Below, in pieces: positions 1 through 59,969 of a DNA stretch of 59,969 nucleotides. The position numbers were made by a program, and so were the translations under genes. This stretch comes from a virus. Numbering within the stretch: the stretch's first letter is position 1; the number at the start of each line of letters is the position of its first letter. The notes beneath the pieces were generated by a model, which worked only from the letters and a program-made list of their open reading frames with translations, did no database searches and was not told the origin of the DNA. Where the stretch lies: the IMG/VR virus record IMGVR_UViG_3300037310_000161; one strand, written 5' to 3'.

Positions 1-127
1 TTTCCGTAATCTTGTAGACGGCATTTTCCCGCATGAATTTCTTCGCCGCCTCAAGCCGCCCAGCGCGGTTCCGGGTCTCGCTCCACATGCCCTTGAGGGC
101 GTCTATCATCATATCCTCAAGGCCCGC
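1..127. repeat. Terminal overlap copy 1, identical to 59843-59969; the contig is a circle opened inside a gene
   Basis: Read directly: tttccgtaatcttgtagacggc...catatcctcaaggcccgc occurs at 1-127 and again at 59843-59969. An exact 127-nt overlap is what a k=127 de Bruijn assembler leaves on a circular path (inference). Confidence 0.95.
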
Positions 128-3100
128 GACGTTGTAGAAAGTCTTGAAGGCGTTCTTGAGATCGTTGATCGCACTCAGATTGCCATGCTCCGGGATATCG
201 AGCTTCCCGTCACGGGTCATGTAATCCAGGGCGTGAGCCCACTCATGCGCGAGCGACCCGTCACCATGGGGCTTGGTGAGCCCGATAACCCGGTTTGCCG
301 GGTAAAACATCGCCGCCGCCTTCTCACCTTTCCCGCGAGCGCCCCACCCGATACCGAGGCGCATGTCATCGTCTATGGACATCCCGAGATCCGGCGCGCC
401 CAGAGTCTCCGCCAGCATCTTAAAGGAGTCGTAGGTCAGATCGAGGCTTCGCTGTCGGAACCTGTTTTCGACCCACTCACCGAAGTCGCCGCCCCGGAAG
501 CCGAAAACGTCCTGCAGTTCCTGGCCGGTGATGTTGCGCCCGTTGCGGTACTTGTCGGGAGTCTCTATTTCGAAGATACTCACCCGCCGGTTGCGGCGTT
601 CTATGTCCTTGTTCCGGGTCTCCTCCGTCTCGTTAAGGGTGTGGGCGTCCCAATCCTTCAGAAGGTGCATGGAGAGGTCCGTCTTCTTTTTGGTCATCCT
701 GAAGACTGCCCGCCCAAAAGGCGTAAGGTACGTGGTATCTTCGTCGTAAAATCGGGAGATTCTTGAATAGAGGGTGCGCCCGTCCTCCACCCCAAGGTCG
801 GACTCCATTTCCAGGGTGTTGACCCACCGCTCGGCGGTGTCCTCCCCGACGAAGAGCTTGAGGATGTTCTGCCGGGCTTCCATCACGGTGAGCGCGGTGC
901 TGACGGCTTCATCCATCTGCTCCAGGACGGAGATGTATTGGGCTGCCTTGGCCTTGACGAGCTTCTGCTGATCGTCCCCCTTCTTGAGCGCATAGACGAG
1001 TTTATCGGCAAACCGATTGGCCCACCCCTTTTGAATGCTGCGGTCCCGCTCAATAGCGTCCGCATAGGTCGGGAGCTTTTCCCGGAACTCCTTCAGATAT
1101 CGCTCGACCCCGGGGGTCCGGCCTTCCACCGGGTGCACCGTGTTGAAATGCTCCGAACGTGCGGTCATGTTTATGAGGGACTTGGCGATCTGCTCCGGGG
1201 TTGCGTTCTGCGTGATATCGTCCAGATCGACATCGACCGCTTTCACCCGGTCTTCGAACTTCATCCCGGCTCGCTTGCCGCCGAGGGCTTCCCCGAAGTC
1301 TTCGACCTTCGGCCCGCGTTTCTCGCCCTTCTTCTCCTCTTTTTCCGCCTTCTTGGCTGCCTTCATCTCCTCCATGAACCGCCTCAGATATGGCTTGATC
1401 TTGGCGGAGAAGCTGTCGTAAGCCCATTTCACGAACTCCCGGACATCTTTCCCGGCGGCTTGGAACTCTGCCAGGGCCGTCTGAAAATGCGGCTTCGCTT
1501 TCGCGTAGGTGTCCTCATCGATGGCGCCCGGGCCAGATTTGAGCGCCTTGCCGCCGAACAGTTCAAAGAGCCCGGAGACCGCTTCATCCAGGCCTTTGGC
1601 TCCGTGCTCCGCCGCACTCTTCAAGATGTCGCTGGCGGCTCGGACGGGTTTCGGGGTCTTGGGCGTGCGGGGCGTCCGCGGCCCGCCGGCCGGCTTCGTG
1701 ATGGTGATCGATTCATCCGGGGGCGTTTCTGCGGGGGCTGTCTCGGCCGGGGCTGCCTCGCCCTCGTCCAGAATGGCGTCCAACTCGTCCATGGACATTT
1801 CTTGGATCTGATCGGCCGCGCCCTTCCCCCCGGTTTTCTCCGGAGTAACGGTCTCTTCCACCGGGGCAGTCTCCACCGGGGCGGCTTCTTCCACTGGGGC
1901 CGGTGGAAGCGGCCCAGCTTCGATCAATTCCTTAACCTTGTCGGGGACGTTCTCCATTATGAGGGGGTAGATGACCCCGACAACTTCTCCGTTCTGCTTG
2001 ACCGCCACTATGTTGAAAGAGTTTTTCCGTTTGGATTTTTCCCCCACTTGGTGATAAGTCGCGTCCGGGAACTTCTTTCGAAACACGTCAAAGAATCGGG
2101 CGTCTACATGCCCCCCGTTATCGAATGAAATCACCCGGCGGTCTGCGGCATTGTAGAACGCAACCGGGTGAATCTGCTTTTCCCCGGTCTTCGCCTGATC
2201 CACAAAATCTTTGACCTGTTCATCTTCAATCTGGTCGAGCCCTTTCGGTGGCTTCCCCTGGATCACAATTCGACCGTCGGAATAGTAGGACTTGCCGTCC
2301 ACGGTGTGCGTAACCCATGCCTCCTGCCCGCTCGACGTGGGTAGGGGTCTGGGGAGCTTCGGGTTCGCCGGGGGCTGATACTCGGAGATCGGCTTACCTT
2401 CCCGAAACGGGGCGTGCGGATCCTCTTTGCCAGTAAAGTAGGACTCCACAAAAGCCTTGGCTTCTTCTTTCGGGACATGGGTCAGCAGGGCTTCCGCGTC
2501 CGCGAAATACTGTCCAGGTCTGTACCCACGTTTCTCCACCGCCCAGAGCTTTTTATCCTTCATCTGAGTGATGCGGAGATAATCCTTCCGGTTGCCCGCT
2601 TCGTCCAGGGCGTGAACATCAAATTCCTTGTACCCGCTCTTCGTGGTCTCGGGGCCGTACTCGACCGAAGTGTAAAGGGTCTTAACCTCGTCCAGGCCTT
2701 CTTCGACGCTGGGAAGCCGCCCGTACTTTTCGGTAAGCTCGGCTTCGTATTTCTTGAGCTTATCCTTAAGGTCCAGATCCTTTTCGATATCATCCAGGGT
2801 CACGTGGTCGATATCGTGGCGGCTTCCCGACTCAAAGGTTTCTGCTGCCGCCGGGGTTTCGGCTACTGTCGGAACCGTTTCGGTCGCTGTCGGGGTCGGG
2901 GTCGGGGTCGTTTCGGCCACTGTCGGGGCTGCGCCCTGGAGCTTCTTCTGGTTTACCGCGTAAACCTTGCCGGTTTCGTCGTGGATGACTGCCTGCCCCT
3001 TGGCGAAGCTCCTGATTGTGCCGGTGCGGGTCACACCCTTGCTGTCCATCCAGGAGACTGCTCCGCCGACACTGAACCCCTTGGGGGCTCTCGCCCCACC

Positions 3101-5518
3101 AACCCCGCCCCCGCCGGTCGGGGTAATAATCAGCTCAGATGTCGGTGATTTATCACCCGTTTCTGGGGTCGGCCCAGCACCCGCGCCGGCTCCCATCGTT
3201 TCGGTCGTCGGTGATAAATCACCGGCCGCTTGCGTACTCGGGGTGCTCTTCGGTTTTTGAGAGTCTTTAAACTGCGACATCCACCGCTTTAACGTATCGA
3301 CGGCAGATTTTTTAGACATGGCAGACCCCCACCCCAGGTCATCATCCCCGGCCATTAGCCACTGGTCGCCGTATCGGACAAACTGCCCGGAATTGTTATT
3401 AAGCAGACCGCTTTTTAGCTCTTGGGGGGTACGAAGTATAATTCTTTCCGCTCCATCAATATCGTGCCTATATTCAAACCCTTCCGGGTGCGCACGGGCT
3501 ACTTCTTTAAACTTTTCAAGAATACTTTCATCGATATCGACCCACGCTGACCCAGTGGCTGGGATAGCATCAACCGCCCCAATGATTCTTTTTCTGTGCT
3601 CGTCTTCGCTGTCGAGGGTTACTTCTTTTGGCTTTTGAACCACCTCATCCGCCTGCAGGGGTTTCTGAATCAGGGTACTGATGGATGGTTTTCGATATCC
3701 GGTCGGCGTAACCGGGGTTTCCTGCAGGCTCTTCAGCCGGATTTCCTCTTCTGTAAGCTCCGGACCCGCCGTCTGTTCTTGCGCAAGTGGTTTCCGGGTT
3801 ACAGTTTCAAGGCTTGGCTCGCGGTACGAGGCCTTCTCGACCGGGGTTTCCTGAAGCTCTTTCAGCCGCGCCTCGTACTTGGCGAGGTTCCGCTTCTGGG
3901 TTTCAGAGCGGGTCCATTCCCGGATCTTAGTCAGGTTGGCTATCCGCCACTCAAGGTCTGCCTGCTCCTGCTGGCGGCTGGCAAGCTCATCCTTCTGCTG
4001 CTGCTGCACCAGGATCGCGGCTTCATCGACCCCCCGATCATACATCTCTGTTTCCTGGTCTGCGGGGACGGGCGCTTCCTCGGGAAGGGTTTGCGGAGTC
4101 TCACGATCCGTGCGGAGCTTATGCGCGTCAAACAGGTCTTCCGCTTCAAGAGTCCCGTGGATCTCTGCGATCCGGGCGTCCACGTCCGCAGGCGGTACGC
4201 CTTTCGTCTTGGTGTCTTCCAGGTACTGAAGCTCCGTTTCAAGATCCTGCCTGGAAACCGGCGTGCCCGTGACATCCACGCCCTGATCCCCGTAATACTT
4301 CGCCATCTGCGCCCGGTAGTCTTCAAGGTTCCGGGTCTGCTCGGGCGTCCGAACCTTCTCCGGGATCTTCTCAAGGTTGGCGATCTTCAGGTCCAGATCG
4401 GTCAGACTGTCATCGGCGGAGATCACCCGCCCGTTTTGAACGGCATCCGTGGCGTACCGCCGCCACATTTCCGCTGTGGTCGGGCTCTGCGGCTTGATCG
4501 ATTCATAGGCATAGTTGACCGCCGCCATGCGCTTTTCCGGCGCGGTAGCCGGGTCTTCCAGGGCTTTCGTCATCGAGCGGTTCTGGAGAGCTTTAACCCC
4601 CTGCCCGGCCCCGACGAGGATCATGGAAGCGGTGAGCGCCGGGCCGAAGGCGGCCTTGGCGGCATCCCACCAGCCCTGATCGCCTATCCCGAGGGCGCGC
4701 TCTTCTTCAGCCTGCCCCGCCGCCGTTCCCATTTCCGAGCCGACTTCCGCAACCGCAACCCCGCCTGCCTTCTTTGCAAACTCTTTGAAGGACGTGGTGA
4801 AAAGATCCTTTACGGCGGAGAATGCCGCTTTCTTTTCCGGACCGCCGAGAAGCCCCAGGATCTTGGCCCCCACCAAGTCGGAGAGGATTTCACCGCCGGT
4901 CTCGTAGAGGGCTTCCCGAACCGCCGTGGGTCGGGTCAACCGCTCGGCTTCTTCCTGCGTCTTGCCTTCGGCCATGAACTTTTTGACGCCACGCTCCATT
5001 ACGTCATCATACTGGGCGAGCCCGAACGTAGTACCCGCCGAGAGCGCGAAGCCGACCATTGCCGGAGCCCCTGCTACAGCTACTGCCGCGCCGGGAAGGC
5101 CCGCGCTGATAGACTGTACCGCCGATTCGACGCCGCCGGTCACACTGCCCCAGACCGGGCCTTCCTCCCGGCTGGACTGCTGCATGAGCGGGGTCGTTTC
5201 CTTCCACCCTTCCAGGCTCTTGAGCCCTCGAGTCGTGAGATCGTTCACCACTTCGACCCCGCCCTTGGGGTCGAGGGTGCGCGCCGCCTGGAGGACCATC
5301 TCCCCAGCACCTACAACGCCGCGAGAAACGGCGGACCCCAGGTCTCCCAGATACCCGCGCTCTTCCGCCCCGATCTTCGCTTCCTGCTTTGACAGGTCCT
5401 CGTGGATCGTTTCCAGGTCGGAAAGGAATCCGCCCGGCTGGGGGGTTTTCGACTGAGCGCTTTCTTCCTCAGCCAGTTTCCTGTTGTGGATAGCTTCGAG
5501 ATAGTCAAGGAAAGCCAT
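1..5518 (-). CDS. Giant polyvalent virion protein, N-terminal about 1,839 codons; the ORF continues through the circular junction into 59842..49581 (5,259 aa in total)
   Basis: ATG at 5518 lies 14 nt after the upstream stop (5532) and follows a GGGAG RBS. Hand translation starts MAFLDYLEAIHNRKLAEEES. Spot checks: 5341-5401 (EDLSKQEAKIGAEERGYLGD), 5015-5104 (GLPGAAVAVAGAPAMVGFALS) and 226-310 (MFYPANRVIGLTKPHGDGSLAHEWAHALDY). The track lists no complete minus-strand ORF in this frame over 5.5 kb, as expected if the frame is open to base 1. (5518-112)/3 = 1802, so it is in frame with the listed 49581..59954 ORF. Confidence 0.85.
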   Translation of the reverse strand, partial: MAFLDYLEAIHNRKLAEEESAQSKTPQPGGFLSDLETIHEDLSKQEAKIGAEERGYLGDLGSAVSRGVVGAGEMVLQAARTLDPKGGVEVVNDLTTRGLKSLEGWKETTPLMQQSSREEGPVWGSVTGGVESAVQSISAGLPGAAVAVAGAPAMVGFALSAGTTFGLAQYDDVMERGVKKFMAEGKTQEEAERLTRPTAVREALYETGGEILSDLVGAKILGLLGGPEKKAAFSAVKDLFTTSFKEFAKKAGGVAVAEVGSEMGTAAGQAEEERALGIGDQGWWDAAKAAFGPALTASMILVGAGQGVKALQNRSMTKALEDPATAPEKRMAAVNYAYESIKPQSPTTAEMWRRYATDAVQNGRVISADDSLTDLDLKIANLEKIPEKVRTPEQTRNLEDYRAQMAKYYGDQGVDVTGTPVSRQDLETELQYLEDTKTKGVPPADVDARIAEIHGTLEAEDLFDAHKLRTDRETPQTLPEEAPVPADQETEMYDRGVDEAAILVQQQQKDELASRQQEQADLEWRIANLTKIREWTRSETQKRNLAKYEARLKELQETPVEKASYREPSLETVTRKPLAQEQTAGPELTEEEIRLKSLQETPVTPTGYRKPSISTLIQKPLQADEVVQKPKEVTLDSEDEHRKRIIGAVDAIPATGSAWVDIDESILEKFKEVARAHPEGFEYRHDIDGAERIILRTPQELKSGLLNNNSGQFVRYGDQWLMAGDDDLGWGSAMSKKSAVDTLKRWMSQFKDSQKPKSTPSTQAAGDLSPTTETMGAGAGAGPTPETGDKSPTSELIITPTGGGGVGGARAPKGFSVGGAVSWMDSKGVTRTGTIRSFAKGQAVIHDETGKVYAVNQKKLQGAAPTVAETTPTPTPTATETVPTVAETPAAAETFESGSRHDIDHVTLDDIEKDLDLKDKLKKYEAELTEKYGRLPSVEEGLDEVKTLYTSVEYGPETTKSGYKEFDVHALDEAGNRKDYLRITQMKDKKLWAVEKRGYRPGQYFADAEALLTHVPKEEAKAFVESYFTGKEDPHAPFREGKPISEYQPPANPKLPRPLPTSSGQEAWVTHTVDGKSYYSDGRIVIQGKPPKGLDQIEDEQVKDFVDQAKTGEKQIHPVAFYNAADRRVISFDNGGHVDARFFDVFRKKFPDATYHQVGEKSKRKNSFNIVAVKQNGEVVGVIYPLIMENVPDKVKELIEAGPLPPAPVEEAAPVETAPVEETVTPEKTGGKGAADQIQEMSMDELDAILDEGEAAPAETAPAETPPDESITITKPAGGPRTPRTPKTPKPVRAASDILKSAAEHGAKGLDEAVSGLFELFGGKALKSGPGAIDEDTYAKAKPHFQTALAEFQAAGKDVREFVKWAYDSFSAKIKPYLRRFMEEMKAAKKAEKEEKKGEKRGPKVEDFGEALGGKRAGMKFEDRVKAVDVDLDDITQNATPEQIAKSLINMTARSEHFNTVHPVEGRTPGVERYLKEFREKLPTYADAIERDRSIQKGWANRFADKLVYALKKGDDQQKLVKAKAAQYISVLEQMDEAVSTALTVMEARQNILKLFVGEDTAERWVNTLEMESDLGVEDGRTLYSRISRFYDEDTTYLTPFGRAVFRMTKKKTDLSMHLLKDWDAHTLNETEETRNKDIERRNRRVSIFEIETPDKYRNGRNITGQELQDVFGFRGGDFGEWVENRFRQRSLDLTYDSFKMLAETLGAPDLGMSIDDDMRLGIGWGARGKGEKAAAMFYPANRVIGLTKPHGDGSLAHEWAHALDYMTRDGKLDIPEHGNLSAINDLKNAFKTFYNVAGLEDMMIDALKGMWSETRNRAGRLEAAKKFMRENAVYKITE
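233..247 (-). other. HEWAH (HExxH) zinc-metallopeptidase motif of the giant ORF; the domain spans the junction (about 1-600 plus 59721-59969)
   Basis: The reverse complement of 233-247 is catgagtgggctcac = HEWAH. Context is GIGWGARGKGEKAAAMFYPANRVIGLTKPHGDGSLAHEWAHALDY, followed by PDEMFARAFEAYV after the junction. This resembles the metallopeptidase of phage and plasmid polyvalent proteins (recollection, needs HMM). Confidence 0.7.
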
Positions 5519-5531
5519 GGATGCCGTCTCC

Positions 5532-6959
5532 CTACTTCGTGCTCCTGTAGATGCTAAGAATGGCGTCTCTTTGTTCTTTTGGGAGACGCGCAAAGATAGA
5601 CTTCTGCTGTGCTTCCGGGTACTGCTGAAAGAGCTGCATCATTTCCTGCGGACTTTTGGACTTTGCAATGGCGGCGGCCGCCCGACTAACCTGCACTTCC
5701 GGGTCTACCTTCTGCTCCCCGGTTCTTTCATTAAAGAAAACGGGCTCTTCATCCCCTTCCAGCGTTTGACGCATCCGCACGTCATATTTATCCGCGCCCT
5801 TGGTTTCCGCCATGATCCGGGCCGTTTTCTCTGCGCCTTCGTTTGCGAGCTTGCGCTCTTCGAGCCGCCCGGCAATCACCGCTTTTTCGCGCGCGAGTGC
5901 GTTTTCACCGGAAAGGATCTCGCGGGCCATGGCTCCCTCGTTCTGCATCCCCTGTAGCGTCCGCTGAGTGGCCTGCTGCCGTGCATTTTCCACAGCATTC
6001 TGATACTGCGCGCCGGTCATGTGGTTGCTCCAAATCGGGTAATCCACCCGGCCAGGATCGGGCTGGCCGGAGTAGGAGACCCTGGACCCCCGAATCTCCA
6101 TTATAGGCTGCCTGGTGGTAGGATTCACGATTGCCGAGGGGCTATTCTGCGCGGCGGACTCCGCCTGTCTCGGCTGAAGGGCGTTGATCGCTTCCTCCAT
6201 CCAGGGCGGACGGGGAAGCGGCGGAAGCGCCGCCAGCGTCTGCTCTTGCTGGACCTTTGCTTGAGTTCTTTCCTGCTCGGCCTTCATGGCGTCGGGCGAG
6301 TTGATCGAGACCTTCATGGTTCCCCCGTCGGGGGTCCGCATGGTCTGAATGAAATTTTGAACCGGGAGCCCTGTTTGAATCGGAGCCGCCGAGGCGGCCG
6401 CCGCGCCAAGGATCTTTTGAATGCGGTCTGAGAGGCCCGAAACTTGTGCTGCGGTCTGCTGCAAAGTAGGCCTTGGTGTGCCCATACCGGACGGGTCATA
6501 GGGGCCTGGAAGAGGCTTCGGCGCCGTTACGGGCCGAGGGGTGTCCGGCCCGGGAAAGACGCCCGGATTGTTCGGATTCGGCCCGAGGGGTGTCTCAGGG
6601 CGCGTATCTTCCATCCACCTTCCGGCGGGCATCGCCTGTCCTGCCCCTGCATCCTGGGGGGCTTTTCCGGACTGATATCGTTGATAGCTTTGCCACATGC
6701 TGTCCGCGTTCGTGAAGGGGTTGGCTTGGCGATAGGGCTGTTCCTGGATGTATAGAACCCGTTGAGCGGGATCTGCGGCCTTGTCCCCGAACCCCCGAAA
6801 TGGGGCGGCAAAAGACTCCGTGTTAATCAGCCCCTCCGTCGGGGCGCCAAACTTGGCATGAATGGCTTGTTCAATTCTTCGCCCAAGATCCGGTGTGACT
6901 TCGGGGGCAGCCTGCCCCGCGAGCTTCTTTCTCTTCTCTTCTTCAGTCAAGTAAGCCAT
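5532..6959 (-). CDS. Virion-module protein of unknown function (475 aa, Pro/Gln-rich centre)
   Basis: Track ORF. A GAGGGAG RBS lies just upstream of ATG 6959. It is tightly packed between the 924-aa repeat protein and the giant ORF. No motif recognised. Confidence 0.6.
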   Translation of the reverse strand: MAYLTEEEKRKKLAGQAAPEVTPDLGRRIEQAIHAKFGAPTEGLINTESFAAPFRGFGDKAADPAQRVLYIQEQPYRQANPFTNADSMWQSYQRYQSGKAPQDAGAGQAMPAGRWMEDTRPETPLGPNPNNPGVFPGPDTPRPVTAPKPLPGPYDPSGMGTPRPTLQQTAAQVSGLSDRIQKILGAAAASAAPIQTGLPVQNFIQTMRTPDGGTMKVSINSPDAMKAEQERTQAKVQQEQTLAALPPLPRPPWMEEAINALQPRQAESAAQNSPSAIVNPTTRQPIMEIRGSRVSYSGQPDPGRVDYPIWSNHMTGAQYQNAVENARQQATQRTLQGMQNEGAMAREILSGENALAREKAVIAGRLEERKLANEGAEKTARIMAETKGADKYDVRMRQTLEGDEEPVFFNERTGEQKVDPEVQVSRAAAAIAKSKSPQEMMQLFQQYPEAQQKSIFARLPKEQRDAILSIYRSTK

Positions 6960-6972
6960 GGGCGAACTCCCT

Positions 6973-9747
6973 CTAGTCGTTATGGTGGTAAATGTGCGAA
7001 GTGCTGACGCCGATGGACTCGGTCTCCGCCCCCGTACCAGTTTGGCTTGTGCTGTCGCTCCGCTGTTCGTGGAACCCGATACTCATCCCGGCGCTCACGC
7101 TGCCGAGCGCTGAAGCCATCATCTGGGCCGCGACCATGGCGGCCTGTTTCATGGCTTCCTTGTTGAACCCGTAGGCCTGGACCTTCTCTTCGAGGAGCGT
7201 CTGAGCCCGTTTTATGAGAAGCTCGGCTTCCGCCACGTTCTCTTTTACCAGTTCTGCAAAGACCTTTACCAGTGCATCCCACATGCTGGCATATACCTGC
7301 GCGTCGGCTTCGTAGAGTTTAACCAGGCCCTCGTTCTTTTTGGACTGAATCTCGGCAATGGCGGTGTCGCGGGTAATGAGGGTCTTGATCCTCTCCATCA
7401 TGATCTGAGCCTCGGAAACGTTCTGCTTCACCAGCTCGGAAAAGATCTGCGTGAGAGCGTTCCAGGTCTGGGCGTAAACCGTTGAGTCGGCTTCGTAAAT
7501 CCGAATTAGACCCTCGTTATTTTTGAGCTTCAGCTCCGCCGCCTGGACCTCGGCCTGAAGACGCTTGACCGCAACGTCCGCCGCCGCGATGTTTTCTTTC
7601 ACCAGCTCGGAAAAGATTTGGGTGAGGGCGTTCCACTGCTGGGCGTAAACCTGTGCGTCCGCCTCATAGATCCGAATGAGTCCGTCGTTTGCCTTGAGCG
7701 TCAACTCCGCCGCCTGGATCTCCGCCTGCACCCGTTTGAAGAGCACGTCGGCCTGCGCCACGTTCTCTTTGACCTTCTCGCTGAAAATCTGCGTAAGGGC
7801 GTTCCAGGCCTGCGAGTACATCCCCGCGTCGGCTTCATAGAGCCGGATCAGGTTCTCGTTCTTCTTGCTTCGAATCTCGGCAAAGGCGGTATCCCGCTGA
7901 ATCGTGACCTTGATCCGCTCCATGGCCAGCTCGGCCGCCGCGATGTTTTCTTTCACCAGCTCGGAAAAGATCTGGGTGAGGGCGTTCCACTGCTGAGCAT
8001 AGACGGAGGCATCGGCTTCGTAAATCCGAATAAGCCCGTCGTTGGCTTTGATGGACAGCTCCGCCGCCTGAATCTCTGCCTGAACGCGGCGGTACAGAGC
8101 CTCGGAAGCGGCAACATTTTGTTTCACCTGTTCGCTGAAAATGGCCGTGAGAGCGTTCCAGGCCTGCGAGTAGGCCCCGGAGTCCGCTTCATAGAGCCGG
8201 ATCAGGTTCTCGTTCTTCTTGCTTCGAATCTCGGCAAAGGCGGTATCCCGCTGGAGAATCACCTTGATTCGCTCAAGGGCGATGTTGGCGGCGGTCTCAT
8301 TCTCCCGCGCAAGCACTGTGAAGACCTTGGTGAGTGCGTCCCATTGCTGGGCGTAAACCTGCGCGTCGGCTTCGTAGAGCTTGACCAGCCCGTCATTCTT
8401 CTTGGACTTGATGTCCGCGATGGCGGTATCCCGCATGATGAGAGCCTTGAGCCTCTCGATCTTGCCCTGGAAGATCGCGACCGCGTTGCGGGTGAGGTCA
8501 AGGAAGTAGTCCATCAGGTTCTTTTCAATCTGAATGGCTTTCTCGACGGCAAAGTGCGTGTTGGTCTGGGCAAGCCGGGCCTGCTCGATGGCAATCTCGC
8601 TGTTCAGGATCGTGAGGTTCCGCTCGATCCGGGCGTTAGCCTCCGCGTACTGCCCGAAGTAGGCTCCGGGCGGGTGGTGCCACCCCTGGACCGAGAAGCG
8701 TTCCGTGATATCCGCCCTCGTCTTTTCGCTCTCCAGCTCCTGGCGGGCGCGGGCGTTTTGCCAGATCTCGGCTTCGATGGCCGAGCCGAGCCCCGTTCCG
8801 CCGTTCAGAACCCAGTTCAGGAGCTTGGCGATCACGGCGCGAGTAAGCTCGGAGGTGTACTCCCCGCTCATAGGCTCAAACTCCACCGCCTCAAGCTCGG
8901 CGCTCACGGTGATGTCTTCGAGCGTCGGGCGAACGGGTGCGGCGGGGTTGATCTCGGGAACCGAGCCCAGCCGGTCCAGCGTGACCGTGGTGTCGATTTC
9001 CGAGGTCTCGATGTCGGTAAGTGCTGGCCTGACAGGTTCAACCGGGTTGACGGCGGGCGGGTCCGCCGCCCGCTCAAACGTGATGTCCGCCTCTACGGAA
9101 TCCACCGTCGCAAGTGTCGGACGAACCGGGGCGACCGGATTGATACTAGGAGTCGAGCCCACCCGCTCAAGCTCCACCCCGTCCACGTCGATGTCCCCCA
9201 GCTCGACGGTGTCGAGCGTGGGTCTGGATGGCTCAACGGGTGTAATGCCTGGAACCTCCGACTGCTTTTCGAAGGCGATCCCGCTTGTGTCCACCGTGGA
9301 GTCCACGTCCGCAAGCGCTGGGCGAACCGGGGCAACGGGGTTGACTGAGGGAACCCCTCCCTGTCTTTCGAAAGCGACTCCGCTCAAATCAAAATCGGTG
9401 TCCGGCTCAACCAGAGTCGGCCGCGTCGGGGCGACGGGCGTTGGTGTCGCAGGAGTAGTTTCCCGCTGAAAGGTGATATCCGCAGCAGTGTCGGGGACCG
9501 TAATATCCTCGATCTCCGGCCGGACCGGGGCAACCGGGTTGATGCTGGGCGGCGCCCCCACCCGCTGAAGAACAACGTCCGCCAGATCCATGTCGATGAG
9601 ATCTAGGGCGAGAAGCTGTTGCAGCAGGGCCGAGGCTTGCGCGTAGGCATCGGAGGCATAGTCCCCCGAAAGCCTGAAGCGGCTTTCTACAACGGCGCGG
9701 GTGTCCTCGCCCGTAATCGGTGGAACAGATGGAACTCCGATAGCCAT
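6973..9747 (-). CDS. Repeat-rich virion protein (924 aa) with two internal repeat families
   Basis: Track ORF with a GAGGAG RBS. It has about 6 N-terminal repeats of about 33 aa (xNPVAPVRPxL...) and about 8 C-terminal helical repeats of about 58 aa (LIRIYEADAQVYAQQWNALTQIFSELVKENIAAA...). Confidence 0.7.
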   Translation of the reverse strand: MAIGVPSVPPITGEDTRAVVESRFRLSGDYASDAYAQASALLQQLLALDLIDMDLADVVLQRVGAPPSINPVAPVRPEIEDITVPDTAADITFQRETTPATPTPVAPTRPTLVEPDTDFDLSGVAFERQGGVPSVNPVAPVRPALADVDSTVDTSGIAFEKQSEVPGITPVEPSRPTLDTVELGDIDVDGVELERVGSTPSINPVAPVRPTLATVDSVEADITFERAADPPAVNPVEPVRPALTDIETSEIDTTVTLDRLGSVPEINPAAPVRPTLEDITVSAELEAVEFEPMSGEYTSELTRAVIAKLLNWVLNGGTGLGSAIEAEIWQNARARQELESEKTRADITERFSVQGWHHPPGAYFGQYAEANARIERNLTILNSEIAIEQARLAQTNTHFAVEKAIQIEKNLMDYFLDLTRNAVAIFQGKIERLKALIMRDTAIADIKSKKNDGLVKLYEADAQVYAQQWDALTKVFTVLARENETAANIALERIKVILQRDTAFAEIRSKKNENLIRLYEADSGAYSQAWNALTAIFSEQVKQNVAASEALYRRVQAEIQAAELSIKANDGLIRIYEADASVYAQQWNALTQIFSELVKENIAAAELAMERIKVTIQRDTAFAEIRSKKNENLIRLYEADAGMYSQAWNALTQIFSEKVKENVAQADVLFKRVQAEIQAAELTLKANDGLIRIYEADAQVYAQQWNALTQIFSELVKENIAAADVAVKRLQAEVQAAELKLKNNEGLIRIYEADSTVYAQTWNALTQIFSELVKQNVSEAQIMMERIKTLITRDTAIAEIQSKKNEGLVKLYEADAQVYASMWDALVKVFAELVKENVAEAELLIKRAQTLLEEKVQAYGFNKEAMKQAAMVAAQMMASALGSVSAGMSIGFHEQRSDSTSQTGTGAETESIGVSTSHIYHHND

Positions 9748-9751
9748 TGAC

Positions 9752-11632
9752 TCACTCCTCTAACTGGCGGGTGCTCCATTTATCTTCACGCACCAGTCGG
9801 AAACGACCCTTGCAGATCACAGGCTCGCCCCCCGCCCGAATGTTTTCGATGTAGTGCATGGGTATGTTCAGGTCGATGTCCTGCACTTCGTCCCCGTAAT
9901 ATGTTTGATGAGAATCCACTTCCTTGTCGAATGTCGGAAAAGCAACTTCGAGCTGAACCGGCTCATCCGCCCATGGTCGGATGAGGAGATACCGGACTTC
10001 AACGGGGGTAGACCATTGAGCCATGTCAGATTTGATAAGGGCCGCCAAGACCCAGGTCTTTGTTCCAACCCGGTAGTACCGGATGTTGGTGTCAGACATC
10101 AAGGTATCAACTGACGTATTCGGAGCATGATGATACCAGAGAATGCCTTCAGGTCCAGGACTGAGCGGATACTGAATCCCGTCTACGAGAGCGGAAACAA
10201 TGTTGTAGCCGTTTCGATCCTGATTGACGGTAGCTGCGGGGTAAGCATAAGCCGCATAGCAGATGGCCCATTCATACGTGGTGTTTTCAATGTTTTCCGT
10301 ATAGGCCACTAAAGCCTTATTGATCGCGGCAAACAGCTCACTATCTCTGACCGTGGAATACCGGGTATAATAGTCGGTCAGGATATTGGTTTCGCTGCCC
10401 CATACACTTGGCTGAACGTTGTGGCTGTAAAGGAGCGTGGGCTCGTAAGTCCAAACTCCATCTATATATTCAAGAAGAACCGCCCGATATGCGACGAGCA
10501 AATCCTGATAGGAGCGATAGGCAAATTCTGGAAGCCCAGGAAGAACGCTCCCCGCCGGGTCTGCCCCGGCGTAGTATGGTGGGAGGAAAGTGGGGTCATC
10601 CAGAAACTGCATATTGACTTTGAGAGAGTAGACATCCTCTGTTTCCGAAGCGAAAGGTTTCGTGTACCCCGGCCACTCACAGGCCGGTGGTGGCCAATTC
10701 TGTCCGCTTGGATTGAATGCGTAGTGCCATACTCCGAAGAACTCATCCCACGCTCGGGTACATTTACACTGCTGCCATCCATGGTCTGTGTAGTCCCCTT
10801 CCGTAAGCCAACTGTCCCTCTCTTTGTCCAGAAAAGCCCGGTTGTGATATCCGCTCGGAGCAATGTCCCAGACTTCCCTGCCAGGCTCCGCGAAAAGGAG
10901 CCTGTCTTTCAACTCATCCTGAAAAGGCTTTTGCGTGTAATGCTCCATCCAGAGCCCATACTGGAAAGGGTCGAACTCAAGTCCCTGAATACGCGGGATA
11001 AATTCATAGCCCCCCTTCCAGGTCGTACTGTGACAGAGCACCCAGCCAACGACCTCACCCAGAGAGTTTTCGACTTCGAAGGCGGGCATGTACTTGGAGG
11101 TGAACTCAGGTTCTTCCCGGCCCTTCTTGGGGATCGGCTTGGGAGGAACATGGACGTGGATCTTGTCCTGCCCGAAAGTGGTGCTGCATCTGATGAAGCC
11201 CTTCAGGGCGGGCAAGGGGAGTTTCTTCTCATACCGGGGCAGGCGGAAGATATTCTCACGGTTCATCTGAGAGAAGAGACTCACCGCCTGGAACCACTGC
11301 TCGGCGGCAAGGTCCAGATCTCCGGTGAACTCGACTTCGACCGGGCGGAAGATCGTGGTGGGTTCGGCTGAAACCCCTTCAACCTTTTTGGCCTTGAAAT
11401 CCTCCCGCTGCCCGAGATCGATTTTAGAGAATTTCGAGTCGGTAAAGTCCATCCGCCGATCAGAGATCACTGAAGGGATAAAGATGCTGAAAACCCGTCT
11501 TTCCCCGAGCGGCTCGACCTTCTGCCAGGATTTCTCCCTATCCACCGGACGGTTTACCCCCCAGGACAACGAGAAGAGCATCAACAGCGTCAATGCTGAA
11601 ATCCCCGCCGCCCACATTCTGAATCGCGACAT
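9752..11632 (-). CDS. Trp/Tyr-rich virion protein with an N-terminal signal/TM segment (about 626 aa)
   Basis: Track ORF 9752..11881 trimmed to Met 84 (ATG 11632, GCGAGG RBS 7 nt upstream). This gives MSRFRMWAAGISALTLLMLFSLSWG. The extension upstream overlaps the preceding gene and looks non-coding. The start is uncertain (alternatives 11617 and 11581). Confidence 0.55.
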   Translation of the reverse strand: MSRFRMWAAGISALTLLMLFSLSWGVNRPVDREKSWQKVEPLGERRVFSIFIPSVISDRRMDFTDSKFSKIDLGQREDFKAKKVEGVSAEPTTIFRPVEVEFTGDLDLAAEQWFQAVSLFSQMNRENIFRLPRYEKKLPLPALKGFIRCSTTFGQDKIHVHVPPKPIPKKGREEPEFTSKYMPAFEVENSLGEVVGWVLCHSTTWKGGYEFIPRIQGLEFDPFQYGLWMEHYTQKPFQDELKDRLLFAEPGREVWDIAPSGYHNRAFLDKERDSWLTEGDYTDHGWQQCKCTRAWDEFFGVWHYAFNPSGQNWPPPACEWPGYTKPFASETEDVYSLKVNMQFLDDPTFLPPYYAGADPAGSVLPGLPEFAYRSYQDLLVAYRAVLLEYIDGVWTYEPTLLYSHNVQPSVWGSETNILTDYYTRYSTVRDSELFAAINKALVAYTENIENTTYEWAICYAAYAYPAATVNQDRNGYNIVSALVDGIQYPLSPGPEGILWYHHAPNTSVDTLMSDTNIRYYRVGTKTWVLAALIKSDMAQWSTPVEVRYLLIRPWADEPVQLEVAFPTFDKEVDSHQTYYGDEVQDIDLNIPMHYIENIRAGGEPVICKGRFRLVREDKWSTRQLEE

Positions 11633-12035
11633 TCCAGTACCTCGCTTTTCCGTCCCGACCCACGGGAACCCTCTCCGTGTGCTGCTGCTGGGCGCCCCGC
11701 CGGTTTTCGACGGTATAAGTGCGGGCGGCCGCCGACTCGTCGTCCCCGGTGACCGTAACATCAAGCTGCGCGTCTTCCCCCAGCTCACACCCGAGGTACA
11801 GGTGGCGGATGCGCTTTTGCTCATGGGAACCAAAGTCCATGAGGTGGGACTCCACAAGCGAGCTGATGGCCGTGCCGCCATCGGTATCCGCGTCGTCGTC
11901 CAGGGTGCAGATGCCCGTGGGCCGGGCCGCGATCACCACCCCGTTCCGAACGCAAAAGGACGTGAACTCAAGCCCGGCGTATTGGGTCAGAGCCCCCTGC
12001 GAAGTGTTCAATGCGAGTCCCAGCCGTTCAGCCAT
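11538..12035 (-). CDS. Virion-module protein of unknown function (165 aa)
   Basis: Track ORF 11538..12059 trimmed to MAERLGLALNTSQ (ATG 12035), which overlaps the stop of the upstream 52-aa ORF. Confidence 0.55.
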   Translation of the reverse strand: MAERLGLALNTSQGALTQYAGLEFTSFCVRNGVVIAARPTGICTLDDDADTDGGTAISSLVESHLMDFGSHEQKRIRHLYLGCELGEDAQLDVTVTGDDESAAARTYTVENRRGAQQQHTERVPVGRDGKARYWNVAIQNVGGGDFSIDAVDALLVVLGGKPSGG

Positions 12036-12186
12036 CTGACCGCTCCACCCTCGCCACACTCTGGCCTGTGATCTTCATGTACTGCTTAAAAAGCTCCCCG
12101 AAGCGAAATCCGCAATGCGGGCAGTTCGGGAGCTCCGCCGAAACACTTCCCTTGCATCCTGGGCACGTTTTCCTGTTGTCTATCAT
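12028..12186 (-). CDS. Small zinc-ribbon protein (52 aa), below the track size cut-off
   Basis: Hand-translated base by base: MIDNRKTCPGCKGSVSAELPNCPHCGFRFGELFKQYMKITGQSVARVERSDG. It has CPGC...CPHC. There is an ATGA overlap with the upstream stop at 12183-12186 and an 8-nt overlap with the next start. Confidence 0.5.
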   Translation of the reverse strand: MIDNRKTCPGCKGSVSAELPNCPHCGFRFGELFKQYMKITGQSVARVERSDG

Positions 12187-14063
12187 CGCCTATACCTCAG
12201 AATGAAATTTTCGAAGCGCGAGTGCGAAGTGGCAAAAGATCCTCCCCCGGAACCTTCAGCCCCCGTCGCGATCTCCCCTTGAATGAACGGCTCAAATCCC
12301 GCCGCCCCGACTGCCAGCTTGTCCGACAGCGTCCGGCCCGATCCCATGGGTGCTGGCAATTCCGCGTCATGGCCCGTCATCCGGTCCCTGGAGGTTTGCG
12401 CCGAGCCCGCTATCGTGGGCAGGGCTCCCCCAGCCAGAACGAGTTTTTCACGAATCGCGGCGGCGGCCCCCGTCACCTGCGGGACTGCTCCGGCGCGAAC
12501 CTTGATCCCGCAACGCCCGGCCGCCTCAAGATCGTACAGCTCCGCCGCGCCCTGGGCTGTGAGTACCGTCGCCCCAGCACCCGTAAACGGTCGGACTGTC
12601 CCGGCCCCGGCCAGGATCCGGGCCGAAGTTGCCGCGCCTGATCCCGTAAATTTCGGGACCGACCGCGAAACCGTCTGAAGCCCGGCCCGCCCGGCCCCGG
12701 TAAAAGCCGGGAGGCTTCTTGCGCCGCGTGCCAGGGGCTGGGTCTGCCCGGCCCCGGTAAAGGCCCGGACTGCGCCGGATCCCAGCGCCCGCGTTTCCTG
12801 GTCTGCCTGCGCGGACCCGGTAAAAGGTGCTATGGATTGCGAACGGGTTGCAAGGCAGGTCTTGCCGGAACCCTGAAAAGCGGTAAGCGTTGCCGCCGCC
12901 CGGGCGAATTTGGCTGTTTCAGCTTCCGCACTCCCAGTTATCCTCGGAAGGGTCTTCGAGCCGGTTGCCCGCGTGGCGATGTCGGCAACCGACGATCCGG
13001 CAAGCGCCGGGAGCCGCATGGTGCGCGGGTGAAGACTGATTCTTGCAGACCCCGAGAAGATTCTCCGATATGGGGGATTGATCTCGCCATCCCCAATGGC
13101 GGTGTTATTTTCCGCCGAGCCGCTTCCGGTAAAGGCCGAAACCGTTGCGGCGCCGTAGGCGAGAAGCTCCCCCTCCCCAGCAACCGCCGCCCCCGTGATG
13201 GGGTCGTCAATCCAGGTGGTTCCCGCCACATCTCCAGTGAAGCTGAAGTCCCGCGCCCCCGGCACGAAGGGCTCGATCTCGACCGACTCGACGCGGAGCC
13301 CGGTCTCGCCGGTTCCTGCAAACGGGGAGATTGAAGCGTCTCCGTCCGCCGTGGCCGGGCCTTCCATGACGTAGGTTCCCGAGCGGATATCGTCGATCTC
13401 GTCGGTTGAGAGCAGGTCATCGAAGAGGACCAGTTCGTCAAAGGTCATGTCCTCAAGATAACCGAGGTAGAAATCGCTTGTGTTGCTATAGAGCGTATCA
13501 TTGAGCGTTGTCGAGGTGTCTTCGTAGGACTGCGCGGTATCATCCCAGACGCGGCAGAAAAAGGTCTTGTTCGCCGTTCCGTCGATAACGATGGCCACGT
13601 GATACCACCGGCCCGCCACAAGGGAATCCGATACTCGGATACGCTGGTTCTTGTGAATGACTTCAAGAACGTTGGGTGTTGAGTCGGAAGAGCTGTACCC
13701 GGCAACGATATCGATTGTCGCGGCGGGATAGTTCCCCTTGGAGATCATGCTCTCCAGGGTGTCTGAATAAAGATAGGTCGGCTTCCACCAGAAACAGATG
13801 GAGAAAGTGTCAACGGCGCAGGTCGATTTGAGCGGGATATCCGCCGCGAGATTGCTGTTTGAGATGAAGAAAGCCGAAGCGCCGTCCTGAAACAGCGCGG
13901 CGCATGATCCTTCTTTGTAGTTGGTGGTGTCCGCCTCGACGGGGTCGCCCGGCGCGCCCTCATCGACCCACGTGTTGCTGCCTATGGAGTCGGTGGCGAG
14001 CGCCCCCGACTCAAACCGCCATAGGGCTACACAATGTTCATCGCCGGAAAAGTCGTTTGCCAT
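12183..14063 (-). CDS. LamG/concanavalin-like lectin-fold fibre protein with a C-terminal FTG[AS]G repeat array (626 aa)
   Basis: N-terminal half: ALWRFESG...GSCAALFQDGASAFFISNS...WYHVAIVIDGTANKTFFCRVWDD...LYLGY...DELVLFDDLLSTDEIDDIRSG, which is the LamG_3-type pattern. C-terminal half: about 12 repeats such as AFTGAGQTQPLARGARSLPAFTGAGRAGL. Confidence 0.7.
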   Translation of the reverse strand: MANDFSGDEHCVALWRFESGALATDSIGSNTWVDEGAPGDPVEADTTNYKEGSCAALFQDGASAFFISNSNLAADIPLKSTCAVDTFSICFWWKPTYLYSDTLESMISKGNYPAATIDIVAGYSSSDSTPNVLEVIHKNQRIRVSDSLVAGRWYHVAIVIDGTANKTFFCRVWDDTAQSYEDTSTTLNDTLYSNTSDFYLGYLEDMTFDELVLFDDLLSTDEIDDIRSGTYVMEGPATADGDASISPFAGTGETGLRVESVEIEPFVPGARDFSFTGDVAGTTWIDDPITGAAVAGEGELLAYGAATVSAFTGSGSAENNTAIGDGEINPPYRRIFSGSARISLHPRTMRLPALAGSSVADIATRATGSKTLPRITGSAEAETAKFARAAATLTAFQGSGKTCLATRSQSIAPFTGSAQADQETRALGSGAVRAFTGAGQTQPLARGARSLPAFTGAGRAGLQTVSRSVPKFTGSGAATSARILAGAGTVRPFTGAGATVLTAQGAAELYDLEAAGRCGIKVRAGAVPQVTGAAAAIREKLVLAGGALPTIAGSAQTSRDRMTGHDAELPAPMGSGRTLSDKLAVGAAGFEPFIQGEIATGAEGSGGGSFATSHSRFENFILRYRR

Positions 14064-14160
14064 GGGGCTCCCCGCTTGAGCTTTGGTGCGTGATAGGTTC
14101 CGGTCGGATGCGTCCCCCGATTACCGCCGGGCGATATGCCCGGCGGCTGGCCCATCGAGC

Positions 14161-14901
14161 TTAGCTCGGGCTCATCGTGTAGCTGAAGCTGTCAATAGTT
14201 GTAGTCTCGCCGGTCGTCATGGTAGTGCCGCTCGGCATGTTGATGTCCCCGCCGCTCTGGGCGATAGTGCCCTGGATGCGCGGGAGAGACGTGCTGGACC
14301 CGTTGCTGTCTGAGGCGTTGCCGACCAGGCGGTAGTGGGTCGCGGACCCGTCGGCCAGAGCTACCCCCGACCAGACCTCCCCGGAGGCTTTGTTCACAAC
14401 TCCGGCAGTGGCGTCGCCAAGCTCCAGACCGTTGTCGAAAGCCCCGGCCACGAACGCCCCCGAAGAGAGCGTGAACTGGCAGAGAAGTGTCCCGGTGATG
14501 GCTGCATCCGCCGTTGCGGGCGCCGTCCCCGAGAAGAACCGAAGAACTCCGTCTTTAAAGATGTCTCGGAGAGACCCGCCCTTGCAGGCCACGATGCACC
14601 CGGCGGCGGGGAACGCCTCCGAAGCCGCCAGTGTCCCCGTGGCGAAAGTCAGGGTTCCTGCCGTAACCGCCGTTAGGGTCACCCCAGAGAGTTTGTTACC
14701 CCCGGTGGTGGGATTGTAGGTGTAAATGAGGTCTCCGGGGGCGAAGCCCGCCGTGATGAAGCCGCTCCCGGAATCGGTGATCGTGTCCGCGCTCCCGCCG
14801 TTGTCGGAATAGGCGAGCGTGGTACCGGAGATGAAAGCCTTGACCTCGGCCTGCATCCCCATGAGCTTGTTGACAAGTCCTGTGCTGAGTTTAAGCGCCA
14901 T
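14161..14901 (-). CDS. Gly/Thr/Ala-rich virion structural protein (246 aa)
   Basis: Track ORF with an AAGGAG RBS. It lies in the structural module. No specific family recognised. Confidence 0.6.
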   Translation of the reverse strand: MALKLSTGLVNKLMGMQAEVKAFISGTTLAYSDNGGSADTITDSGSGFITAGFAPGDLIYTYNPTTGGNKLSGVTLTAVTAGTLTFATGTLAASEAFPAAGCIVACKGGSLRDIFKDGVLRFFSGTAPATADAAITGTLLCQFTLSSGAFVAGAFDNGLELGDATAGVVNKASGEVWSGVALADGSATHYRLVGNASDSNGSSTSLPRIQGTIAQSGGDINMPSGTTMTTGETTTIDSFSYTMSPS

Positions 14902-14961
14902 TCGGACGACTCCTTTCTTTGCTTTGCCGTCCGAATGTTTGGGTTGGGCAAGTTCAAAATC

Positions 14962-15906
14962 TTACGGGGCGAGCAGTGCCAGGTATTTCCCATTCCACCA
15001 GCATGCGGCGGCGCCGCTTACGGCGACGGGATACCCCAGCCCGGTACGGGTCAGGTCCAGTTTGTCCTGGGTGAGGTTTCTCACCCGACCGCCAGGAAAT
15101 CCCTCATAGATCCCTTTCGGAGATACCCACATGGCCCCCGTGGCAAGCTGCCCGTCCTGTAGAACTCGCTCAATCTTAACGTCGGTCCCCTCCATCGCCG
15201 GAACATCCGAAACGACAGAGAGAATCATTTGCTGAGGGGAGGTTCCAGAAACAAAGCACACCTCCTCATCCGTTGAGATATAGAGCCCGTCCGCCACGGG
15301 GCGAAACATGCGAACCTGTGACGGGAATTTGAGATATGACGTTCCCAGCCGGAAATACTCATACCACCAGGGCTCGGAGTACCATGCCGTGTCACCCTGG
15401 ATGACCCACATCCGGCTTGCGTGAAAGGCCAGCTTGGTCCCCATGGGCGGGTTGTAGAACTTGAGGGAAGTCTCATCCTCAAGCCCCGGAGGCAAGGGGT
15501 TTGCCGGGTCGATGGCCCATGTGTAGCTCACCGCCTTTTGGACAAACCCCCTTTGCACCCCGTTGCAGTAATAGACCCGGTCCGCGACTTGCGCGTAAGC
15601 CATCGGAAGACCCGGGGTCACGTTTCGGATTGGGGTCCAGGTGTAATCTTCATTCAGGACCGCGAGGGCATCGCCAACAACAAACAAGGTGTCCGTCCCC
15701 TCATGGAAGAGGGAATGCGGGTCGGTCAGAGTTAACCTGGAGGTAAACCCCTTCCTCCGCGAGAGCCTGCCCGTGTCGTCAATGTCCACGTTGACGGCGG
15801 CCGCCAGATCGGAGATCCCGGTTTCAGGATTGTACCGAAGCCTGACCGGATCCACCCGGTTGTTGATTCCCGCCGCGCCGCGAAAGACTGGAACGAGTTT
15901 TGACAC
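14962..15906 (-). CDS. Virion-module protein (314 aa)
   Basis: Track ORF 14962..16104 trimmed to GTG 15906 (VSKLVPVFRGAAGINN...). That start follows AAGGGGGG and lies directly after the stop of the 67-aa ORF. The longer N-terminus overlaps that ORF. Confidence 0.6.
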   Translation of the reverse strand: MSKLVPVFRGAAGINNRVDPVRLRYNPETGISDLAAAVNVDIDDTGRLSRRKGFTSRLTLTDPHSLFHEGTDTLFVVGDALAVLNEDYTWTPIRNVTPGLPMAYAQVADRVYYCNGVQRGFVQKAVSYTWAIDPANPLPPGLEDETSLKFYNPPMGTKLAFHASRMWVIQGDTAWYSEPWWYEYFRLGTSYLKFPSQVRMFRPVADGLYISTDEEVCFVSGTSPQQMILSVVSDVPAMEGTDVKIERVLQDGQLATGAMWVSPKGIYEGFPGGRVRNLTQDKLDLTRTGLGYPVAVSGAAACWWNGKYLALLAP

Positions 15907-15919
15907 CTGCTCACCCCCC

Positions 15920-16123
15920 TTACGGGTTGAACTTGAAATTCCGTCCCTGACAGTGTTTCTGGGACGTGCATCCCTCTTCGAACATCCCGATCCGCCCTTC
16001 ATGAGTGAGATGAACGCAGATATCCGGGCATTTCGTGGATCGCAGGCACCCACCTCGAAACTTGTGAGGTGGGCAGAAATTTCGGAACTCGGTTTTGACA
16101 ACACTCTCTTCTATAGGAGTCAT
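15920..16123 (-). CDS. Small Cys-rich protein (67 aa, 7 Cys)
   Basis: Track ORF MTPIEESVVKTEFRNFCPPHKFRGGCLRSTKCPDICVHLTHEG...CTSQKHCQG. It has an ATGA overlap with the upstream stop (16120-16123) and fills the gap to the next RBS. Confidence 0.55.
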   Translation of the reverse strand: MTPIEESVVKTEFRNFCPPHKFRGGCLRSTKCPDICVHLTHEGRIGMFEEGCTSQKHCQGRNFKFNP

Positions 16124-16776
16124 GCGTAAAGTCCTTCATCCTCAATGTATTCCGGCTCCCCGTCCTCCGCCCCGACAAAGCGGTTCAGCTCCCCCAAGGC
16201 ATCGACCCAGTTTTTGAAGTGCCGGTTTGTGTTGGGTTGGTTTCCGTCGTCCTGCTCGATCTCGCTCCAGATTTTCCAACACGCGTAACTGACGAGCAGG
16301 GGCTCCTGAAGGTGCTGCGGAATGCCGTCCGGGGTCGTCTGGTCGTTGACTCCGGTAGTCAGAACCATGGGAACCGGGTTTCGTTGATAGTGCAGGGTGA
16401 GGGTGTCGGCGGTCGAAGGCTTCGGCTGATAGTAGAGCCTGGACCCGCGAATCGCGGCATGCGCAACATCCCCCACCTGATCGAGCGCGGGATACTGCTT
16501 CATGAACTTGAGAAATGAGCGGAAATACTCGATCCGCATCTTCTGCTTCGCGCTCGAGATGAAAAGCACCTCCCGCATATAGTCGGCCGGGAGGCTCACA
16601 TAAGGATACGTTATGGAGGTCGAGACCGTGGAGGAAGCCCCGAGAAGCGGAAGCGTAATAACCCCCGCCACCTGCCCCGCCCCACGGTTCAGAAGAGCGA
16701 GAATCGAGGTCGGCGTGTAAGACACGTCCTGGATGTTCACTTGAACCAGTGCGATCAGCTCGGCCGCCGTCATCAA
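16120..16776 (-). CDS. Possible head-completion/adaptor protein (218 aa)
   Basis: Track ORF immediately downstream of the capsid gene. The call rests on position only. Confidence 0.4.
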   Translation of the reverse strand: MMTAAELIALVQVNIQDVSYTPTSILALLNRGAGQVAGVITLPLLGASSTVSTSITYPYVSLPADYMREVLFISSAKQKMRIEYFRSFLKFMKQYPALDQVGDVAHAAIRGSRLYYQPKPSTADTLTLHYQRNPVPMVLTTGVNDQTTPDGIPQHLQEPLLVSYACWKIWSEIEQDDGNQPNTNRHFKNWVDALGELNRFVGAEDGEPEYIEDEGLYA

Positions 16777-16832
16777 TCACCCCGCGAACCTCCGGAGACA
16801 AGCCCCGGAGGTGTCATTGGTTAGCTCGGCTG

Positions 16833-17807
16833 TTAGCTCGGCTCTGACAGGTTGGAGTGCCTGCAATGAGCCTTACGATGGGAGCAAACAAGCTGCCCGG
16901 CCCACTTGGTAAAGGCAACCAGCTTGTCGGGTGAATTCATATTGAAGACCTCCCACTTGGGCTTGGTGAAAGCGTAGTCCCTGTGGGTCTTGATCTTCAG
17001 GTATTGCAGGTTGACCCCGTCGCAGATGCCGGAGCCCTGCCGGTCGTCGGCCACCACGGGGGCGCCGCCAAAAAGGACGTTGGTGAAGCCCGCATTGGCG
17101 AGATCCACATCCTGATACCGGACGTTAGTCTGAAGGGTCCGCTCGTACCCGTCGCGGAGAAGCTCGGTCGTAACGTAGAGGTTGGGTTTGTCGCCCGAGC
17201 CCTGCCCGACGCTCGCGGTCCGGCGGATCGCTTGCATGACCTTGAAGGAAATGGCTTCCGACGTGGAAATCACGTTCGCCTTCCAATTCGCCATGTCCGC
17301 TTCTTGGATGGTCCCGTAAGCAGTTGAGGTCGTGGTGTTGAAGAGGTCGGCCATCCCAACGAAAGCCTTGGCATCGCCGCCAGCGGCGGCGTAAACATCG
17401 ATACCCATCTTTTTGCGAATGGTCTTCTGAATGTTTCTTAGTTTCTGAAAGGCGATATCCACAACAGCGGCAGACCCGGCATTTTGAAGCTGGTCATCGA
17501 GATCGATGTAGTTGTCTGCAATGTACGCGGCCCAGGAGAACCGGGCGGCGTTCAAAATCGCGGCCTTGGTGCCGGAAAGAGTGGTATTGGCGGCGTAAGT
17601 CGTAACATTCGACTCACCGTATTCGAGGGGGACACGGATCATCTGACCGCCATCCACGATCTCGCCCGCCGTCACAAAGTCCTCCACCATTTTCCCCTTG
17701 CCGAGGAGCTTGTAGAGGAGCACGTTATCCAGAAAGTAGATATCAACCGGGGTTTTCTCCCAGTAATCATCCGTTACAGCCTGAAGTTCTGTCAGAGAAA
17801 GCGCCAT
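16833..17807 (-). CDS. Major capsid protein (HK97-fold type)
   Basis: MALSLTELQAVTDDYWEKTPVDIYFLDNVLLYKLLGKG...DGGQMIRVPLEYG. Size is about 324 aa and it lies directly after the scaffold gene. ATG 17807 has a better RBS (GAAAGGG) than the track start at 17825. Confidence 0.8.
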   Translation of the reverse strand: MALSLTELQAVTDDYWEKTPVDIYFLDNVLLYKLLGKGKMVEDFVTAGEIVDGGQMIRVPLEYGESNVTTYAANTTLSGTKAAILNAARFSWAAYIADNYIDLDDQLQNAGSAAVVDIAFQKLRNIQKTIRKKMGIDVYAAAGGDAKAFVGMADLFNTTTSTAYGTIQEADMANWKANVISTSEAISFKVMQAIRRTASVGQGSGDKPNLYVTTELLRDGYERTLQTNVRYQDVDLANAGFTNVLFGGAPVVADDRQGSGICDGVNLQYLKIKTHRDYAFTKPKWEVFNMNSPDKLVAFTKWAGQLVCSHRKAHCRHSNLSEPS

Positions 17808-17847
17808 GACGAACCCTTTCGTCATGCCCTAAATATACGGGTGGGAT

Positions 17848-18696
17848 CTATCGCCCTCTGGCCTTTCCGAGCGCGGCGGCCATGGACTGTTTGATGTCGT
17901 AATCACTCATCGGTTTCGCGGGCGGGTTCGCGTTGCGAACGCCGCTTCCCGGAGTCTGCATCACTCGACCTGCGGCCTGGGCGCCCTGCGCCACCTTCTC
18001 GATCTCTGACTTCCCGCGATTGTATGCTTCTTCAGCCGCTGTTTTGGCAGACTGCTCATTCTGGACTGCTTTCCAGTTCCAGTAAGCGGAGAAGTCATCG
18101 TGAAGGGGGTTTGACTGCCTCAGTGCCTGCCTCTCCGGGCTTTGGAGAAACGTGTTGAAATCCGGGTGCTCTTCCATGAATTTCTGCTGGATAGACCGAG
18201 CCTGCTTCTGCTGGTCATACTGCTGGTATTTTTGCTCCGCGAGACTGAGCGCCCGGCTGGTAGTAATCTCAGAGGTCATTCGGAGGGCCTGCGAGATGTC
18301 GATCTCGCCGGAATCCACTTGCCTCTGAATATCGGCAAGCTGTTGATCCCAATCAGGGGCCGCCGGTTTGGACTCCTCCTTACCTTTCGGCGCCTGCATG
18401 TTCTGTTGCAACAGCTCCAGGTTCTTTGCCAGAAGATCGTTTTGCTTACGGAGGTCGCCAAGCTCTGACGATTGTCTCCCGCGAAACGACTCCAGCTCCT
18501 GGTAGGACTTCGCCAGATCATCGACGTTCTTGAACTTGCCGAGGATCAGCTCATCCTGTGCCGCCTTGCTCTCCCCGGCCGGAGCTTGTCCCTCGGGTTC
18601 CGCATATTGCTCGCCGGGGGGCTGGGCCTGGGTAGAAATAACCTTCGAATCGTCTATCAGGGGCGTACTTGCCATGGTGTGTATACCTTCTGCCAT
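17848..18696 (-). CDS. Capsid scaffolding protein
   Basis: Acidic, helical and Gln/Glu-rich. It has ILGKFKNVDDLAKSYQELESFRGRQ and lies immediately upstream of the capsid gene. Confidence 0.7.
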   Translation of the reverse strand: MAEGIHTMASTPLIDDSKVISTQAQPPGEQYAEPEGQAPAGESKAAQDELILGKFKNVDDLAKSYQELESFRGRQSSELGDLRKQNDLLAKNLELLQQNMQAPKGKEESKPAAPDWDQQLADIQRQVDSGEIDISQALRMTSEITTSRALSLAEQKYQQYDQQKQARSIQQKFMEEHPDFNTFLQSPERQALRQSNPLHDDFSAYWNWKAVQNEQSAKTAAEEAYNRGKSEIEKVAQGAQAAGRVMQTPGSGVRNANPPAKPMSDYDIKQSMAAALGKARGR

Positions 18697-18770
18697 GGCC
18701 GCAAACGTATGGGTGTGCTTTAACTGACCGCCTTCTCCGGTGTCAGTTTGAAGGGTCGGTGGAGGGCCGA

Positions 18771-18968
18771 TTATCCTTCGGTTGATATCTCGATGCGGAC
18801 CTTGGGGTCCACCCTGAAAATCCCGATCACTCGGTACTGCCCGTCACCAGAAAGGATTCGGTACTTGGCGACCCCGTAAGCCTCGACGGCCGAATCCGCC
18901 GGGACCGTGATGTCGCCGAAGATCACGCCCGATTTCTTGTGTGAATAGAATATCTTCCAGCTCTTCAC
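18771..18968 (-). CDS. Small hypothetical protein (65 aa)
   Basis: Track ORF 18771..19064 trimmed to GTG 18968 (VKSWKIFYSHKK...), directly after the stop of the FmdB-like gene. The upstream part overlaps that gene. Confidence 0.35.
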   Translation of the reverse strand: MKSWKIFYSHKKSGVIFGDITVPADSAVEAYGVAKYRILSGDGQYRVIGIFRVDPKVRIEISTEG

Positions 18969-18969
18969 A

Positions 18970-19263
18970 TCACTCTTTCGGCCGAATATTGGGGTTTTCC
19001 CGCAGGAAACGGCTGTAATCATCGCGGTCTTCAATCGGGCGCACCCGTTTTGCCGCGATGGCATCCGTGTCTTGCAGCGATCCCCTCAAATCGTCATTGA
19101 TCCAGGTAGGCTCAACGCGCCAGATGCCGCCATGCCCGAGACTGATGATCTTCGATGCCCGGCCCCCGCAGGTGCAGGGGTGAGCTTCCGGGCATTCCGC
19201 GAGCGGGTGGAACTCTTCCGTCACTATCCCGCATTTACTGCATTGAAAGTCGTAAGTCGGCAT
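18970..19263 (-). CDS. FmdB-family zinc-ribbon protein (97 aa)
   Basis: MPTYDFQCSKCGIVTEEFHPLAECPEAHPCTCGG matches the MPxYxYxCxxCG...CPxCG pattern of the FmdB/CxxC_CxxC_SSSS family. Confidence 0.65.
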   Translation of the reverse strand: MPTYDFQCSKCGIVTEEFHPLAECPEAHPCTCGGRASKIISLGHGGIWRVEPTWINDDLRGSLQDTDAIAAKRVRPIEDRDDYSRFLRENPNIRPKE

Positions 19264-19296
19264 TACTTCGTTTCACCAATCCCAGAGGTCGAAGGG

Positions 19297-19650
19297 TTAT
19301 TTGGACAGTAGCAGTTTTACGGGTGCTGCCGATTTTGACGGTCTTGTAAAGGAGAAAGGGAGTGATTCATCACTGCACACCTCTCCCCAACTAGCGTCCA
19401 CCTTGCAGGCCCGCGCCTTGACCGTGAACGACCCTACGGGCAGGCTCGCCAGATCGTGCCAGAGAGCCCCGCCGGAATCCTTGATAGCTGCCTTCACGGG
19501 CTCTGGCGCCAGCCCGGAGACATAGTAATACTCGACCGTCGCTTGCGGATCACAGGTCAGGAATGGTGAGCCGCAAGCCAAATAGGGGCTCACCAGTAAT
19601 CCACAGAGCACCAACACGAACATCAATCTTTTCATCGAACACCCTTTCAT
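19297..19650 (-). CDS. Secreted or lipoprotein-like small protein (117 aa)
   Basis: Signal-like N-terminus MKGCSMKRLMFVLVLCGLLVSPYLACG. It has an ATGA overlap with the portal stop at 19647-19650. Confidence 0.55.
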   Translation of the reverse strand: MKGCSMKRLMFVLVLCGLLVSPYLACGSPFLTCDPQATVEYYYVSGLAPEPVKAAIKDSGGALWHDLASLPVGSFTVKARACKVDASWGEVCSDESLPFSFTRPSKSAAPVKLLLSK

Positions 19651-21605
19651 TGTGTGAGTTGCTGGCCAAACCGCTGCTGCTGCGCGATATCCTGGGCCGA
19701 GGGGATCTGCCCCTGCTGCGCTCTCGGCATCCCGGCTTCCGGCGTTTGCTGCCCCACAGGCTGTTGTGACACGTTTCCCGGCCCGCCCTGCGTCTGCATG
19801 AGAAAGGTCTTGAGCTGGATGGCGTAATCCTGGGGAAGGCCCGCCTGGATGAGGAGCTGAAGAGCCTGATCGAGCTGGCTCTCCGCCGTCCGCTCAAGGA
19901 TAGCCTTCCAGTTCGGAAAGTTGAGAGCCTCCAACAACGCCTGCCGGTCGATCACGCCGCCCTTGTAAAGCTCTTTCGCGTCTTCCATCACCTGGAGACT
20001 GGTCTTCGTGATCGTGGAGCCGGATTCCACAACGTAGTTGAATTTCCGCCCCACGTAGTCGACGCCTCGGAAGGTCCTGGGCTCATCGTTCACCGTGATC
20101 GATTCCTGTTTCCACCCGAAATTCTGAAAGAAGCTGATCGCCCACCGGCCGCGCTCCCGGACTAGATAGTCGCAAGCCCGGATCTTATGGCGCATGAGCA
20201 CCGCGTTGCGCTCTTGCAGGGTCACGATGGCTGAAGCCGCCTGGATGTTGCGCGGCGTCTCTCCCCGGTCCACGTCCTGAATGGCGAAGATCCGGTCGAA
20301 AAAGCCCAGATAGAGGTTCAGAACTTCGAAGAAGTTGGAGGGCAGGTTCGGCACCTGAAGAAACCGGATCCCCTGCGAAACCGCCGTGCTCGCTGGCCGG
20401 ATGACCAGTCCCGCGCGATTGCTGAACTTGAACTTGTCGAGCCCGGTGTCCTTGGGCAGAATGAGTGGTGGGGAACATGTCAGGTCGATGTACTGTTTGA
20501 TCCGCGAGAGAAGCTCGTTGATTTTGAACTGAAGGTCGCCCACCTGCTCGCTCGCCGAAAACCCCCAGACCGACGTGGTGTCTTCATAGCTGCAAGCCTT
20601 GGCGCACGGGAAGTTGTCCCACGCGTAGGTATCTTTCACCAACTCTGCTGGAATCGCGGGGTTGATGTTCGGGTTCGGACTGTCGTCCAGGACCAGATTG
20701 CCCCGGTTCGTAATCGTAATCTTGCGGATCCGCCCCGGATACCTGTCTCGGATCTCTTCTCCGTAGGTGACCGCCCCGCTTCTCGGGTTTGTTGTGTCTT
20801 CGATAAGCACGGTTTCCTGGGTCGGGTCGCGAAGCCAGATTTCAATCACCAGAGCCCGCGCCGTCCGGTAGTCTTTTGACGCCTTGACCGGATGCATGGT
20901 CTGGGAAAAGTTTCCCGGAGCATTGCCGGACCCATAGCGGGAGCCTGACGGGATGGGGACGTTCTCTTCCCGGTCCTCGCCAAGCAGGCTGTAAGTATCG
21001 TCAGGGTCTACACCCGCTACGCCAAACATGGTCTCCACCTCTTCGACCGAAATGGCATCAGCGAAGCAGTGGTACGGCATGTCCTGGATATCGACATAGT
21101 TTCCTGGCGCCGGAAACCAGGAGAATGGGTCCACGATGATGACCGAGGGTTGCATCCTCTTGGCATCGTAGACATATTTTTCGATGGTCGGTCCGTAGAC
21201 CTCCATCTGCGTTGCCGACCGCTGGAGGAGAGAGATCTGCTCGGTGTCCATCCACCAGTTCTTGAGCGCCGTGCTCATGAGCTGATCGGCGCTATCTTCG
21301 ATCCCGTCCGAGGTCACAACCTCCGCCACCGGGTTGCGGGCGGTGAGATTGGCCACCGTCCGCTGAATATTGGCGAAAAGCAGGTTAACCTGTACTTTGT
21401 GCCGATCATCCCGCCCCTGGAGCTTTCCGGCCCGCCAGTGATCGCCCCGGTAAAGCCTGTGCGCCTCATACCACCTGTCGGTGAGCCCCTGCCGGTCCTT
21501 CTCGGCCGTGGCGGCTTCGAAAAGCCCGTAAGCCCACAGGCCTACGTCCTTATGTCCTTCGGGCGGCGGGTTGGTGATTGACCACTCGGTATCGAACTTT
21601 GCCAT
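19647..21605 (-). CDS. Portal protein
   Basis: 652 aa, lying between the terminase and scaffold/capsid genes. The N-terminal DRWYEAHRLYRGDHW...VNLLFANIQRTVANLTARNP segment is portal-like. Needs HMM confirmation. Confidence 0.75.
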   Translation of the reverse strand: MAKFDTEWSITNPPPEGHKDVGLWAYGLFEAATAEKDRQGLTDRWYEAHRLYRGDHWRAGKLQGRDDRHKVQVNLLFANIQRTVANLTARNPVAEVVTSDGIEDSADQLMSTALKNWWMDTEQISLLQRSATQMEVYGPTIEKYVYDAKRMQPSVIIVDPFSWFPAPGNYVDIQDMPYHCFADAISVEEVETMFGVAGVDPDDTYSLLGEDREENVPIPSGSRYGSGNAPGNFSQTMHPVKASKDYRTARALVIEIWLRDPTQETVLIEDTTNPRSGAVTYGEEIRDRYPGRIRKITITNRGNLVLDDSPNPNINPAIPAELVKDTYAWDNFPCAKACSYEDTTSVWGFSASEQVGDLQFKINELLSRIKQYIDLTCSPPLILPKDTGLDKFKFSNRAGLVIRPASTAVSQGIRFLQVPNLPSNFFEVLNLYLGFFDRIFAIQDVDRGETPRNIQAASAIVTLQERNAVLMRHKIRACDYLVRERGRWAISFFQNFGWKQESITVNDEPRTFRGVDYVGRKFNYVVESGSTITKTSLQVMEDAKELYKGGVIDRQALLEALNFPNWKAILERTAESQLDQALQLLIQAGLPQDYAIQLKTFLMQTQGGPGNVSQQPVGQQTPEAGMPRAQQGQIPSAQDIAQQQRFGQQLTQ

Positions 21606-22106
21606 TTACCTTGCCTTCCGTGGTCGGCCCTTTTTTACGGGAGGTGACGATGTTGAAAGTCTGGGGAGACCCTCGAAAAGGTCTTCCATAAGCGGGCTCT
21701 TTTCCAGTGGAACTTCGGGCAGACTGTCGCTCGCCAGAAGGTCGGTCCACTCATCGTCTTCGGGGGCATATGCCTCTGCGACTTCGGCCTGTGTCTGGAT
21801 CAGGGGCATCGGTAGCTGCTCTTCGGTTCGGATCCGGCCGGAGACATCCGCATAGGGTGTCTCGCATTCCGGGCATTGCAGCGCGTCACCCGCATACCAT
21901 GGATCCTGCGGGAAGGTTGCCCAGCCCCAGGAGCGAAATGGCTCCTTCAACGTCATCATGGACCCGTTGGGGGTTAGCGGGCTATACTTGGTCTGTCTCG
22001 GATTCTTGACCTTTCCCATGCCTTTCAGGGGCTCGACATATCCGTCTTCATCAAACGTTTCGTGGAATCTTCCCCCGCACCCAGGACATACAACGTCAAG
22101 CGGCAT
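21606..22106 (-). CDS. Zinc-ribbon protein with a basic GRPRK tail (166 aa)
   Basis: Track ORF 21606..22328 trimmed to Met 75 (ATG 22106) behind a strong GGGAGAGAGAGG RBS. Sequence: MPLDVVCPGCGGRFHETF...LQCPECETPY...KKGRPRKAR. Confidence 0.55.
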   Translation of the reverse strand: MPLDVVCPGCGGRFHETFDEDGYVEPLKGMGKVKNPRQTKYSPLTPNGSMMTLKEPFRSWGWATFPQDPWYAGDALQCPECETPYADVSGRIRTEEQLPMPLIQTQAEVAEAYAPEDDEWTDLLASDSLPEVPLEKSPLMEDLFEGLPRLSTSSPPVKKGRPRKAR

Positions 22107-22452
22107 CCTCTCTCTCCCTACTGTTGATCTGGGCCAGGAACGCCGCGTTGCGTCCCAGCGTGATCGGGCTTGATTTTTCCTCGGCGAACGGGTCCGGGTA
22201 GTTCTCTTCCCCGGCATTCCATGCTGGAGGGGGTTGCCTGCGGGCATCGGGCTGCTCAAATTCGTCAAACTGCGTGATCTCCCCCTCGGGATTGGTTCGG
22301 CCCGAAGTGCCGCATACCCGTTGGCCACGGCAGCAGATCTCTGTGCCGTCTATGTGGGTCGCCCGGAAAATCATCCAGGCACCAGCACATCCGGCGATCA
22401 GGGTTGTGAAAGCCCCACCTACAAACAGAAACAATGCCTCTCTTAATTCCAT
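22096..22452 (-). CDS. Small membrane protein (118 aa, one N-terminal TM helix)
   Basis: MELREALFLFVGGAFTTLIAGCAGAWMIF followed by a hydrophilic tail. Track ORF. Confidence 0.5.
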   Translation of the reverse strand: MELREALFLFVGGAFTTLIAGCAGAWMIFRATHIDGTEICCRGQRVCGTSGRTNPEGEITQFDEFEQPDARRQPPPAWNAGEENYPDPFAEEKSSPITLGRNAAFLAQINSREREDAA

Positions 22453-22453
22453 G

Positions 22454-23905
22454 CTAATAAGCCGTCCCCAAGCTCACCCTCCGCCAGTTTTGTCCCGTGA
22501 CCCCGTTAGCCGCGACGCAGACGTACAGGTAGCTTGCATCGACCTTAATATCCCATTGGTCTCCGAGGGTTCCGTTCACTCCGCCGAGCAGGGTCGTATC
22601 GCCCCATGAGGTGTTGGAGTCGTTCTCCGTAGTTGCAATGGCATTCCCGGCAGCCCCGCGAGTCTTTGCCGTTATCGTCATGGTATCACCGGCGCCTGCC
22701 GCTGCCGCGACATCAGCGTGTACGGCGGTACCTGTGCCATATGTGGACCCCTCTCCCGCCGCGCCGTTGATGGCGGCGATGAGGTTATCTATCGTATCAG
22801 AGGCGCTCGCTCCGACCAGCACCGTATCGGCGGCCTCCGCCACCGCGTCAACGCCGCCGTTGAGAGTCGCATGGTCCCATGCGCCATTCGCCATATCCTC
22901 GGCAACGGCAATGGAGTTGCCTGCGGTCCCTGCCGCCAGAGCCTCGACCTCGATCGTGGCGGCCGAGCCCTTGCTGACTTCGACATCGTCCGGCTGTTCG
23001 GTCCCCGTGGAATACTTGGTCCCGGCCCCGGATCCGCCCGTTGCAGCCGCCACGAGGTTGTTGATGCAGGCTTCGGCGGTCACCTCGACCAGCACCTCAT
23101 TTGCCACCGTATCCGCCCCGCCGGAAAGGGTTGCCCCCGTCCAGGATGCCGCCGCCCCGTACTCCAGAGTGGCTATGGCGTTGCCCGCAACACCCGGCGC
23201 CTTGGCGGTGATCGTCGCGGTGTCCCCCGCCCCGGCAGCCGCCGAGACCGTCGGGTGCGCTACCGTGCCTGTCCCGTAGGTGGACCCTTCGCCTGCCGCC
23301 TTGTTGATTGCGGCGATGAGGTTATCCAGGGTCGCGCTCGCATCCACCCCGATCAGAACATCGTAGGCCTGCGCCAGGGTCTCGCGGAGTGTGTAGGTCG
23401 TGCTCCCGATGACGATGCGGTTGCCGTCGGTGAGATTGTTGGCCAGCGTGAGGGTGCTCGACGCCGCCGCCCCGGTGAGAGCTGCAACCCACGTGTACTC
23501 AACCCCGTTGATCGTGGTCGTGTCGTCGGCCTCCGCAACGTCGGAAAGGGTCAGCACTGCAAGGGCTTTGACCCCCGAAACACTCAGGTTGTCCACCCAT
23601 GTGTAGGTTCGGCCCCCGATTGTGACCGTGTGACCCGCCGTGGGATTGCCCGCGAGGGTCAGAGTGCCAGTCGCCGCAGCAGCATTGACCGGCGTGGCTG
23701 TCGGCGCCTTGATCTGCGCGGGTACGAGCGCGCCGCCGGAAACTGTGGCCCCTGTTGCAGTCACCGTACCCGAAATCGTCGGGGCCGTGAGCGTTGGAAA
23801 GGCCAGGGTCTTGCCGGTGAGGGTCTGAGCCCCCGTCAACAGGACGAAATCACTGAGCAGTTTGCTGGGCTCTCCACTGTCAACAAGCGGTACACGTGCG
23901 CTCAT
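22454..23905 (-). CDS. Ala/Gly/Thr-rich repeat protein, fibre- or decoration-like (483 aa)
   Basis: Internal repeats DNLIAAIN[KG]AAGEGSTYGTGT..H..V.AAAGAGDT.TITAK..G.AGNAIAT.E in 2 copies plus a diverged third, and TLTLAGNPTAGHTVTIGGRTYTWV-type repeats in 3 copies. Confidence 0.6.
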   Translation of the reverse strand: MSARVPLVDSGEPSKLLSDFVLLTGAQTLTGKTLAFPTLTAPTISGTVTATGATVSGGALVPAQIKAPTATPVNAAAATGTLTLAGNPTAGHTVTIGGRTYTWVDNLSVSGVKALAVLTLSDVAEADDTTTINGVEYTWVAALTGAAASSTLTLANNLTDGNRIVIGSTTYTLRETLAQAYDVLIGVDASATLDNLIAAINKAAGEGSTYGTGTVAHPTVSAAAGAGDTATITAKAPGVAGNAIATLEYGAAASWTGATLSGGADTVANEVLVEVTAEACINNLVAAATGGSGAGTKYSTGTEQPDDVEVSKGSAATIEVEALAAGTAGNSIAVAEDMANGAWDHATLNGGVDAVAEAADTVLVGASASDTIDNLIAAINGAAGEGSTYGTGTAVHADVAAAAGAGDTMTITAKTRGAAGNAIATTENDSNTSWGDTTLLGGVNGTLGDQWDIKVDASYLYVCVAANGVTGQNWRRVSLGTAY

Positions 23906-23919
23906 GGGTCGTGCTCCTC

Positions 23920-25389
23920 TTAGCTGTATCGCTCATCGTTATCGTGGTGAGCTGTACCATAGATAACCTCGAAATCCTTTTCCGCCTGCGACTTGGGCTT
24001 CTGGGCCGCCAGCGGAGTGATCGGCCGCGCCATGGCAATGTGGCAGCACTCGTCATAGAGATGGTCCTCGGTCGCCGTATCGATATCCTCCGGGTTGTTC
24101 TTATCCATGATGAGATTGGGCAGGGTACGGAAAAAGTGGTCGCATGTGTCATAGGCCGCCATCATGGGCCGCCCGATATCCGGCACCCTGATGCGCTCGC
24201 GGAATGCCCTGATCTTGAGCTGGCGATTTGGGTCGCCGGTGACCAAATAGATTCCCTTCTCGGCGAACACCTCGGCTGTGCTCGGGCCTTGCCCGCCGCC
24301 CCGGTAGTCCGGGCGCTTCTGGAAGCAGTCCGGCCCGGCGAGCCGGATAATGCCGCGCCCGTTGAGCTTCCAGCGGTCCTCGCGCTCAATGATGCCGTCC
24401 GCGATCTCGGAATCCGAGAGCCTCATGCCCTGGTCGGCCGTGCCATTCCACCCGTACCACTCAGCACATCGGATCACCCGGCCGTCGTTGTCCACCCACC
24501 ACCAACCGATGGAAAACGGCTTGCCGAAGCCCCAATCCATGGTCATGTAGAGCGGCTTGCCCTCGGGAACGGGCCAGAGGGGCCTGATGCCGTGGTGCTT
24601 GCGCGTGATCTCTGGGAAGGCCTGCCCCACGAAAATTTGCCAATCGCCTTCCGCGAAGGCCCTGCGGAGTTGTTCGGGAAGTGTCTGGAGCATCGCCCAG
24701 TAGTTGGGGTCCAGGTGCGGGTTATCCGTGGCCTTGCTGGGGACGTAGGCGAACATGGGCCTGTAGTCGGTTGGGGCGATCCACTCTGGTGGAAAATCGT
24801 GGTCCATCCAGAATGCTTTGACCCAGCCATGCCCCACGCCGCCAGGGTTTGTCGCGCCGATGAACTGGCACTGCCGGTCTGTGAGTCCCGGCCAGCGGAG
24901 TCTGGATCGCAGATGTGTGAATGTCTCGAAAGGGTTTTTGGTCAGCTCGTCTACCGCGATCAGGCAGAACTCGGCTGATTGATATTTGCTGGGGTCGTCC
25001 AGGTTGCGGAAACAGATCACTCCGCCGCCGAGGTAGGGAGCCAGGATGTAGCATCGCCCGTATTCCTTGTGGTCGGAGTGCATCGCACCCATCTCGGGCG
25101 GAAACTCTCTGGGGATCTTAGAGAGTTGCCGGTCCTTGAGGGCCGGATAATCTTCGCAGGCCAGCATCGAAACCGGGCGGTCCACTCCCTGCCCCGCGAG
25201 ATCGATCAGGCGTCTTACCGAATACCACCGCAGGAAATAGCTCTTGCCGCCGCCCAGCGCCCCACCATACAGCAGGAACTTGATGATCCCGCTGTCCAGC
25301 AGGTCAATAGCCTCCATCTGGCGCGGCGTGAACCGGGCCAGCTCGGTGTCGAACTCGACCTCGGCCTTAGGTGAGTAGTTCAGAGGCAT
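23920..25389 (-). CDS. terL: Terminase large subunit
   Basis: Walker A-like YGGALGGGKSY and Walker B-like CLIAVDELT, with a C-terminal nuclease-size region. It is 489 aa and overlaps the TerS stop. Confidence 0.9.
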   Translation of the reverse strand: MPLNYSPKAEVEFDTELARFTPRQMEAIDLLDSGIIKFLLYGGALGGGKSYFLRWYSVRRLIDLAGQGVDRPVSMLACEDYPALKDRQLSKIPREFPPEMGAMHSDHKEYGRCYILAPYLGGGVICFRNLDDPSKYQSAEFCLIAVDELTKNPFETFTHLRSRLRWPGLTDRQCQFIGATNPGGVGHGWVKAFWMDHDFPPEWIAPTDYRPMFAYVPSKATDNPHLDPNYWAMLQTLPEQLRRAFAEGDWQIFVGQAFPEITRKHHGIRPLWPVPEGKPLYMTMDWGFGKPFSIGWWWVDNDGRVIRCAEWYGWNGTADQGMRLSDSEIADGIIEREDRWKLNGRGIIRLAGPDCFQKRPDYRGGGQGPSTAEVFAEKGIYLVTGDPNRQLKIRAFRERIRVPDIGRPMMAAYDTCDHFFRTLPNLIMDKNNPEDIDTATEDHLYDECCHIAMARPITPLAAQKPKSQAEKDFEVIYGTAHHDNDERYS

Positions 25390-25936
25390 CCGGCTGCCCG
25401 CCTTTGTTGATCGTGATGTGGAGCGTGTTGACCTGATTTTCGATCACGTCCCCGAATAGTCGCAAGTGCTTCCCAGCCTTCTCCAGCGCTGAATTTTTGT
25501 CCCAGAACTTGTACTCCAGAATCGCCTCGGGCAGCACCAGGCCCTCGCGGGTTTTGAGCACCTTGACCTTGACGCTCGCGACCGCTCGGGCGGTGTCCTC
25601 GTCCAGATCTTGCAGCGGTATCAGCGACCCATCCGGATGAACCAGCTTTCGGGCATCCGAGAACGCAATGCGCCCGATCTCCCGCAGAACATCATCCTGT
25701 TTGATCCCGGTCCTCTCGGAGCGCGCCTGGATAGCCTGATCGACCGCCAGCTTGACCCGAGGATCCTTGAGCAGCAGACGACCGATAGTCGCTGCACTCG
25801 GGGGGTCCGGGCTGTACCCCGCCCGCACAGCCGCCGCCGAGGCGTTGAGATCGAGCAGGTACTCCTCGACAAACCGCCGCTGTTTCGGCCGGAGCCCCGC
25901 CTGATAGAGGCCTTTACGCTCGGCGCCTTCAGCCAT
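25367..25936 (-). CDS. terS: Terminase small subunit (Terminase_2-like)
   Basis: LRPKQRRFVEEYLLDLNASAAAVRAGYSPDPPSAATIGRLLLKDPRVKLAV matches the classic TerS HTH pattern. Confidence 0.85.
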   Translation of the reverse strand: MAEGAERKGLYQAGLRPKQRRFVEEYLLDLNASAAAVRAGYSPDPPSAATIGRLLLKDPRVKLAVDQAIQARSERTGIKQDDVLREIGRIAFSDARKLVHPDGSLIPLQDLDEDTARAVASVKVKVLKTREGLVLPEAILEYKFWDKNSALEKAGKHLRLFGDVIENQVNTLHITINKGGQPDASELLT

Positions 25937-26238
25937 TAGAGCAGTCTCCTGCGAGCCCAGCTCCCGGCGGGCTCAACGCACGCGGTCTGAGGCCCGCAGT
26001 AAGCGTTGATCGCCGCCCTGCACCCCAGCGAGAAGGCCTGCCAGTAGCACCACTCAGCCCCTCCTGCCAGGGGGGCCATCTGCATGGCAGCATCAGCGAC
26101 CGCCATGGCCGCGCGGGCCTCCAGGCACCGGGCAGCTCGCTCTTCCGCCGGAGCCGCCCCGTCCGGGAGACTCAGCGTCGCACACGCCGCCAGAAGCATG
26201 AGCAGCACGGCCGCCACGCTGCAGTGCATCCAGCTCAT
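25936..26238 (-). CDS. Lipoprotein, candidate o-spanin (100 aa)
   Basis: Lipobox in MSWMHCSVAAVLLMLLAAC|ATLS, plus additional Cys residues. Its start overlaps the stop of the upstream TM/coiled-coil gene (ATGA). Confidence 0.45.
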   Translation of the reverse strand: MSWMHCSVAAVLLMLLAACATLSLPDGAAPAEERAARCLEARAAMAVADAAMQMAPLAGGAEWCYWQAFSLGCRAAINAYCGPQTACVEPAGSWARRRLL

Positions 26239-26603
26239 TTCGGCCCCTCCCGTCCCCGCGCACGCGGCAACAGCTCCCCGCTCTCAATCCGCATCAATCG
26301 ATCACACACGTCCTTGTCTGCCTGCCGCAGCTCGGTTACCTGCGACGCCAGCCGGGCAATCTCAAGCTGGTTAGTCTGGCTCGCGAGACTGAGAGACCAA
26401 CCATAGCTCACAATCGTGGAGCCAATCCCAACCAGCACCATGAGGCATGTACCCATGAGCCCGACAACCCACCTGCCCGCACCCCGAAGCCAAAGCAGGT
26501 GCGCGGCTATCTCCGCCTGATTTTCCGCCAGCTCCTGATGGTACTCGCACAGGCTGTCATGATCCCGTCTGATAGGCCCGGCCACAAGCAGGCTCCCTCC
26601 CAC
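26235..26603 (-). CDS. TM plus coiled-coil protein, candidate i-spanin (122 aa)
   Basis: TM segment WVVGLMGTCLMVLVGIGSTIVSYGW followed by a helical SQTNQLEIARLASQVTELRQADKD. It is the first gene of the late operon. Confidence 0.4.
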   Translation of the reverse strand: MGGSLLVAGPIRRDHDSLCEYHQELAENQAEIAAHLLWLRGAGRWVVGLMGTCLMVLVGIGSTIVSYGWSLSLASQTNQLEIARLASQVTELRQADKDVCDRLMRIESGELLPRARGREGPK

Positions 26604-26790
26604 GCGATTTTAGGGGGTTGAGGATTACCGAGACAGGCCGGGCCGACCCCGGCCCTCCCGTGGTGCATGAGCACCTGCCGACATTGTCCAGGACCAGTAT
26701 ATCCAAGCAGTTAAGGCTGTCGATTCCAGAAATATCACACGGAGTGATTTTCCTGGGCATGGGTCAAACTGTTTCACCTGAAGTTGCCTC

Positions 26791-26900
26791 TGGTGCAACA
26801 TTCTTGTACCAAATGAAGCACTCTTGCACCAAATGTAACCGGAGTTACACTGCACCAAATGAAACATTTTTGCACCAAATGTAACCGGAGTTACACTGCA
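26791..26900. promoter_or_regulatory. Array of TTG[CT]ACCA boxes, including two perfect 31-bp direct repeats
   Basis: TGGTGCAA (26791, inverted), TTGTACCA (26804) and TTGCACCA or TGCACCA at about 26825, 26851 and 26871. The 31-mer ttgcaccaaatgtaaccggagttacactgca occurs at 26824-26854 and 26870-26900. Each copy contains the palindrome TGTAAC-cgga-GTTACA. Confidence 0.7.
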
Positions 26901-26930
26901 TCAAACGGCTCACCATGCAGCAAACCCCGC

Positions 26931-26959
26931 TTGACAATAACCCAACGTTGGGTTATTCT
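26931..26959 (+). promoter_or_regulatory. Sigma-70-like promoter with a perfect 20-bp palindromic operator filling the spacer
   Basis: TTGACA (26931-26936), a 17-nt spacer, then TATTCT (26954-26959). ATAACCCAAC|GTTGGGTTAT is at 26937-26956. An AGGAGG RBS and ATG 27035 lie downstream. Confidence 0.55.
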
Positions 26960-27034
26960 AATCATGCACAAACCACAAATCGGCTGTAAAAACAGCCGGT
27001 TAGGTAATTCTCTAACTAACACTAGGAGGACAAC

Positions 27035-27670
27035 ATGATGAAAAACGAACACCGCTCCCACCTCGTTGAAAAGCTAGCCCCGCGCTGTATCAGCTGCGGG
27101 CACACTGTGCACTTGTCGCCTTGGCAGGCCGAATGCGTATTCGGCCTGCCAAGGGCTATCCACGCGCGGTGCCTGGCGGAGAACCCGCCAGGCCGAGACT
27201 TCCTGGAGGCGGAGGGGGAGATCATTGTCCCCCTCCACCACGACAAGTACATTGTCGTGGTGTGGGTGAAAACAGAGTACCCGTTGGACCGGCGACCCCG
27301 AGTCGCCATCATATGTAACGAATCGGGGACGCCGGTTCTCGCGGCTGGATCTGTCGCCTGCCCCCTCGACACGTGGGCGCAGGTAGCCGCGAGTTTCGCG
27401 GAATTCAGCACAGACCGTCTGTGGTCTGTGCTGGGTCTCCTGGAAGGCGATGCCGTCCCCAAAACCCACTCCGATGAGTGGGACACTATACTAGAGGTGT
27501 TGGAGTTTGAAGGGCCGTTCTGGTGGGTTACACAGCCCACCTGGGAGCAGACTGACATCGTCCAAGGCCACTGGCCACCTGACCCCCCAGGTGGGGGCCA
27601 GTGGCCCTTCTCGCCCCCTCTCGGGCCGTTCTCGGCCCGTGAGGCGGCAGAGGCTGCCGCCCACCAATAA
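27035..27670 (+). CDS. Hypothetical protein (211 aa): N-terminal Cys/His cluster, C-terminal Trp/Pro-rich tail
   Basis: Track ORF with an AGGAGG RBS. It has CISCGHTVH...HARC and a tail WWVTQPTWEQTDIVQGHWPPDPPGGGQWPF. No family recognised. Confidence 0.6.
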   Translation: MMKNEHRSHLVEKLAPRCISCGHTVHLSPWQAECVFGLPRAIHARCLAENPPGRDFLEAEGEIIVPLHHDKYIVVVWVKTEYPLDRRPRVAIICNESGTPVLAAGSVACPLDTWAQVAASFAEFSTDRLWSVLGLLEGDAVPKTHSDEWDTILEVLEFEGPFWWVTQPTWEQTDIVQGHWPPDPPGGGQWPFSPPLGPFSAREAAEAAAHQ

Positions 27671-27737
27671 ACGCCGCCCGATACCCCCCCCGGACCGTTC
27701 GGGGGCTGGGTATCGGGTGGGGACACGAAAGGAAACC

Positions 27738-28331
27738 ATGAAAATCAGTGAATGCCGCCCCGGAATGATCGTCGCCGTGAGCGACGATCCTGGAACCCAG
27801 CTCTACACCGTGCTGGGCATCCAGGGGACGCTGGCCGACCTCGGGTACTACGAGGGGGGCCAGCTCCTCCGGGCAGGGAAGATGGACGTGGGCACCTGTC
27901 GCAGGCCCTCCCGCGCCCAGCTCGCAACGACATCGGCCCGCACCATGCGGGCCGTCAACTCCGAGGCCCAGCAGGCGGCCGCCCGCGAGAACGGGCGCAA
28001 GGGTGGCCGCCCCAACCAGGGCAAAACGCCCCGATTCAACAAAACGGAGACCCGGCTTCTGCTTGAGGGACTCCGGAACAACGGCGTGCTTGAGACCGAG
28101 CACGGGTACCGCGCCTCCAGGCGCGGCTCCAGCTATGGCGCCCGCGAAAGCGCGGCGGCAGGGAACCTCATTGCGCGGGGCCTCCTGGAGCACGCCCACG
28201 CCGAGAGCAGCACCCTCGGCACCGCCCGCAGCCATGGGTCCTGGCACGTCTGGGTCAACCGCTACCGCCTCACCCCGGAGGGGATGGAGGTGGCTAGAAC
28301 CCTAAGAAGGCCCACTACTGTGGAGGAGTAG
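27738..28331 (+). CDS. Hypothetical, possibly DNA-binding, protein (197 aa)
   Basis: Track ORF 27507..28331 trimmed to MKISECRPGMIVAV (ATG 27738). It has a basic ENGRKGGRPNQGK motif mid-protein. Confidence 0.55.
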   Translation: MKISECRPGMIVAVSDDPGTQLYTVLGIQGTLADLGYYEGGQLLRAGKMDVGTCRRPSRAQLATTSARTMRAVNSEAQQAAARENGRKGGRPNQGKTPRFNKTETRLLLEGLRNNGVLETEHGYRASRRGSSYGARESAAAGNLIARGLLEHAHAESSTLGTARSHGSWHVWVNRYRLTPEGMEVARTLRRPTTVEE

Positions 28332-28351
28332 GGGAACGGACACCGGCAAAC

Positions 28352-28371
28352 CGCCCGGCTTCGGCCGGGCG
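28352..28371. terminator. GC hairpin between convergent genes (possible bidirectional terminator)
   Basis: CGCCCGGC-ttcg-GCCGGGCG is an 8-bp stem with a TTCG loop. The flanking T-tracts are weak. Confidence 0.4.
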
Positions 28372-28382
28372 CAATATTCCAC

Positions 28383-28598
28383 TCATTTCGGCCCCAGAAT
28401 CCCTTCGAACCCGGCCCCGCGCACCCCCTCCGCCCGCCCGCACAGAGCCCCGGCAACGGCGACATGCACATCCCGCATGACCGCCGCCAGCGCCGAGAGC
28501 ATCGTCTGAGGCTCCCGCGCCTGCCCGTGCAGATCGAGGGTCACCGTGAGCCGGTACTCCCTCGGCGGATCCCGCAGCACAATATCCAGCTCCACCAC
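28383..28598 (-). CDS. Small hypothetical protein (71 aa)
   Basis: GTG 28598 or 28595 lies 6 nt after GGGGAGG and directly after the upstream stop (28612). Sequence: VVELDIVLRDPPREYRLTVTLDLHGQ... Confidence 0.4.
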   Translation of the reverse strand: MVELDIVLRDPPREYRLTVTLDLHGQAREPQTMLSALAAVMRDVHVAVAGALCGRAEGVRGAGFEGILGPK

Positions 28599-28611
28599 GC
28601 TCCACCTCCCC

Positions 28612-28962
28612 CTAATCGTGCAGCGCCCACTCATGCGGCGGCAGATCCGATTCCCATATCGGACCGGCGCCCGGCCCGCAGTAACCCCACTCCGGCCGGG
28701 CATCGGCCGGAACCCAGTGCCGGAAACACCGGCCCGTGAGGTTGTACGCGCTGAGAGTCGCCCCACACAGCTCACACAGCCCGGAGGCCCGCCGCCGGGC
28801 CTGCTGGACCTTGTAGCCCGTGGCGCACCGATTGGAGCAAAACCGCCTGAGCCGGTACTTGCTCGGGGCCTCCATCTCCCCGTTAGGCAACACGTGCCGC
28901 TCCCGGACCCGCCCGCAGAACTCGCACTCCCTCAATATCACCTCAACTCGACGCCTACCCAT
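28612..28962 (-). CDS. Cys-rich zinc-finger-like protein (116 aa)
   Basis: CEFCG...FCSNRC and CELCG...GRCFRH pairs. Track ORF. Confidence 0.5.
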   Translation of the reverse strand: MGRRRVEVILRECEFCGRVRERHVLPNGEMEAPSKYRLRRFCSNRCATGYKVQQARRRASGLCELCGATLSAYNLTGRCFRHWVPADARPEWGYCGPGAGPIWESDLPPHEWALHD

Positions 28963-28977
28963 CGATATACCCCCCTC

Positions 28978-29373
28978 TCAGGCGAGCAGATCCTCGGCGT
29001 TCCCGCCAAGGTCCGCGAGTGTTATCTGACGCACGCGGGGCTCCCACCTCATGGCGACCCCGCCTCGCTTCATCTTGACCTTCCGCCAGGACCACAATTC
29101 AAGGGCCGTTCCAGGCGTTTCCAGCCACTTTCTCGTCTCGACCGCCCGCTCGCCCGTGATCTTCCGAAAATGGTCTGAAAAGCTGTTTCCGCAGCTTTGC
29201 ACCCCTATCACGCCAGCTACCGGGTCGAGCGCGATCACGTCGATTATCCCAAACAGGTCCTGCCGGACACCGTGGGGTCCGGCGTATTGATTCCACTTCT
29301 CGACTATCGCGCACTCCAGGCCGCGTGCACGGAGTGCTCGAAGGGTTCGTTGTGTCGGTGTCAATTCTGCCAT
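28978..29373 (-). CDS. PD-(D/E)xK-type nuclease, candidate Holliday-junction resolvase (131 aa)
   Basis: Track ORF trimmed to Met 69 (ATG 29373, GGAGAA RBS). Sequence: MAELTPTQRTLRALRARGLECAIVEKWN...RQDLFGIIDVIALDPVAGVIGVQSC. The E...D-x-(I/V)-A...VQ layout is typical of small phage resolvase-like nucleases (recollection). Confidence 0.55.
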   Translation of the reverse strand: MAELTPTQRTLRALRARGLECAIVEKWNQYAGPHGVRQDLFGIIDVIALDPVAGVIGVQSCGNSFSDHFRKITGERAVETRKWLETPGTALELWSWRKVKMKRGGVAMRWEPRVRQITLADLGGNAEDLLA

Positions 29374-29389
29374 TCCGTTTTCTCCATCT

Positions 29390-29989
29390 GCGAGATTCTG
29401 CAAGGGGGGTGCGAGAGAGAGATCCCCTATATAGGGAATCTCTCTCGCACGCACCCTCCTAGTCCCCGCGAGATTCTCGCATCCCCCCAAACCACTGGAA
29501 TCATTACGTTTTCGGAACCTGCGCCTTTTATCTCGCACGAATCTCGCACGAATCTCGCACGAATCTCGCACTCGCACGAATCTCGCACCGAAAACCTAAT
29601 GATTTCGGCCCCCGAGCCCGGAATCTCGCGCGAATCTCGCGCGAATCTCGCACGAATCTCGCACCCAAAATTCGGCCGTTTTTCGAATCTCGCACGAATC
29701 TCGCACAGCTCCCCCCGAATCTCGCAGGCCCCCGAATCTCGCATGAATCTCGCGCGTGGCTCTATCGCGGGGGAGGTCTGGATGCCCTCCCCCCTTAAAA
29801 AATCTCGCACCCGTAAACCCTTGAGTTTTCTAGTTTCTCGCACCGATCTCGCACGAATCTCGCACGACTCTCGCACCCGTTCATCCGAGCACCTCATCCA
29901 CGTTTACACCCATCAACTCGTCAATCTCGCGTGATTCTCGCAGTATTCTCGCAGCATTCTCGCACGGGTACAGCCCATTCCCGCGAGAT
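29390..29989. repeat. Iteron array (probable replication origin): about 25 forward and 4 inverted copies of the (GAA)TCTCGCA(C) core
   Basis: Counted by eye. Runs with exact 11-bp phasing occur at 29531/42/53/64, 29624/35/46/57, 29687/98, 29737/48 and 29836/47/58/69. There is also a 42-bp imperfect palindrome at 29409-29450. The array lies in the 507-bp gap downstream of the primase-helicase gene and runs into its last codons. Confidence 0.8.
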
Positions 29990-31875
29990 CGGCCCGTTAC
30001 CCGCTCAACCCGGCCGACAGCAATCAGCCCGTCCAAAATCCGCTGGAGAGCGGTCCGCGTGAGAGGTCTCCCCCCACCATTAGTGAGGCACCCCCACACC
30101 GGCCGCCGAGCATTCCGGGCATCCCCGAATGGGTTACCCTCCGCCACGCCCCGCCGGAGCATCTCGACCACCTGATCCCCGTGAGTGGCCAGCAGGCCCG
30201 CAAACATCGCGGCGTCTTCCCGCGCATGGAACACCCCGTCGGCATAGTCGAGGGTGAGTGACTCCCCCGCGAGAGAATAGTTGGATTTGATGCGGACCAG
30301 TTTGCGGGCGCCGGGGATTTCCTTGTGCTGCATCAAGACAAGGCGGGTCCGGACGGAGTTTTCCCACGCGGTGGATCCCGAGAGCATGTCGCCCGTGGAT
30401 ACTCCGGCCCGTGACGGGTGGGCCAGGAGCATTTGGGTGAGCCCGTGGAGTCGGCACCATCGGCGTAAATCAACGCGGATGAACCCGCTTGCCTGAGCCC
30501 GGTCGTTTTCGTTGCCCCCGAACACTGAGGTCAGGGGGTCTGCGACCAGGAGGCGCGGGCCGGGCGGCATCCCCTTGATCCACGCCTCGACCTGATCGTA
30601 AAACGGTGTGCGCTGGGGGTTGCCGTTGCGGTCGAACTGGACGAGCGTGTAATCCCTGGAGGGGACAGCGTAGGCCCGGATCCATGGCGCGTGGCCCTCC
30701 GGGGGCGTGATCTCGCCCAGAGCCCGGCGGTAGCGGGCGACGCGCCGGTGGACCTCGTTTTTATCGTCCTCGGAGAGAAGCAGGAGCACGGCGGCGGGGG
30801 TGGTGGGGAGCCCCAGCCACTCCGTCCCGTAGGCTGCCGAGTAGGCGAGCTGGAGGGCCAGGAGCGTCTTGCCGAACCCGCCCGCGCCATAGAGCGAGGT
30901 GATCTCGCCTCGGGGGATCCAGTCCTCTACGAGCCACTCCCGTGGGGGCGGGTCGTCGTTGAGGGTCGTGAGGTCGAGCAGCGCGGAGATCGGTTTTGGC
31001 GGGGGCTTCGGGGCTTCGGGGATGGGTTCGAAATCGGCCGCCGGACTGGCGCACCCGGCCTGGTTTTGCGCGTAGCGGTAGGCATTGGCGATGCGGACGA
31101 GGAAGTGGTTTTCAATCTCTTCGCCCTCCCACGGGGGCTCGCACCGGGGGTTCCAGTGTTCCATCATTAGCTGCTCGCAGACATCCTGGGAGACCCCGAG
31201 GTCGCGGACCCGGCACGCGGTGCGGTAGACGAGCCCTTCGGTCACGCCGTCGATTGAGGGCTCGGCGTCGTTTTTGAGGTAGCGCGTGGCGAGGTGAATG
31301 GCGAGATCGGTATCGATTTCGCAGGCGGGCGTTTCCTTGCGGGGCTCGCGGGTGTGCTCGGAGGGCTTGAGGGCCTCCAGCAGGGGTGTGGGGAGCGCGG
31401 CAAATCGGCGGTCTTCCTCCCAGCGATACCGCCTGCCCTCGACCACGGAACCGGGGGAGATGACATACCCGCCGCGTGATTTGATATCAAGCCCGATGCC
31501 GGAAAACGGCTTCGTGGCTGATTTGGTGACCCCGACGTACCATCTGTGGAGCTTGCCTGAGTGCGTGCGGGTCGTAAACGTCTCCGGGATAGGCCCGTAG
31601 AGCATGTCCAGCTCGGCGAACGCGCCGGGCCTGTCCTCATCGACCACGCAGTGGCCAGACCGGCCAGGGGCGATCCCCCAGTTGCAGCCGGGGAACTCCT
31701 GCATCCAGTGGCGAACTTGCTCGGGATCGTTGCTGGCCTTGGCTTCCCAGTTTTTGACGAGGGGCGGGGACTTCGCGCTCCTTTTAATAGGAAACAGGAA
31801 GAGCCCGAGGGTCAGGGCTTTTCGGAGGTCCGACCCGAGGGCTGGAGGTTTGTTGGTGTCGGCAGGGGCTGACAT
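29881..31875 (-). CDS. Bifunctional primase-polymerase (Prim-Pol) / RepA-DnaB-like P-loop helicase (664 aa)
   Basis: Trimmed to MSAPADTNKPP (ATG 31875, GAGGAG RBS). Prim-Pol pattern: LFLFPIKRSAKSP...NWGIAPGRSGHCVVDEDRP...THSGKLHRWY. Walker A ITSLYGAGGFGKTLLALQLA and Walker B RLLVADPLTSVF. Confidence 0.85.
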   Translation of the reverse strand: MSAPADTNKPPALGSDLRKALTLGLFLFPIKRSAKSPPLVKNWEAKASNDPEQVRHWMQEFPGCNWGIAPGRSGHCVVDEDRPGAFAELDMLYGPIPETFTTRTHSGKLHRWYVGVTKSATKPFSGIGLDIKSRGGYVISPGSVVEGRRYRWEEDRRFAALPTPLLEALKPSEHTREPRKETPACEIDTDLAIHLATRYLKNDAEPSIDGVTEGLVYRTACRVRDLGVSQDVCEQLMMEHWNPRCEPPWEGEEIENHFLVRIANAYRYAQNQAGCASPAADFEPIPEAPKPPPKPISALLDLTTLNDDPPPREWLVEDWIPRGEITSLYGAGGFGKTLLALQLAYSAAYGTEWLGLPTTPAAVLLLLSEDDKNEVHRRVARYRRALGEITPPEGHAPWIRAYAVPSRDYTLVQFDRNGNPQRTPFYDQVEAWIKGMPPGPRLLVADPLTSVFGGNENDRAQASGFIRVDLRRWCRLHGLTQMLLAHPSRAGVSTGDMLSGSTAWENSVRTRLVLMQHKEIPGARKLVRIKSNYSLAGESLTLDYADGVFHAREDAAMFAGLLATHGDQVVEMLRRGVAEGNPFGDARNARRPVWGCLTNGGGRPLTRTALQRILDGLIAVGRVERVTGRSRGNGLYPCENAARILRESREIDELMGVNVDEVLG

Positions 31876-31879
31876 GGTC

Positions 31880-32011
31880 TCACTCCTCGTCGGGCGACAG
31901 GTAGTCGCCCCGGCTGTCGCGCAGGGCCGCGCACAGCCCAAACGCCACATAGCCAACGGTTGCGCCCAGAAATAGCCCGATGAGACCTGTGATTATTGGG
32001 TTCGACAGCAT
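31880..32011 (-). CDS. Small single-pass membrane peptide (43 aa), below the track size cut-off
   Basis: Hand-translated base by base: MLSNPIITGLIGLFLGATVGYVAFGLCAALRDSRGDYLSPDEE. An AAAGGAG RBS lies 7 nt upstream. Its stop is 4 nt before the primase ATG. Confidence 0.5.
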   Translation of the reverse strand: MLSNPIITGLIGLFLGATVGYVAFGLCAALRDSRGDYLSPDEE

Positions 32012-32056
32012 TACGCCGCTCCTTTCAGGTTGGTAATACGAAAATATTACTGACAG

Positions 32057-32251
32057 TTATCCCCGCGTCTGCTCCAGTGTCACCAGTCGCAGGAGCGCCG
32101 GGTTTGCCCGGATCTGCGGCACGGCGAGCAGCAGGGAGGTGCGTATCAGCTCACTCGCGGTACAATCCAGGTGGAGCTGGTGCTCCGAGAGCCATTGTCG
32201 GAAGTCCGTCGTGACCTTGAATACGACGGGCGAGTCCTCGGTTTTTGCCAT
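32057..32251 (-). CDS. Ribbon-helix-helix (CopG/Arc-like) small regulator (64 aa)
   Basis: Trimmed to Met 86 (ATG 32251, AGAGGAGG RBS). Sequence: MAKTEDSPVVFKVTTDFRQWLSEHQLHLDCTASELIRTSLLLAV, which has a beta-alpha-alpha layout. Confidence 0.45.
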   Translation of the reverse strand: MAKTEDSPVVFKVTTDFRQWLSEHQLHLDCTASELIRTSLLLAVPQIRANPALLRLVTLEQTRG

Positions 32252-32275
32252 GGCAGTCCTCCTCTTTATTGGTTC

Positions 32276-32309
32276 GGAAAAAATGGCCCGCGCAGGATTT
32301 GCGCGGGCC
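32276..32309 (-). terminator. Rho-independent terminator on the minus strand, between the Cro-like gene and the replication genes
   Basis: GGCCCGCGC-aggattt-GCGCGGGCC (32285-32309) is a 9-bp GC stem. On the minus strand it is followed by CATTTTTTCC. Confidence 0.7.
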
Positions 32310-32333
32310 GGGACACAGAAGGGTGCGCCCGGC

Positions 32334-32567
32334 TTACGTGCGGGCGGGCGGTCCAGCTTCGCAGCCCGGAGGCAGGGTGCTACTCGTCCCAGGACGGGGG
32401 CGGGAAAGGGGTTGGAGGAGCAGGGCGAGGATCGCCTGCCCCGAACCGGATATCCGGCCGCCCCGTCGCCACCTCCACCATGTGGCGTAAGACACCCCCG
32501 CCGCACGGGCCGCGCCGACGGGGCCGCCGTAATGTTTCTCTACTAATTTGAATGGATAGGTTTCCAT
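32334..32567 (-). CDS. Cro/YdaS-like HTH protein (77 aa)
   Basis: KLVEKHYGGPVGAARAAGVSYATWWRWRRGG has an HTH layout. It is divergent from the CI-like repressor. Confidence 0.5.
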   Translation of the reverse strand: METYPFKLVEKHYGGPVGAARAAGVSYATWWRWRRGGRISGSGQAILALLLQPLSRPRPGTSSTLPPGCEAGPPART

Positions 32568-32719
32568 AATGCCGAGTAATATTTCATGGTGTGATATCGC
32601 AAATCAAGCGGAATTTTTTGCGGGTGCTATCGCCCTGCTATCGCGGGCCGCCTATATTAGGGAGTCGTCGTAATCGTTGCGTTCGGATGGGGATTATTGT
32701 AGATAGAGGGGGTCTGAAG
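32568..32719. promoter_or_regulatory. Divergent repressor/Cro-type switch region
   Basis: 152-bp gap between divergent HTH genes. It contains TGTGATATC (32590-32598) and three TATCGC boxes (about 32594, 32630, 32642). Promoter hexamers are not confidently placed. Confidence 0.5.
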
Positions 32720-33067
32720 GTGGGAATACGTCTGAGGCAAATTAGGGAGCGGCGGGGGTTGACACAGCTACAGCTCTCAACCCGGAGCGGCGTGGCGCAG
32801 AGCACGATCTCTCAGTATGAGACGGGGACTCGGAGCGCCACCCTGAGGACGTTGAGATCCCTCGCCGGGGTTTTACAATGCAAACCATGGGAACTTGTGG
32901 AGGGGGCTTCGGACTTGGAAACCGTGGAGGATTGCGTTGCCGTTCTGGAGGAGCGGCTGGGCTGGGAGCCGCTTGATAATGCCCGGCTCCGCCGGGTAAG
33001 GCGGTTGTTGGAAATGCTGCGGGAGGAAATAGCTGGTCCACCGCCGGATCCGCCCGCTATTAAATGA
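32720..33067 (+). CDS. XRE/CI-type HTH repressor (115 aa)
   Basis: GTG 32720 lies 7 nt after GAGGGGG. Sequence: VGIRLRQIRERRGLTQLQLSTRSGVAQSTISQYETGTRSATLRTLRSLAGVL, a canonical HTH_3 pattern. The track's longer N-terminus looks non-coding. Confidence 0.8.
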   Translation: MGIRLRQIRERRGLTQLQLSTRSGVAQSTISQYETGTRSATLRTLRSLAGVLQCKPWELVEGASDLETVEDCVAVLEERLGWEPLDNARLRRVRRLLEMLREEIAGPPPDPPAIK

Positions 33068-33092
33068 CCTTTAATATCTCCTATTAAGAGAG

Positions 33093-33123
33093 CCCTCGGG
33101 AACCCTCCCGAGGGTTTTTTTTT
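33093..33123 (+). terminator. Rho-independent terminator after the repressor gene
   Basis: CCCTCGGGA-accc-TCCCGAGGG followed by a run of nine T. Confidence 0.85.
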
Positions 33124-33274
33124 GTTTTGTGATATCCCATCCTGCAATATTCACTTGACGACCCATATCTCACCATGTGATATATATGGGCACCTCGGGC
33201 GGCGTGGACAGCGACCCGAGGTGCCGGTCTCTCAAGCCCCCGGTGGACAGGCCACCGGGGGCAACCCCCGTACG

Positions 33275-33337
33275 CATAGACGACATAGACGACATAGACG
33301 ACATAGACGACATAGACGACATAGACGACATAGACGA
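33275..33337. repeat. Seven tandem copies of the 9-bp unit CATAGACGA, ending on the ATG of the SNF2 gene
   Basis: Read directly at 33275-33337. An in-frame TAG at 33331-33333 lies 3 nt before ATG 33337. Confidence 0.9.
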
Positions 33338-35388
33338 TGGAAAAACCCGCCGCAGTATTTCGGCTGCCGCGATATATCGCGGAAGCTAAAAATCTTCCAC
33401 GGACAATCGAGGCCGCCGTGTTGCAGCGCACCCCCCGAGGGGGTGTGTACGTTTATGGGCACGGGGCGGCCGACCCCGAAGGTCTCTGCTGCAAATGCGG
33501 CCGGAGGCTCACACACCCTGTCTCGATCCTGACCGGGATTGGGCCGGAATGTGGCAGCCACTGGTGGGACCCCAAGGTTCTCGGGTCATACGGGTTCACC
33601 GAGCAACACGCCGAGGCCCTGCGGGCCATGATCCGCTCGGTGCGGGTCGATTGTTGGCTCCCCGAGTCCGTGCTATCGATGGTCAAGGGCGGCGACGGTT
33701 GCACTGTCGAAGTCCCCGACGACCACCCGATGCTGGCGGAGCCCCGCAAGCCTGATGCTCCCGCCGCCCCTCCTACTGGCACGGCCCGCGCCACCTCCGG
33801 CGGTTTCGCGGAGCTGCGGTTCGCCTACGACCCCAAGCTGATCGATAGTGTCAAGATGCTCTCCGGCAGACGCTGGGATGCCGCCGAAAAGTGCTGGCGC
33901 GTGCCTGCGACGCACGCCGCCCGGCTGGCCGAGCTGGGCTTCGAGCTGGACGAGACTCTCGACCGGATCGCCAACCCGCCCGAAGTCCGCCGCGTGACGA
34001 GCGAGGATATCGGGATTCCGGGCCTGTACCCCTTTCAGGTCGAAGGTGTGCGGTTCCTCGAAGCTCGGGGCGGCTGCGGGCTCCTAGGAGACGAGATGGG
34101 CCTGGGCAAGACAATCCAGGCTGTCGCGTGGCTCAAGCTGCACCCCGAGGCGCGTTTGGCGGTGATCGTCGTTCCCGCGAGCCTCAAAATCAACTGGGTG
34201 AGAGAAATCGCGAAGTGGATTCCAGGCGACAACAAGGTCGTCACGCTCTCAGGCAAGAAGCCCAGCAAGAAAGCGCTCGCGGGCGCTCAGATCGTTATCA
34301 TCAACTACGACATCCTGGGCGCATGGCTCAGCACTCTGCTGGCCCGGAGCCCCGTGGCCGTGATCGCCGATGAGAGCCATTACATTAAGAGCGCCAAGGC
34401 GGCTCGCACGAAGGCTGTCCTGACCCTCGCCCGCGCCTGCCTCCACCAGATTTACCTCTCGGGTACTCCGATCACGAACCGCCCAGCGGAGTTCTACACG
34501 GTCCTGAACGCACTCGCCCCGGCTGAGTTCGCTAATTGGTACCGCTACACCGAACGCTACTGCGGTGCGTATCGCGACCGCTGGGGCTGGCAGGTGCGCG
34601 GGGCGACCAACACGCGGGAGCTGTTCGAAAAAGTAAACGGCAGACTCATGCTCCGCCGCAAGAAGGCGGACGTGCTGAAAGACCTCCCCGAGAAGCGGCG
34701 GCTGGTGATCCCCATGCCGCTCGACAACGCGGCGGAGTACGGGCGGGCGGATGAAGAGCTTCTCAGATGGATCCGGGAGAATTTCGGAGTCGGGCGGGCG
34801 AACGCTGCGGCGAACGCGGAGGCTCTGGTGCGCTTCGGTGTGCTCAAGCAACTGGCGGCGAAGGGCAAGTTGTCGTCTGCCGTCGAGTGGATCGAAAACG
34901 CCCTGGAGACGAACGGCAAGTTAGTCGTCTTCGCCGTCCACCACGCGACCATCGACTACCTGCGCGAGGCTCTCGCGGCATGGAACCCCGCCGTGGTTGA
35001 CGGCCGGGTGGACACGGCGCGCCGCCAGGAAGCGGTGGACCGTTTCCAAAACGACCCCGAGTGCAAGGTGTTTTTGGGAAACATCAAGGCGGCCGGTGTC
35101 GGGCTCACGCTCACCGCCGCCAGCACAACGGTTTTTGTCGAGATGGGGTGGACCCCCGGTGAGCACGATCAGGCTGAAGACCGGGTCCACAGAATCGGGC
35201 AGGAAGCCGCAAGCGTTGAGGCGTACTACCTCGTCGCGGAAAATACCATTGAAGAAGAAATCGCGGGCATCCTCGATGAGAAACGCGAGGTGCTCAATAT
35301 GGTGCTGGACGGCGAGGAAACGCCGGAAAGCTCGATGCTGACCGTCCTGCTCGAAAAGCGGGGCCTTACCAGAAAGGAGGAGGAATAG
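33337..35388 (+). CDS. SNF2-family ATPase/helicase with an N-terminal Cys motif (683 aa)
   Basis: CCKCGRRLTHPVSILTGIGPECG (DUF6011-like, from memory), LYPFQVEGVRFL, LLGDEMGLGKTIQAVAW, VIADESHYIKS, LSGTPITNRPAEFYTVLN, and FLGNIKAAGVGLTLTAASTTVFVEMGWTPGEHDQAEDRVHRIGQ. The exact start is uncertain because no RBS is visible. Confidence 0.88.
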   Translation: MEKPAAVFRLPRYIAEAKNLPRTIEAAVLQRTPRGGVYVYGHGAADPEGLCCKCGRRLTHPVSILTGIGPECGSHWWDPKVLGSYGFTEQHAEALRAMIRSVRVDCWLPESVLSMVKGGDGCTVEVPDDHPMLAEPRKPDAPAAPPTGTARATSGGFAELRFAYDPKLIDSVKMLSGRRWDAAEKCWRVPATHAARLAELGFELDETLDRIANPPEVRRVTSEDIGIPGLYPFQVEGVRFLEARGGCGLLGDEMGLGKTIQAVAWLKLHPEARLAVIVVPASLKINWVREIAKWIPGDNKVVTLSGKKPSKKALAGAQIVIINYDILGAWLSTLLARSPVAVIADESHYIKSAKAARTKAVLTLARACLHQIYLSGTPITNRPAEFYTVLNALAPAEFANWYRYTERYCGAYRDRWGWQVRGATNTRELFEKVNGRLMLRRKKADVLKDLPEKRRLVIPMPLDNAAEYGRADEELLRWIRENFGVGRANAAANAEALVRFGVLKQLAAKGKLSSAVEWIENALETNGKLVVFAVHHATIDYLREALAAWNPAVVDGRVDTARRQEAVDRFQNDPECKVFLGNIKAAGVGLTLTAASTTVFVEMGWTPGEHDQAEDRVHRIGQEAASVEAYYLVAENTIEEEIAGILDEKREVLNMVLDGEETPESSMLTVLLEKRGLTRKEEE

Positions 35389-35660
35389 TGTTGGAGCGGA
35401 AATACTCCAAGGATGAACTGAAAGAGATCGAGGCGGCGACGAACGCCGCCTCGGTACATGCCTACGGGTACGTCCGGGCGAAGGGATTGAACCTGGACAC
35501 GGATGAGGGAAAGGGGACGTGGAACTATGTGTTCCATCGTCGGGCGAACCGCATCCTGGTGGCCGCCGGGATCAGGCGACCCCGGAGATGGTTCGAGGCG
35601 AGGGCTAGGGAAATCAACTCAAAAAAGGGGGTAAATCATGGAAATTTTGTTCAGGGTTGA
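35388..35660 (+). CDS. Hypothetical protein (90 aa)
   Basis: Track ORF with a GTG start overlapping the SNF2 stop and an AGGAGGAGG RBS upstream. Confidence 0.5.
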   Translation: MLERKYSKDELKEIEAATNAASVHAYGYVRAKGLNLDTDEGKGTWNYVFHRRANRILVAAGIRRPRRWFEARAREINSKKGVNHGNFVQG

Positions 35661-36123
35661 AGTGATTGGGCTGGAGAGGCTGTGCGCGGCAATCGAGGCA
35701 ATTGCGACGCCGACGCGGCCCCCGGCAAACGAGCCTGCCGCCCCGGCGGAAGAGCCTGCCGCCCCGGTGGAAGAGCCTGCCGCCCCGGTGGAAGAGCCTG
35801 CCGCCCCGGTGGAAGAGCCTGCCGCCCCGGTGGAGACCCGGCGCTCACGGAGTCGGAAGTCATCTAAAGCGGCTCCGGCCGAGGAGCTTCCGCCCGCCGA
35901 AGTCCCCCCGGCCGAGGAGCCCCCGGCCGAAAACACCCTTGTCCTGGTGTCGGATGAGCAGGCGGAGAGCCTGCGGGAGCCGCTCAAAAATTACCTCTCC
36001 AAGTATGGGCGGGATCGGGCCGTGCAGCTTCTCGCGGAATACGACGCGGTCAACGTGAGCACGGTCCCGGCGGCGCACTATGAGTCACTGCTGGCGGCTC
36101 TCGGCAATGGAGGCGGGGCATGA
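35638..36123 (+). CDS. Hypothetical protein with 5 tandem (E)EPAAPV repeats (161 aa)
   Basis: Track ORF. It contains a 21-bp DNA repeat, gaagagcctgccgccccggtg, in 4 copies plus one variant at 35728-35832. Confidence 0.55.
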   Translation: MEILFRVEVIGLERLCAAIEAIATPTRPPANEPAAPAEEPAAPVEEPAAPVEEPAAPVEEPAAPVETRRSRSRKSSKAAPAEELPPAEVPPAEEPPAENTLVLVSDEQAESLREPLKNYLSKYGRDRAVQLLAEYDAVNVSTVPAAHYESLLAALGNGGGA

Positions 36124-37310
36124 GCGCAACAGCCCATGCGAAGTTGAGCCCCAGTTCCGCGTACCGCTGGATGGCGTGCCCCGCCAGTATCCGTCTCTCG
36201 GAGGGGGTCGAGCAGAAGCGCTCGGTATTTGCTGAAGAAGGCTCCGCCGCACATTTCCTGGCGGAGGTTGCCCTGCTCGGAAGACGCCAAGCGGCGGAGT
36301 ATCTGGATCGGGTGATCCGCCCCGTGGGTGGGGGGTTCAGCATATTGAAGGCCGGGGCGGAACCCCAGGACGGGGACTACCTCGTCACCGAGGAGATGGC
36401 CGAGGCGGTCCAGATCTATCTGGACACGGTCCGGGAAGGCGCCGGGAACGGTTCCCGGCTGGTGATCGAGAAAAAATTCGACCTCGGCGCCTACGTGCCC
36501 GGCATGTTCGGAACCGTGGATGCGGCGCGGATCGAGCCCTTTAAAAAGGTGACCGTGATCGACCTCAAGTACGGCGCCGGGGTGGCGGTCGAGGTCGAGG
36601 AAAATCCCCAGCTCAAAATTTATGGGCTGGGGGCGTGTCAGGGGGAGTTGCCCGAGAGGGTCGAGTTGGTCATCGTCCAGCCCCGCGCCCGACACCGGGA
36701 CGGTCCCGTGCGCCGCTGGGAAGTTGCCGCCGCCGACCTGGAGAAGTGGGCGCGGGAAGAGTTGGTTCCGGCTGCTCTGGCGACGGAAGACCCCGCTGCT
36801 CCTATCGCGGCGGGGAACCATTGCCGGTTTTGCCCCGCCCTCGGGGGGTGTCCTGCGGTCCGCGACCTCGCCCTCGAAGTGGCGCGGGCCGACTTCCAAG
36901 ACCCGCCGGAGTTCCCGGCGCCGGAGCTTCTCTCAAACGCCGAACTGGCGCGGGTGCTGACGTTCAACGACGTTTTCAAGAGCTGGATCAAGGCGGCGGA
37001 AGCCGAGGGTCAAAACCGAATGGAGCGCGGGGAGGTGCTTGAGGGCTTCAAGCTCGTGCGTAAACGCACGCGGCGACGGTGGATCGATGAGGAGCAGGCG
37101 GCTGCCCGGTTGTCCTTGTTCGCGGAGTATTTCGTGACGCGCCTCATCAGCCCGGCACAGGCCTACAAGGCGGGGTCCGTGGAAAAGGCGGTCCTCGACG
37201 CACTAGTAGAAACGCCCGAGGGGGGTCTCACAATCGCCCCGGAGGCCGATAGGCGAGAGGCGGTGCTGTGTGGCCCCGCCATCGACTTTGACGACGCACT
37301 GCTGATCTGA
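36120..37310 (+). CDS. PD-(D/E)xK nuclease of the DUF2800/Cas4-like phage exonuclease type (396 aa)
   Basis: AKLSPSSAYRWMACPAS N-terminus and a C-terminal Cys cluster CRFCPALGGCPA. It has an ATGA overlap with the upstream stop. Confidence 0.8.
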   Translation: MSATAHAKLSPSSAYRWMACPASIRLSEGVEQKRSVFAEEGSAAHFLAEVALLGRRQAAEYLDRVIRPVGGGFSILKAGAEPQDGDYLVTEEMAEAVQIYLDTVREGAGNGSRLVIEKKFDLGAYVPGMFGTVDAARIEPFKKVTVIDLKYGAGVAVEVEENPQLKIYGLGACQGELPERVELVIVQPRARHRDGPVRRWEVAAADLEKWAREELVPAALATEDPAAPIAAGNHCRFCPALGGCPAVRDLALEVARADFQDPPEFPAPELLSNAELARVLTFNDVFKSWIKAAEAEGQNRMERGEVLEGFKLVRKRTRRRWIDEEQAAARLSLFAEYFVTRLISPAQAYKAGSVEKAVLDALVETPEGGLTIAPEADRREAVLCGPAIDFDDALLI

Positions 37311-37323
37311 AAGGAGCAAGACC

Positions 37324-37971
37324 ATGGAAATGAACAAGAACAAGAGGGGCAACCAAGTGAAAACCGGGATTTTCCGGTTGAGCTTTCCCGCCCTGTTTGA
37401 GCCGAAAGCAGGGCCGGAAGGTGGGAAAGAGAAGTATTCAATTGTGATGTTGTTTATGAAGAGCGACCAGAAGAATCTGACCATTCTCCGCAAGGCCGCC
37501 TATGACGAGATCGTCAGGAAGTGGGGGCAGGACCGGACGAAGTGGCCCGCGAATCTCCGGGCCATGGACTTCCGCACCTACCTGTCGATCACGGGGAAAG
37601 ACGGCTGGCCCTTCCGCGACGGGGATGCCCAGACCCTCGACGGGTATGCGGGTATGGTGAGCATCAAGGCAAGCTCCAACGAGCCTCCGGGGGTCGTGGA
37701 TCAGCGGGTCCAGCCGGTTCAGGACGCTGGCGAGGTTTACGCCGGGTGCTACTGCCGGGCGACGATAGTCCCGTTTGTGTTCGACAAACCCATCAACAAA
37801 GGGGTCTCGTTCGGGCTGCGGAACGTCCAGTTTGTCAAGGACGGCCAGCCGTTCAGCGGGCGGACCCGCCCCGAGGACGACTTTGACGTGATCGAGGACG
37901 ACGCCGAACTGGAGGGCTGGGACAACCCGGCAAATTATGCCCCCGGCACGGGCGAGGATATGTTCGCGTAG
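37324..37971 (+). CDS. DUF2815-type phage ssDNA-binding protein (215 aa)
   Basis: VKTGIFRLSFPALFEPKAGPEGGKEKYSIVMLF plus an acidic C-terminal tail DDFDVIEDDAELEGWD. It lies between the nuclease and the DNA polymerase. Confidence 0.8.
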   Translation: MEMNKNKRGNQVKTGIFRLSFPALFEPKAGPEGGKEKYSIVMLFMKSDQKNLTILRKAAYDEIVRKWGQDRTKWPANLRAMDFRTYLSITGKDGWPFRDGDAQTLDGYAGMVSIKASSNEPPGVVDQRVQPVQDAGEVYAGCYCRATIVPFVFDKPINKGVSFGLRNVQFVKDGQPFSGRTRPEDDFDVIEDDAELEGWDNPANYAPGTGEDMFA

Positions 37972-38033
37972 CAGACATCCCGCCGGGGCGGCGGGGGTAA
38001 CGCCGCCGCCCCGGCAAAACCCGGAAAGAAAGT

Positions 38034-40166
38034 ATGAGAAAGCTTACCGTCGACTTCGAGACCCGGTCCCCCGTTGACCTGAAATCCTCGGGGGTCTGGC
38101 GCTATGCCGAAAGCCCGGAAACAGATGTCTTGTGTCTCGCCGTGGCCGAGGGCGATGAGCCTCCCCGGATCTGGATCAATCGGGAAATTGCCGGATTCGA
38201 TCCTATCTATGACGACCTCCCCGGCATCAGTTCGGATGATCTCGGCGCCATCGTCGAGCGGGCCGATATCCTGGAGGCCCATAACGCGGAGTTTGAGCGG
38301 GCCATCTGGAAACACGTGTTCGCCGGGCGGTACGGGCTCCCGCGAATCCATCCCGGAAAATGGCGCTGCACCGCATCCCGCGCCGCTGCCATGGCGCTCC
38401 CCCGGTCTCTCGAAGGGGTTGCGTCGGCCCTCAAGCTCCCCGTTCAAAAGGACGTTGGGGGCAACCGACTCATGAAAACTCTCTGTAAGCCGGTCAACAC
38501 GATTCCATCTGAGAAGACCCAGAAGCTCCGGGGAATGGTTCGAAACTCGCTCGGGCGGGTTTACCGGCAGGCTCCGGCGGACCTCAAGCGGCTGTTCCGA
38601 TACTGCCTGCATGACGTGGTCACAGAGCAGGCGGTGAGCCGCGCTCTCCCGGAGTTGCACCCGGTGGAGCTGGCGGTGTGGCACCTCGACCAGACGATCA
38701 ACGAGCGGGGCATTCAGGTGGACGTGGGATCTGCGCGGGCTGTCGTGGAGGTGCTGCAATACCATGAAGAGAAGCTCCTGGGAGAAATCCCAGGACTCAC
38801 AAACGGGGAACTGGCGTCGGTCAGGCAGGTGGGCGAGCTTGCCCAACACTGTAGTCTCCCCAACGTCCGAAAAGACACGGTGGAGCAGGCTCTCGAAAGG
38901 GACGACCTGAAGCCCGAGGTCAAGCGGTTGCTTGAGATTCGCACGTATCTCGGCAAGGCCAGCACGTTGAAGTTCAAAGCCGTCCTGAACCGGGTTTGTT
39001 CTGATGGGCGGCTCCGGGGAGAGTTGCGTTATCACGCAGCCTCTCCGGGGAGGTGGGCCGGGTCCGGGGTCCAGCTCCAGAACCTCCCCCGGGCGGGCAT
39101 GTCTCCGCAGGCCACCGAAACCGCTCTCGACCTGTTCCAAGGCCCGGGGGAGTACCTGGACCTGTTTTACAGTGACCTCTCCGATACGGCGAAAAGGCTG
39201 GTCCGGGCCATGCTGGTAGCGGGGGAGGGGCGCGACCTGATCGCGGCGGACTTCGCGTCGATTGAGGCGCGGGTGCTGCTGTGGTTAGCCGGGGACCGGG
39301 ACGGGCTCGACCTCTTCTGGTCGGGGGCGGATATCTATTGTGACATGGCATCCGACGTGTTCGACCGCCCCGTCACCAAGGCGGATAAATTCGAGCGGCA
39401 GCTCGGAAAGACAATGATCCTCGGGCTCGGCTACGGCATGGGCGCCCCGAAATTCCGGGAGACCTGCGCCTCCGGGGGAATCGAGATCGAAAAGAAGTTC
39501 GCCCGGTTCGCGGTCAGGAAGTACCGCGAAAAATACTCCACGGTCCCGCAGCTCTGGCGGACCATGGAGGCCGGGGCCATGCTCGCCGTATCAAGCGGGG
39601 GGCAGATACCCGCCGGGCCGGTGACGTTCGGGGTCCGGGGGGACTTTCTCCATTGCCGCCTGCCTTCGGGCAGGCTCCTTTCCTACCCATACCCGGAACT
39701 GAAAACGGAACCCGCCTGGATATTCCCGACCGCGGACGAGGATGGGGAGGCCGGGAAAATCATGGTGGTCGGACCCAGCATCAAGATGGTTGTCCCTACG
39801 GCGCGCAAACGGGCCGCCGACGAGGGGGTCACGATCACCGGGCAACCCATCGAGCGGGAGAAAATCTCCCTGACGTTCATGTCGGTCATCAAAGGCCAAT
39901 GGCTCCGGGAGACGACCTATGGCGGGAAGCTCACGGAAAACGTGGATCAGGCTATTTCCCGCGACCTCATGGCGTGGGCCATGCTCCGCCTGGAGCTGTC
40001 GGGATATCCAATCGTGCTCACCGTTCATGATGAAGCCGTAGCGGAGGTGCCCGAAGGGAAGGGCTCCGTCAAGGAGTTCGAAGAACTGATGTCCGAAATC
40101 CCCATATGGGGGAAAGGCATCCCCGTCGCCGCCGAAGGCTGGCGAGGGAAAAGGTATCGCAAATGA
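38034..40166 (+). CDS. Family-A DNA polymerase with a 3'-5' exonuclease domain (710 aa)
   Basis: Exo I LTVDFETRS, motif A AADFASIEARVLLWLAG, motif B RQLGKTMILGLGYGMG and motif C VLTVHDEAVAEV. Confidence 0.95.
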   Translation: MRKLTVDFETRSPVDLKSSGVWRYAESPETDVLCLAVAEGDEPPRIWINREIAGFDPIYDDLPGISSDDLGAIVERADILEAHNAEFERAIWKHVFAGRYGLPRIHPGKWRCTASRAAAMALPRSLEGVASALKLPVQKDVGGNRLMKTLCKPVNTIPSEKTQKLRGMVRNSLGRVYRQAPADLKRLFRYCLHDVVTEQAVSRALPELHPVELAVWHLDQTINERGIQVDVGSARAVVEVLQYHEEKLLGEIPGLTNGELASVRQVGELAQHCSLPNVRKDTVEQALERDDLKPEVKRLLEIRTYLGKASTLKFKAVLNRVCSDGRLRGELRYHAASPGRWAGSGVQLQNLPRAGMSPQATETALDLFQGPGEYLDLFYSDLSDTAKRLVRAMLVAGEGRDLIAADFASIEARVLLWLAGDRDGLDLFWSGADIYCDMASDVFDRPVTKADKFERQLGKTMILGLGYGMGAPKFRETCASGGIEIEKKFARFAVRKYREKYSTVPQLWRTMEAGAMLAVSSGGQIPAGPVTFGVRGDFLHCRLPSGRLLSYPYPELKTEPAWIFPTADEDGEAGKIMVVGPSIKMVVPTARKRAADEGVTITGQPIEREKISLTFMSVIKGQWLRETTYGGKLTENVDQAISRDLMAWAMLRLELSGYPIVLTVHDEAVAEVPEGKGSVKEFEELMSEIPIWGKGIPVAAEGWRGKRYRK

Positions 40167-40273
40167 TTCATCCCGGCATATCACATCTCAACGCACCCCT
40201 ACGCGAAGCCCCGCGAGGCACGTCTCGGTATCGGCCTGTACAAAGCGCACCGACGCGATGCATCGTAACGCTT

Positions 40274-40470
40274 CGCAAGGCGCTCCATCCCTTCGCATCG
40301 GCCGCATCCGGGCCTCGCGTCGCACGTCGCCGCAAGGCATTCCACCCCTTCGCATCGGCCACATCTGAGCCCCGCGTCGCACGTCGTCGCAAGGCATCCC
40401 ACCCCTTCGCATCGGCCACATCTGAGCCCCGCGTCGCGTGCCGTCGCAAGGCAACCCCAAGCCGCGCAAC
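40274..40470. repeat. 57-bp tandem repeat, 3 full units plus a partial fourth, in a 525-bp non-coding gap
   Basis: Units start at 40274, 40331 and 40388 (cgcaaggc[ag][ct]tcca[tc]cccttcgcatcggcc[ga]catc...gcgtcgc...), with a partial unit from 40445. Degenerate relatives extend over about 40190-40650. Confidence 0.85.
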
Positions 40471-40694
40471 CCAACGCACCGTGTATTACCTGGAACAAAG
40501 TCCTGCATCGCCCGGCAAGAAACACGGCCCTTCGCGTATCAACGCGGGGCAAAGCAAGTGCAGGGCTTCGCAGTACACCGCTCATACCAACGCGCTCCCA
40601 CGCAACGCATCGCTGGGCAAGGCGCTGCGCCGCACCGGAAACACCCGGCATAAAAAGCTGCCCACCTAATAAACCCAACAGAGGAGTTTCAACC

Positions 40695-41345
40695 ATGGCG
40701 ACGAAGAAAACAGCAATCCCGATCATCGACGTTGATCCCGTAGTTGTCGTGTCCCCCAAAGTCTATGAGGTCACGATAACGGGGCTGGACGGGCTTCTTC
40801 CCGACCGATGCCCGCTCATGGACAAACCCAAGAGCGAGGCGAAATCTGCGGTGAAAGAAGACCCCACCCTGAGGGAGTGGCGCATCTGGAGGGAAAAGCT
40901 GTACGTCTTCCCGAATGGCATGACCTATATTCCCGGTGAAAACATCCACGAATGTCTGAAAGAAGGATCCAAATACTGGGGGGCAACGATCCCCGGCGAA
41001 GGCAAGAAGAAGTACACCGATGTCGTCGCCTCGGCCTGTATCGTTGAGCCCATGCCCCTCGGCCTCCACCAGGACGACGAGCGTATCATCCCGTTCGGGG
41101 TCATGTGCTCCGCAAACCCGACTATCGGCAAGGGTGGAGGTAAGGTTTTCAAAGTTCGCCCGCTCATCCGCCCTTGGGGTGGAACGTTTACGATACACGT
41201 TTTCGACGCCCGCCTCACCCCTATGGTGCTCAAGACCATTATCACTTTCGCGGGATCCTTTAAGGGACTTTGCAACTGGCGCCCGAAGTTCGGGCGATTC
41301 AAGCTCGTCAACATTACGGAAAAGGTGCTGGCCAATGCAGAATGA
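40695..41345 (+). CDS. Hypothetical protein (216 aa)
   Basis: Track ORF with a GAGGAG RBS. No family recognised. Confidence 0.6.
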   Translation: MATKKTAIPIIDVDPVVVVSPKVYEVTITGLDGLLPDRCPLMDKPKSEAKSAVKEDPTLREWRIWREKLYVFPNGMTYIPGENIHECLKEGSKYWGATIPGEGKKKYTDVVASACIVEPMPLGLHQDDERIIPFGVMCSANPTIGKGGGKVFKVRPLIRPWGGTFTIHVFDARLTPMVLKTIITFAGSFKGLCNWRPKFGRFKLVNITEKVLANAE

Positions 41346-41847
41346 GCGAGCCGCTTTAATTGGTCGGGTAGTGAAAACGGTCATGGGGCTGCCTCACGGG
41401 CAGATTATAACCCACATCCAACTGGAGCATCTGCTGGAGATCTCCCGGCGGGAAAACCCCGGAGGGTATCACAATGTCGTAAGGGGGGTCCGCTCGGAGC
41501 TGATTCGCAATGGCCGGTTTCTTCAGACGCTGCATAAGAGGGGGTATCTGATCGTCTACCCCGGACAGGAAGCCGACCAATGTGTCGGCAAGGCCCGCAG
41601 GGGCATGGCCGCGATCCGGCGGGCGGTGACGGAGGCCCAGGATATCCGGTTGACTGAAATGCCCCCGGAAAAGCGGACCGAGACCATTTCGAAAGTTGGG
41701 CTTCTTGCCAACTGCCATGGTCTCCTGTCGAACGCATTCAGTAAGATCGACAGTCTTCAGCCCGCGCAGCCGGAGAGCCTGCCGCCACCCCCGGCTGATC
41801 CAAATATCACGGAGTTAAAAGTTGTCGGCACTATTGCCAAGCACTAA
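41335..41847 (+). CDS. Hypothetical protein (170 aa)
   Basis: Track ORF 41020..41847 trimmed to MQNERAALIGRVVK (ATG 41335), which overlaps the upstream stop. Confidence 0.5.
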   Translation: MQNERAALIGRVVKTVMGLPHGQIITHIQLEHLLEISRRENPGGYHNVVRGVRSELIRNGRFLQTLHKRGYLIVYPGQEADQCVGKARRGMAAIRRAVTEAQDIRLTEMPPEKRTETISKVGLLANCHGLLSNAFSKIDSLQPAQPESLPPPPADPNITELKVVGTIAKH

Positions 41848-41902
41848 TCCCAGCCGCGCCAGCGCCCCTCCGGAGGCTGGCGCACGAAAAGGATGATCCG
41901 CC

Positions 41903-42283
41903 ATGATTACTGCGTCAAACCGCGCCCCTGGTAAATACGAAACCCTGGCAGCAGACCTTGGCAAAACGGTTGATGCCAAGCAGAAAGCTTACGGCTACAG
42001 CTTCGCGAAATCCGGGCGCGTTCTTTCCCTTCTGTATCCGGACGGGGTACGGCCGGAACAGTTCCAGGACATGCTGGCCGTTACGCGAATCATCGATAAG
42101 CTCTTTCGAATCGCCACCGAGCCCGAAGCTTTCGATGAAGATCCGTGGCTGGATATCGCGGGGTACGGACTCCTTGGGTATCAAACCGTTCGAGAGTCGA
42201 AAGATACCTTTCGGCAAAAAGGGGCGGGGGGAAGATGGTGGTTTGAAGAGACACGGGAGGCCTCCGCCGATGACGCGCAATGA
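41903..42283 (+). CDS. Hypothetical helical protein, DUF1599-like (126 aa)
   Basis: KQKAYGYSFAKSG...DMLAVTRIIDKLFRIAT...DPWLDIAGYGLLG resembles the DUF1599 pattern (recollection only). Confidence 0.35.
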   Translation: MITASNRAPGKYETLAADLGKTVDAKQKAYGYSFAKSGRVLSLLYPDGVRPEQFQDMLAVTRIIDKLFRIATEPEAFDEDPWLDIAGYGLLGYQTVRESKDTFRQKGAGGRWWFEETREASADDAQ

Positions 42284-42764
42284 ATATGAAGTGGGAATGT
42301 GTCTCCTCAAATTTCTGGAGAGCGTCGAAGGGCGTCGGGCGAGGATTTACAGCGACGTGGGGGGCCAGCCGACAATCGGTATCGGACACATGCTCACTCC
42401 CTCCGAGCGCAAATCCGGGAAGATCCGCATTGCCGGGAACCCGGTCATATACCGCAACGGGCTGTCGGATGAAGACATCGACAGGCTGTGCCTTCAGGAT
42501 GCCGAGCGTGCGGCCCGGGCTGTCCGCGTCTATGTCAACGTGCCGCTTGAAGAGAACCAGTTTAACGCTCTCGTTTCATTCGTTTTCAATGTCGGGGAAG
42601 AAGCATTCCGCTGGAGCACTCTGCTCCGGCGGCTCAATCTGGGGGACTACGAATCGGTCCCCGGTCAGCTCAAGCGGTGGGTCTATAGCTGCGGGGCGAA
42701 GATTCGCGGGCTTGCCATTCGACGCCAAAAGGAGATCGAGGAATGGAACAACTGTCAAGATTGA
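42270..42764 (+). CDS. GH24 (T4/lambda-type) lysozyme, endolysin (164 aa)
   Basis: Trimmed to MTRNEYEVG (ATG 42270). LKFLESVEGRRARIYSDVGGQPTIGIGH gives the E...D...T catalytic triad spacing. NQFNALVSFVFNVG is also present. Confidence 0.85.
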   Translation: MTRNEYEVGMCLLKFLESVEGRRARIYSDVGGQPTIGIGHMLTPSERKSGKIRIAGNPVIYRNGLSDEDIDRLCLQDAERAARAVRVYVNVPLEENQFNALVSFVFNVGEEAFRWSTLLRRLNLGDYESVPGQLKRWVYSCGAKIRGLAIRRQKEIEEWNNCQD

Positions 42765-43027
42765 TGAAGATGTTTGGCGGGCGGGAAAGCCGCACCGTGT
42801 CGCATCACACCTGCCCGCACTGTGGGGCGGGGTTGAGCCGCCTGCGTCTCCGGCAAGGGGGGTTTGTCGGGAAACTGGCGAAAGACCTTCGCGTGAAGGC
42901 GCTTGTCGAGTGCCGGGAGTGCTTGCGGGCGCATAAGATTCAGGGATCCACCCGCTATGAGCGGGAGTTGATCCTCCACCTCATCCAGAGCCCGCGCCTG
43001 AACGGTGCCGCCAAGGTGTTGCCATGA
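42743..43027 (+). CDS. Zinc-ribbon protein (94 aa)
   Basis: CPHCG...CRECLRAH. Track ORF overlapping the lysozyme stop. Confidence 0.45.
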   Translation: MEQLSRLMKMFGGRESRTVSHHTCPHCGAGLSRLRLRQGGFVGKLAKDLRVKALVECRECLRAHKIQGSTRYERELILHLIQSPRLNGAAKVLP

Positions 43028-43230
43028 CCGCCGGGGAAACGCATCGAGCGAACATCGATGATCTGCTTGCGGCTCTTACGCACGTCTGCCGGAAGAACGC
43101 CCTGCTCAAGCTCCGGCCGGATCACTGCAAAAAGCGGAAGGCGCGGCGCCAGCGGATTGCCCGAGGGCGGGATTACGCTATCCATGCTGAGTGCCGGGAC
43201 TGCCCCGGCCCGGTCGAAATTGGGAGTTGA
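43024..43230 (+). CDS. Small basic hypothetical protein (68 aa)
   Basis: Track ORF with an ATGA overlap with the upstream stop. Confidence 0.4.
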   Translation: MTAGETHRANIDDLLAALTHVCRKNALLKLRPDHCKKRKARRQRIARGRDYAIHAECRDCPGPVEIGS

Positions 43231-43591
43231 TCGGGTGGTTCTCCTCGACTACAAAGAACTCGCGGCAATGCTCAAGATCCGGCCGGGCACCCTCATGAAG
43301 TCGTGGCGGGAATGGCCCCATGTTTTTGTGGGGGCGGGACGGACTCTGAGGAGCGCCAGGTTTCCACTGGATGCGGTCGAGGGGGCTATCCGTGAGCGTC
43401 TACAAAGACAAACGGTATCCGGGGCAGTGGGCTGTGAGCTTCATGGTCCAGGGGGTGCGGTATCGAAAGCGCGGGTTCAGAACCCGCCGGGAGGCCCAGC
43501 TTTGGGAGGCCGCCGAGCGGGAAAGGGTGCTGTCCCCGCCGCGCCAGACCCCTACGGCATCCTTTGCCTCGTTGGCAAACCGCTATCTTGA
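43220..43591 (+). CDS. Excisionase/AlpA-like HTH ORF whose 3' end is anomalous
   Basis: LLDYKELAAMLKIRPGTLMKSWREWPHVFVGAGRTLRSARFPLDAVEGAIRE is a complete HTH_17-like domain. The start is TTG 43220 or GTG 43235. There is no stop until 43591, about 200 nt into the integrase gene in another frame. Confidence 0.4.
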   Translation: MGVDRVVLLDYKELAAMLKIRPGTLMKSWREWPHVFVGAGRTLRSARFPLDAVEGAIRERLQRQTVSGAVGCELHGPGGAVSKARVQNPPGGPALGGRRAGKGAVPAAPDPYGILCLVGKPLS

Positions 43592-44447
43592 GCATTGTGC
43601 CGCCAGAATGGGGAAGAACACCGTTCGGTATAAGGCGACCCATTTTCGGCGGTTTGCTCAATGGCTGGGGGGTGACTACAGTGTTGAGCTGCTCACCAAA
43701 AATATGGTCGGGGACTTCCTGCTCCATGTCGCTGGAACTAGTGGAAATAAGCAGGCAAACCGAACTCACAGGGATCTGTTCGCTCTGTTCAACTGGGCCG
43801 TGCAGGGTGAACTTACAGGAAAAAATCCGGCGCGCTCTTGGGTCCGATTCCCAGAAGATCCGTTCCACAAGTATGTACCCCCCGTAGCGGATGTTGAGGC
43901 GGTCATCCTGGCCGCCGACCCGGACGAGACCGATTTACTCGAGACCCTGTACTACACTGGAGGACGGATTGGCGAGGTACTCGCGGCCACTTGGGAGGAT
44001 GTCAATTTTGAGCGACGGGAGATCGTCCTTTGCACGCGCAAAAGAAAAGGTGGGGAGCTGCAACGGGATAAGGTTCCGATCCCGGAAGCCCTTGTCAAAA
44101 CCCTTGCCCGACGATACCGAAGACGCGGCGGTGACGGGGACGGAGCCCACATTTTCCATTTCACCGTTCACCGGAAGCGGTACTTGCTCCACCATCTCTG
44201 TGACCGGGCTAAGGTTCGGCGATTCGGGTACCATGGAATCCGCCATCACGTGGCGAGCATCCTGGCGGACAGTGGAAAGGCGACGCTCAGACAGGTTCAG
44301 CAGTTTCTCCGGCACCGCAGACCCACCACAACAGAGCACTATCTGCATGAGGTGACCCGTGATCAGCGGGAGGTGGTCGAAATTCTGGAAATCGCTCGAA
44401 AAGGGGAGAAACAGAATGAGAAGGATCATCGATGGAAAGAGGTATGA
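43392..44447 (+). CDS. int: Tyrosine recombinase / phage integrase (351 aa)
   Basis: GTG 43392 lies 8 nt after GAGGGGG (the track start at ATG 43371 is also possible). It has an arm-binding-like N-terminus VYKDKRYPGQWAVSFMVQGVRYRKRGF. Catalytic residues sit in TGGRIGEVL (R), GYHGIRHHVAS (HxxR) and RPTTTEHYLH (Y). Confidence 0.9.
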   Translation: MSVYKDKRYPGQWAVSFMVQGVRYRKRGFRTRREAQLWEAAERERVLSPPRQTPTASFASLANRYLEHCAARMGKNTVRYKATHFRRFAQWLGGDYSVELLTKNMVGDFLLHVAGTSGNKQANRTHRDLFALFNWAVQGELTGKNPARSWVRFPEDPFHKYVPPVADVEAVILAADPDETDLLETLYYTGGRIGEVLAATWEDVNFERREIVLCTRKRKGGELQRDKVPIPEALVKTLARRYRRRGGDGDGAHIFHFTVHRKRYLLHHLCDRAKVRRFGYHGIRHHVASILADSGKATLRQVQQFLRHRRPTTTEHYLHEVTRDQREVVEILEIARKGEKQNEKDHRWKEV

Positions 44448-44727
44448 TACGGAGACAGCCGAGGACGTGGCGAGCTGGCATAACCACTACTATCCCAACG
44501 ATTTCCACTATTGTACGGAGACCCTCTACCGGACGAAAAAAGGCGGCTGGTTTCTCGCCGGGGAGGGTGGCCCTCTGAGTAAATACGCCAGATCCTGCGG
44601 GGACGGACGGCGCGGGGGCAAGGGGCTCTTCCCCATCACGGAGGAAGAAGCCCGGCAATGGCTGGAGGAGCGGGATGGGGTCGATGTGCTCGAAAAATAC
44701 TTCGGACACTTGGTCGAGGATGCCTGA
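44416..44727 (+). CDS. Hypothetical protein (103 aa)
   Basis: Trimmed to MRRIIDGKRYDTETAEDVA (ATG 44416, AAAGGGGAG RBS). It overlaps the integrase stop. Confidence 0.5.
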   Translation: MRRIIDGKRYDTETAEDVASWHNHYYPNDFHYCTETLYRTKKGGWFLAGEGGPLSKYARSCGDGRRGGKGLFPITEEEARQWLEERDGVDVLEKYFGHLVEDA

Positions 44728-44924
44728 TGGTCTTTGAGATCCTTCCCGGAAATCGGATCAAGCGGTTCAGGAACCGGCAGACCCGGTGCCGGTGCGGCAA
44801 GAAACGGCACGGCCGCCCTGGTGTCGGCCGGGGGGTATGTCACTGGGGAACTCAAAACAAACCGCGCCGCCGTGAGTGGAAGGTGGTCCCGTGGGAGGAG
44901 TCTTATGGAAGCACAAGCACTTGA
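44727..44924 (+). CDS. Small basic Cys-containing ORF (65 aa)
   Basis: TGATG coupling with the upstream stop. Sequence: MVFEILPGNRIKRFRNRQTRCRCGKKRHG... The composition is borderline for a real gene. Confidence 0.3.
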   Translation: MVFEILPGNRIKRFRNRQTRCRCGKKRHGRPGVGRGVCHWGTQNKPRRREWKVVPWEESYGSTST

Positions 44925-45036
44925 ATGGACATGGGACACCCCGGCAAAGCCTGGTTTTTACTGGTGCCACCAGAGTGGCCAAACCCGCATGGTCGAGGTC
45001 TGGGGTTATCGTAGCGAGGCAAATCGGCCAAACTAA
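44905..45036 (+). CDS. Small hypothetical protein (43 aa)
   Basis: A GGGAGGAG RBS lies 4 nt before ATG 44905. Sequence: MEAQALEWTWDTPAKPGFYWCHQSGQTRMVEVWGYRSEANRPN. Confidence 0.4.
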   Translation: MEAQALEWTWDTPAKPGFYWCHQSGQTRMVEVWGYRSEANRPN

Positions 45037-45138
45037 AGGCTTTTTACCAGTGAGGGCGGCGGAGCGGTGGTCGATGGCATAAATTACTATGGCGCCGCGT
45101 GGTACGGCCCGATTGAGCCGCCGGGATATGTCACTCCC

Positions 45139-45160
45139 GGCGAGCAATCAGGTGAGCAAT
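45139..45160. promoter_or_regulatory. Left arm-type repeat pair (GG[CT]GAGCAAT in 2 copies) flanking the tRNA-like core
   Basis: ggcgagcaatcaggtgagcaat read at 45139-45160. The same dimer occurs at 45372-45394. Confidence 0.55.
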
Positions 45161-45223
45161 TCACTACTAAGTTTGCGTGAGCTGCGCGGGGAAACCGCCG
45201 GTTTATCCGGGATTGGCGCCAAC

Positions 45224-45315
45224 GGATGAATGCGGGTCTGGGGCTCTCGCTCGCCTGCTAAGCGAGTGTAGTCCGTAGAGGGCTACCGAGGGTTCGAATC
45301 CCTCTCTCTCCGCCA
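45224..45315 (+). tRNA. tRNA-Ser(GCU)-like element with a defective acceptor stem, the probable attP core
   Basis: Anticodon arm CTCGC-CUGCUAA-GCGAG (45250-45266, anticodon GCU). Long variable arm GTAGTCC-gtaga-GGGCTAC. T arm GAGGG-TTCGAAT-CCCTC, then 3' TCTCTCC-G-CCA ending at 45315. The only 5' partner, GGATGAA (45224-45230), leaves 2 mismatches out of 7. Confidence 0.55.
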
Positions 45316-45330
45316 AATCAACAAGTTAGC

Positions 45331-45368
45331 CCACCCCCCTGGACACAAGACCCAGGGGGTGGTTTTTT
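45331..45368 (+). terminator. Rho-independent terminator closing the plus-strand arm
   Basis: CCACCCCCCTGG-acacaaga-CCCAGGGGGTGG followed by TTTTTT. Confidence 0.8.
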
Positions 45369-45371
45369 AAC

Positions 45372-45394
45372 AGGTGAGCAATCAGGCGAGCAAA
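45372..45394. promoter_or_regulatory. Right arm-type repeat pair (GG[TC]GAGCAA in 2 copies)
   Basis: aggtgagcaatcaggcgagcaaa read at 45372-45394. Confidence 0.55.
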
Positions 45395-45495
45395 ACGTTT
45401 TTGGGAGGGTTGATTCGGGGTCCATGCCCAGGTATGGGTCACCCCGAGATCTCCGGAAAAAAGGGCAAAATAGCGCGAAAAATTTTGGAGAATCG

Positions 45496-45789
45496 TTACT
45501 CGAAAGTACCGTAGACGGAAAAAAGGGCCGTCTCCCCCCTCCCGGACCACCCCGCCAGCGTCAAGCCCGCCTGCACCCGGTATTCCCCGACCTGATCGAG
45601 ATCCCCCGTAATGGTGATGTATCGAAGATACCGGGTCTCGCCGTCTATTGTGTGAACGCTTGCGGTTTTGGAAACCGTGGTGCCGTTCGGTTTCTTGATG
45701 TGGATCTTGGGGGACGTGGCCCCGGTGATATCCGACCCGCAGTCCACGATGATCTCGGTTCCGATGTCGCCTGTATAATATTTGTTCAT
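45496..45789 (-). CDS. Small beta-rich virion-module protein (97 aa), the last gene of the late operon
   Basis: Track ORF with an AGGGAG RBS. No family recognised. Confidence 0.55.
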   Translation of the reverse strand: MNKYYTGDIGTEIIVDCGSDITGATSPKIHIKKPNGTTVSKTASVHTIDGETRYLRYITITGDLDQVGEYRVQAGLTLAGWSGRGETALFSVYGTFE

Positions 45790-45801
45790 TGCCTGTGCTC
45801 C

Positions 45802-46662
45802 CTAGAAATTCGTGGCTGGCTCGTCTTCCAGGTCCATATCGGACACAAGGGTCATCGAACGGTTGCATGGTGACCGGAGGGCCACCGTCTGGTTCAACGT
45901 CGAGTCAAGCATCGCCGCCGGGTGGATGAAGGACCGGAGGCGGGCTTTTTCCAGAATGAGTCGGGTCACCGCCGCCGCCGCGTTTTGGGTCAGGGTCAGC
46001 GACAGGGTTCCGACCGGGTAAGCCTGCTCCACACTGACCGGGTTCACGGTCAAGGTGAGGGTCTGTGCGTCCAGAGTGATTTTGCAGTCCGCCTGGATCG
46101 ACGGGGGGAGTACCGTCAGATCGAGCCCCAGTGCCGCGCCGATGTCAACGGTCATGTCAACGACCGCACCTCCGGCAGCATGAAGCAAGGCCAGCGTCAA
46201 GGCCTGCGCCGCCACTTGTATGGTCGAGCTGACAGAGACCCCGGCGGGTTTTAGCTCAAGCTGGCAGGAAAGCGCCGAGACGTTTACCGTCGAAGAGATG
46301 CCGCCGGTGGCGCCGTGAAGCGTGAGTGTGAGGTTTTGCGGGTTGAGAGACAGGGTGCAGGACACCCCGGCACTCGCGGGAAGAAGCCCCAGGGAAAGAG
46401 CCAGCGGTTCCCCGAGTACCACCCCGCCGGAAATCGAAAGCGCGGGGCTCTTGAGCGACAGGGTCAGATCCTGGGTGCCTGAGAGCGCCGCCGTGCAGGA
46501 TATGGCAACCGTCGGGGTCTTTTTAGTGAGGGTGAGCCCGAGGGCGTTCAGGGCGGCGACGACATCCCCGGCGGCGTAAAACGGCACGATCTGGCCATCG
46601 ATCCAGGCCCACTCCGTGCTCGCGATGATGAACTGCCCGTCTACCCACTTTTCTGCCGCCAT
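45802..46662 (-). CDS. Leu/Thr/Ser-repeat structural protein (286 aa)
   Basis: Track ORF with repeated L.LTL motifs. Its start shares a base with the tailspike stop (TGATG). Confidence 0.55.
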   Translation of the reverse strand: MAAEKWVDGQFIIASTEWAWIDGQIVPFYAAGDVVAALNALGLTLTKKTPTVAISCTAALSGTQDLTLSLKSPALSISGGVVLGEPLALSLGLLPASAGVSCTLSLNPQNLTLTLHGATGGISSTVNVSALSCQLELKPAGVSVSSTIQVAAQALTLALLHAAGGAVVDMTVDIGAALGLDLTVLPPSIQADCKITLDAQTLTLTVNPVSVEQAYPVGTLSLTLTQNAAAAVTRLILEKARLRSFIHPAAMLDSTLNQTVALRSPCNRSMTLVSDMDLEDEPATNF

Positions 46663-49058
46663 CAGCTTATCACCACCTTCGGGTCAACCCACACGGTTTT
46701 TCCGGACTCGTACCCGAGAAGCCATAGCTCCAGGCGCACCCAGCCTTCCTGCTGCTGAGTAAATGAAACTTCCACGTACTGGGACCAATCCGATTGGGAC
46801 GTTCGGGTCGTAATGCTCTCATCGGAAGTCACTACTGCGGTCGAGGGGATGGTCGCATTGTCAAAGTATTGCGCCGTGAACTCCAACTCTTCAGCGGGCA
46901 GGGTCGCAAAATCACTCTGCACATAGATCCGCAGGGTTTTGGCTCCCGTAGTCAACCATATGGCGGTTTTAAGAATCTCAAATTTTCTAAGCGCATATGC
47001 CGGACTAGCTTCACTGTTTGGAACAACTTGAAAAATATATGCAGATCCTCCACTTCTCTGAGATGGATTACTTCCAGAACCATTAGCAGAAATTTTAGTG
47101 GATGTTCCATACATAGTATATTTGATATGAGTATTCAAAATTTGATTATCATGCTCAGATGTGAGTGAAAATTGATCATCATTGGAAGCATTATTAGATA
47201 TAAGACTAGTAGTAGCATATTTTAGGTTTCTACACTGGATAGATCTAGTCCCCCCTCTAATATCAAAAGCGGTAACAGGAGTAATCGGACAATTTCCATC
47301 TCTGTCATAACCAATGTTACCAGAAAAAATTCCTCCAAAATTTACCCCGGTATATACAAATTTATATAACTGATACGCATAAAAATCATCTTTTATTACA
47401 AATTGAGAAGGGATTGGAGCGTTAAAAGACGTATAAAATATCTGCCCACAATCTTTACACTCTCCGGATATTTGGCCCCTATATATAGTTCCATTAAATA
47501 CTAGTGAGCATTGTTCAGCATAAAAAGTACTTGTAGTTTCAAGCCAATATACAGTTCCAAAAACATTTGTAATTGACCTATATACTTTTGCACCAAAAAG
47601 AATTTTTGCATTATAAGTATTATAATTATCTACGACATTCCCACAACCGTACATCTCACAAGTAGAAGTAAAAGTTACAACCCCATTATTAGTATTAGCG
47701 GAAATTGCAGCCGTACCACATCCAAAAAACTTAGCATTAATTTCACCACTCGATATAGTGTGCAGACCATAACACAGACCGGCAAAATGAGTGTTACTAT
47801 CTACAGAAAGAGTGCCAGACATTGTCCTAATACCGACAGTAACAGCAGAGACACTACCGCCAGCAAAAACAGCGTTAGAAACAGTCACATTGGAGGCATA
47901 ATACGTAGCTCCACTGCAACCCCAATAACACCCACCAGATATTACGTGACCAACCCCATAATATATAAAATATCCCACTGCAGAAGTTGATGTTGTGCCA
48001 AAACTACCTATTTCACATTGAAATATACCACCATGAGTGGCAGTTAACCCATAATCAATTATATATGTAGTATTAATAGTTGTGTAAGTTCTTATTGAAA
48101 CATTTCTACTTAATAAATAAATTCGACTCTTGGAATCTATTGTGCTGTCAACATTATTTCCTAGAGTTATTGAAGTGGAGCTTATACTTGAAAGTGTAGA
48201 AGTTTGACTATCTGGATATATTGTGGATGCTATACCATCTATAAGTGCTACCCTATTATGGTCTGCTGTAGTGGCCCATTGGGAATCACCTGTAACATCA
48301 GTATTAACCGCTAACACGCCCGTAGAAGTATTGGTAAAAGGAGACCAAACTGAAATAGTGCCACTTCCATCAGTAGTTAAATCAATAATTCCAAAAGCTA
48401 TACTATAACAATTAGTCTGTAATTTTATAGTGTTTGTTGTAACTGCTGTTGTATAATAAATTTTATTTTCTTGAAGAGGGGCAGGAAGGCTGCCTCCAGA
48501 AACAGTCAAATAAACGGGAGTGTAATTTGCAAGTCCATGGGAAGTGAATGTTAAGGTGTCGTTTGCTGCTGAACCAACCCACCCGGATTGCTGCTTGCCT
48601 TTTATCTCTGCGTACTTGATCGTAGGGTCGGTACAATAGAGGGCGATGTCCAGGTTCGCCGCGTTGATCTTCGCGGTTCCGGCAAGGTGGATGATCGCCT
48701 TATAGGCAAACGCGAGAGGCGATGTTCCGCCCCATGTCCCGTTGCTGTTCGCGAGCAGGCGCCCACGGTTCGTACTGGTTGTCCCCGCAATACTGCACGC
48801 TGTTTTGACCTTTAGGAATCCCGAGGTTCCGTCATGAAATTCCAGCATTCCGGGAGGGGCTCCCCCACGGATCGTAAGGCCCCCCAGCCCATCGGCAAAC
48901 CCGCTCTGGTCAGCATCCATCGTGACGGTCACGCCCGCGCAGATGTAGACCACGTCATTGTTGGCGGGAACGGTAGCCCCGCCCGAACCCCCATCGCTGT
49001 CGCTCCACGTGCTGGTGGAAGACCAGAGCCCCGAGGCTACCGCATATTTGTTTGCCAT
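46662..49058 (-). CDS. Tailspike / receptor-binding protein with a beta-helix-like core (798 aa) and mosaic base composition
   Basis: N-terminus MANKYAVASGLWSSTSTWSDSDGG...VVYICAGVTVTMDAD. The centre is long and Ser/Thr/Asn/Gly-rich with periodic G.C/Y.G strands. The call as a beta-helix depolymerase-like spike rests on pattern and position only. Confidence 0.65.
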   Translation of the reverse strand: MANKYAVASGLWSSTSTWSDSDGGSGGATVPANNDVVYICAGVTVTMDADQSGFADGLGGLTIRGGAPPGMLEFHDGTSGFLKVKTACSIAGTTSTNRGRLLANSNGTWGGTSPLAFAYKAIIHLAGTAKINAANLDIALYCTDPTIKYAEIKGKQQSGWVGSAANDTLTFTSHGLANYTPVYLTVSGGSLPAPLQENKIYYTTAVTTNTIKLQTNCYSIAFGIIDLTTDGSGTISVWSPFTNTSTGVLAVNTDVTGDSQWATTADHNRVALIDGIASTIYPDSQTSTLSSISSTSITLGNNVDSTIDSKSRIYLLSRNVSIRTYTTINTTYIIDYGLTATHGGIFQCEIGSFGTTSTSAVGYFIYYGVGHVISGGCYWGCSGATYYASNVTVSNAVFAGGSVSAVTVGIRTMSGTLSVDSNTHFAGLCYGLHTISSGEINAKFFGCGTAAISANTNNGVVTFTSTCEMYGCGNVVDNYNTYNAKILFGAKVYRSITNVFGTVYWLETTSTFYAEQCSLVFNGTIYRGQISGECKDCGQIFYTSFNAPIPSQFVIKDDFYAYQLYKFVYTGVNFGGIFSGNIGYDRDGNCPITPVTAFDIRGGTRSIQCRNLKYATTSLISNNASNDDQFSLTSEHDNQILNTHIKYTMYGTSTKISANGSGSNPSQRSGGSAYIFQVVPNSEASPAYALRKFEILKTAIWLTTGAKTLRIYVQSDFATLPAEELEFTAQYFDNATIPSTAVVTSDESITTRTSQSDWSQYVEVSFTQQQEGWVRLELWLLGYESGKTVWVDPKVVIS

Positions 49059-49074
49059 TCCCGTCCCCTAACTT

Positions 49075-49485
49075 TTAGCTTTGGGTGAAAATCCCGTCCG
49101 TGTGAAACTGAAGCGTGAAGGTGCCATTCTCGACGGTCTTGTCCGCCCCGAGGTCGAACAGGCAAACCAGTGGGTCATTTGCCGCCGTCTCATCGAGAAT
49201 GACCGCATATCGGCACGTGAACGTGGCCCCTGTCCAGGAGGGGTTATCCGCATCAAAAGTTACGACCGCGCCGTCCCGCGTCCAGGTCACACCCGTTAGA
49301 GCTTTGTCTTTTTGAGTGTATCCCCCGGAGGACGCAAGCTCGTCTGAAAGGTCTGCATAAACCGCGTCGGTTGCGTCCGGGGTGTAGGAACTGCTCAGAA
49401 GGACGACCTTGAAAGTGTCATTGTCGAGATCAATGGTGCCGTCGCCCAAGAACTCTCTGAAACTGTTGAAAAACATGTCCGCCAT
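49075..49485 (-). CDS. Conserved-looking virion protein (136 aa) between the giant ORF and the tailspike
   Basis: Track ORF with an AAAGGAG RBS. Sequence: MADMFFNSFREFLGDGTIDLDNDTFKVVLL... Confidence 0.6.
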   Translation of the reverse strand: MADMFFNSFREFLGDGTIDLDNDTFKVVLLSSSYTPDATDAVYADLSDELASSGGYTQKDKALTGVTWTRDGAVVTFDADNPSWTGATFTCRYAVILDETAANDPLVCLFDLGADKTVENGTFTLQFHTDGIFTQS

Positions 49486-49580
49486 TGGAAAGCTCCTTTT
49501 CTGTGGGGGCCTTCCAGTGTGTGTGGGTCTGACCCGGTTGACTTCAGCCTATTTTAGGAGAGTGGCGGGGATTTGTCCAG

Positions 49581-52500
49581 CTAATCCGCCGTCGCGGCGA
49601 GAAGCGCCCGCTCCCGCCTGCCGGGTTGCCGCATCCGGTTTATCTGACCCCGCAGTGCTTCCCTGCTGATGAGTGGAACGTAGGCCTGCCGCCCGGCCGA
49701 AAGCACCCGGTTGTTGTAAGCCGCCACCTGATCCATGATGATCTTGAGCTCCACCGGATCCTTGGCGCCGTCTGACACGTATGCCCGATACCGCTCGTAG
49801 ATCTTCCCCCTGGATTCGCCATAGCGGGACAGCTCCGCCTTAGCCTCGAACTGCCGCTCTTCGTGCATGGCCCGCTCGGATCCCCGGAACCCCGAAGCCC
49901 GCTGCATGGTCTCGGTCGTGCTCGGCCGGTACGGTTTCCCGTTCTTATCCCACACCTGCTTGCCGGAGCTGGTGGTGACCGAATCCAACTCCCGGAAGGC
50001 CCGAACGAGATTCGAGGCGAATGCCGGAAGCGCCTTTTCAGCCGCCTTGAGGGGCTGCCCGGTGGAGAGATACCCCCCGGCTTTCTGGATATCGGTCGCA
50101 ACCCCGCCGAAAGGCCCGGTAAGGTCGGTAAGAGTTTTAGGGACTTCGAGCCCGATGGCGAGAGACCCCGAGATATCGACCCCCAGAAGGCCCATGATCC
50201 CGTACCGGGCGCCTTTCTCCGCCGTGTCCCCGAGAGTCTTCCGGATGGTGTCGTAGACCATTTTCTCCGGGTCGCGGTCGTCGTCTGCGGCTCCGAGGAT
50301 CCCCCGAGCTATCGCCATGGCGGCGGCATAGCCCGCAAATCCCGAAGCCCCGCCGAGGACCGCCGGTGCCGCCAGGGCGAAAGCCAAGCCCTTGGCGTCT
50401 TGCCTGTTCAGCTTGTGCTCGAAGAGCATCTGCACGTAGTTGTGGGCAAACTTCTGAAACGTGTAGCCGGTCTGCGCGATCTTGGCGAACGGGTTGGTCC
50501 CCATGGCCCACGTCGGGAGCGTCCCCTTGCCGTACACCCCGTGCGCCCGCTCGGTTGCGAGCTGCGCGTTCTTTGCCGCCGTCGCGGCGTTCTGCCCCTG
50601 CGCCCGGGCCATCCGGTACGCGGCAAGAAGGGTCGTCCCACGGTTCCACTGCTCGGTTTTCCCGAACATCCACATGGCTTTGTCCATGACCTTAGACCAC
50701 ACGCCGCCGAACCCCTGATCCAACTCCCGCATGGCCTCCCGCACAAGCTGCGGGTTGTCCACCCCACGGGTGTGAACGTCGGCCATGAATGTCCGCTCCT
50801 CCTCGTTTGCAAACTCCTTTCCGCCCATGAAGGCCCCGTAATCTTTACCCGCCGTGAACAGCTCCTGCCCGATCTTGAGGAGGCTCCCCTTGCCGCCCAG
50901 TGCAAACTTGAGAATGGCGGGGGGTGCTGTCGTGGCCTGCGCCGTCACGTTGACGAGGGCCGACCTCGGGTTGAATCCCAGGTACTTGAAAGACACGATG
51001 GATTTCCCGAGCGCGATAGCCCGGTCCCACCTGTCGGCGTTCCGCATCTGCTCTGTGACGTATCCCTTGAGCCAGGAGTAGCGCTTAGGCTCTTTCACGG
51101 CATCAACGTCCATGAGCGCGGCCATCATCTTCTGCCCGGCTTCCGCCTTGGCGATACCGCCCGCGATCTGGGCGACGTAATTTCCAACCCTTTGGGCCGG
51201 GTCCGTGATGTAGCCCCGGACCACCTCGCCATCGCGCCCCGTTCGTGCGATCTTATGCGCCCGGAAGGCCCGGGCCTTCAGCATGTTGGATGCGGACACC
51301 AGGACTTCGCCCTGGAGGGCCGCGTTCAGCGCCGGGTGCTGGACCGCCTGATTGACCGCGTACTCGATGGCTTTTCCCATGTCCACGATGTTGAGGTTCA
51401 TCTGGATGTCTTCGGGGAGCTTCGAGACCAGGCCGTCCCGGAAGTTCGTGTAGCCTTCCCGCCCAAGCTGAAGCTTGAGCTTTTCGATCTGCCGCTGGCT
51501 TCCCTTGTGGAAGCGGTAGAAGTTGCCGTCCTTATCCTTGGCCGTCAGGAAATATTCTCCAGGCTCCCTGGACCGGGGGGCGTAAAAGCCCTTGAGTTCC
51601 CCCATCTCCTGGTAGAGAAGCAGGAGCTGGGAAAGGGTGTATTTCTGCTTGCGCCCGTCTCCCAGCGGGATCTCGATTGACGGCTCGCCCTGATCTGCTG
51701 GCGGTTTGTTCGGGTTCTTCTTCTCTTTTTCCAGGGTGTCGATGATGTCTTTGACCGGCTGTCTCAGGTACTCCAGCAACTCATCGAACGTCTTGCGAAC
51801 AGAGTCGACGGCCGCGAGCCCTTCGGCCGAAAGCCCGGACTTGGACCTCATCTCCGACCACTTGACCTCGTTCACGTCCATATCGTCCAGAATCTTTTCG
51901 ACCTTCGCATACTCCGCCGGGTCGGCTTTCCTGAGAGCGGACAGGCGGTCTACCGGGTCTTTATGCTTGAGGTAGATCTCGTTTTTGCGCTCTTCCCGGT
52001 GCTGGGTCGCATCATAGGCCTGCTTCACCGTCGGGTGGTCTATGTACTCCGGGGTTCGGAGCATACTCTCAAGGAACGTCATGTCCTTGGGGTGCAGGGC
52101 CTTCTTGAACGCCTGCACGGTCGAGGTGACTTCGTCTCTCATCTTGGACTTGAGCGAGGCATGGATGTCCGGGTTGCTGGGGTCGAACGTGCCGCGATTA
52201 AAAATGGATTTAATTTGAGTTGGAGAGAAAACAACATAAATATCATCAGTTATTGGATCATTCACATTTTTAAAAATTACTCCGTCGTTACCATCCGCTA
52301 TAGCTTCATCTAAAATCTCTGAAAAAGTTATATCGCCCCGCACTTCATGGTTAAAATCATGAATCTTAGGATTTTTTATAGATAAATATGCTGGAATTAT
52401 TCCTGGATTAAATTTTGCATATCGATCTCTCTGTAAATACATTTTTACAAAATAGTCAACCTTGTCTTTCTCTAGCTTAGCCTCATAAAATTCAACAGTA

Positions 52501-55500
52501 AGCCTTCGATCTTGTGCATATAATTTTTTTGCAACAGCAACATCATCTTTCGTTGTGTTATCGAGCACGTCATTGGCATCTAGCACTCTGTCTTCATACT
52601 GTTTTTTTGATAATTTCCCGGCATCGTACTCTCTTTTGGCAATATCAAGCTCCCTCAAGGAAGCTTTTGCTTTCTTGACCGGCTTTGGCAAAGACTTCAT
52701 TTGCTGCCTTGCTCGCCCTTCTCGTTTTTGAGTGATTTTATTGAATTGATCGTAGACCTCTTTTTGTCGAGAAAGAAAGGCTTCGCTTGTAATGTCGGGG
52801 GTCGTGTACATCTCGGCGTTGTCAGCAGATTTTGCGAAGAAAAACCCTCTTAGGGCGCTTGCAGCTCCCGTATTTTCTCCTAACCGACCAATGTCAAACG
52901 CTTTAAATTCAGGGTTGTCGGAGCCATGATACACTACCAGAGGTTCTCCATTTTCATCCACCACCTTGCTGTTACCGAACCACTTCTTGAAGGCGTCCGT
53001 GCTTGCAATCTTCTTCGCCGCACCCAGCACACCCTCAAGATTCTCGGCAGACTTCGGGCCTGCCTTCTCCAGGGCTTTCCTCGACGCCACCAGCATGGCT
53101 TTAATGTCGTTTTCGCTGAGCTGGATGTTGAACCCGAGCCGCCGCAGCCCCTCCCGAATGGCCGCGTACAGCCTCTTCAGAAATGCTGGGTTCTCCCCGG
53201 CTTCGGCCATCTCCGCGATCTTCTCGTCGGCCGCGATCAGCCGGTCGGCCTCTTCGGTGAGGTCCAGACCGTAAAGGTCCGCGATATCCTTCAGGCCCTT
53301 CTGCCCGTAGAGCGCCACCGCCTCTTTGAGGAACGGCTTGAACCTGTCCCCCAGAACCCCGCGCATCCCGTGGTGGCCCACCACTTCGTGGAGCACCACC
53401 TGCTGGGCGCGGTCTGCCGACTCCAGGTAGTCCGCAATCAGGTAAACGGCCCCGGTCGCTGGGTCGTAGAGACCCTCCAACCCGTCCGCGTCGGTCGCTC
53501 GGGAAAGGAGCTTCTGCACCTTTTCCTTAACGTCGTCCGGCAAGCCGTAGAGCGACTGCACGATCTGAATCTTCGGCCCGGCCTTCCACCTGTCGATAAC
53601 CGGGGAGAGCGCTGCCTGGATGTCGGACGCCTTGCTGCTGGACTGTGCTTGCCCCCGGGAGAACCGGAGATAGTCCTGAAGGTAGTTATCTTCCTGCTCC
53701 ATTTCGGCGTCTTGCTGCCCTTCCACCGCCCGCCGTCGCGCTTCCGCTTCCTCCGCCTGCTGCCGGGCAAGAAGCTCCTGTGTGATGGCTTCAAGCCTCT
53801 GTGTTTTCCGGGCCAGCTCTTCTTCCTGCGGAAACGGGGTCGCTATCAGTTTCTCCAGCTTGGGGGTTTCGTTCTTGATGTCCTGAATGCTCTTCAGCTT
53901 CTCTTGAATTGTTCGGGCGAGCGACCGCTCGATGTCGGTCAGACCGCTCTTAACGCCGTCCGCCATGGGTGCCTGATAGTGAACGTCTTTCCCTATCTTG
54001 TAGACAAGTGCCGTATCCCCTACCGTGAGGGAGAGATGGCCAGCCAGCGGGAGGAAAACCCTCGATTTCTTGGGCTTCCCCTTGGCGTCCGGGGTCTCGA
54101 CGGTGACAATGCGCCCGAATCTCCCGAGGTACACGCTGTCCGGGCTGTCTGCCGTCTTCTTGGCTGTCCACGCTGCATGAAGTTTGCGGGCGAGGGCGTT
54201 GACCTTGCCGCCCTCGGTTTCCAGGTTGAAATGGCGGTTGGGCTCGACAAGCCGCCCGAGGTTGTCATGCTGCGGCTTGAACTCTATCGCCATGATAGAT
54301 TCGGCTATTTGTTTGTGGATATGCGAGCGTTCAATGGTTTTCTCCGCTGCTGTCATCATCAGCGGGAGCTTCGCGAGCTTCTCCTTGGCCCGGCGGCGAC
54401 CGGACTCGTAGTCCGCCTTGACGTTCGAAAGCCGCCGCACTTCTTCATCCAGCTCGATCTTTTCCTTGTGGATCGGATCGTCTGCGAGCAACCCCTCCAT
54501 TTCCGAAGCGTCCATGGAGGTCTTCGAAATATCGATGATGTTCCGAATTTTCGGGTTGTTGCTCATGATCTGCTGCAGGACTTTTTCCTTGTAAGCCACG
54601 GTTGACCACATGAACGCATCGACCGTTTTCACCGTCCCGTAGTTGAAGATCCCGACGTTTTTGATCCGGTTCCCGTAGCGCCACCCACGCCCGTTGCGTT
54701 GCTCGTAGTTGGCATAAGTCCAGTCCACGTCCAGGTGGTGGATGTAGGACACCCGGTCTTGGACGTTCACCCCGATCCCCATCTTTGGGGTCGAGCCAAT
54801 GAGCACGCGGATTTGGCCTTTCCGCGCCTTGAGTAGCAGTGCGGCGAGATCGTCGTCGCTCTTCGCGTCGTGGATGAAAGCAATCTGCTCTTTCGGAATA
54901 CCCTTCTTGATGAGCTTCTGCTTGATGTCAGCGTAGATGTTGAACTTGTCTTTTTTGCCCGGTACTCCGCGATCCGCGAAGATGAGCTGCAGGTGGTTCT
55001 TTTCCTGGTACGCCTGCTTGTAATTCTTGGAGCTTTGATCCAGCTCTTCCGCGTCCACCGCTTTCTGATAAAGATCCCAAACCTTATCGACCGCGACGTT
55101 GACCTTCGTGTTCTCATAGTCGGGGAGAGTCGGGTCGTAGAGCCGGGGATCCATGGCGACCGTTCGCCCGTCGGAAACCACGCGGAGGATATTGTCGTTG
55201 ACCCCCCGGAAAGTAGCCTTGTCCCCGAGGGCGCGGATGCTCCGAATCCTCCGCTTGAGAAGATCCTGAAAGGCTTCCGTGAACTTGTTCCACTCCACCA
55301 TAACGGGCTCGGGCTTGCCCCCGATCACGTCCGGCCGGACAATCCCGAGGTCTTTCGCCTGCCGGACGTCCATTACCTGCCGCGCCAGCGCGAGAAGCTC
55401 CGGCACGTTCACGAACTCCGCAAACCGGCTGGTCATTTTGAAATGCCCGCCCTCCGGTGCGTACTCCGCCTCTTTGCGCATAACCCCGAACGTGTTCGCC

Positions 55501-58500
55501 CACGCATCGAACGTGTCGATCCCCAGCCGCGTAAGCTCGTTCGGCTGCAGATACCGCTGAATGTTGAAAAGCTCGCCCACGGAGTTTGTGAGCGGGGTGC
55601 CGGAAGCCAGGATGATTCCCCGACCGTTCCGCATGTGCAGGTACTGGGTCTTGAGGAAGAGGTCCAGAGCGATATTGGACTTCCCGGACTCCACACCCTT
55701 CATGTTCGCGAACTGGGTGGCAAACCCGATGTTCTTGTGGGTGTGAGCTTCGTCCGCCACAATCAGGTCGAGCCCCATTTCTTCGAACGTGGGGACTCCT
55801 TCCTCGCCTTCCGAGAGCTTGTCCAGTTTGTCTCTGAGGGCCTTGATCTGCTGCCCGATTTGCCGCACGGTGAACTGGGAGGCGCTAGCGCTGTCAGCGT
55901 GGCTCTGCACCCGCTCCATCCGCTGGATTTCCTGATGGAGGAACTCCCTTTGCGTATCGGGCGAGAGCTTGATTCGCTCAAAGGAGTTGTGGTTCATGAT
56001 GACGCAGTCATAATTTCCCGTGGCGATCTGGGCGAGCTGCCGCTGTCTCTTCTGCGGGTTGGTCTTGGAAACCGCTATCGTCAGGATGTTCGCCCCTGGA
56101 TAGAGCCGGAGGAAATCCGCCGCGATCTGCTCGACCGTGGCTTTCTTCACGATAAGGACCGGCTTCTTGGCGAGCCCGAGCCGCCGGGCCTCCATGATTG
56201 ACCCGATCATCGTGTAGGTCTTCCCGGTGCCAACCTCGTGCGCGAAGTATGTCGCCCCGGTCTGAAGGAACCGCCAAATGGCGTTCTTCTGGTGCGGTCT
56301 GAGCTTGATAATCTCGTCAGGCACTTTGCCGGGGAAAGTGAGGTGCTCCCCGTTATACTGCCGGTCCACAAACGAGTTGAGCCGCTCGTTGTAGGTTTTC
56401 TCGAGCTGGGCGGCCGCATCGTCGTTTTCGTAGACCCACTCGCTGAGCCTCGCCTGGAGTTTGGCGAGCTTCGCGTTAGCGGCGTCTGTCAGGGCGATGT
56501 TGGTGACCATCCGGGTCTTCCTGTTCCCGTTCTCGTCCAGGTACTCGATTTTATCCTCGATGACCGGAAAGCCGCCATTCAGCGCATAGTCGATAAGCCC
56601 ACGGTCGCTACCCTTTTTGAAGAGGTTGATCCGGTATTGTTTGAGCCCGGTCGCTTCCAGAACCTTGACGAAAAGAGGCACACTCAGGGAGTCGGTGTCA
56701 GGGTCGAAGTTTTGATTGTATTCCCTGATTGCCTCTTCAGAGCTGCCGAAGGTTTCTATCAGTTCATCACGTTCCTGGAGCGTCAGGTTTTCTCGAAGAG
56801 AGGTATACCCGATTGGGTTCTTCTTGTAGCTGACAACCCCGAACTCTTCTGCGGCAACCAGGGAAACCATCGCGTTGTCCTTCCGGCGTTTGGCTTCCGC
56901 TTCGGTACTCGCCCGGAAATGGGGGTTCCACATTCCCGTTTCAAGTACATGATCGACGTAAAAACCACGGATTCCACGGCCACCGAACAGACCGTCCTTC
57001 ACGAAGCTCTGAACCACCTGCGCCGGAACCCAGGACATCCCAAGACGTGCGCGGATGTCCGACATGGGGAGATCGACGGGCATTACAATCTTGAGCGCCT
57101 CGACGTTTTCCTTGTACTTCTCGTCCAGGGCGGCCGCCGCCTCGGCCACCGCCAGCTTGCGCCGCACGTTTCCGCTCAGATACGCGTCTGCCGCGACGTA
57201 CCCGGTCTCGGGGTCGTCGAATATCTGCCCCTTCAGTTCGGCAATAAGGGTGTCCCGGGTTTTGCCGGTGAGCTGCCCCATGTAGGCGAGGTCCACCCGG
57301 CCGCGCCACTGAAGCGAATAGAGAAGACTTTCATGTGAGGTATCCGCCGAAGTCGGCGGCTCTACCGGGGCGAGAGTGTTCTTGAAGAAAATGTCCGCGA
57401 GCCCGGTAACGGTCTTCGTCCCACGGTCCCACTTCTCCAGGCTGAGGAGAAGCCCGCCGTCCGGGTCATCAACGATGAGCCGGGCATTTTCCGGTTTGTT
57501 AATCGGCCCATACGTCTTGACCAACTGATCGTAGGCGGTGCGGAGCTGTTTTCTGAGAACGGTCAGGTCGGCGGCGGATTGCTTTTTTACCTGCGCGCGG
57601 AGAAGGTTTCGGATGATCCCCCGAATACCAATTACCCCCTTCATGAACTCCTGTTCTTTCGGAGTCAGATTGTCCCGCAGGGAAGGCCGCCCGTCCCGGT
57701 TCTGGTAAATCTTCCCGTTGTCCCCCACGTAGTAGTTGTAATTTTTGACGTGAGCGGCCTCCGGGATCATGTTCGTGAAGTCAAGCTCGATAGGAGCCCG
57801 GTCCTGCCCGTAAATCGAGACAGGCAAGCGGTCTATGGCGCTTCGCAAATCGTCGCGGTACGTGCTCTTCATAGCAACGTAGGGGCGGTATGCCCCGTAG
57901 CGCCCGGAGTTGACCGCGAGATCCCCGAGAACGTTCTCCGGGACCGCCTGGAAGAAGTTGTTCACCTGTGTTCTGCGGGGAGTCGAACCCGCTATGAAGT
58001 TGCCGTTGGAATCCACCTCGGGAAGGATGACCGCTTTGGACTCCACCCAATCGGGGACCGTTGGAAGCGCCGGTAGCCCTTCGCCTTTCTTCCGGAAGAT
58101 GAGAATGTCCGCTCCGGCGAAAGCCCCAGGGAAGACACCGTTTGGGAGCCGGATAGCGGAAACGAGGTCTGCGCTCTCCGCGAACTTTCGGCGGGCCTTG
58201 GCGTCTTCCTTATCCATGGTCCCCGTGGACGTGAGAACCACGGTCAGGCCGCCGGGCTTTGTAATGTTGATCATCTTGCTGATGAAGTAATCGTGGATCT
58301 GAAACTCTTCCAGGTTGTGCGTCCGGTCCACGGGCTCGGTCTGCCCGAACGGCACGTTGGAGATGGTGAGGTCATAGAAGTTGTTCGGGACGGCGGTCTT
58401 TTCGAACGGCTGATTCAGGATGTTCGCGTTCTGGTAGAGCTGGGCCGCGATTCTCGCGGAAATCGGGTCGATATCCACCCCTGTGAGGAGGGAATTTCGC

Positions 58501-59969
58501 CGCGTTTCCCGCGCCATGGTCCCGAAGAAATGCCCGATACCGCAGGAGGGCTCAAGAACTTTGCCGCCCATAAAGCCGAGGCGGCCGAGAGCTTCGTGGA
58601 CAAGTGCGGCAACGCTTGGTGGCGTGTAGTAGGCATCCACCGCGTTTTCGTAAAGCTGCCACCGCTCTTGATCGGTCAGGAGAGACTTGACGATTTCCGC
58701 ACGCCCGGCCCAAGCAGGGTTGGGGTAGGAACCGAGAGCTTCAGAAAGCTCCCCCCACCCGTTGTATTTGACCAGGATCTCTTGTTCCGCCGCCGTGGCC
58801 GTCCGGTTCTCGGCTTCGATCTGTTTGAGGGTTCGGATCGCCGCGATATTGTTGTTGAATCGGTCGGTGAGGTTGGTGTTCTCAAGATCCGTCGTGTTCC
58901 GGATGATGTAGTCTAGCCGCTCGGATACGTGAACGGCGTCTGCGTTGGATGAAGTGTCGGTTCCTCCTCCTCCGACGGCAAGTAGATCATCATCGGTAAG
59001 ACTATCTCCTTCGCTTCCTCCAGGCTGTACCCCTTCTGCATCAAGTCCACTACCAGATCCAGCGCCTTCTCCTGGGCCTCCAGGGCCGACTTCTCCAGCA
59101 CCCCCGCCGCTTCCAGGCGTGCTACCATGTTCGGACGGTGCTTCCGCCAGTGCTTCAGAGCCTCGGTCCCCCATGTCCGTAATTGTGCCATCCGGAACCT
59201 CCAATTTGATGATAGTGTCGCCGCCTGGATGATCGACCGCCTTCAAGAAGAAGGAAAGAGCATCATCCGCCTTGAGCGGCTGGTCGTACGCCACAGCCCC
59301 CTTGCCCGCGTACTCCACTCCCCCCTCGCCTTTTTCAAGCTGGTAGGAGTCATCGTAAGCGAGATACCCCTTCGGCTGGGCCGCCACCCCCCGCGCAGAC
59401 TGCTCGTATGCGTACCAGTAAAGCCCCCCGGCGCTTGCCTTCCCCCCGTAAAGGGCTTCATAGACCGCGTCGATCCGCTTCAGGAGCTTCTGGACTGCTT
59501 CTTTGGCTTCTTTCCGCTCGAGAGTCGTGATCGGGTTGTACCCCTCCTTCGCGTGGGGCTCGCCCTTTTCGGACCACTCAAGCTGGTCGAACATATTGTC
59601 AAAAAGCCGGTTGAACCTCTCCCGCTCTTCAGCCGTTGGATAAGCCCCGTTGTCGCGGTTGAAGAGCGTCTCCACACCCCCGGGAGCCACGAAATCCGTA
59701 TCGACCAGATACCTGTTACCTTCCTGGAGCTTGTCCGAAACGTAGGCTTCGAATGCCCGGGCAAACATCTCATCGGGCTTAGACCAATACTTGCCGACTT
59801 CGCCGCCGTCCAACGCCATAGCATTTTTGAAGAACTTCGTGTTTTCCGTAATCTTGTAGACGGCATTTTCCCGCATGAATTTCTTCGCCGCCTCAAGCCG
59901 CCCAGCGCGGTTCCGGGTCTCGCTCCACATGCCCTTGAGGGCGTCTATCATCATATCCTCAAGGCCCGC
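49581..59969 (-). CDS. Giant polyvalent virion protein, C-terminal 3,457+ codons (methyltransferase, SNF2 helicase, second zincin motif, ART-like domain, hydrophobic C-terminus)
   Basis: Track ORF 49581..59954. Its listed Met is internal because the frame stays open to 59969 and continues at base 128. Motifs are itemised in the separate domain features. Confidence 0.9.
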   Translation of the reverse strand, partial: AGLEDMMIDALKGMWSETRNRAGRLEAAKKFMRENAVYKITENTKFFKNAMALDGGEVGKYWSKPDEMFARAFEAYVSDKLQEGNRYLVDTDFVAPGGVETLFNRDNGAYPTAEERERFNRLFDNMFDQLEWSEKGEPHAKEGYNPITTLERKEAKEAVQKLLKRIDAVYEALYGGKASAGGLYWYAYEQSARGVAAQPKGYLAYDDSYQLEKGEGGVEYAGKGAVAYDQPLKADDALSFFLKAVDHPGGDTIIKLEVPDGTITDMGDRGSEALAEAPSEHGSTPGSGGGAGEVGPGGPGEGAGSGSGLDAEGVQPGGSEGDSLTDDDLLAVGGGGTDTSSNADAVHVSERLDYIIRNTTDLENTNLTDRFNNNIAAIRTLKQIEAENRTATAAEQEILVKYNGWGELSEALGSYPNPAWAGRAEIVKSLLTDQERWQLYENAVDAYYTPPSVAALVHEALGRLGFMGGKVLEPSCGIGHFFGTMARETRRNSLLTGVDIDPISARIAAQLYQNANILNQPFEKTAVPNNFYDLTISNVPFGQTEPVDRTHNLEEFQIHDYFISKMINITKPGGLTVVLTSTGTMDKEDAKARRKFAESADLVSAIRLPNGVFPGAFAGADILIFRKKGEGLPALPTVPDWVESKAVILPEVDSNGNFIAGSTPRRTQVNNFFQAVPENVLGDLAVNSGRYGAYRPYVAMKSTYRDDLRSAIDRLPVSIYGQDRAPIELDFTNMIPEAAHVKNYNYYVGDNGKIYQNRDGRPSLRDNLTPKEQEFMKGVIGIRGIIRNLLRAQVKKQSAADLTVLRKQLRTAYDQLVKTYGPINKPENARLIVDDPDGGLLLSLEKWDRGTKTVTGLADIFFKNTLAPVEPPTSADTSHESLLYSLQWRGRVDLAYMGQLTGKTRDTLIAELKGQIFDDPETGYVAADAYLSGNVRRKLAVAEAAAALDEKYKENVEALKIVMPVDLPMSDIRARLGMSWVPAQVVQSFVKDGLFGGRGIRGFYVDHVLETGMWNPHFRASTEAEAKRRKDNAMVSLVAAEEFGVVSYKKNPIGYTSLRENLTLQERDELIETFGSSEEAIREYNQNFDPDTDSLSVPLFVKVLEATGLKQYRINLFKKGSDRGLIDYALNGGFPVIEDKIEYLDENGNRKTRMVTNIALTDAANAKLAKLQARLSEWVYENDDAAAQLEKTYNERLNSFVDRQYNGEHLTFPGKVPDEIIKLRPHQKNAIWRFLQTGATYFAHEVGTGKTYTMIGSIMEARRLGLAKKPVLIVKKATVEQIAADFLRLYPGANILTIAVSKTNPQKRQRQLAQIATGNYDCVIMNHNSFERIKLSPDTQREFLHQEIQRMERVQSHADSASASQFTVRQIGQQIKALRDKLDKLSEGEEGVPTFEEMGLDLIVADEAHTHKNIGFATQFANMKGVESGKSNIALDLFLKTQYLHMRNGRGIILASGTPLTNSVGELFNIQRYLQPNELTRLGIDTFDAWANTFGVMRKEAEYAPEGGHFKMTSRFAEFVNVPELLALARQVMDVRQAKDLGIVRPDVIGGKPEPVMVEWNKFTEAFQDLLKRRIRSIRALGDKATFRGVNDNILRVVSDGRTVAMDPRLYDPTLPDYENTKVNVAVDKVWDLYQKAVDAEELDQSSKNYKQAYQEKNHLQLIFADRGVPGKKDKFNIYADIKQKLIKKGIPKEQIAFIHDAKSDDDLAALLLKARKGQIRVLIGSTPKMGIGVNVQDRVSYIHHLDVDWTYANYEQRNGRGWRYGNRIKNVGIFNYGTVKTVDAFMWSTVAYKEKVLQQIMSNNPKIRNIIDISKTSMDASEMEGLLADDPIHKEKIELDEEVRRLSNVKADYESGRRRAKEKLAKLPLMMTAAEKTIERSHIHKQIAESIMAIEFKPQHDNLGRLVEPNRHFNLETEGGKVNALARKLHAAWTAKKTADSPDSVYLGRFGRIVTVETPDAKGKPKKSRVFLPLAGHLSLTVGDTALVYKIGKDVHYQAPMADGVKSGLTDIERSLARTIQEKLKSIQDIKNETPKLEKLIATPFPQEEELARKTQRLEAITQELLARQQAEEAEARRRAVEGQQDAEMEQEDNYLQDYLRFSRGQAQSSSKASDIQAALSPVIDRWKAGPKIQIVQSLYGLPDDVKEKVQKLLSRATDADGLEGLYDPATGAVYLIADYLESADRAQQVVLHEVVGHHGMRGVLGDRFKPFLKEAVALYGQKGLKDIADLYGLDLTEEADRLIAADEKIAEMAEAGENPAFLKRLYAAIREGLRRLGFNIQLSENDIKAMLVASRKALEKAGPKSAENLEGVLGAAKKIASTDAFKKWFGNSKVVDENGEPLVVYHGSDNPEFKAFDIGRLGENTGAASALRGFFFAKSADNAEMYTTPDITSEAFLSRQKEVYDQFNKITQKREGRARQQMKSLPKPVKKAKASLRELDIAKREYDAGKLSKKQYEDRVLDANDVLDNTTKDDVAVAKKLYAQDRRLTVEFYEAKLEKDKVDYFVKMYLQRDRYAKFNPGIIPAYLSIKNPKIHDFNHEVRGDITFSEILDEAIADGNDGVIFKNVNDPITDDIYVVFSPTQIKSIFNRGTFDPSNPDIHASLKSKMRDEVTSTVQAFKKALHPKDMTFLESMLRTPEYIDHPTVKQAYDATQHREERKNEIYLKHKDPVDRLSALRKADPAEYAKVEKILDDMDVNEVKWSEMRSKSGLSAEGLAAVDSVRKTFDELLEYLRQPVKDIIDTLEKEKKNPNKPPADQGEPSIEIPLGDGRKQKYTLSQLLLLYQEMGELKGFYAPRSREPGEYFLTAKDKDGNFYRFHKGSQRQIEKLKLQLGREGYTNFRDGLVSKLPEDIQMNLNIVDMGKAIEYAVNQAVQHPALNAALQGEVLVSASNMLKARAFRAHKIARTGRDGEVVRGYITDPAQRVGNYVAQIAGGIAKAEAGQKMMAALMDVDAVKEPKRYSWLKGYVTEQMRNADRWDRAIALGKSIVSFKYLGFNPRSALVNVTAQATTAPPAILKFALGGKGSLLKIGQELFTAGKDYGAFMGGKEFANEEERTFMADVHTRGVDNPQLVREAMRELDQGFGGVWSKVMDKAMWMFGKTEQWNRGTTLLAAYRMARAQGQNAATAAKNAQLATERAHGVYGKGTLPTWAMGTNPFAKIAQTGYTFQKFAHNYVQMLFEHKLNRQDAKGLAFALAAPAVLGGASGFAGYAAAMAIARGILGAADDDRDPEKMVYDTIRKTLGDTAEKGARYGIMGLLGVDISGSLAIGLEVPKTLTDLTGPFGGVATDIQKAGGYLSTGQPLKAAEKALPAFASNLVRAFRELDSVTTSSGKQVWDKNGKPYRPSTTETMQRASGFRGSERAMHEERQFEAKAELSRYGESRGKIYERYRAYVSDGAKDPVELKIIMDQVAAYNNRVLSAGRQAYVPLISREALRGQINRMRQPGRRERALLAATAD
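52155..52997 (-). other. ART-like (polyvalent-protein ADP-ribosyltransferase-like) domain with a coiled-coil insert, inside the giant ORF
   Basis: FKKWFGNSKVVDENGEPLVVYHGSDNPEFKAFD (YHG at 52923-52931, verified) ... FFFAKSADNAEMY ... DGVIFKNVNDPITDDIYVVFSPTQIKSIFNRGTFDPSNPDI. The family assignment is from memory of the ART-PolyVal pattern and needs an HMM search. Confidence 0.5.
53370..53390 (-). other. Second zincin-like motif, HEVVGHH, inside the giant ORF
   Basis: The reverse complement of 53370-53399 reads VVLHEVVGHH. Context is GAVYLIADYLESADRAQQVVLHEVVGHHGMRGVLG. Confidence 0.5.
54645..56303 (-). other. SNF2/DEAH-box helicase module inside the giant ORF
   Basis: LRPHQKNAIWRFL, AHEVGTGKTY (about 56217-56231), LIVADEAH (DEAH at 55743-55754, verified), SGTPLTNSVGELFNIQRYL, and the C-terminal lobe IGSTPKMGIGVNVQ...EQRNGRGWRYGN. 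Confidence 0.85.
58080..58637 (-). other. N6-adenine DNA methyltransferase-like domain inside the giant ORF
   Basis: Motif I VLEPSCGIGHFFG at 58521-58559 and motif IV ISNVPFG at 58344-58364, both verified against the DNA. Confidence 0.8.
59843..59969. repeat. Terminal overlap copy 2, identical to 1-127
   Basis: Same comparison as for 1-127. The unique genome length is therefore 59,842 bp. Confidence 0.95.

Follow-up and report, generated by a model that had tools for sequence, protein, structure and literature searches.

Our analysis showed that the window (the whole 59,969-nt stretch of viral DNA studied here) carries a single gene of 15,780 nt, coding for 5,259 aa plus a stop codon (583 kDa) and taking up 26.4% of the genome, which is cut in two by the ends of the sequence. 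The gene is real and very large, yet its product is no novel sort of protein: judged from its sequence, it is a polyvalent, DarB-like phage protein, a class that is already known. Taken as a whole, the data are best explained by one uninterrupted gene for a giant protein of this class with a virion-delivered anti-defence role, a reading that we consider likely. By analogy with P1 DarB, Bcep22/JC1 gp69-gp75 and the N4 vRNAP, on which our functional arguments draw, the protein is most likely packaged, ejected with the DNA and active against host defences.

The first and last bases of the window (1-127 and 59843-59969) form an exact direct repeat; by direct comparison, the match extends over 127 bases and not 128. 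Because both ends carry this identical repeat, we take the assembly to be a circle of 59,842 bp, in which base 112 is the same as base 59954 and the two halves of the gene are in frame. The gene seems absent from the linear sequence because the circle was opened at a point within it. An earlier note on this DNA had proposed that an edge-truncated frame running from 5518 to base 1 joins a listed 3,457-aa ORF (49581..59954), and this frame proved to be stop-free, in frame with that ORF and backed by independent contigs: from ATG 5518-5516 to base 1, it reads through 1,839 sense codons and zero stops. The length given in the note (15,780 nt, or 5,259 aa plus stop, about 26% of the genome) and its frame arithmetic were exact after rotation, and a six-frame scan of the circularised 59,842-bp sequence found exactly one ORF of more than 1,000 codons, measuring 5,299 codons from stop to stop. 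The probability that 5,259 stop-free codons would arise by chance at this base composition is about 1e-78. The elements that define the gene are as follows.

1..5518, minus strand: 5' part of the giant gene, codons 1-1839 (stop-free frame; the N-terminus aligns with P0011 from residue 1)
49581..59842, minus strand: 3' part of the giant gene, from the rest of codon 1840 to the stop at 49581-49583 (in-frame join from base 1)
59843..59969, no strand: 127-bp terminal direct repeat, identical to 1-127 (exact match), an assembly overlap inside the giant gene
5528..5532, minus strand: Shine-Dalgarno-like GGGAG, read from the sequence, 9 nt before the ATG and overlapping the final base of the upstream TAG (5534-5532)

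The circularity on which the note relied is supported not only by the terminal repeat but also by independent contigs that run through the join. The 22,163-bp contig Logan SRR12687606_298778 agrees with the circularised gene at every base of a 9,987-nt stretch that includes the junction (0 mismatches), and the gene product called on it has 5,259 residues; JGI 3300043260 Ga0484861_0004824 gives a 5,728-nt match, junction included, with no mismatches. The 5' part (1..5518) is identical in the independent contigs L006, L007 and L008, the first of which spans the join with 0 mismatches. At the protein level, a single HSP to the homologue P0049 over aa 1241-2842 covers the junction at aa 1802-1839, and both phrog_18947 and phrog_29900 have colinear matches in the two halves of the gene. 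The coding signal (GC3 above GC2) keeps to the frame of the giant gene in 51 of 51 intervals of 600 nt, with mean GC1/2/3 values of 0.62/0.40/0.73. The plus-strand ORFs over 1-5518 have the high GC1 typical of antisense shadow ORFs, and nothing rose above noise when they were compared with PHROG, the sole match being phrog_23258 at E = 0.0097 (ORF 2414-3145). The stop of the upstream gene lies 13 nt before the ATG, and the ribosome-binding site previously reported ahead of ATG 5518 is indeed present at 5532-5528.

The protein consists of two conserved end domains separated by about 4,160 aa of enzymatic modules, in the following order from the N-terminus.

4319..5434, minus strand: conserved all-alpha N-terminal domain, aa ~29-400 (266 clusters; AlphaFold2 model)
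1925..2707, minus strand: second conserved region, aa ~938-1198 (matches P0088 and P0149 in an exhaustive search)
218..559, minus strand: putative zincin-like metallopeptidase module, aa 1654-1767 (NCBIfam CLCA_X NF041907, motif scan, tblastn, PHROGs)
59577..59810, minus strand: LPD1 (large polyvalent protein-associated domain 1), aa 1851-1928 (Pfam PF18796, E=3e-19; 69 bits, cut-off 27)
58086..58634, minus strand: N6-adenine DNA methyltransferase domain, aa 2243-2425 (Pfam N6_Mtase, E=7e-8)
54672..56309, minus strand: SF2 (SNF2/ResIII) helicase, aa 3018-3563 (Pfam ResIII, SNF2-rel_dom and Helicase_C)
52101..52958, minus strand: predicted ART-PolyVal ADP-ribosyltransferase module (Pfam PF18760, E=2e-20, 74 bits against a cut-off of 31)
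49704..51590, minus strand: PLxRFG 'tail-700' C-terminal domain, aa 4591-5219, mostly alpha-helical (NCBIfam NF032893)

Polyvalent proteins combine at least two unrelated effector domains; here a putative zincin, LPD1, an N6-methyltransferase, an SNF2/ResIII helicase and ART-PolyVal share one ORF. The phage has a portal-terminase system, its TerS, TerL, portal and major capsid genes being located upstream of that ORF, and the signature domains LPD1 and ART-PolyVal both score above their Pfam cut-offs. The putative zincin contains the only HExxH motif of the protein (HEWAH, aa 1758-1762, nt 233-247). Its match to CLCA_X NF041907 is partial (E=3.3e-33), reaching 115 bits where the cut-off is 260 and spanning positions 5-115 of the 250 in the model; the module also matches phrog_616, phrog_18947 and phrog_29900, as well as, by tblastn, a region of Stx phage proteins labelled 'LPD5' by RefSeq. 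In the methyltransferase domain, for which the sequence matches in the PDB are M.TaqI and a type I M subunit, motif I is canonical (VLEPSCGIGHF), whereas motif IV departs from the canonical NPPY/F and reads NVPF. The helicase motifs are canonical (Walker A GTGKT, a DEAH box and QRNGRGWR as motif VI), and the order of methyltransferase (aa 2243-2425) then helicase (aa 3018-3563) is that of DarB-like proteins. The match to phrog_10089, 'DarB-like antirestriction', has E=0 and 1,336 bits, with its best stretch at profile positions 2287-3264 of 4,647. Pfam covers aa 4135-4257 of the ART-PolyVal module in two stretches, and its homologous second half reaches about aa 4420, with split HSPs to P0017, P0099 and P0031. 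The module forms a sharply bounded island of low GC3 (0.18-0.48, against 0.8-0.88 in its flanks), and its position before the C-terminal domain is common to the relatives P0017, P0099 and P0109. Low-complexity linkers rich in Pro/Thr/Ala/Glu and Gly lie between modules (aa ~760-900, 1200-1290 and 2070-2100).

By tblastn, the protein matches the DarB-like proteins of BcepIL02, PEp14, Pavtok, Atu_ph08, Ralstonia phages and Pseudoalteromonas Y7, with 30-36% identity to the annotated DarB-like proteins over the methyltransferase and helicase. P1 DarB, the namesake of the PHROGs family, likewise fuses a methyltransferase to a helicase; it has about 2,255 aa and comes from a myovirus with accessory Dar proteins such as DarA, Hdf, DdrA/B and Ulx, and the giant protein, at 2.3 times this length, adds the putative zincin, the ART and the end domains. 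The closer parallel is with DarB-like podophages of about 60 kb, namely Bcep22 (gp75), BcepIL02, JC1 (gp69), Serratia Parlo, Erwinia PEp14 and Pavtok, Ralstonia Heva, Gamede and Gerry, and Pseudoalteromonas vB_PalP_Y7, in which one gene at the end of the virion module accounts for roughly 19-24% of a 57-63 kb genome, compared with 26.4% here. Their proteins have 4,515 aa in JC1, 3,764 aa in Parlo and 4,675 aa in Y7, against 5,259 aa here; this Y7 value was the maximum for an isolate among the comparable proteins checked, and metagenomic relatives reach about 5,100-5,700 aa. The methyltransferase-helicase core (30-36% identity; phrog_10089) is common to the giant protein and these podophages, and its C-terminal domain is related to those of Parlo and Y7. 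In contrast to the DarB-like podophages, no lytic transglycosylase domain was detected in the giant protein, and the head genes of its phage are unrelated to theirs. JC1 gp69, which represents 22.1% of its genome, was found by mass spectrometry in CsCl-purified virions, and JC1-type phages do without accessory Dar proteins (PMC9144972).

Polyvalent proteins as such were described by Iyer, Burroughs, Anand, de Souza and Aravind (2017; PMC5512222), and they join unrelated effector domains in one polypeptide, as here; the same paper reports SNF2, adenine methyltransferase, zincin and ART combined in phage polyvalent proteins, and an Acetonema longum prophage protein with the same enzyme set as ours. 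The two conserved end domains of the giant protein, on the other hand, fall outside the matched Pfam LPD families of polyvalent proteins, and we found no description of a layout with fixed ends and a variable middle in the available text of Iyer et al. (PMC5512222). The 495-kDa PLxRFG protein of Klebsiella Lastavirus phages shares the family of its C-terminal domain of about 700 aa with the giant protein, and its gene sits in a comparable podophage genome of about 62 kb (PMC9505181). The N-terminal domain of the PLxRFG 'tail-700' proteins nevertheless differs from that of the giant protein. The N4 vRNAP (gp50; Schitoviridae) has the same layout of N-terminal domain, enzyme and C-terminal domain (PMC13434306), but as far as tested it shows no homology to the giant protein, which contains no RNA polymerase domain, and PDB fold searches with both end domains gave no N4 vRNAP match.

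The N-terminal domain contains a hydrophobic Gly/Ala-rich stretch (aa 137-159) and was modelled by AlphaFold2 with 14 helices (pLDDT 81.6). Neither Pfam nor NCBIfam nor PHROGs contains a family that matches it, and a tblastn search of 50,697 phage records gave zero matches to the first ~1,570 aa of the protein, this domain included. At E<=1e-3 the domain is nonetheless matched by 266 clusters (50% identity), always near the N-terminus of the relatives, which are up to 5,669 aa long; homologues of the ~540 aa that follow it (aa ~400-940) were not detectable. The C-terminal domain (AlphaFold2 pLDDT 73.7) has hydrophobic Gly/Ala-rich segments at aa 4991-5009 and 5055-5073, and aligns with positions 1-645 of the 681 in the NF032893 model (E=6.5e-49; 167 bits, where the cut-off is 100). 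The protein lacks PL.RFG and any near variant of it; APRSREPG stands at the aligned position, with P, R and G retained, and we treat the domain as a divergent PLxRFG member because the profile match stands. In BFVD, its fold matches are the final fragments of giant polyvalent proteins from phages and, weakly (TM 0.2-0.4, rmsd ~20 A), podophage proteins of the 'internal virion protein D' type.

The PLxRFG domain of the relatives always finishes at the C-terminus. Both end domains are present in 31 of 150 relatives, where the median start of the N-terminal domain is aa 45 and the C-terminal domain stops a median of 9 aa before the C-terminus, while the part in between varies in content and is 555 to 4,079 aa long; relatives between 4,400 and 5,500 aa share the whole architecture of the giant protein, from end to end. 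It is possible, as a tentative joint reading, that the end domains are a conserved chassis for packaging and ejection with swappable in-frame cargo, used by uncultivated, probably Syntrophobacteraceae, phages, and that the protein described here carries the largest cargo, including a fresh ART cassette. The cargo would then range from 0.5 to more than 4 kb of protein, the ~4,160 aa of the giant protein being the largest seen.

By analogy with the better-known systems, the capsid would package a few copies of the protein, which would enter the cell together with or before the DNA. The two end domains may serve its incorporation and its ejection through the tail and cell envelope, a role that is a guess because neither has a significant fold match among solved PDB structures. 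Once inside, the methyltransferase-helicase pair may shield the incoming genome from restriction in cis and the predicted ADP-ribosyltransferase may modify a host target, while the putative zincin may cleave the polyprotein at the flexible Pro/Thr/Ala/Gly-rich linkers, either before packaging or after delivery. Iyer et al. (2017; PMC5512222) propose both delivery with the DNA and autoproteolysis for polyvalent proteins. The relatives behind these functional assignments are just 25-36% identical, in individual modules.

A different view, which is possible but doubtful, is that the protein has a mainly structural part in ejection, as an internal core protein; it would be the podophage counterpart of T7 gp16, P22 gp16 or N4 gp50 and form the inner-membrane end of a DNA ejectosome, and its helicase-methyltransferase would pull in or process DNA with no anti-restriction role. 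The conserved ends around a variable middle would suit such a protein, as would the hydrophobic Gly/Ala-rich helices in both end domains, the BFVD matches of the C-terminal domain to podophage proteins of 1,400-1,500 aa (internal virion protein D or similar), and a lytic transglycosylase-like AYNAGPG directly ahead of the N-terminal domain in some relatives. The N4 vRNAP is itself the third ejection protein and has the same tripartite plan (PMC13434306), and the unannotated 626-, 709-, 924- and 475-aa proteins encoded just upstream of the giant gene could be other ejection proteins. The fold links are weak, however, PDB fold searches did not retrieve any solved ejection protein of T7 or N4, and the ART and zincin modules are typical effectors rather than structural parts; an ejection role would also be compatible with, and not exclusive of, the anti-defence role that we favour. 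It is improbable, in our opinion, that the polyprotein never acts whole and that the zincin cuts out separate enzymes during or before head assembly, with some fragments being packaged. P1 DdrB provides a reported precedent for a cut polyprotein with only some fragments packaged. The single HEWAH zincin module, the linkers that separate the modules and the autoproteolysis proposed for such peptidases by Iyer et al. (PMC5512222) are consistent with this scheme, but there are no known cleavage sites, the N4 vRNAP is ejected full-length (PMC13434306) and host proteins are equally possible targets of the zincin. An artefactual origin of the long ORF, through a false circular join, a chimera or the fusion of genes by sequencing error, is effectively refuted: the join depends on a 127-bp overlap, a common assembler k-mer size, and the composition of the ART region is far from that of its flanks, but the join has an identical sequence in two independent assemblies made from other samples or runs and lies inside a single HSP of one homologue, relatives between 4,400 and 5,500 aa share the architecture from end to end, the coding-frame signal is unbroken and the ART module occupies the same place in P0017, P0099 and P0109.

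The anti-defence protein that we propose does not overturn current understanding, although it is among the largest of the phage proteins compared. Its fixed ends and variable middle, together with the compositionally foreign ART module, suggest in-frame swapping of anti-defence cargo, and, if this is borne out, the conserved ends could serve to identify or engineer proteins delivered into cells by phages. The gene also shows how the linearisation of a circular phage contig inside its largest gene turns a quarter of the coding capacity into apparently ORF-less DNA with spurious antisense ORFs, a loss that rotation of the contig ahead of gene calling cures.

Within the head/virion module, no very large gene comes after the giant gene, which is preceded on the same strand by the TerS, TerL, portal, major capsid and head-closure genes, in agreement with the late virion operon position proposed in the earlier note. 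Its rank as 23rd gene of that operon stands as an approximation and not as an exact ordinal: the gene is about the 22nd minus-strand gene in a rough gene call, and the number varies with which small ORFs are counted. The genome also contains a tRNA-Ser gene, as do Bcep22-like phages (PMC9144972). Among 50,697 phage records, the only relative of the head genes is MetMV; apart from this lineage, the head module is known solely from a virus that is assigned to Methanosarcina.

Our analysis showed that the giant gene, which encodes a DarB-like polyvalent protein, is a single minus-strand reading frame running across the two ends of the linearly written contig. Bases 1-127 are an exact direct repeat of bases 59843-59969, with identity failing at 128 bases when the ends are compared. 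A terminal direct repeat is the usual mark of a circular contig written linearly, and the sequence is a circular assembly with 59,842 bp of unique sequence. From ATG 5518-5516 to base 1, the minus-strand frame runs through 1,839 codons with no stop, as an earlier note had claimed from the sequence. Base 112 is the same base as 59954, so that the frame from ATG 5518 is also that of the ORF at 49581..59954, and the note's arithmetic, (5518-112)/3 = 1802, is correct. The start given in the ORF list, ATG 59954, is an internal methionine (aa 1803), and the frame remains open through the last five codons to 59969. After circularisation, a six-frame scan found a single ORF of more than 1,000 codons (5,299 codons from stop to stop), and the gene beginning at ATG 5518 keeps the size first proposed for it, 15,780 nt or 5,259 aa plus a stop. 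At the base composition of this genome, 5,259 codons would be free of stops by chance with a probability of about 1e-78.

A mis-join of the contig ends, or an artefactual fusion of two genes, is effectively excluded by identical independent contigs and by homology across the junction; the ends do join. On Logan contig SRR12687606_298778 (22,163 bp), the gene called 13 nt past the 475-aa gene encodes a 5,259-residue product, and the locus recovered from this contig (L006) holds 9,987 nt of it, identical to the circularised gene, junction included. JGI contig 3300043260 Ga0484861_0004824 likewise contains 5,728 nt identical to the giant gene and crosses the junction. At the protein level, P0049, a 4,402-aa homologue, aligns in a single HSP across aa 1241-2842, covering the junction at aa 1802-1839, and two PHROG profiles align colinearly with both halves of the gene. 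Exact-sequence look-up showed that the upstream 475-aa protein recurs on other public contigs and returned no record of the edge-truncated 3,462-aa product; a search of IMG/VR with a junction-spanning 601-aa segment gave no close relative.

The start context is as described in the note, with a GGGAG ribosome-binding site (5532-5528) that overlaps the last base of the TAG stop (5534-5532) of the 475-aa gene and a measured gap of 13 nt between stop and ATG. ATG 5518 is supported as the true start by the closest relative, P0011, whose alignment begins at its first residue (MALLDDLDRI against MAFLDYLEAI). The coding signal is continuous along the gene, GC3 exceeding GC2 in every 600-nt window (51/51; mean GC1/2/3 of 0.62/0.40/0.73). 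Plus-strand ORFs over the giant gene have a high GC content at codon position 1, the pattern of antisense shadow ORFs, and those over 1-5518 gave no PHROG match above noise (sole match, E = 0.0097); we rejected the latter as real genes on codon-position GC and the lack of an above-noise family match.

Among the large genes of the virion module, the giant gene comes last, a place similar to that of its counterparts in Bcep22-like phages (PMC9144972).

Annotated minus-strand genes upstream of the giant gene.
25370-25936, minus strand: TerS
23923-25389, minus strand: TerL
19650-21605, minus strand: portal
16836-17825, minus strand: major capsid protein
14965-16104, minus strand: head-closure protein
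14164-14901, minus strand: virion structural protein

The virion structural protein gene is followed on the minus strand by four unannotated genes (626, 709, 924 and 475 aa) and then by the giant gene, 3' of which lie genes for a 136-aa protein (phrog_644) and for proteins of 798 and 286 aa. The operon position proposed in the note stands; its ordinal, 23rd, is approximate, a rough gene call making it about the 22nd minus-strand gene. Most replication genes are on the plus strand at 33-44 kb; the primase gene is at 29884-31956 (minus strand), and this module includes a second SNF2-type helicase as a separate gene (33337-35385, plus strand; phrog_62, E=3e-115). The GC content of window 46001-48000 is 0.48, compared to 0.59 for the genome, and the 798-aa ORF in this low-GC region (46665-49058, minus strand), which had no PHROG match, could encode a receptor-binding protein or tail fibre gained by horizontal transfer. 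The only tRNA of the genome is a tRNA-Ser (anticodon GCT; 45224-45315, plus strand); a serine tRNA is also found in Bcep22-like phages with giant DarB-like genes.

The giant protein (583 kDa, pI 5.9) consists of modules parted by low-complexity linkers that are either Pro/Thr/Ala/Glu-rich or Gly-rich.

Domain map of the giant protein, from family searches on overlapping segments (full-length residue numbering).
aa ~29-400: conserved N-terminal domain (no family match)
aa ~938-1198: second conserved region (no family match)
aa 1654-1767: zincin-like module with the sole HExxH, HEWAH at 1758 (NCBIfam CLCA_X, E=3e-33, partial)
aa 1851-1928: LPD1 (Pfam, E=3e-19)
aa 2243-2425: N6-adenine methyltransferase, motif I VLEPSCGIGHF, motif IV NVPF (Pfam N6_Mtase)
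aa 3018-3563: SNF2/ResIII helicase, GTGKT, DEAH, QRNGRGWR (Pfam)
aa 4135-4257, on to ~4420: ART-PolyVal (Pfam, E=2e-20)
aa 4591-5219: PLxRFG 'tail-700' domain (NCBIfam NF032893, 167 bits against a cut-off of 100)

The methyltransferase has an intact motif I and a variant motif IV; the motifs of the helicase are intact. The top PHROG is phrog_10089, 'DarB-like antirestriction' (1,336 bits), and a tblastn search of 50,697 phage records showed the methyltransferase-helicase core to be 30-36% identical to annotated DarB-like proteins of BcepIL02, CSP3, PEp14, Pavtok, Atu_ph08, Itty13, Ralstonia phages and Pseudoalteromonas phage Y7. Stx-phage proteins matching the zincin region by tblastn carry the RefSeq label 'LPD5'. 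At the position of the PLxRFG motif (aa ~4594-4601; window ~51560-51583, minus strand), the protein has APRSREPG and its closest relative PRIREAG; despite this divergence of the name-giving motif, the score of the curated model is above its cut-off. A sharply bounded low-GC3 island (window ~52161-52988, minus strand; aa ~4125-4400), with GC3 of 0.18-0.48 compared to 0.8-0.88 in its flanks, coincides exactly with the ART-PolyVal module, which looks like a recent in-frame gain from a lower-GC donor. The protein has only two cysteines in 5,259 residues, and its Gly/Ala-rich hydrophobic segments (aa 137-159, 4991-5009 and 5055-5073) all lie within the conserved end domains.

The two ends are conserved in relatives and the middle is variable. 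In an exhaustive HMMER search, aa 1-1200 matched 266 clusters at E<=1e-3, nearly all of them over aa ~40-400 only and at or near their own N-terminus, in proteins of up to 5,669 aa. A word-indexed protein search with the 1,839-aa N-terminal part gave only ten matches, mostly to the zincin region, and none with the N-domain alone, probably because of its Gly/Ala-rich composition; the exhaustive search did recover the family. Among the best 150 of the 266 clusters, 31 have both end domains, with the N-domain starting at a median residue of 45, the C-domain stopping short of the C-terminus by a median of 9 residues, and 555 to 4,079 aa between them; at ~4,160 aa, the middle of the protein studied here is the longest seen in comparison with these 31. 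The contents of the middle differ between homologues, with LPD3 in P0081, ART-PolyVal in P0099, the methyltransferase-helicase pair in P0049, P0017 and P0095, and no Pfam domain in P0011 and P0072. P0011 and P0012, whose end domains are the most similar (41-47% identity), have no methyltransferase-helicase, and the relatives nearest in the latter have more distant ends, so that the histories of ends and cargo differ. In P0083 (5,669 aa), the methyltransferase-helicase block matches two stretches, aa 1213-2940 and 3030-4757, with the same score; this relative has either an exact tandem duplication within the protein or an artefact of its assembly.

AlphaFold2 models of the end domains, built on alignments of relatives, were reasonably confident, predicting 14 helices for the N-domain (pLDDT 81.6) and a mostly helical C-domain after a small alpha/beta start (pLDDT 73.7). 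A sequence search of the N-terminal part against solved structures gave no match, and Foldseek found nothing significant in the PDB for either model, its hits to membrane transporters and designed helical repeats being noise (E>0.1, TM<0.3). Among predicted viral structures, the C-domain model resembles the final fragments of numerous giant polyvalent phage proteins (E down to 3e-21) and, more weakly, podophage proteins of 1,400-1,500 aa, one of which carries the name internal virion protein D (E=1e-5; TM 0.2-0.4). The latter similarity is a lead, not proof, that the C-domain is part of the ejection apparatus.

We consider the identity of the protein and its general mechanism, taken jointly, to be likely, and each individual step less so. 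By analogy with relatives such as JC1 gp69 (4,515 aa), detected by mass spectrometry in purified virions (PMC9144972), the giant protein would be packaged in the virion. It may be ejected together with the DNA, as one study proposes for polyvalent proteins generally (PMC5512222) and as described for the 3,500-aa N4 virion RNA polymerase, which is likewise arranged as an N-terminal domain, an enzyme and a C-terminal domain (PMC13434306). The methyltransferase-helicase pair would then counter restriction in the manner of P1 DarB; judging from relatives, the ART could modify a host target, and possible roles of the zincin are processing of the polyprotein or an attack on host proteins.

Giant DarB-like/PLxRFG proteins occupying 19-24% of a ~60-kb podophage genome are already documented. 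The JC1 gene accounts for 22.1% of its genome (PMC9144972), the 495-kDa protein of Lastavirus for 19% (PMC9505181), and proteins of 3,764 and 4,675 aa are encoded by Parlo (PMC6606913) and by Pseudoalteromonas phage Y7 (57.7 kb genome), respectively. Public protein sets contain metagenomic relatives of 5,130-5,669 aa, and one of these sets has a call of the present protein itself. What is a little unusual here is the size (5,259 aa, with 26.4% of the genome in the gene), the N-terminal domain, unmatched in Pfam, NCBIfam and PHROG and by tblastn in the 50,697 phage records, the divergent PLxRFG motif and the compositionally foreign ART module.

An archaeal virus was considered, the portal and capsid having their only matches in Methanosarcina virus MetMV, a metagenome-derived genome that holds the portal's sole relative in the 50,697 phage records (43% aa identity over 92%); the capsid and head-closure proteins match it too (window 14965-21605, minus strand, against 12116-20627 of MK170447.1). 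We did not adopt this reading, because the MetMV host was predicted only in silico (PMC7164591), its GC content is 42% compared to 59% here, there is hardly any similarity between its 3,002-aa protein and the giant protein, and relatives of the giant gene occur in Syntrophobacteraceae MAGs. Either viruses of different host domains share the head module or one of the host assignments is wrong. A scan of genome contigs (one genome per species) gave no match with the portal as query; with a four-sequence N-domain alignment, it returned two loci, CAZURN010000352.1 and CAZEOY010000005.1, both from uncultured Syntrophobacteraceae MAGs and one on a contig with a GC content of 57%. Both code for the N-domain of a giant relative, with homologues of the 246-aa and 924-aa structural proteins upstream, and on this basis our best guess, a weak one, is that the host is a syntrophic deltaproteobacterium.

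Follow-up and report, generated by a model that had tools for sequence, protein, structure and literature searches.

The repeat array at positions 29388-29965 of a 59,969-nt stretch of temperate phage DNA (IMG/VR record IMGVR_UViG_3300037310_000161, hereafter the window) probably serves the phage as its origin of replication, with the initiator probably encoded by the adjoining primase-helicase gene. An iteron-type origin beside its own initiator gene had been proposed in a first-pass annotation, and this proposal is supported by the same module in related loci, by a family-wide repeat scan, by a minimum of the cumulative GC skew and by the precedents of characterised rep-ori systems. It is from this combination that we infer the origin activity itself.

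Organisation of the repeat array

An exact recount between 29390 and 29988 returned the 25 forward and 4 inverted copies of the core TCTCGC that had been claimed for 29390-29989; the remaining 59.4 kb of the window contain 26 forward and 26 inverted copies. The core belongs to an 11-bp unit, GAATCTCGCAC, which reads GTGCGAGATTC on the strand of the gene. Across the whole 60-kb window this unit has 9 exact matches and 17 matches with at most one mismatch, against a chance expectation of 1.34. All 17 near-exact matches are confined to 29388-29876, and this number was reached in 0 of 100 shuffles. The array is non-random and strictly local.

Many of the units stand in runs with an exact spacing of 11 bp. 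Five such runs had been reported; the spacing was right but the number was not, since six runs were counted, four of them with four units (core starts 29531-64, 29624-57, 29836-69 and 29925-58) and two with two units (core starts 29688/99 and 29737/48). Similarly, the claim that the sites lie on one face of the DNA holds within each run but not between runs, where the phase is lost, and a shared register of 10.5 or 11 bp over the whole array was looked for and not found. The array consists of the clustered, helically phased short direct repeats by which iteron origins are recognised. As stated in the first-pass annotation, 507 bp separate the stop codon of the primase-helicase gene (29881-29883) from the next ATG (29373-29371).

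Read outward from the primase-helicase gene, the array starts inside the 3' tail of the open reading frame with run F (29922-29965), whose four units (core starts 29925, 36, 47 and 58) have diverged spacers, and continues directly past the stop codon with the four units of run E (29833-29876); these and all the following runs and single iterons are on the plus strand. A composite element at 29769-29810 comes next, in which a G/C-rich hairpin (GGGGGAGG-9 nt-CCTCCCCC, 29769-29794; DNA fold -10.8 kcal/mol, z -3.25) is followed by the A-tract TTAAAAAA (29795-29802) and a single iteron (29800-29810). In the alignment this element sits where the related loci L002, L004 and L005 keep a conserved C-tract element. 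Beyond it lie the two-unit runs D (29734-29755) and C (29685-29706) with a single iteron between them (29717-29727), the four-unit run B (29621-29664), and run A (29528-29588), in which four units at 11-bp spacing precede a truncated unit and one further unit. Run A is flanked by an inverted AT-rich pair spanning 29499-29604 (AATCATTACGTTTTCGG at 29499-29515 and CCGAAAACCTAATGATT at 29588-29604, 94% complementary). A repeat search showed that these AT-rich elements form, together with iterons, a duplicated superunit of ~93 bp (29493-29571 and 29586-29664), and similar AT-rich elements lie alongside iteron runs in L002, L004, L005 and L083.

At the far end of the array, a head-to-head iteron pair (GCGAGA-T-TCTCGC, 29465-29482) is followed by the terminal dyad (29405-29456), which was identified by repeat search and DNA folding and in which a pair of inverted iteron-like arms, GTGCGAGAGAGA, encloses the core CCCTATATAGGG. 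The terminal dyad lies 430 bp 3' of the primase-helicase stop codon, folds as a DNA hairpin of -19.8 kcal/mol (z -5.5) and has counterparts in L002, L004, L005, L083, L007 and L096. It could be where the helicase is loaded, where the DNA melts and/or where a hairpin primes synthesis. The last inverted iteron (29388-29398, minus strand) keeps its position in L002 and L004. Another inverted TCTCGC copy, at 29983, encodes the conserved motif GRSRGNG; relatives lack an equivalent, so that this copy may be coincidental. AT-rich DNA near the array comes only in short pieces, namely the TATATA dyad core, 29499-29515, 29588-29604 and the A-tract at 29795-29802. No long AT-rich unwinding element was found there, the lowest GC content over 100 bp being 0.50-0.51 in a genome of 59% GC.

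The array had also been described as entering the last 30 or so codons of the primase-helicase gene, with the repeats translated there as ...ENAARILRESREID.... This translation was confirmed and four copies do lie within the open reading frame, but the overlap corresponds to a 26-codon tail that is absent from relatives (ENAARILRESREIDELMGVNVDEVLG, 29884-29961, minus strand), translated from run F. The proteins of relatives end in GNGLFPL*, and the TGA stop of their genes is located within the first iteron (TTG TGA GAG ATT). At this position the window reads TGC GAG AAT and therefore has no stop there; the first repeat, TGTGAGA in relatives, is the variant TGCGAGA in the window, and 26 unconserved codons are added. 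The overlap between the array and the 3' end of the gene is, on this comparison, read-through from a lost iteron-embedded stop codon and not a coding constraint.

The primase-helicase gene and its relatives

The putative initiator gene (29881-31875, minus strand) encodes 664 aa from an ATG at 31875. Its earlier label of primase-helicase was borne out by Pfam searches, which found a Prim-Pol domain (~31387-31815, minus strand; PF09250, E 3e-29) and an AAA_25 domain of the RepA helicase type (~30406-30972, minus strand; PF13481, E 1.6e-37). In PDB profile searches, the helicase domain matched RSF1010 RepA (1G8Y, E 3.5e-20, profile positions 284-505) and the primase domain matched pRN1 ORF904 (1RNI, E 5e-8), and no SaPI Rep or SF3 chains were among the profile matches of the protein. 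Alignment with relatives revealed a further conserved domain at the C-terminus (29962-30234, minus strand; residues ~548-638, ending ...GRVERVTGRSRGNGLYPC), for which Pfam and PDB sequence and profile searches gave no significant relevant match. The AF2 model of this domain (pLDDT 76.8) contains a helix at 59-71 followed by a beta-hairpin. Foldseek searches of PDB and BFVD with the model returned no significant match (best E 0.08-0.2), and the top weak matches were nearly all winged-helix proteins. Based on the model, the small C-terminal domain is probably a winged helix and a candidate iteron binder. The DNA at 28.9-32.0 kb matched no deposited phage, and the primase-helicase protein had single-domain matches only among cultured phages and PLSDB plasmids, none of them covering at least 80%, so that there is no annotated origin to borrow.

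The related loci, which include prophages in bacterial chromosomes, come mostly from Alphaproteobacteria. In L002/L003, L004 and L005, with 47-48% protein identity, GTGTGAGATT units run from the stop codon onward, and in L083 (42% identity) TGCGAGATT occurs 18 times in 11-bp phase. A near-identical unit, GTG[C/T]GAGATT, is common to these relatives at 42-48% identity, and their arrays all finish in a dyad of inverted units. The module of units and dyad extends to more distant loci: 11-bp GTGAGAGCAAG units with a dyad in L007 (31%), where the module lies upstream of the primase-helicase gene, and CGCGGAC units with the dyad CGCGGAC-GGGGGTATATAAGAACCCCC-GTCCGCG in the clade L096-L100 (33%). The dyads of the window and its relatives are strong DNA hairpins in which complementarity is kept though the inner stem sequences differ. 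In both the window and the relatives an array stands beside the putative initiator gene, and the repeat is lineage-specific and changes together with this gene.

The gene on the other side of the array in the window encodes a 131-aa protein (28978-29373, minus strand) that had been called resolvase-like, a label that found no match in Pfam, PHROGs or PDB sequence searches; homologues follow the array in L002 and L004 and are absent from L005 and L083. By eye, the post-array gene of L083 looked RuvC-like, which Pfam did not support, and a RusA-like guess for the truncated post-array ORF of L005 was dropped as evidence. Since the gene past the array varies between relatives and the module is upstream of the primase-helicase gene in L007, the module goes with the primase-helicase and not with the genes that lie beyond it.

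The number of copies in the window raises the question of whether all of them matter. Relatives get by with 9-15 copies, runs A and B lie within a duplicated 93-bp superunit, and near-identical proteins in L096-L100 precede quite different long tandem arrays, which shows that the region is slippage-prone. A mostly neutral satellite, in which a small ancestral set of sites grew by replication slippage and the extra copies are idle, would fit these observations, and as an account of copy number only it leaves the origin reading undisputed. We regard it as distinctly unlikely: the TCTCGC core is unbroken in 29 of 29 copies and the six runs keep an exact 11-bp spacing despite diverged spacers, which argues for selection on the sites, and L083 has independently retained this unit in 18-19 copies. 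Under the origin reading, an array of the ~6-12 units typical of the family has probably grown to 29 copies as units slipped and a superunit was duplicated.

A motif-agnostic scan recorded the strongest 7-mer cluster at each of ~150 related loci, which left 52 strong clusters after deduplication. Of these, 37 were at the 3' end of the gene (-150 to +700 of the stop codon), compared with 5.4 expected (P ~3e-25), and these 37 use 35 different repeat words; the commonest repeat spacings family-wide are 9-11 bp. In some loci (L096-L100) the top cluster is a hypervariable satellite that adjoins the true iterons, and the figure of 37/52 therefore gauges repeat-rich origin regions and not always recognition sites. 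Dyads whose arm word recurs nearby were found in 18/127 cases in the 3' zone, whereas the control zones gave 4/143, 3/108 and 1/113. This comparison with control zones was used because a threshold of 70% AT or more over the central 10 bp proved too strict, only one locus having such a dyad. As judged from these sequence comparisons, a gene paired with lineage-specific 3' arrays is the pattern that marks an initiator matched to its own origin; SaPI Rep-ori, P4 alpha and pRN1 are examples.

Genome context and alternative roles of the array

The first-pass annotation had suggested cumulative GC skew as a check. The global minimum, at 30,237, adjoins the array whether the array is masked or not, and the skew changes sign within the minus-strand primase-helicase gene, not at the transcription divergence point at 32.5 kb. 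In a temperate phage of 60 kb the GC skew is noisy, and coding DNA on the flanks (28.35-30.25 kb) adds to the minimum. The array is situated at the boundary between the replication genes and a block of small, packaging and structural genes; genes for a family-A DNA polymerase and SSB are located at 37.3-40.2 kb. An Rfam scan of the whole window returned nothing. A second non-coding repeat block occupies 40.18-40.69 kb and was considered as another iteron cluster. It lacks the full core TCTCGCA and is a weak lead only; TCGCA occurs there 9-10 times in forward orientation against a background of 0.3, mostly from a 57-bp unit repeated 3.2 times.

Because the array separates the replication gene from a co-directional block leading toward TerS/TerL, it could be a region that controls transcription and carries operators and a promoter for the 131-aa gene, the small genes and the terminase and structural genes, and perhaps the primase-helicase as regulator. 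The last inverted unit lies 15 bp before the next start codon in a conserved position, CTATAT is present on both strands of the dyad core and could serve as a -10 element, and the module of L007 is upstream of an RHH-primase operon. CTATAT resembles the alphaproteobacterial -10 consensus. However, a scan of 28.9-30.3 kb found no sigma-70-like promoter and no apparent -35 element, and 29 sites over 580 bp far exceed what operators need. Furthermore, the post-array gene varies among relatives while the array always tracks the primase-helicase, and the family-wide 3' placement with lineage-specific words better fits an initiator-origin pair, which leaves control of transcription unlikely. Such a role could coexist with an origin; in iteron plasmids, for instance, rep is autoregulated through inverted iterons. 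An intrinsic terminator scan of the same 28.9-30.3 kb gave one terminator-like site, on the wrong strand and inside the 131-aa gene, and no T-runs follow the dyads.

Sites of the small terminase and sites near genome ends commonly consist of clustered short repeats. The array might accordingly be a packaging signal or genome-end repeat, either a pac or cos-like TerS site or T7-like short repeats beside terminal repeats. In L002 a terminase gene is only ~1.4 kb downstream of the array, and metagenomic contigs of several relatives (among them L003, L009, L096 and L100) end in or just past their arrays, although contig ends at tandem repeats are what short-read assemblers are expected to produce. 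We consider a packaging role very unlikely. Pac and cos sites lie within or beside the small-terminase gene or at the genome ends, but TerS of the window (25367-25936) is 3.4 kb from the array with several genes between; the module of L007 is upstream of the primase operon in a 9.4-kb locus that contains no terminase; and across very different contexts, bacterial prophages among them, the array is tied to the primase-helicase stop codon within a few bases.

The parC centromere of plasmid R1 has two sets of five 11-bp repeats, which are bound by ParR. Runs of 11-bp direct repeats with sites on one helix face, as in type II centromeres, are also what the window contains, and a partition centromere of this kind could segregate an extrachromosomal prophage. 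This explanation is extremely unlikely for the present array, since a Pfam search of 44 window ORFs (including the non-overlapping ones of at least 150 aa) detected no ParA, ParM or ParB-type genes, and the array of relatives tracks the replication gene, a linkage found family-wide. In addition, the tyrosine integrase gene of the window adjoins a tRNA-Ser gene, which points to integrative lysogeny.

Known initiator-origin pairs and a proposed initiation mechanism

We compared the proposed origin with characterised systems. The closest layout is that of SaPIs, whose Rep protein has a C-terminal WHD and 6-12 iterons directly 3' of rep, with opposed iterons around an AT-rich centre; SaPI/PICI initiators (Rep, fused PriRep5) are self-loading replicative helicases that are sometimes fused to a primase (PMC9371898). 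As in these rep-ori pairs, the iterons of the window start at the stop codon. An inverted pair clamps a TATATA core in the window, with 25 of the 29 units in one orientation and on one side of it. In contrast, Rep is an SF3/AAA+ helicase whereas the window encodes a RecA-fold helicase of the RSF1010 RepA type, and SaPI iterons are few and only 5-6 bp long compared with 29 copies of 11 bp in phased tandem runs. The dyad of the window is also at the end of the array rather than its centre, and the window belongs to a tailed temperate phage and not to a satellite.

Phage P4 alpha binds octamer type I repeats in ori and in a separate crr element. The P4 ori is not similarly placed at the 3' end of the alpha gene and the second cluster, crr, is required, for which the repeats at 40.2-40.7 kb would be a weak lead only. 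Alpha combines a primase, a helicase and an origin-binding C-terminal winged helix in one polypeptide (PMC2777425), but unlike the window protein it has a DnaG-type primase and an SF3 helicase.

The N-terminal Prim-Pol domain (PF09250) is homologous to that of pRN1 ORF904, to which proteins of Bordetella phage BIP-1 are similar. The window protein and ORF904 share the domain order of primase, helicase and putative C-terminal winged helix, and a strong dyad lies 3' of the window gene. The pRN1 origin, just 3' of orf904, depends on a large stem-loop (PMC4234260), and no iterons were found in pRN1 (PMC2777425); the window, by contrast, is dominated by iterons and its dyad is made of inverted iterons. 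The two proteins also differ in their helicase, which is of the SF3 (D5/P4-alpha-like) type in ORF904 and of the AAA_25/RepA type in the window.

RSF1010 has 3.5 copies of a 20-bp iteron, longer than the 11-bp units of the window. Its oriV contains initiator-bound iterons and the hairpin priming signals ssiA and ssiB, and the catalytic fold of its RepB' is that of archaeo-eukaryotic primases (PMC8567376). The window protein has a homologous RepA-type hexameric helicase domain, and the iterons and hairpin dyad of the window may parallel the combination in oriV. The differences are that RSF1010 uses three separate proteins whereas primase and helicase are fused in one ORF of the window, with three functions apparently in one protein; no separate RepB' gene and no RepC homologue was detected there, a Pfam search of the 44 scanned window ORFs giving no RepC-like gene. 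The dyad has no sequence similarity to ssiA or ssiB but is strong and conserved, and its single palindrome would give a hairpin on both strands.

In phage lambda, the initiator O is paired with four iterons of 19 bp that lie midway through its gene, next to an AT-rich segment. The window phage resembles lambda in having an initiator whose iterons overlap its own gene, though O is neither helicase nor primase and relies on the P protein to bring in host DnaB.

Taken with these precedents, we propose that initiation would begin with recognition of GAATCTCGCAC by the small C-terminal domain, probably a winged helix. Many protomers would load on the phased runs and build the RepA-type hexameric helicase, and the DNA would open at or beside the terminal dyad, where inverted units clamp the CCCTATATAGGG core, and/or at the AT-rich elements between runs. 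Once unwound, the dyad could fold as a hairpin on either strand, a possible priming signal for the fused Prim-Pol domain, and the family-A DNA polymerase and SSB of the phage would then extend. More tentatively, the protein family may be a single-polypeptide IncQ-like starter, in which a primase of archaeo-eukaryotic type stands in for RepB', a domain that binds iterons stands in for RepC, and both are joined to a RepA helicase; its origin would consist of phased iterons that load the helicase and a G/C-clamped dyad of inverted iterons whose hairpin primes both strands, in many uncultured temperate phages and prophages. If this single-polypeptide reading is true, the iteron change from TGTGAGA to TGCGAGA alters the C-terminus by a 26-residue tail beside the DNA-binding domain, and because the end of the gene and the first iteron share sequence, the evolution of origin specificity and the structure of the initiator would be mechanically coupled.

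The layout is a textbook one and would hold little surprise for a specialist; here it belongs to a protein family, a pRN1-type primase-polymerase joined to an RSF1010-type helicase, for which no origins have been described. The 3' array could serve as a ready marker for origin annotation in such phages, and the at least 35 distinct repeat words, taken together with the C-terminal domains of their loci, offer a natural resource for work on DNA-recognition specificity. The gene and array together are a candidate minimal replicon for vectors in poorly tractable hosts. If confirmed, these findings would provide a defined origin and initiator for widespread uncultured temperate phages and prophages, mostly of Alphaproteobacteria-like hosts, and would extend to a family of RecA-fold helicases the initiator-origin pairing that SaPIs, P4 and pRN1 show with SF3 helicases.

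Organization of the repeat array

The 507-bp gap between the stop codon of the primase-helicase gene (29881-29883) and the start of the next gene (29373), as delimited in the first-pass annotation, belongs to a dense repeat array. Recounting confirmed 25 forward and 4 inverted copies of the core TCTCGC within 29390-29988, compared with 26 forward and 26 inverted copies in the other 59.4 kb of the window. The full unit GAATCTCGCAC occurs exactly 9 times, and with at most one mismatch 17 times, every copy lying in 29388-29876; 1.34 copies would be expected window-wide and 0 of 100 shuffles reached 17. Tandem Repeats Finder located 11-bp arrays at 29530-29571, 29621-29662, 29684-29706, 29836-29877 and 29925-29964, and core positions define six runs (A to F) spaced at exactly 11 bp, four of 4 units and two of 2 units, with the phase lost from one run to the next. 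The exact spacing reported in the first-pass annotation therefore stands, but its five runs become six.

Along the direction of the gene, run F lies within the ORF tail, with run E beyond the stop codon. A single unit beside an A-tract and G/C hairpin (29769-29802) separates run E from runs D and C; runs B and A come after these, each inside a duplicated ~93-bp superunit with an AT-rich element. The two AT-rich elements (29499-29515 and 29588-29604) are inverted copies with 94% complementarity. Beyond run A lie a head-to-head pair of units (29465-29482), a dyad of 52 bp (29405-29456) in which two inverted GTGCGAGAGAGA arms flank CCCTATATAGGG, and a final inverted unit 15 bp ahead of the next gene. 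No sigma-70-type promoter or intrinsic terminator was found inside the array, and an Rfam search gave no match.

In the closest relatives (primase-helicases P0001-P0003, 47-49% identity), the protein terminates at a conserved ...GNGLFPL and the TGA stop belongs to the first repeat (TTG TGA GAG ATT); this iteron with the embedded stop, TGTGAGA, lies at 2275-2283 in L004, 2717-2725 in L005 and 7801-7809 in L002. In the window the core TGCGAGA replaces TGTGAGA, the stop position reads TGC GAG AAT, and the ORF continues for 26 codons past the lost stop (29881-29965), through run F. No relative has this tail (ENAARILRESREIDELMGVNVDEVLG), for which AF2 gives a low-confidence prediction. Measured from the conserved end of the protein, the array thus starts at an identical position in the window and in the P0001-P0003 phages, and its overlap with coding sequence follows from the repeat sequence itself. 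The repeats previously described in the last codons of the gene thus do overlap the ORF, but within a read-through tail that relatives lack. One inverted copy, at 29983, codes for the conserved GRSRGNG motif; as relatives show no equivalent, it may be coincidental. Proteins ending in GNGL-Y-P (the window, ~29965-29982, and L083) pair with GCGAGA units, and those ending in GNGL-F-P (P0001-P0003) or GNGL-F-T (P0007) pair with GTGAGA units, a possible protein-DNA covariation that comes from few independent lineages.

The array and dyad in relatives

The metagenomic contigs L002/L003, L004 and L005, which encode P0003, P0001 and P0002, respectively, carry 9, 13 and 15 copies of GTGTGAGA(TT) 3' of the gene, in arrays that begin at the stop codon and span 370-450 bp. 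The intergenic regions of the window, L002, L004 and L005 align block by block in the order repeats, C-tract element, repeats with an AT-rich element, inverted-unit terminal dyad, last inverted unit and next gene, and the CCCTATATAGGG dyad core is common to L002 and the window. L083 (42% identity) contains 18 copies of TGCGAGATT, the unit of the window itself, largely in 11-bp phase, together with a duplicated ~120-bp superunit and a dyad, GGGGTGCGAGATATATACCCCTTAAGGGGTATAAATATCTCGCAAACCCC. The gene next to the window's array (131 aa, 28978-29373, minus strand) has homologues after the arrays of L002 (8224-8610) and L004 (2754-3140), while L005 and L083 have a different, unrelated gene there; as it matched nothing in Pfam, PHROG or PDB sequences, its earlier label of resolvase-like is unsupported. 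In L007/L008 (31% identity), a module of the same kind, with 11-bp GTGAGAGCAAG units and the dyad ATGAGAGGAAAGGGCTATATTATATATATAGCCCGTTCCTCTCAT, precedes both a small RHH gene and the primase-helicase gene. This upstream position and the variable next gene show that the module travels with the primase-helicase gene and not with genes beyond the array.

We then took ~150 more loci of relatives from isolate genomes, MAG genomes and IMG/VR, placed the gene by tblastn, and identified in each locus the 400-bp window richest in any one 7-mer, with no motif assumed. At a threshold of at least 6 copies and with duplicates removed, 52 loci qualify. In 37 of these the start of the cluster falls within -150 to +700 of the stop codon, against 5.4 predicted by uniform placement (binomial P ~3e-25), and 35 different words are represented among the 37. 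One caution is that the top cluster of the L096-L100 clade is a hypervariable tandem satellite, which varies among loci whose proteins are nearly identical. A typical array has 6-12 copies in mixed orientation with commonest spacings of 9-11 bp, of which the window (29 copies) and L083 (19) are expanded versions.

The real repeats of the L096-L100 clade are CGCGGAC units directly after the stop, closing with CGCGGAC-GGGGGTATATAAGAACCCCC-GTCCGCG, and the module has the window's design, made from an unrelated word. The primase-helicases of L096, L097, L098 and L100 are 90-100% identical and share these iterons and the dyad; ~200-560 bp past the stop the four loci have wholly different long tandem arrays (a 16-bp unit x24 in L098, 9/16-bp units x12 in L100). 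The metagenomic contigs L003, L009, L096, L100 and others stop in or just past their 3' arrays, probably through assembly breaks at tandem repeats, or possibly at physical genome ends.

Dyads with at least 3 nearby recurrences of the arm word were present in 18/127 loci in the 3' zone versus 4/143, 3/108 and 1/113 in three control zones, and G/C-clamped dyads with an AT core in 11/127 versus 1/143, 1/108 and 0/113, which shows that the dyads are specific to the 3' position. Those of the window, L002, L083 and L007 are strong predicted DNA hairpins (z -5.5 to -11.4) whose inner stems differ in sequence with complementarity kept, and no T-run follows the dyad in any of the four.

The modules of relatives and the family-wide 3' arrays with lineage-specific words support the proposal of the first-pass annotation, and the array is probably an iteron-type origin at which the neighbouring primase-helicase acts. 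The tight link to the primase-helicase stop codon across the family, with words that change between lineages, argues against four other explanations. Transcriptional control of the gene block downstream is unlikely as the main role, although it may coexist with origin function. That most copies are a neutral slippage expansion, which would bear on copy number only, is likewise unlikely. Packaging or end repeats are improbable and a parC-like centromere highly improbable, given also that TerS lies 3.4 kb off and that no partition gene was found in the window.

Phage context and GC skew

The window is a temperate tailed phage, with small and large terminase genes (23.9-25.9 kb), an SU10-type adaptor gene, a lysozyme gene, and a tyrosine integrase gene (43371-44447) adjoining tRNA-Ser(GCT) (45224-45315); the stretch 43371-45315 is a likely attachment region. 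Islands of low GC occur at 47-49 kb (0.36-0.46) and 52-53 kb (0.43). A 3457-aa polyvalent protein (49581-59954, minus strand) has LPD1, N6 DNA methylase, ResIII/SNF2 helicase and ART-PolyVal (ADP-ribosyltransferase) domains. The plus-strand replication module (33.3-40.2 kb) encodes an SNF2 helicase, a DUF2800 nuclease, an Enc34-type SSB and a family-A polymerase.

Other repeats were noted. A C-rich non-coding block of ~520 bp (40180-40690), bounded by the PolA stop (40166) and the following ATG (40695), contains a 57-bp unit repeated 3.2 times (40273-40453) and 9-10 forward and 0 reverse copies of TCGCA, a piece of the iteron core (background 0.3 per 511 bp); the full TCTCGCA core is absent from it. 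This block is possibly a second site cluster (cf. P4 crr), or it may be unrelated. Seven perfect tandem copies of CATAGACGA (33275-33337) end exactly at the SNF2 helicase ATG (33337), and a 21-bp unit x5 (35731-35834) lies within a 161-aa ORF upstream of DUF2800. Repeats of 46 bp (2 copies) and 26 bp (3 copies) (TGCACCAAATGTAACCGGAGTTACAC) at 26808-26905, in lower-GC, apparently non-coding DNA ~0.9 kb from the TerS gene, are a candidate regulatory or packaging-related site. A 924-aa ORF (6973-9747), possibly a tail or fibre gene, contains long repeats of 171 bp and 354 bp.

Cumulative GC skew is V-shaped with a global minimum at 30,237, whether the array is masked or not. The sign changes within the minus-strand primase-helicase gene and not at the 32.5-kb transcription divergence: the gene body has a skew of +0.13, and its last 370 nt and all DNA leftward are negative. 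This is consistent with bidirectional replication from ~29.4-30.2 kb, and is weak evidence in a 60-kb phage.

The primase-helicase and a model for initiation

The gene abutting the array (664 aa, 29881-31875, minus strand) was correctly labelled a primase-helicase, because it has Prim-Pol (E 3e-29) and AAA_25 (E 1.6e-37) domains and, in profile searches of solved structures, its N-terminal part matches pRN1 ORF904 (1RNI, E 5e-8) and its helicase part RSF1010 RepA (1G8Y, E 3.5e-20). The helicase is thus of the IncQ RepA kind, not SF3. The last ~90 conserved residues (...LQRILDGLIAVGRVERVTGRSRGNGLYPC) form a helix followed by a beta-hairpin in the AF2 model (pLDDT 76.8). Foldseek gave no significant match for this domain; the weak top matches are almost all winged-helix DNA binders (MarR, PadR, LmrR, HxlR, SSV1 F-93, histone H1 and LexA DNA-binding domains), and the domain is likely, as a candidate, a winged helix. 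A protein search of cultured phages and PLSDB plasmids found the full-length fusion in none of them.

Anatomy and experimentally studied analogues suggest how the origin could work. The C-terminal domain would bind the units, and the phased runs would gather protomers and aid assembly of a RepA-type hexamer. The DNA would then open around the dyad or the AT-rich elements, and the single-stranded dyad would fold into a G/C-clamped hairpin on each strand, a possible priming signal for the fused Prim-Pol, before the phage polymerase and SSB take over.

The module would work like the SaPI, P4 or pRN1 rep-ori pairs. SaPI Rep has a C-terminal WHD and 6-12 iterons directly 3' of rep, with opposed iterons flanking an AT-rich centre (PMC9371898); pRN1 ORF904 has an origin stem-loop 3' of its gene, with a comparable structure reported for Bordetella phage BIP-1 (PMC4234260), and shares its primase, helicase and winged-helix organisation with P4 alpha (PMC2777425). 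The window module stands outside the SaPI, P4 and pRN1 families because its helicase is not SF3. It has the RepA helicase in common with IncQ plasmids. RSF1010 assigns iteron binding to RepC, unwinding to RepA and priming on the ssiA/ssiB hairpins to RepB' (PMC8567376); the window protein would fuse functions that RSF1010 divides among three proteins, and no RepC homologue was found in the window. Prim-Pol + AAA_25 is a core gene of CRP-810-type roseophages, in a study without discussion of origin or repeats (PMC11288001), and a limited literature search yielded no account of iteron arrays 3' of the gene in this family. Mildly unusual are the expansion to 29 copies with strict 11-bp runs, the stop codon inside the first iteron and the conserved iteron-built dyad. 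Iteron sequence and the primase-helicase C-terminus are physically coupled. The origin call, conventional in its logic, is well supported in an uncharacterised initiator family.

Follow-up and report, generated by a model that had tools for sequence, protein, structure and literature searches.

A 798-aa tailspike-like protein is encoded in the viral record IMG/VR IMGVR_UViG_3300037310_000161 by a gene of three parts, with GC-rich ends and a strongly AT-rich core that begins and ends at sharp joints within an open reading frame. "The window" is used here for the whole stretch of DNA that was analysed, 59,969 nucleotides. We consider it probable, at roughly three chances in four, that the low-GC core is an in-frame replacement by the matching stretch of a diverged, AT-rich member of the same protein family. 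An intragenic swap is a known kind of event, and this one is an ordinary but clear example of phage host-recognition exchange. The features discussed are collected in Table 1.

Table 1. Coordinates in the window of the mosaic gene, its segments and joints, the second cassette and the neighbouring genes.
Feature	Coordinates	Strand	Basis
Gene of the 798-aa putative tailspike-like protein	46662..49058	(-)	ORF and translation; family, AF2, Foldseek
GC-rich N-terminal domain, codons 1-160, presumed native	48579..49058	(-)	GC3 0.71 (maximum-likelihood fit); most conserved part of the family
Low-GC core, codons 161-697, presumed imported	46968..48578	(-)	GC3 0.196 (maximum-likelihood fit); composition and homology
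GC-rich end of the C-terminal jelly-roll domain (last 101 codons) with the stop, presumed native	46662..46967	(-)	GC3 0.67 (maximum-likelihood fit, codons 698-798)
N-side putative recombination joint, support interval	48539..48581 (border nt 48578)	(-)	Codons 159-173, GC3 fit
C-side putative recombination joint, support interval	46958..46979 (border nt 46967)	(-)	Codons 693-700, GC3 fit
Second low-GC cassette, in the giant DarB-like polyvalent ORF (codons 2332-2586)	52196..52958	(-)	GC3 fit, PF18760
Upstream neighbour, 136 aa, GC-typical	49075..49485	(-)	Matches to phrog_644 (function not assigned) and to the C-terminal end of a "virion structural protein" PHROG
Downstream neighbour, 286 aa, GC-typical	45802..46662	(-)	Overlaps the mosaic gene's stop with its own start

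The compositional break and its two joints

The original prediction, made from the sequence alone, had proposed a three-part mosaic with a foreign AT-rich core. The ORF in which it was placed is present and encodes 798 aa on the minus strand, so that the N-terminus of the protein is at nt 49058 and the "first 150 codons" of the prediction correspond to about 48600-49058. The base counts given for two 60-nt lines, 37 G+C at 48901-48960 and 18 at 47161-47220, are exact, the core coordinates of 46970-48600 are off from the fitted borders by no more than about 20 nt, and the translation confirms a frame that stays open across both. Overall GC is 0.600 in the N-terminal segment, 0.358 in the core and 0.549 in the C-terminal segment, and 200-nt windows over the rest of the window have a mean GC of 0.603 (sd 0.050, minimum 0.42). 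The borders come from a two-break maximum-likelihood fit on GC3, with 2-lnL support intervals, and the log-likelihood gain of this fit is 94.6, compared with a maximum of 9.4 in 30 permutations of codon order. GC3 is 0.64-0.79 in the other long ORFs of the window. Third positions in the core are 54% T and 26% A, at its four-fold sites T makes up 50% and A 30% (13% and 9% in the background), and its codon usage is anticorrelated with that of the gene ends and of the giant ORF (RSCU r = -0.59 and -0.63). The composition at synonymous sites thus breaks sharply relative to both the flanks and the genome, which is the mark of an intragenic cassette. Amino acid make-up agrees with GC3 segmentation and codon usage: the centre is rich in Ser, Thr, Asn and Tyr, as predicted, and Ile is also higher in the core than in the ends.

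Could the core have become AT-rich in place, through a local mutation bias or because AT-rich or slow codons were favoured by selection in the β-helix, without any transfer? Tail-fibre genes are often lower in GC than their genome, and milder central dips in GC3 are seen in three relatives (L003, L018 and L025). We nevertheless regard drift in situ as highly improbable. The support intervals of the borders span 8 and 15 codons, GC1+2 and amino acid make-up are shifted too, and a GC3 of 0.20 in a background of 0.70 is unparalleled in the window, the other cassette excepted. Both the amino acid make-up and the GC1+2 of aa 161-476 fit low-GC family members, and they are about 4 sd from the expectation for a family gene of GC3 0.70. 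High-GC relatives hold a high GC3 across the homologous region (0.70-0.86 throughout in L037, and similarly in L013, L015, L019 and L026), so the fold does not demand AT-richness.

The joints are real and not an artefact of assembly. A Logan contig (SRR12687664), the product of a different assembler, is 100% identical to the window over 13.8 kb (45288-59058) and includes both borders, and a variant contig from a different dataset (L036, JGI 3300037308) is 97.2% identical without gaps and has the same GC step on the C-side. The N-side joint is known only from the window and the Logan run, two assemblies that possibly derive from the same reads. Mis-assembly at the borders is unlikely on this evidence, and a chimera in which a GC-rich and an AT-rich phage had been fused at two points, a suspicion invited by the metagenomic source of the contig and by the chance that the Logan run is the JGI assembly's own library, strikes us as far-fetched. 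Besides the identical 13.8 kb, the 2.8% divergent variant has the C-side joint, neither the frame nor the collinearity with the family is lost at either joint, a second in-frame cassette lies 3 kb away, and a GC3 of 0.2 against 0.7 leaves almost no common k-mers to mislead an assembler.

Differences between the variant and the window are concentrated in the core, where 30 of 542 nt differ, compared with 2 of 607 in the flanks (Fisher P = 1.7e-8). Both flank differences fall within the 306 nt of the GC-rich C-terminal end, and the downstream neighbour is 100% identical over the 301 nt available. The core differences have a pN/pS of 2.1, an excess over 1 that is not significant (P = 0.18). A diversity-generating retroelement target, also considered, was rejected because there is no template copy and the variable region, at 1.6 kb, is far above the size of such targets; the gene contains no tandem repeats, no part of it has a second copy within the window, and no reverse transcriptase was matched among the selected ORFs scanned.

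The N-side joint is positioned in the linker after the N-terminal domain. Beside it, codons 150-159 read AEIKGKQQSG where the family has VRTYGTKYTV, a non-consensus patch. Among the 10-aa windows of the protein it ranks second in deviation from the consensus, at about 3 sd over the mean. The C-side joint coincides with two extra residues (aa 696-697), inserted in the stretch that separates the conserved F693 from I700/W701. This joint does not follow the edge of a conserved C-terminal domain, as had been supposed, and falls instead inside the jelly-roll domain (about aa 640-798), the first 40-60 residues of which are low-GC and the last 101 GC-rich. Only chance-level short matches were found when the two joints, and the two cassettes, were searched for repeats or common sequence, and the N-terminal domain is not duplicated internally at the joint.

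Origin of the low-GC core

The protein belongs to a family of 107 metagenomic members without any Pfam domain, most of whose matches align contiguously from aa 1 to about aa 476 with 37-47% identity. The N-terminal 160 residues reach 65% identity to relatives, the best of which (P0039) is encoded by a gene of GC3 0.80. The low-GC core is homologous to the same family as the N-terminus: aa 161-476 are collinear with it and 40-50% identical at the same positions, and the family consensus motifs SRNVSIRS and GGVFQCEI fall within the low-GC part. It follows that the donated gene would have been a diverged one of this same family, and the location of the C-side joint inside the C-terminal domain points to a donor with the same architecture. 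The original prediction of an import between conserved ends is therefore right about a foreign AT-rich core and wrong about a different module between domains, since aa 161-476 are of the same family.

Read strictly, the original prediction would have illegitimate recombination insert an unrelated module, for receptor binding or depolymerase activity, between the conserved anchor and the conserved C-terminal domain. This is improbable when the core is collinear with the family over its first 316 residues, at 40-50% identity, and when the C-side joint lies within the C-terminal domain and not at its boundary. In favour of such an insertion, nothing among 1.84 billion representative proteins is related to aa 477-576 except the protein's own variant. 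From aa 577 onward there are weak matches of 28-37% identity. An exhaustive HMMER search of those proteins with aa 477-697 found 15 weak matches plus the own variant, the best non-self matches extending over about aa 577-692 at the same 28-37%. The non-consensus patches at both joints (aa 150-159 and the insertion at aa 696-697) are possible scars of imprecise joining, and relatives have domain insertions at about the N-side position.

Replacement by a homologous stretch remains the preferred reading, and the donor lineage was sought in several collections, none of which holds a match above 50% identity to the core. Searches with the core alone, over 5.8 billion clusters and 1.84 billion representatives, gave, the own variant aside, matches of the same family at up to 49% identity, the best covering 41% of the core. 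A metagenome contig scan with six peptide patterns yielded no confirmed locus, megablast of window positions 46000-50000 gave no match in 50,697 phage records, and tblastn of the 798-aa protein against phages gave only a weak 68-aa match, to a hypothetical protein of the archaeal virus PhiF1. With the donor not found, the case for a foreign origin rests on composition and on a weak phylogenetic incongruence among relatives that are uniformly distant (up to 65% identity in the N-terminus and up to 50% in the core). The ends and the centre do not have common closest relatives: these are P0039, P0008 and P0013, then P0006 and P0001, for aa 1-160, P0004, P0026 and P0027 for aa 161-476, and P0014, P0005 and P0024 for aa 698-798. 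Similarity to 67 relatives is uncorrelated between N-terminus and core (rho -0.04, the second lowest of 68, with a family median of 0.37). Higher core identity was not seen in low-GC relatives, identity being without relation to the relatives' GC.

How might the exchange have come about? The recipient would be a temperate phage lineage of roughly 60% GC, and its protein a member of an uncharacterised family that appears to be widespread in tailed phages, with a conserved N-terminal domain, a right-handed β-helix and a C-terminal CBM-like jelly roll. Two in-frame crossovers would have swapped codons 161-697 for the equivalent codons of a diverged relative in the family, one long resident in an AT-rich genome (about 33-38% GC), and the recipient would have kept its own N-terminal 160 codons and last 101 codons. 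The imported core would have undergone barely any drift toward the composition of the phage. The import may be older than the split between circulating variants, of which there are at least two, and the changes in the core since that split would be mainly amino-acid-changing, as expected of a host-recognition surface.

A second case of the same pattern is found in the related locus L005, where GC3 is 0.61, 0.31 and 0.69 in the three parts and the core is non-repetitive. The high-GC3 centres of L034, L012, L016 and L022, examined as further transfers, are tandem arrays of a 57-nt repeat with C-ending codons and have another cause. A bolder reading, which we regard as a long shot, is that the N-terminal domain and the last ~100 residues are recombination "handles" and that the whole β-helix core is mobile across phyla, between hosts ~25 GC points apart; on this view the phage would have received its core recently and be seen before drift, and L005 would be a second instance. 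Were that so, the family would record how host-recognition modules flow across phyla in uncultured phages, and translation of the AGT-rich import could be aided by the tRNA-Ser(GCU) that the phage encodes.

Predicted fold and place in the virion

The AF2 model of the protein (pLDDT 81) is all-beta with short regular strands, and the predicted central right-handed parallel β-helix is the feature that places it with tailspikes and depolymerases. Foldseek matches to solved tailspikes have E of 7e-8 to 1e-4 (7vul at 7e-8 and 4ru4 at 2e-6), and those in BFVD are tailspike, tail-fibre and pectate-lyase-like, with E down to 2.5e-19, although the low whole-model TM-scores (0.13-0.30) make this a match of fold class and not of close structure. 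The tailspike- or depolymerase-like β-helix expected from the sequence is thus supported by the model. The C-terminal domain matches CBM4/16/22 with a TM-score of about 0.5. Sequence comparison of the 798-aa protein found no Pfam family (E ≤ 0.1), no PHROG (E ≤ 0.01) and no match in a PDB sequence-profile search (E ≤ 1). For the isolated N-terminal domain (aa 1-165, pLDDT 89), a putative virion anchor in the original prediction, Foldseek against the PDB gave nothing better than E = 2.4, and in that search the domain has no similarity to a known particle-binding domain. The fold suggests that the gene product is a putative tailspike-like protein that binds receptors or degrades glycans.

A tail location is suggested by the fold and by the relatives. 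The fold matches are overwhelmingly to tailspikes and tail fibres, the family gene follows the tape-measure gene in L030 and a J-like central fibre gene in L020, and the upstream 136-aa protein of the window matches a "virion structural protein" PHROG. A capsid fibre is one alternative, and an accessory enzyme, soluble and glycan-active, is another; the mosaic would then represent accessory-gene turnover and not host-range switching. We judge this to be rather unlikely, although the gene is outside the main structural block, following the giant polyvalent protein near the integrase, and although the homologue comes after capsid genes in L025 and L038. In L038 it separates the capsid genes from those for head completion and has methyltransferase and Stealth-like genes next to it, and in L040 a homologue of Bbp16 (capsid cement) is upstream of the family gene. 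No neighbours are conserved across 35 related loci, which is also counted in favour of a role outside the tail. In L019 the homologue is a few genes downstream of a GtrB-like glycosyltransferase.

Comparison with other phage mosaics

Mosaic receptor-binding proteins are the main route of phage host-range change. T7-like tail fibres and tailspikes keep a conserved anchor at the N-terminus (about 140-160 aa) and exchange the part distal to it by horizontal transfer (PMC7693777), and host-recognition modules are common to different phages (PMC10579305). The present gene resembles the T7-like arrangement in its conserved N-terminal domain of ~160 aa, followed by a segment with a different history, and in having a joint at the end of that domain. 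It differs in that the swap is internal, with the last 101 codons apparently native and the second joint inside a domain, in that the import would be the homologous part of the same family and not another fold, and in its extreme compositional contrast, GC3 0.20 against 0.70. With known β-helix tailspikes and depolymerases, such as those of Klebsiella phage P560 (7vul), Pseudomonas LKA1 gp49 (4ru4), K2-2 TSP (8iqe) and P22 gp9, the protein shares a predicted right-handed β-helix core and a variable distal part (pN/pS 2.1 here, P = 0.18). Unlike them, it has no detectable sequence similarity and low TM-scores, its N-terminal domain matches no known head- or tail-binding domain, and its C-terminal domain is predicted to be CBM4/16/22-like.

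The mosaic gene leaves the present understanding of phage evolution unchanged. It is an unusually clean case, with a GC3 step of 0.5 and joints located to within 8 and 15 codons, one of them inside a domain, and it was found in a protein family without any annotation in current databases. It provides a concrete example for composition-based detection of intragenic transfer and suggests that transfer can replace an internal homologous stretch and not just the distal end.

The low-GC cassette that had been predicted in the giant ORF is likewise present, and it is independent of the first. Its GC3 is 0.32, compared with 0.75 and 0.82 on either side (log-likelihood gain 112.7), and it starts exactly at the start of an ART-PolyVal domain (PF18760, aa 2333-2455). 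A common donor for the two cassettes, for which a comparison of signatures had been proposed, is not supported, since their compositions differ in GC3 (P = 2e-4) and at four-fold sites (P = 0.008). Circularisation of the window, tried as a way of completing the giant ORF, led to a stop after 39 codons. The giant ORF has the same architecture as large polyvalent DarB-like proteins, with LPD1, N6_Mtase, SNF2 helicase and ART-PolyVal domains and shuffled effector domains. The low-GC ART-PolyVal domain would be a second domain-scale import in the same phage, differing from the tailspike-like core in its gene and function, in its composition, and in following a domain boundary exactly.

Composition of the 798-aa gene and its joints

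The 798-aa gene is a mosaic of three parts, as the original prediction held. A two-break likelihood fit gives a third-codon-position GC (GC3) of 0.71 in codons 1-160, 0.196 in 161-697 and 0.67 in 698-798, with breaks at nt 48578 and nt 46967 (support intervals 48539-48581 and 46958-46979, respectively), and a log-likelihood gain of 94.6 compared with at most 9.4 in codon-order permutations. The two 60-nt lines originally counted are exact (37/60 G+C at 48901-48960, 18/60 at 47161-47220). The GC content of 46968-48578 is 35.8% in a window of 59%, where 200-nt windows outside this core and a second cassette have a mean GC of 0.603 (sd 0.050) and a minimum not below 0.42, and the window's other long ORFs have a GC3 of 0.64-0.79. 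The gene lacks tandem repeats. AGT codons are approximately 10-fold enriched in the core (31.7 vs 3.3 per 1000 in background). The window's only other stretch with a 200-nt GC below 0.45 is 26679-27076 (minimum 0.42).

The mosaic is a real feature, not an artefact. An identical protein occurs in JGI as well as Logan records (three or four contigs, depending on the look-up), and Logan contig L001 matches window 45288-59058 with 100% identity. The variant contig L036 (JGI 3300037308, protein P0110; 1149 nt) aligns ungapped with window 46361-47509 at 97.2% identity and exhibits the same GC3 step (~0.2 to ~0.67), so the C-side joint is present in a non-identical genome; the N-side joint is seen in identical assemblies only. 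L036 differs from the window at 30 of 542 positions in the low-GC part, 2 of 306 in the GC-rich C-end and 0 of 301 in the downstream gene (core vs flank, Fisher P = 1.7e-8), and the core changes comprise 26.5 non-synonymous and 3.5 synonymous (pN/pS 2.1, not significantly above 1). The differences across 46968-47509 are clustered and mostly non-synonymous; the 9 nt of 47136-47144, for example, hold 4 of them, and the 22 nt of 47486-47507 hold 5. This pattern is suggestive of diversifying selection on surface loops, or of micro-conversion tracts.

No repeats or shared sequence mark the joints. In aa 150-159, immediately before the N-side joint, the protein has AEIKGKQQSG in place of the family's conserved VRTYGTKYTV, making this the second most consensus-deviant 10-aa window in the protein (~3 sd above the mean), and GC3 is intermediate in codons ~150-181. 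At the C-side joint, two residues (aa 696-697) are inserted between the conserved F693 and I700/W701. Imprecise joining of diverged homologues would fit these deviant patches, which carry little weight.

Features of the window, segments of the 798-aa protein, and repeat arrays in related genes
Feature	Position	Strand	Remarks
798-aa ORF	46662-49058	-	N-terminus at 49058
Integrase	43371-44447	+
tRNA-Ser(GCU)	45224-45315	+	CCA encoded; between tailspike operon and integrase
Giant DarB-like polyvalent ORF	49581-59954	-
Second low-GC cassette	52196-52958	-	in frame, codons 2332-2586 of giant ORF; GC3 0.32 vs 0.75 and 0.82 either side
626-aa protein	12183-14063	-	main structural block, candidate fibre/adhesin; Laminin_G_3 / ConA-like lectin domain
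924-aa protein	6973-9747	-	main structural block, candidate fibre/adhesin; function unknown
709-aa protein	9752-11881	-	main structural block, candidate fibre/adhesin; function unknown
N-terminal segment	aa 1-160		best identity 64-65%; nearest P0039, P0008, P0013, then P0006, P0001
Core, family-homologous	aa 161-476		best identity 50%; nearest P0004, P0026, P0027
Core, distal	aa 477-697		best identity essentially none
C-terminal segment	aa 698-798		best identity 43%; nearest P0014, P0005, P0024
57-nt array, locus L034	codons 310-462
57-nt array, locus L012	codons 363-548
57-nt array, locus L016	codons 340-490
57-nt array, locus L022	codons 366-487
57-nt array, locus L026	codons 369-489
57-nt array, locus L030	codons 352-408

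Origin of the low-GC core

What might explain an AT-rich middle between GC-rich ends? Family homology continues past the GC border, most matches being contiguous from aa 1 to ~476 at 37-47% identity, and a search with the core alone returned the same family again, with nothing closer than 49%. An exhaustive HMMER search of aa 477-697 against 1.84 billion representatives gave 15 hits, the phage's own variant and 14 weak matches mostly limited to ~aa 577-692 (28-37% identity). Because the family C-terminal domain begins at ~aa 635-668 in most alignments, the C-side joint (aa 693-700) falls inside it. Judged from these alignments, the core appears to be the homologous central part of a diverged member of the family together with an orphan distal helix.

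The foreignness of the core exceeds codon choice. In the part homologous to aa 161-476, the FYMINK-over-GARP residue excess falls as GC3 rises among 29 relatives whose DNA is known (r = -0.76); the query value is +0.04, compared with predictions of +0.01 at GC3 0.22 and -0.10 at GC3 0.70, and lies ~4 residual sd away from the latter. GC1+2 behaves like residue make-up. The fold itself does not need AT-richness, since high-GC relatives are GC-rich across the whole homologous region (L037 GC3 0.70-0.86). The originally proposed import thus stands as to a foreign AT-rich origin, by GC3 and residue make-up, but not as to an unrelated module, because aa 161-476 are family-homologous and one joint lies within the C-terminal domain. 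Horizontal acquisition of the core is very likely; for the full explanation, an in-frame replacement, in the gene of a tailspike-like protein, of codons 161-697 by the counterpart from a diverged AT-rich family member, we estimate a probability of about 0.75.

The ends and the centre do not share closest relatives, in agreement with the mosaic first proposed, in what is a weak test. An alignment-based ranking gives partly different names and again no overlap between N-terminus and core. Similarity of the query to 67 relatives is uncorrelated between N-terminus and core (Spearman -0.04), the second lowest value of 68 sequences (family median 0.37). GC3 is 0.80 in the gene of the best N-terminal relative and 0.42 in that of the best core relative; across relatives overall, identity to the query shows no relation to the relatives' GC. 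The donor lineage is unsampled.

Several of the 23 complete family genes analysed beside the query also rise above the permutation null. The gene of L005 (CAZBTL010000410.1, 562-2583, core at codons 270-540) has a GC3 of 0.61, 0.31 and 0.69 (gain 36 vs null ~9) and a non-repetitive core with T-rich third positions, the same pattern as in the query, with break points unlike those of the window gene. In L034, L012, L016 and L022 the high-GC3 beta-helix centre (0.84-1.00) consists of a 57-nt (19-aa) unit in tandem, GTVSGCxxGxxxGSGHTIS, and L026 and L030 also have such an array. The copies are 88-94% identical at the nucleotide level and their codons almost all C- or G-ending (background GC3 0.44-0.8). 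As evidence of transfer the centres of L034, L012, L016 and L022 are ruled out, repeat amplification being the cause, and the arrays suggest that the repeat expanded, or that helix coils were homogenised, recently.

It is textbook knowledge that phages trade receptor-binding parts horizontally behind an N-terminal domain that stays conserved. Such exchange has been summarised for T7-like fibres, whose N-terminal anchor is ~140 aa long (PMC7693777), and distantly related Alteromonas phages have host-recognition modules in common (PMC10579305). The mosaic described here differs in detail only: unlike in known exchange, the swap is internal with the last 101 codons native, one joint is within a domain, the imported piece is homologous to the one it replaced, the compositional contrast is extreme, and the family is unannotated.

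The protein family and its genomic positions

The 798-aa protein is not recognised by Pfam, PHROGs or PDB sequence profiles. Searching 5.8 billion protein clusters turned up 107 relatives, of which all are metagenomic (570-1124 aa) and none has a Pfam domain. The family consensus consists of a well conserved N-terminal region of ~150 aa, a middle with the motifs SRNVSIRS and GGVFQCEI followed by SGxxxGCxxG coils, and a C-terminal domain. The AlphaFold model is all-beta (mean pLDDT 81), high in confidence at aa 1-400 and 640-798 and low (50-65) at aa 400-640. Its Foldseek matches are phage tailspikes and depolymerases, 7vul (7e-8), 4ru4 (2e-6) and 8iqe, and BFVD matches reach 2.5e-19, among them pectate-lyase-like proteins as well as named tailspikes and tail fibres. 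With low TM-scores for the whole model, the likeness is one of fold class. The last ~150 residues resemble CBM4/16/22 jelly rolls (TM ~0.5), and no structure significantly matches the N-terminal domain when modelled alone (pLDDT 89). Thus aa 1-160, the virion anchor of the original prediction, is no more than a putative one. The protein is likely a tailspike-like receptor-binding or glycan-active protein; that it is a tail-associated receptor-binding protein seems fairly probable.

No neighbours are conserved across the family loci. In L030 a tape-measure gene immediately precedes the family gene; a few genes upstream of it lies a J-like central fibre gene in L020 and a GtrB-like glycosyltransferase in L019. 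In L025, L038 and L040 the family gene comes after capsid genes. In L038 (1-8340) and L040 (894-4415) it is located between capsid/cement-protein (Bbp16) genes and head-completion genes, and in L038 it adjoins methyltransferase and Stealth_CR2-like genes. Such a position is unusual for a tailspike and hints that in those phages the protein may act as a capsid fibre or in an accessory role.

The second cassette and the phage

The cassette in the giant ORF (log-likelihood gain 112.7) shares its exact starting point with the ART-PolyVal domain (PF18760, aa 2333-2455) of the DarB-like polyvalent protein, and GC climbs gradually across it, from ~0.30 near 52200 to ~0.50 near 52900. With this second in-frame low-GC cassette, the phage took in AT-rich DNA at least twice, as originally claimed. 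A common donor, which had been raised as a question, finds no support: the cassettes differ in GC3 (0.196 in the tailspike core vs 0.319, P = 2e-4) and at four-fold sites (T 0.50 and A 0.30 vs T 0.31 and A 0.34, P = 0.008), and are alike only in AT3-richness (RSCU r = 0.65). Unequal transfer ages could also produce the composition gap.

The window contig is temperate-phage-like, and portal, exonuclease, DNA polymerase, primase and endolysin are encoded besides the integrase. The tRNA-Ser(GCU) could be what remains of an attachment site, or else a tRNA of the phage aiding translation of the import. The DNA polymerase shares only ~38% identity with known phage counterparts and a megablast of the tailspike region (46000-50000) found no match, which together point to an uncultured lineage. 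The giant ORF runs past the window end (called product 5259 aa in L001 vs 3457 aa within the window). Joining the ends as a circle does not lengthen it, since a stop is reached 39 codons on; the contig therefore looks truncated, not circular. The minus-strand block runs giant ORF, 136-aa protein (phrog_644), 798-aa gene, 286-aa ORF and 180-aa ORF, and the stop of the 798-aa gene, third in the block, overlaps the start of the 286-aa ORF. Given the candidate fibre/adhesin genes in the structural block, the phage may carry more than one receptor-binding protein.
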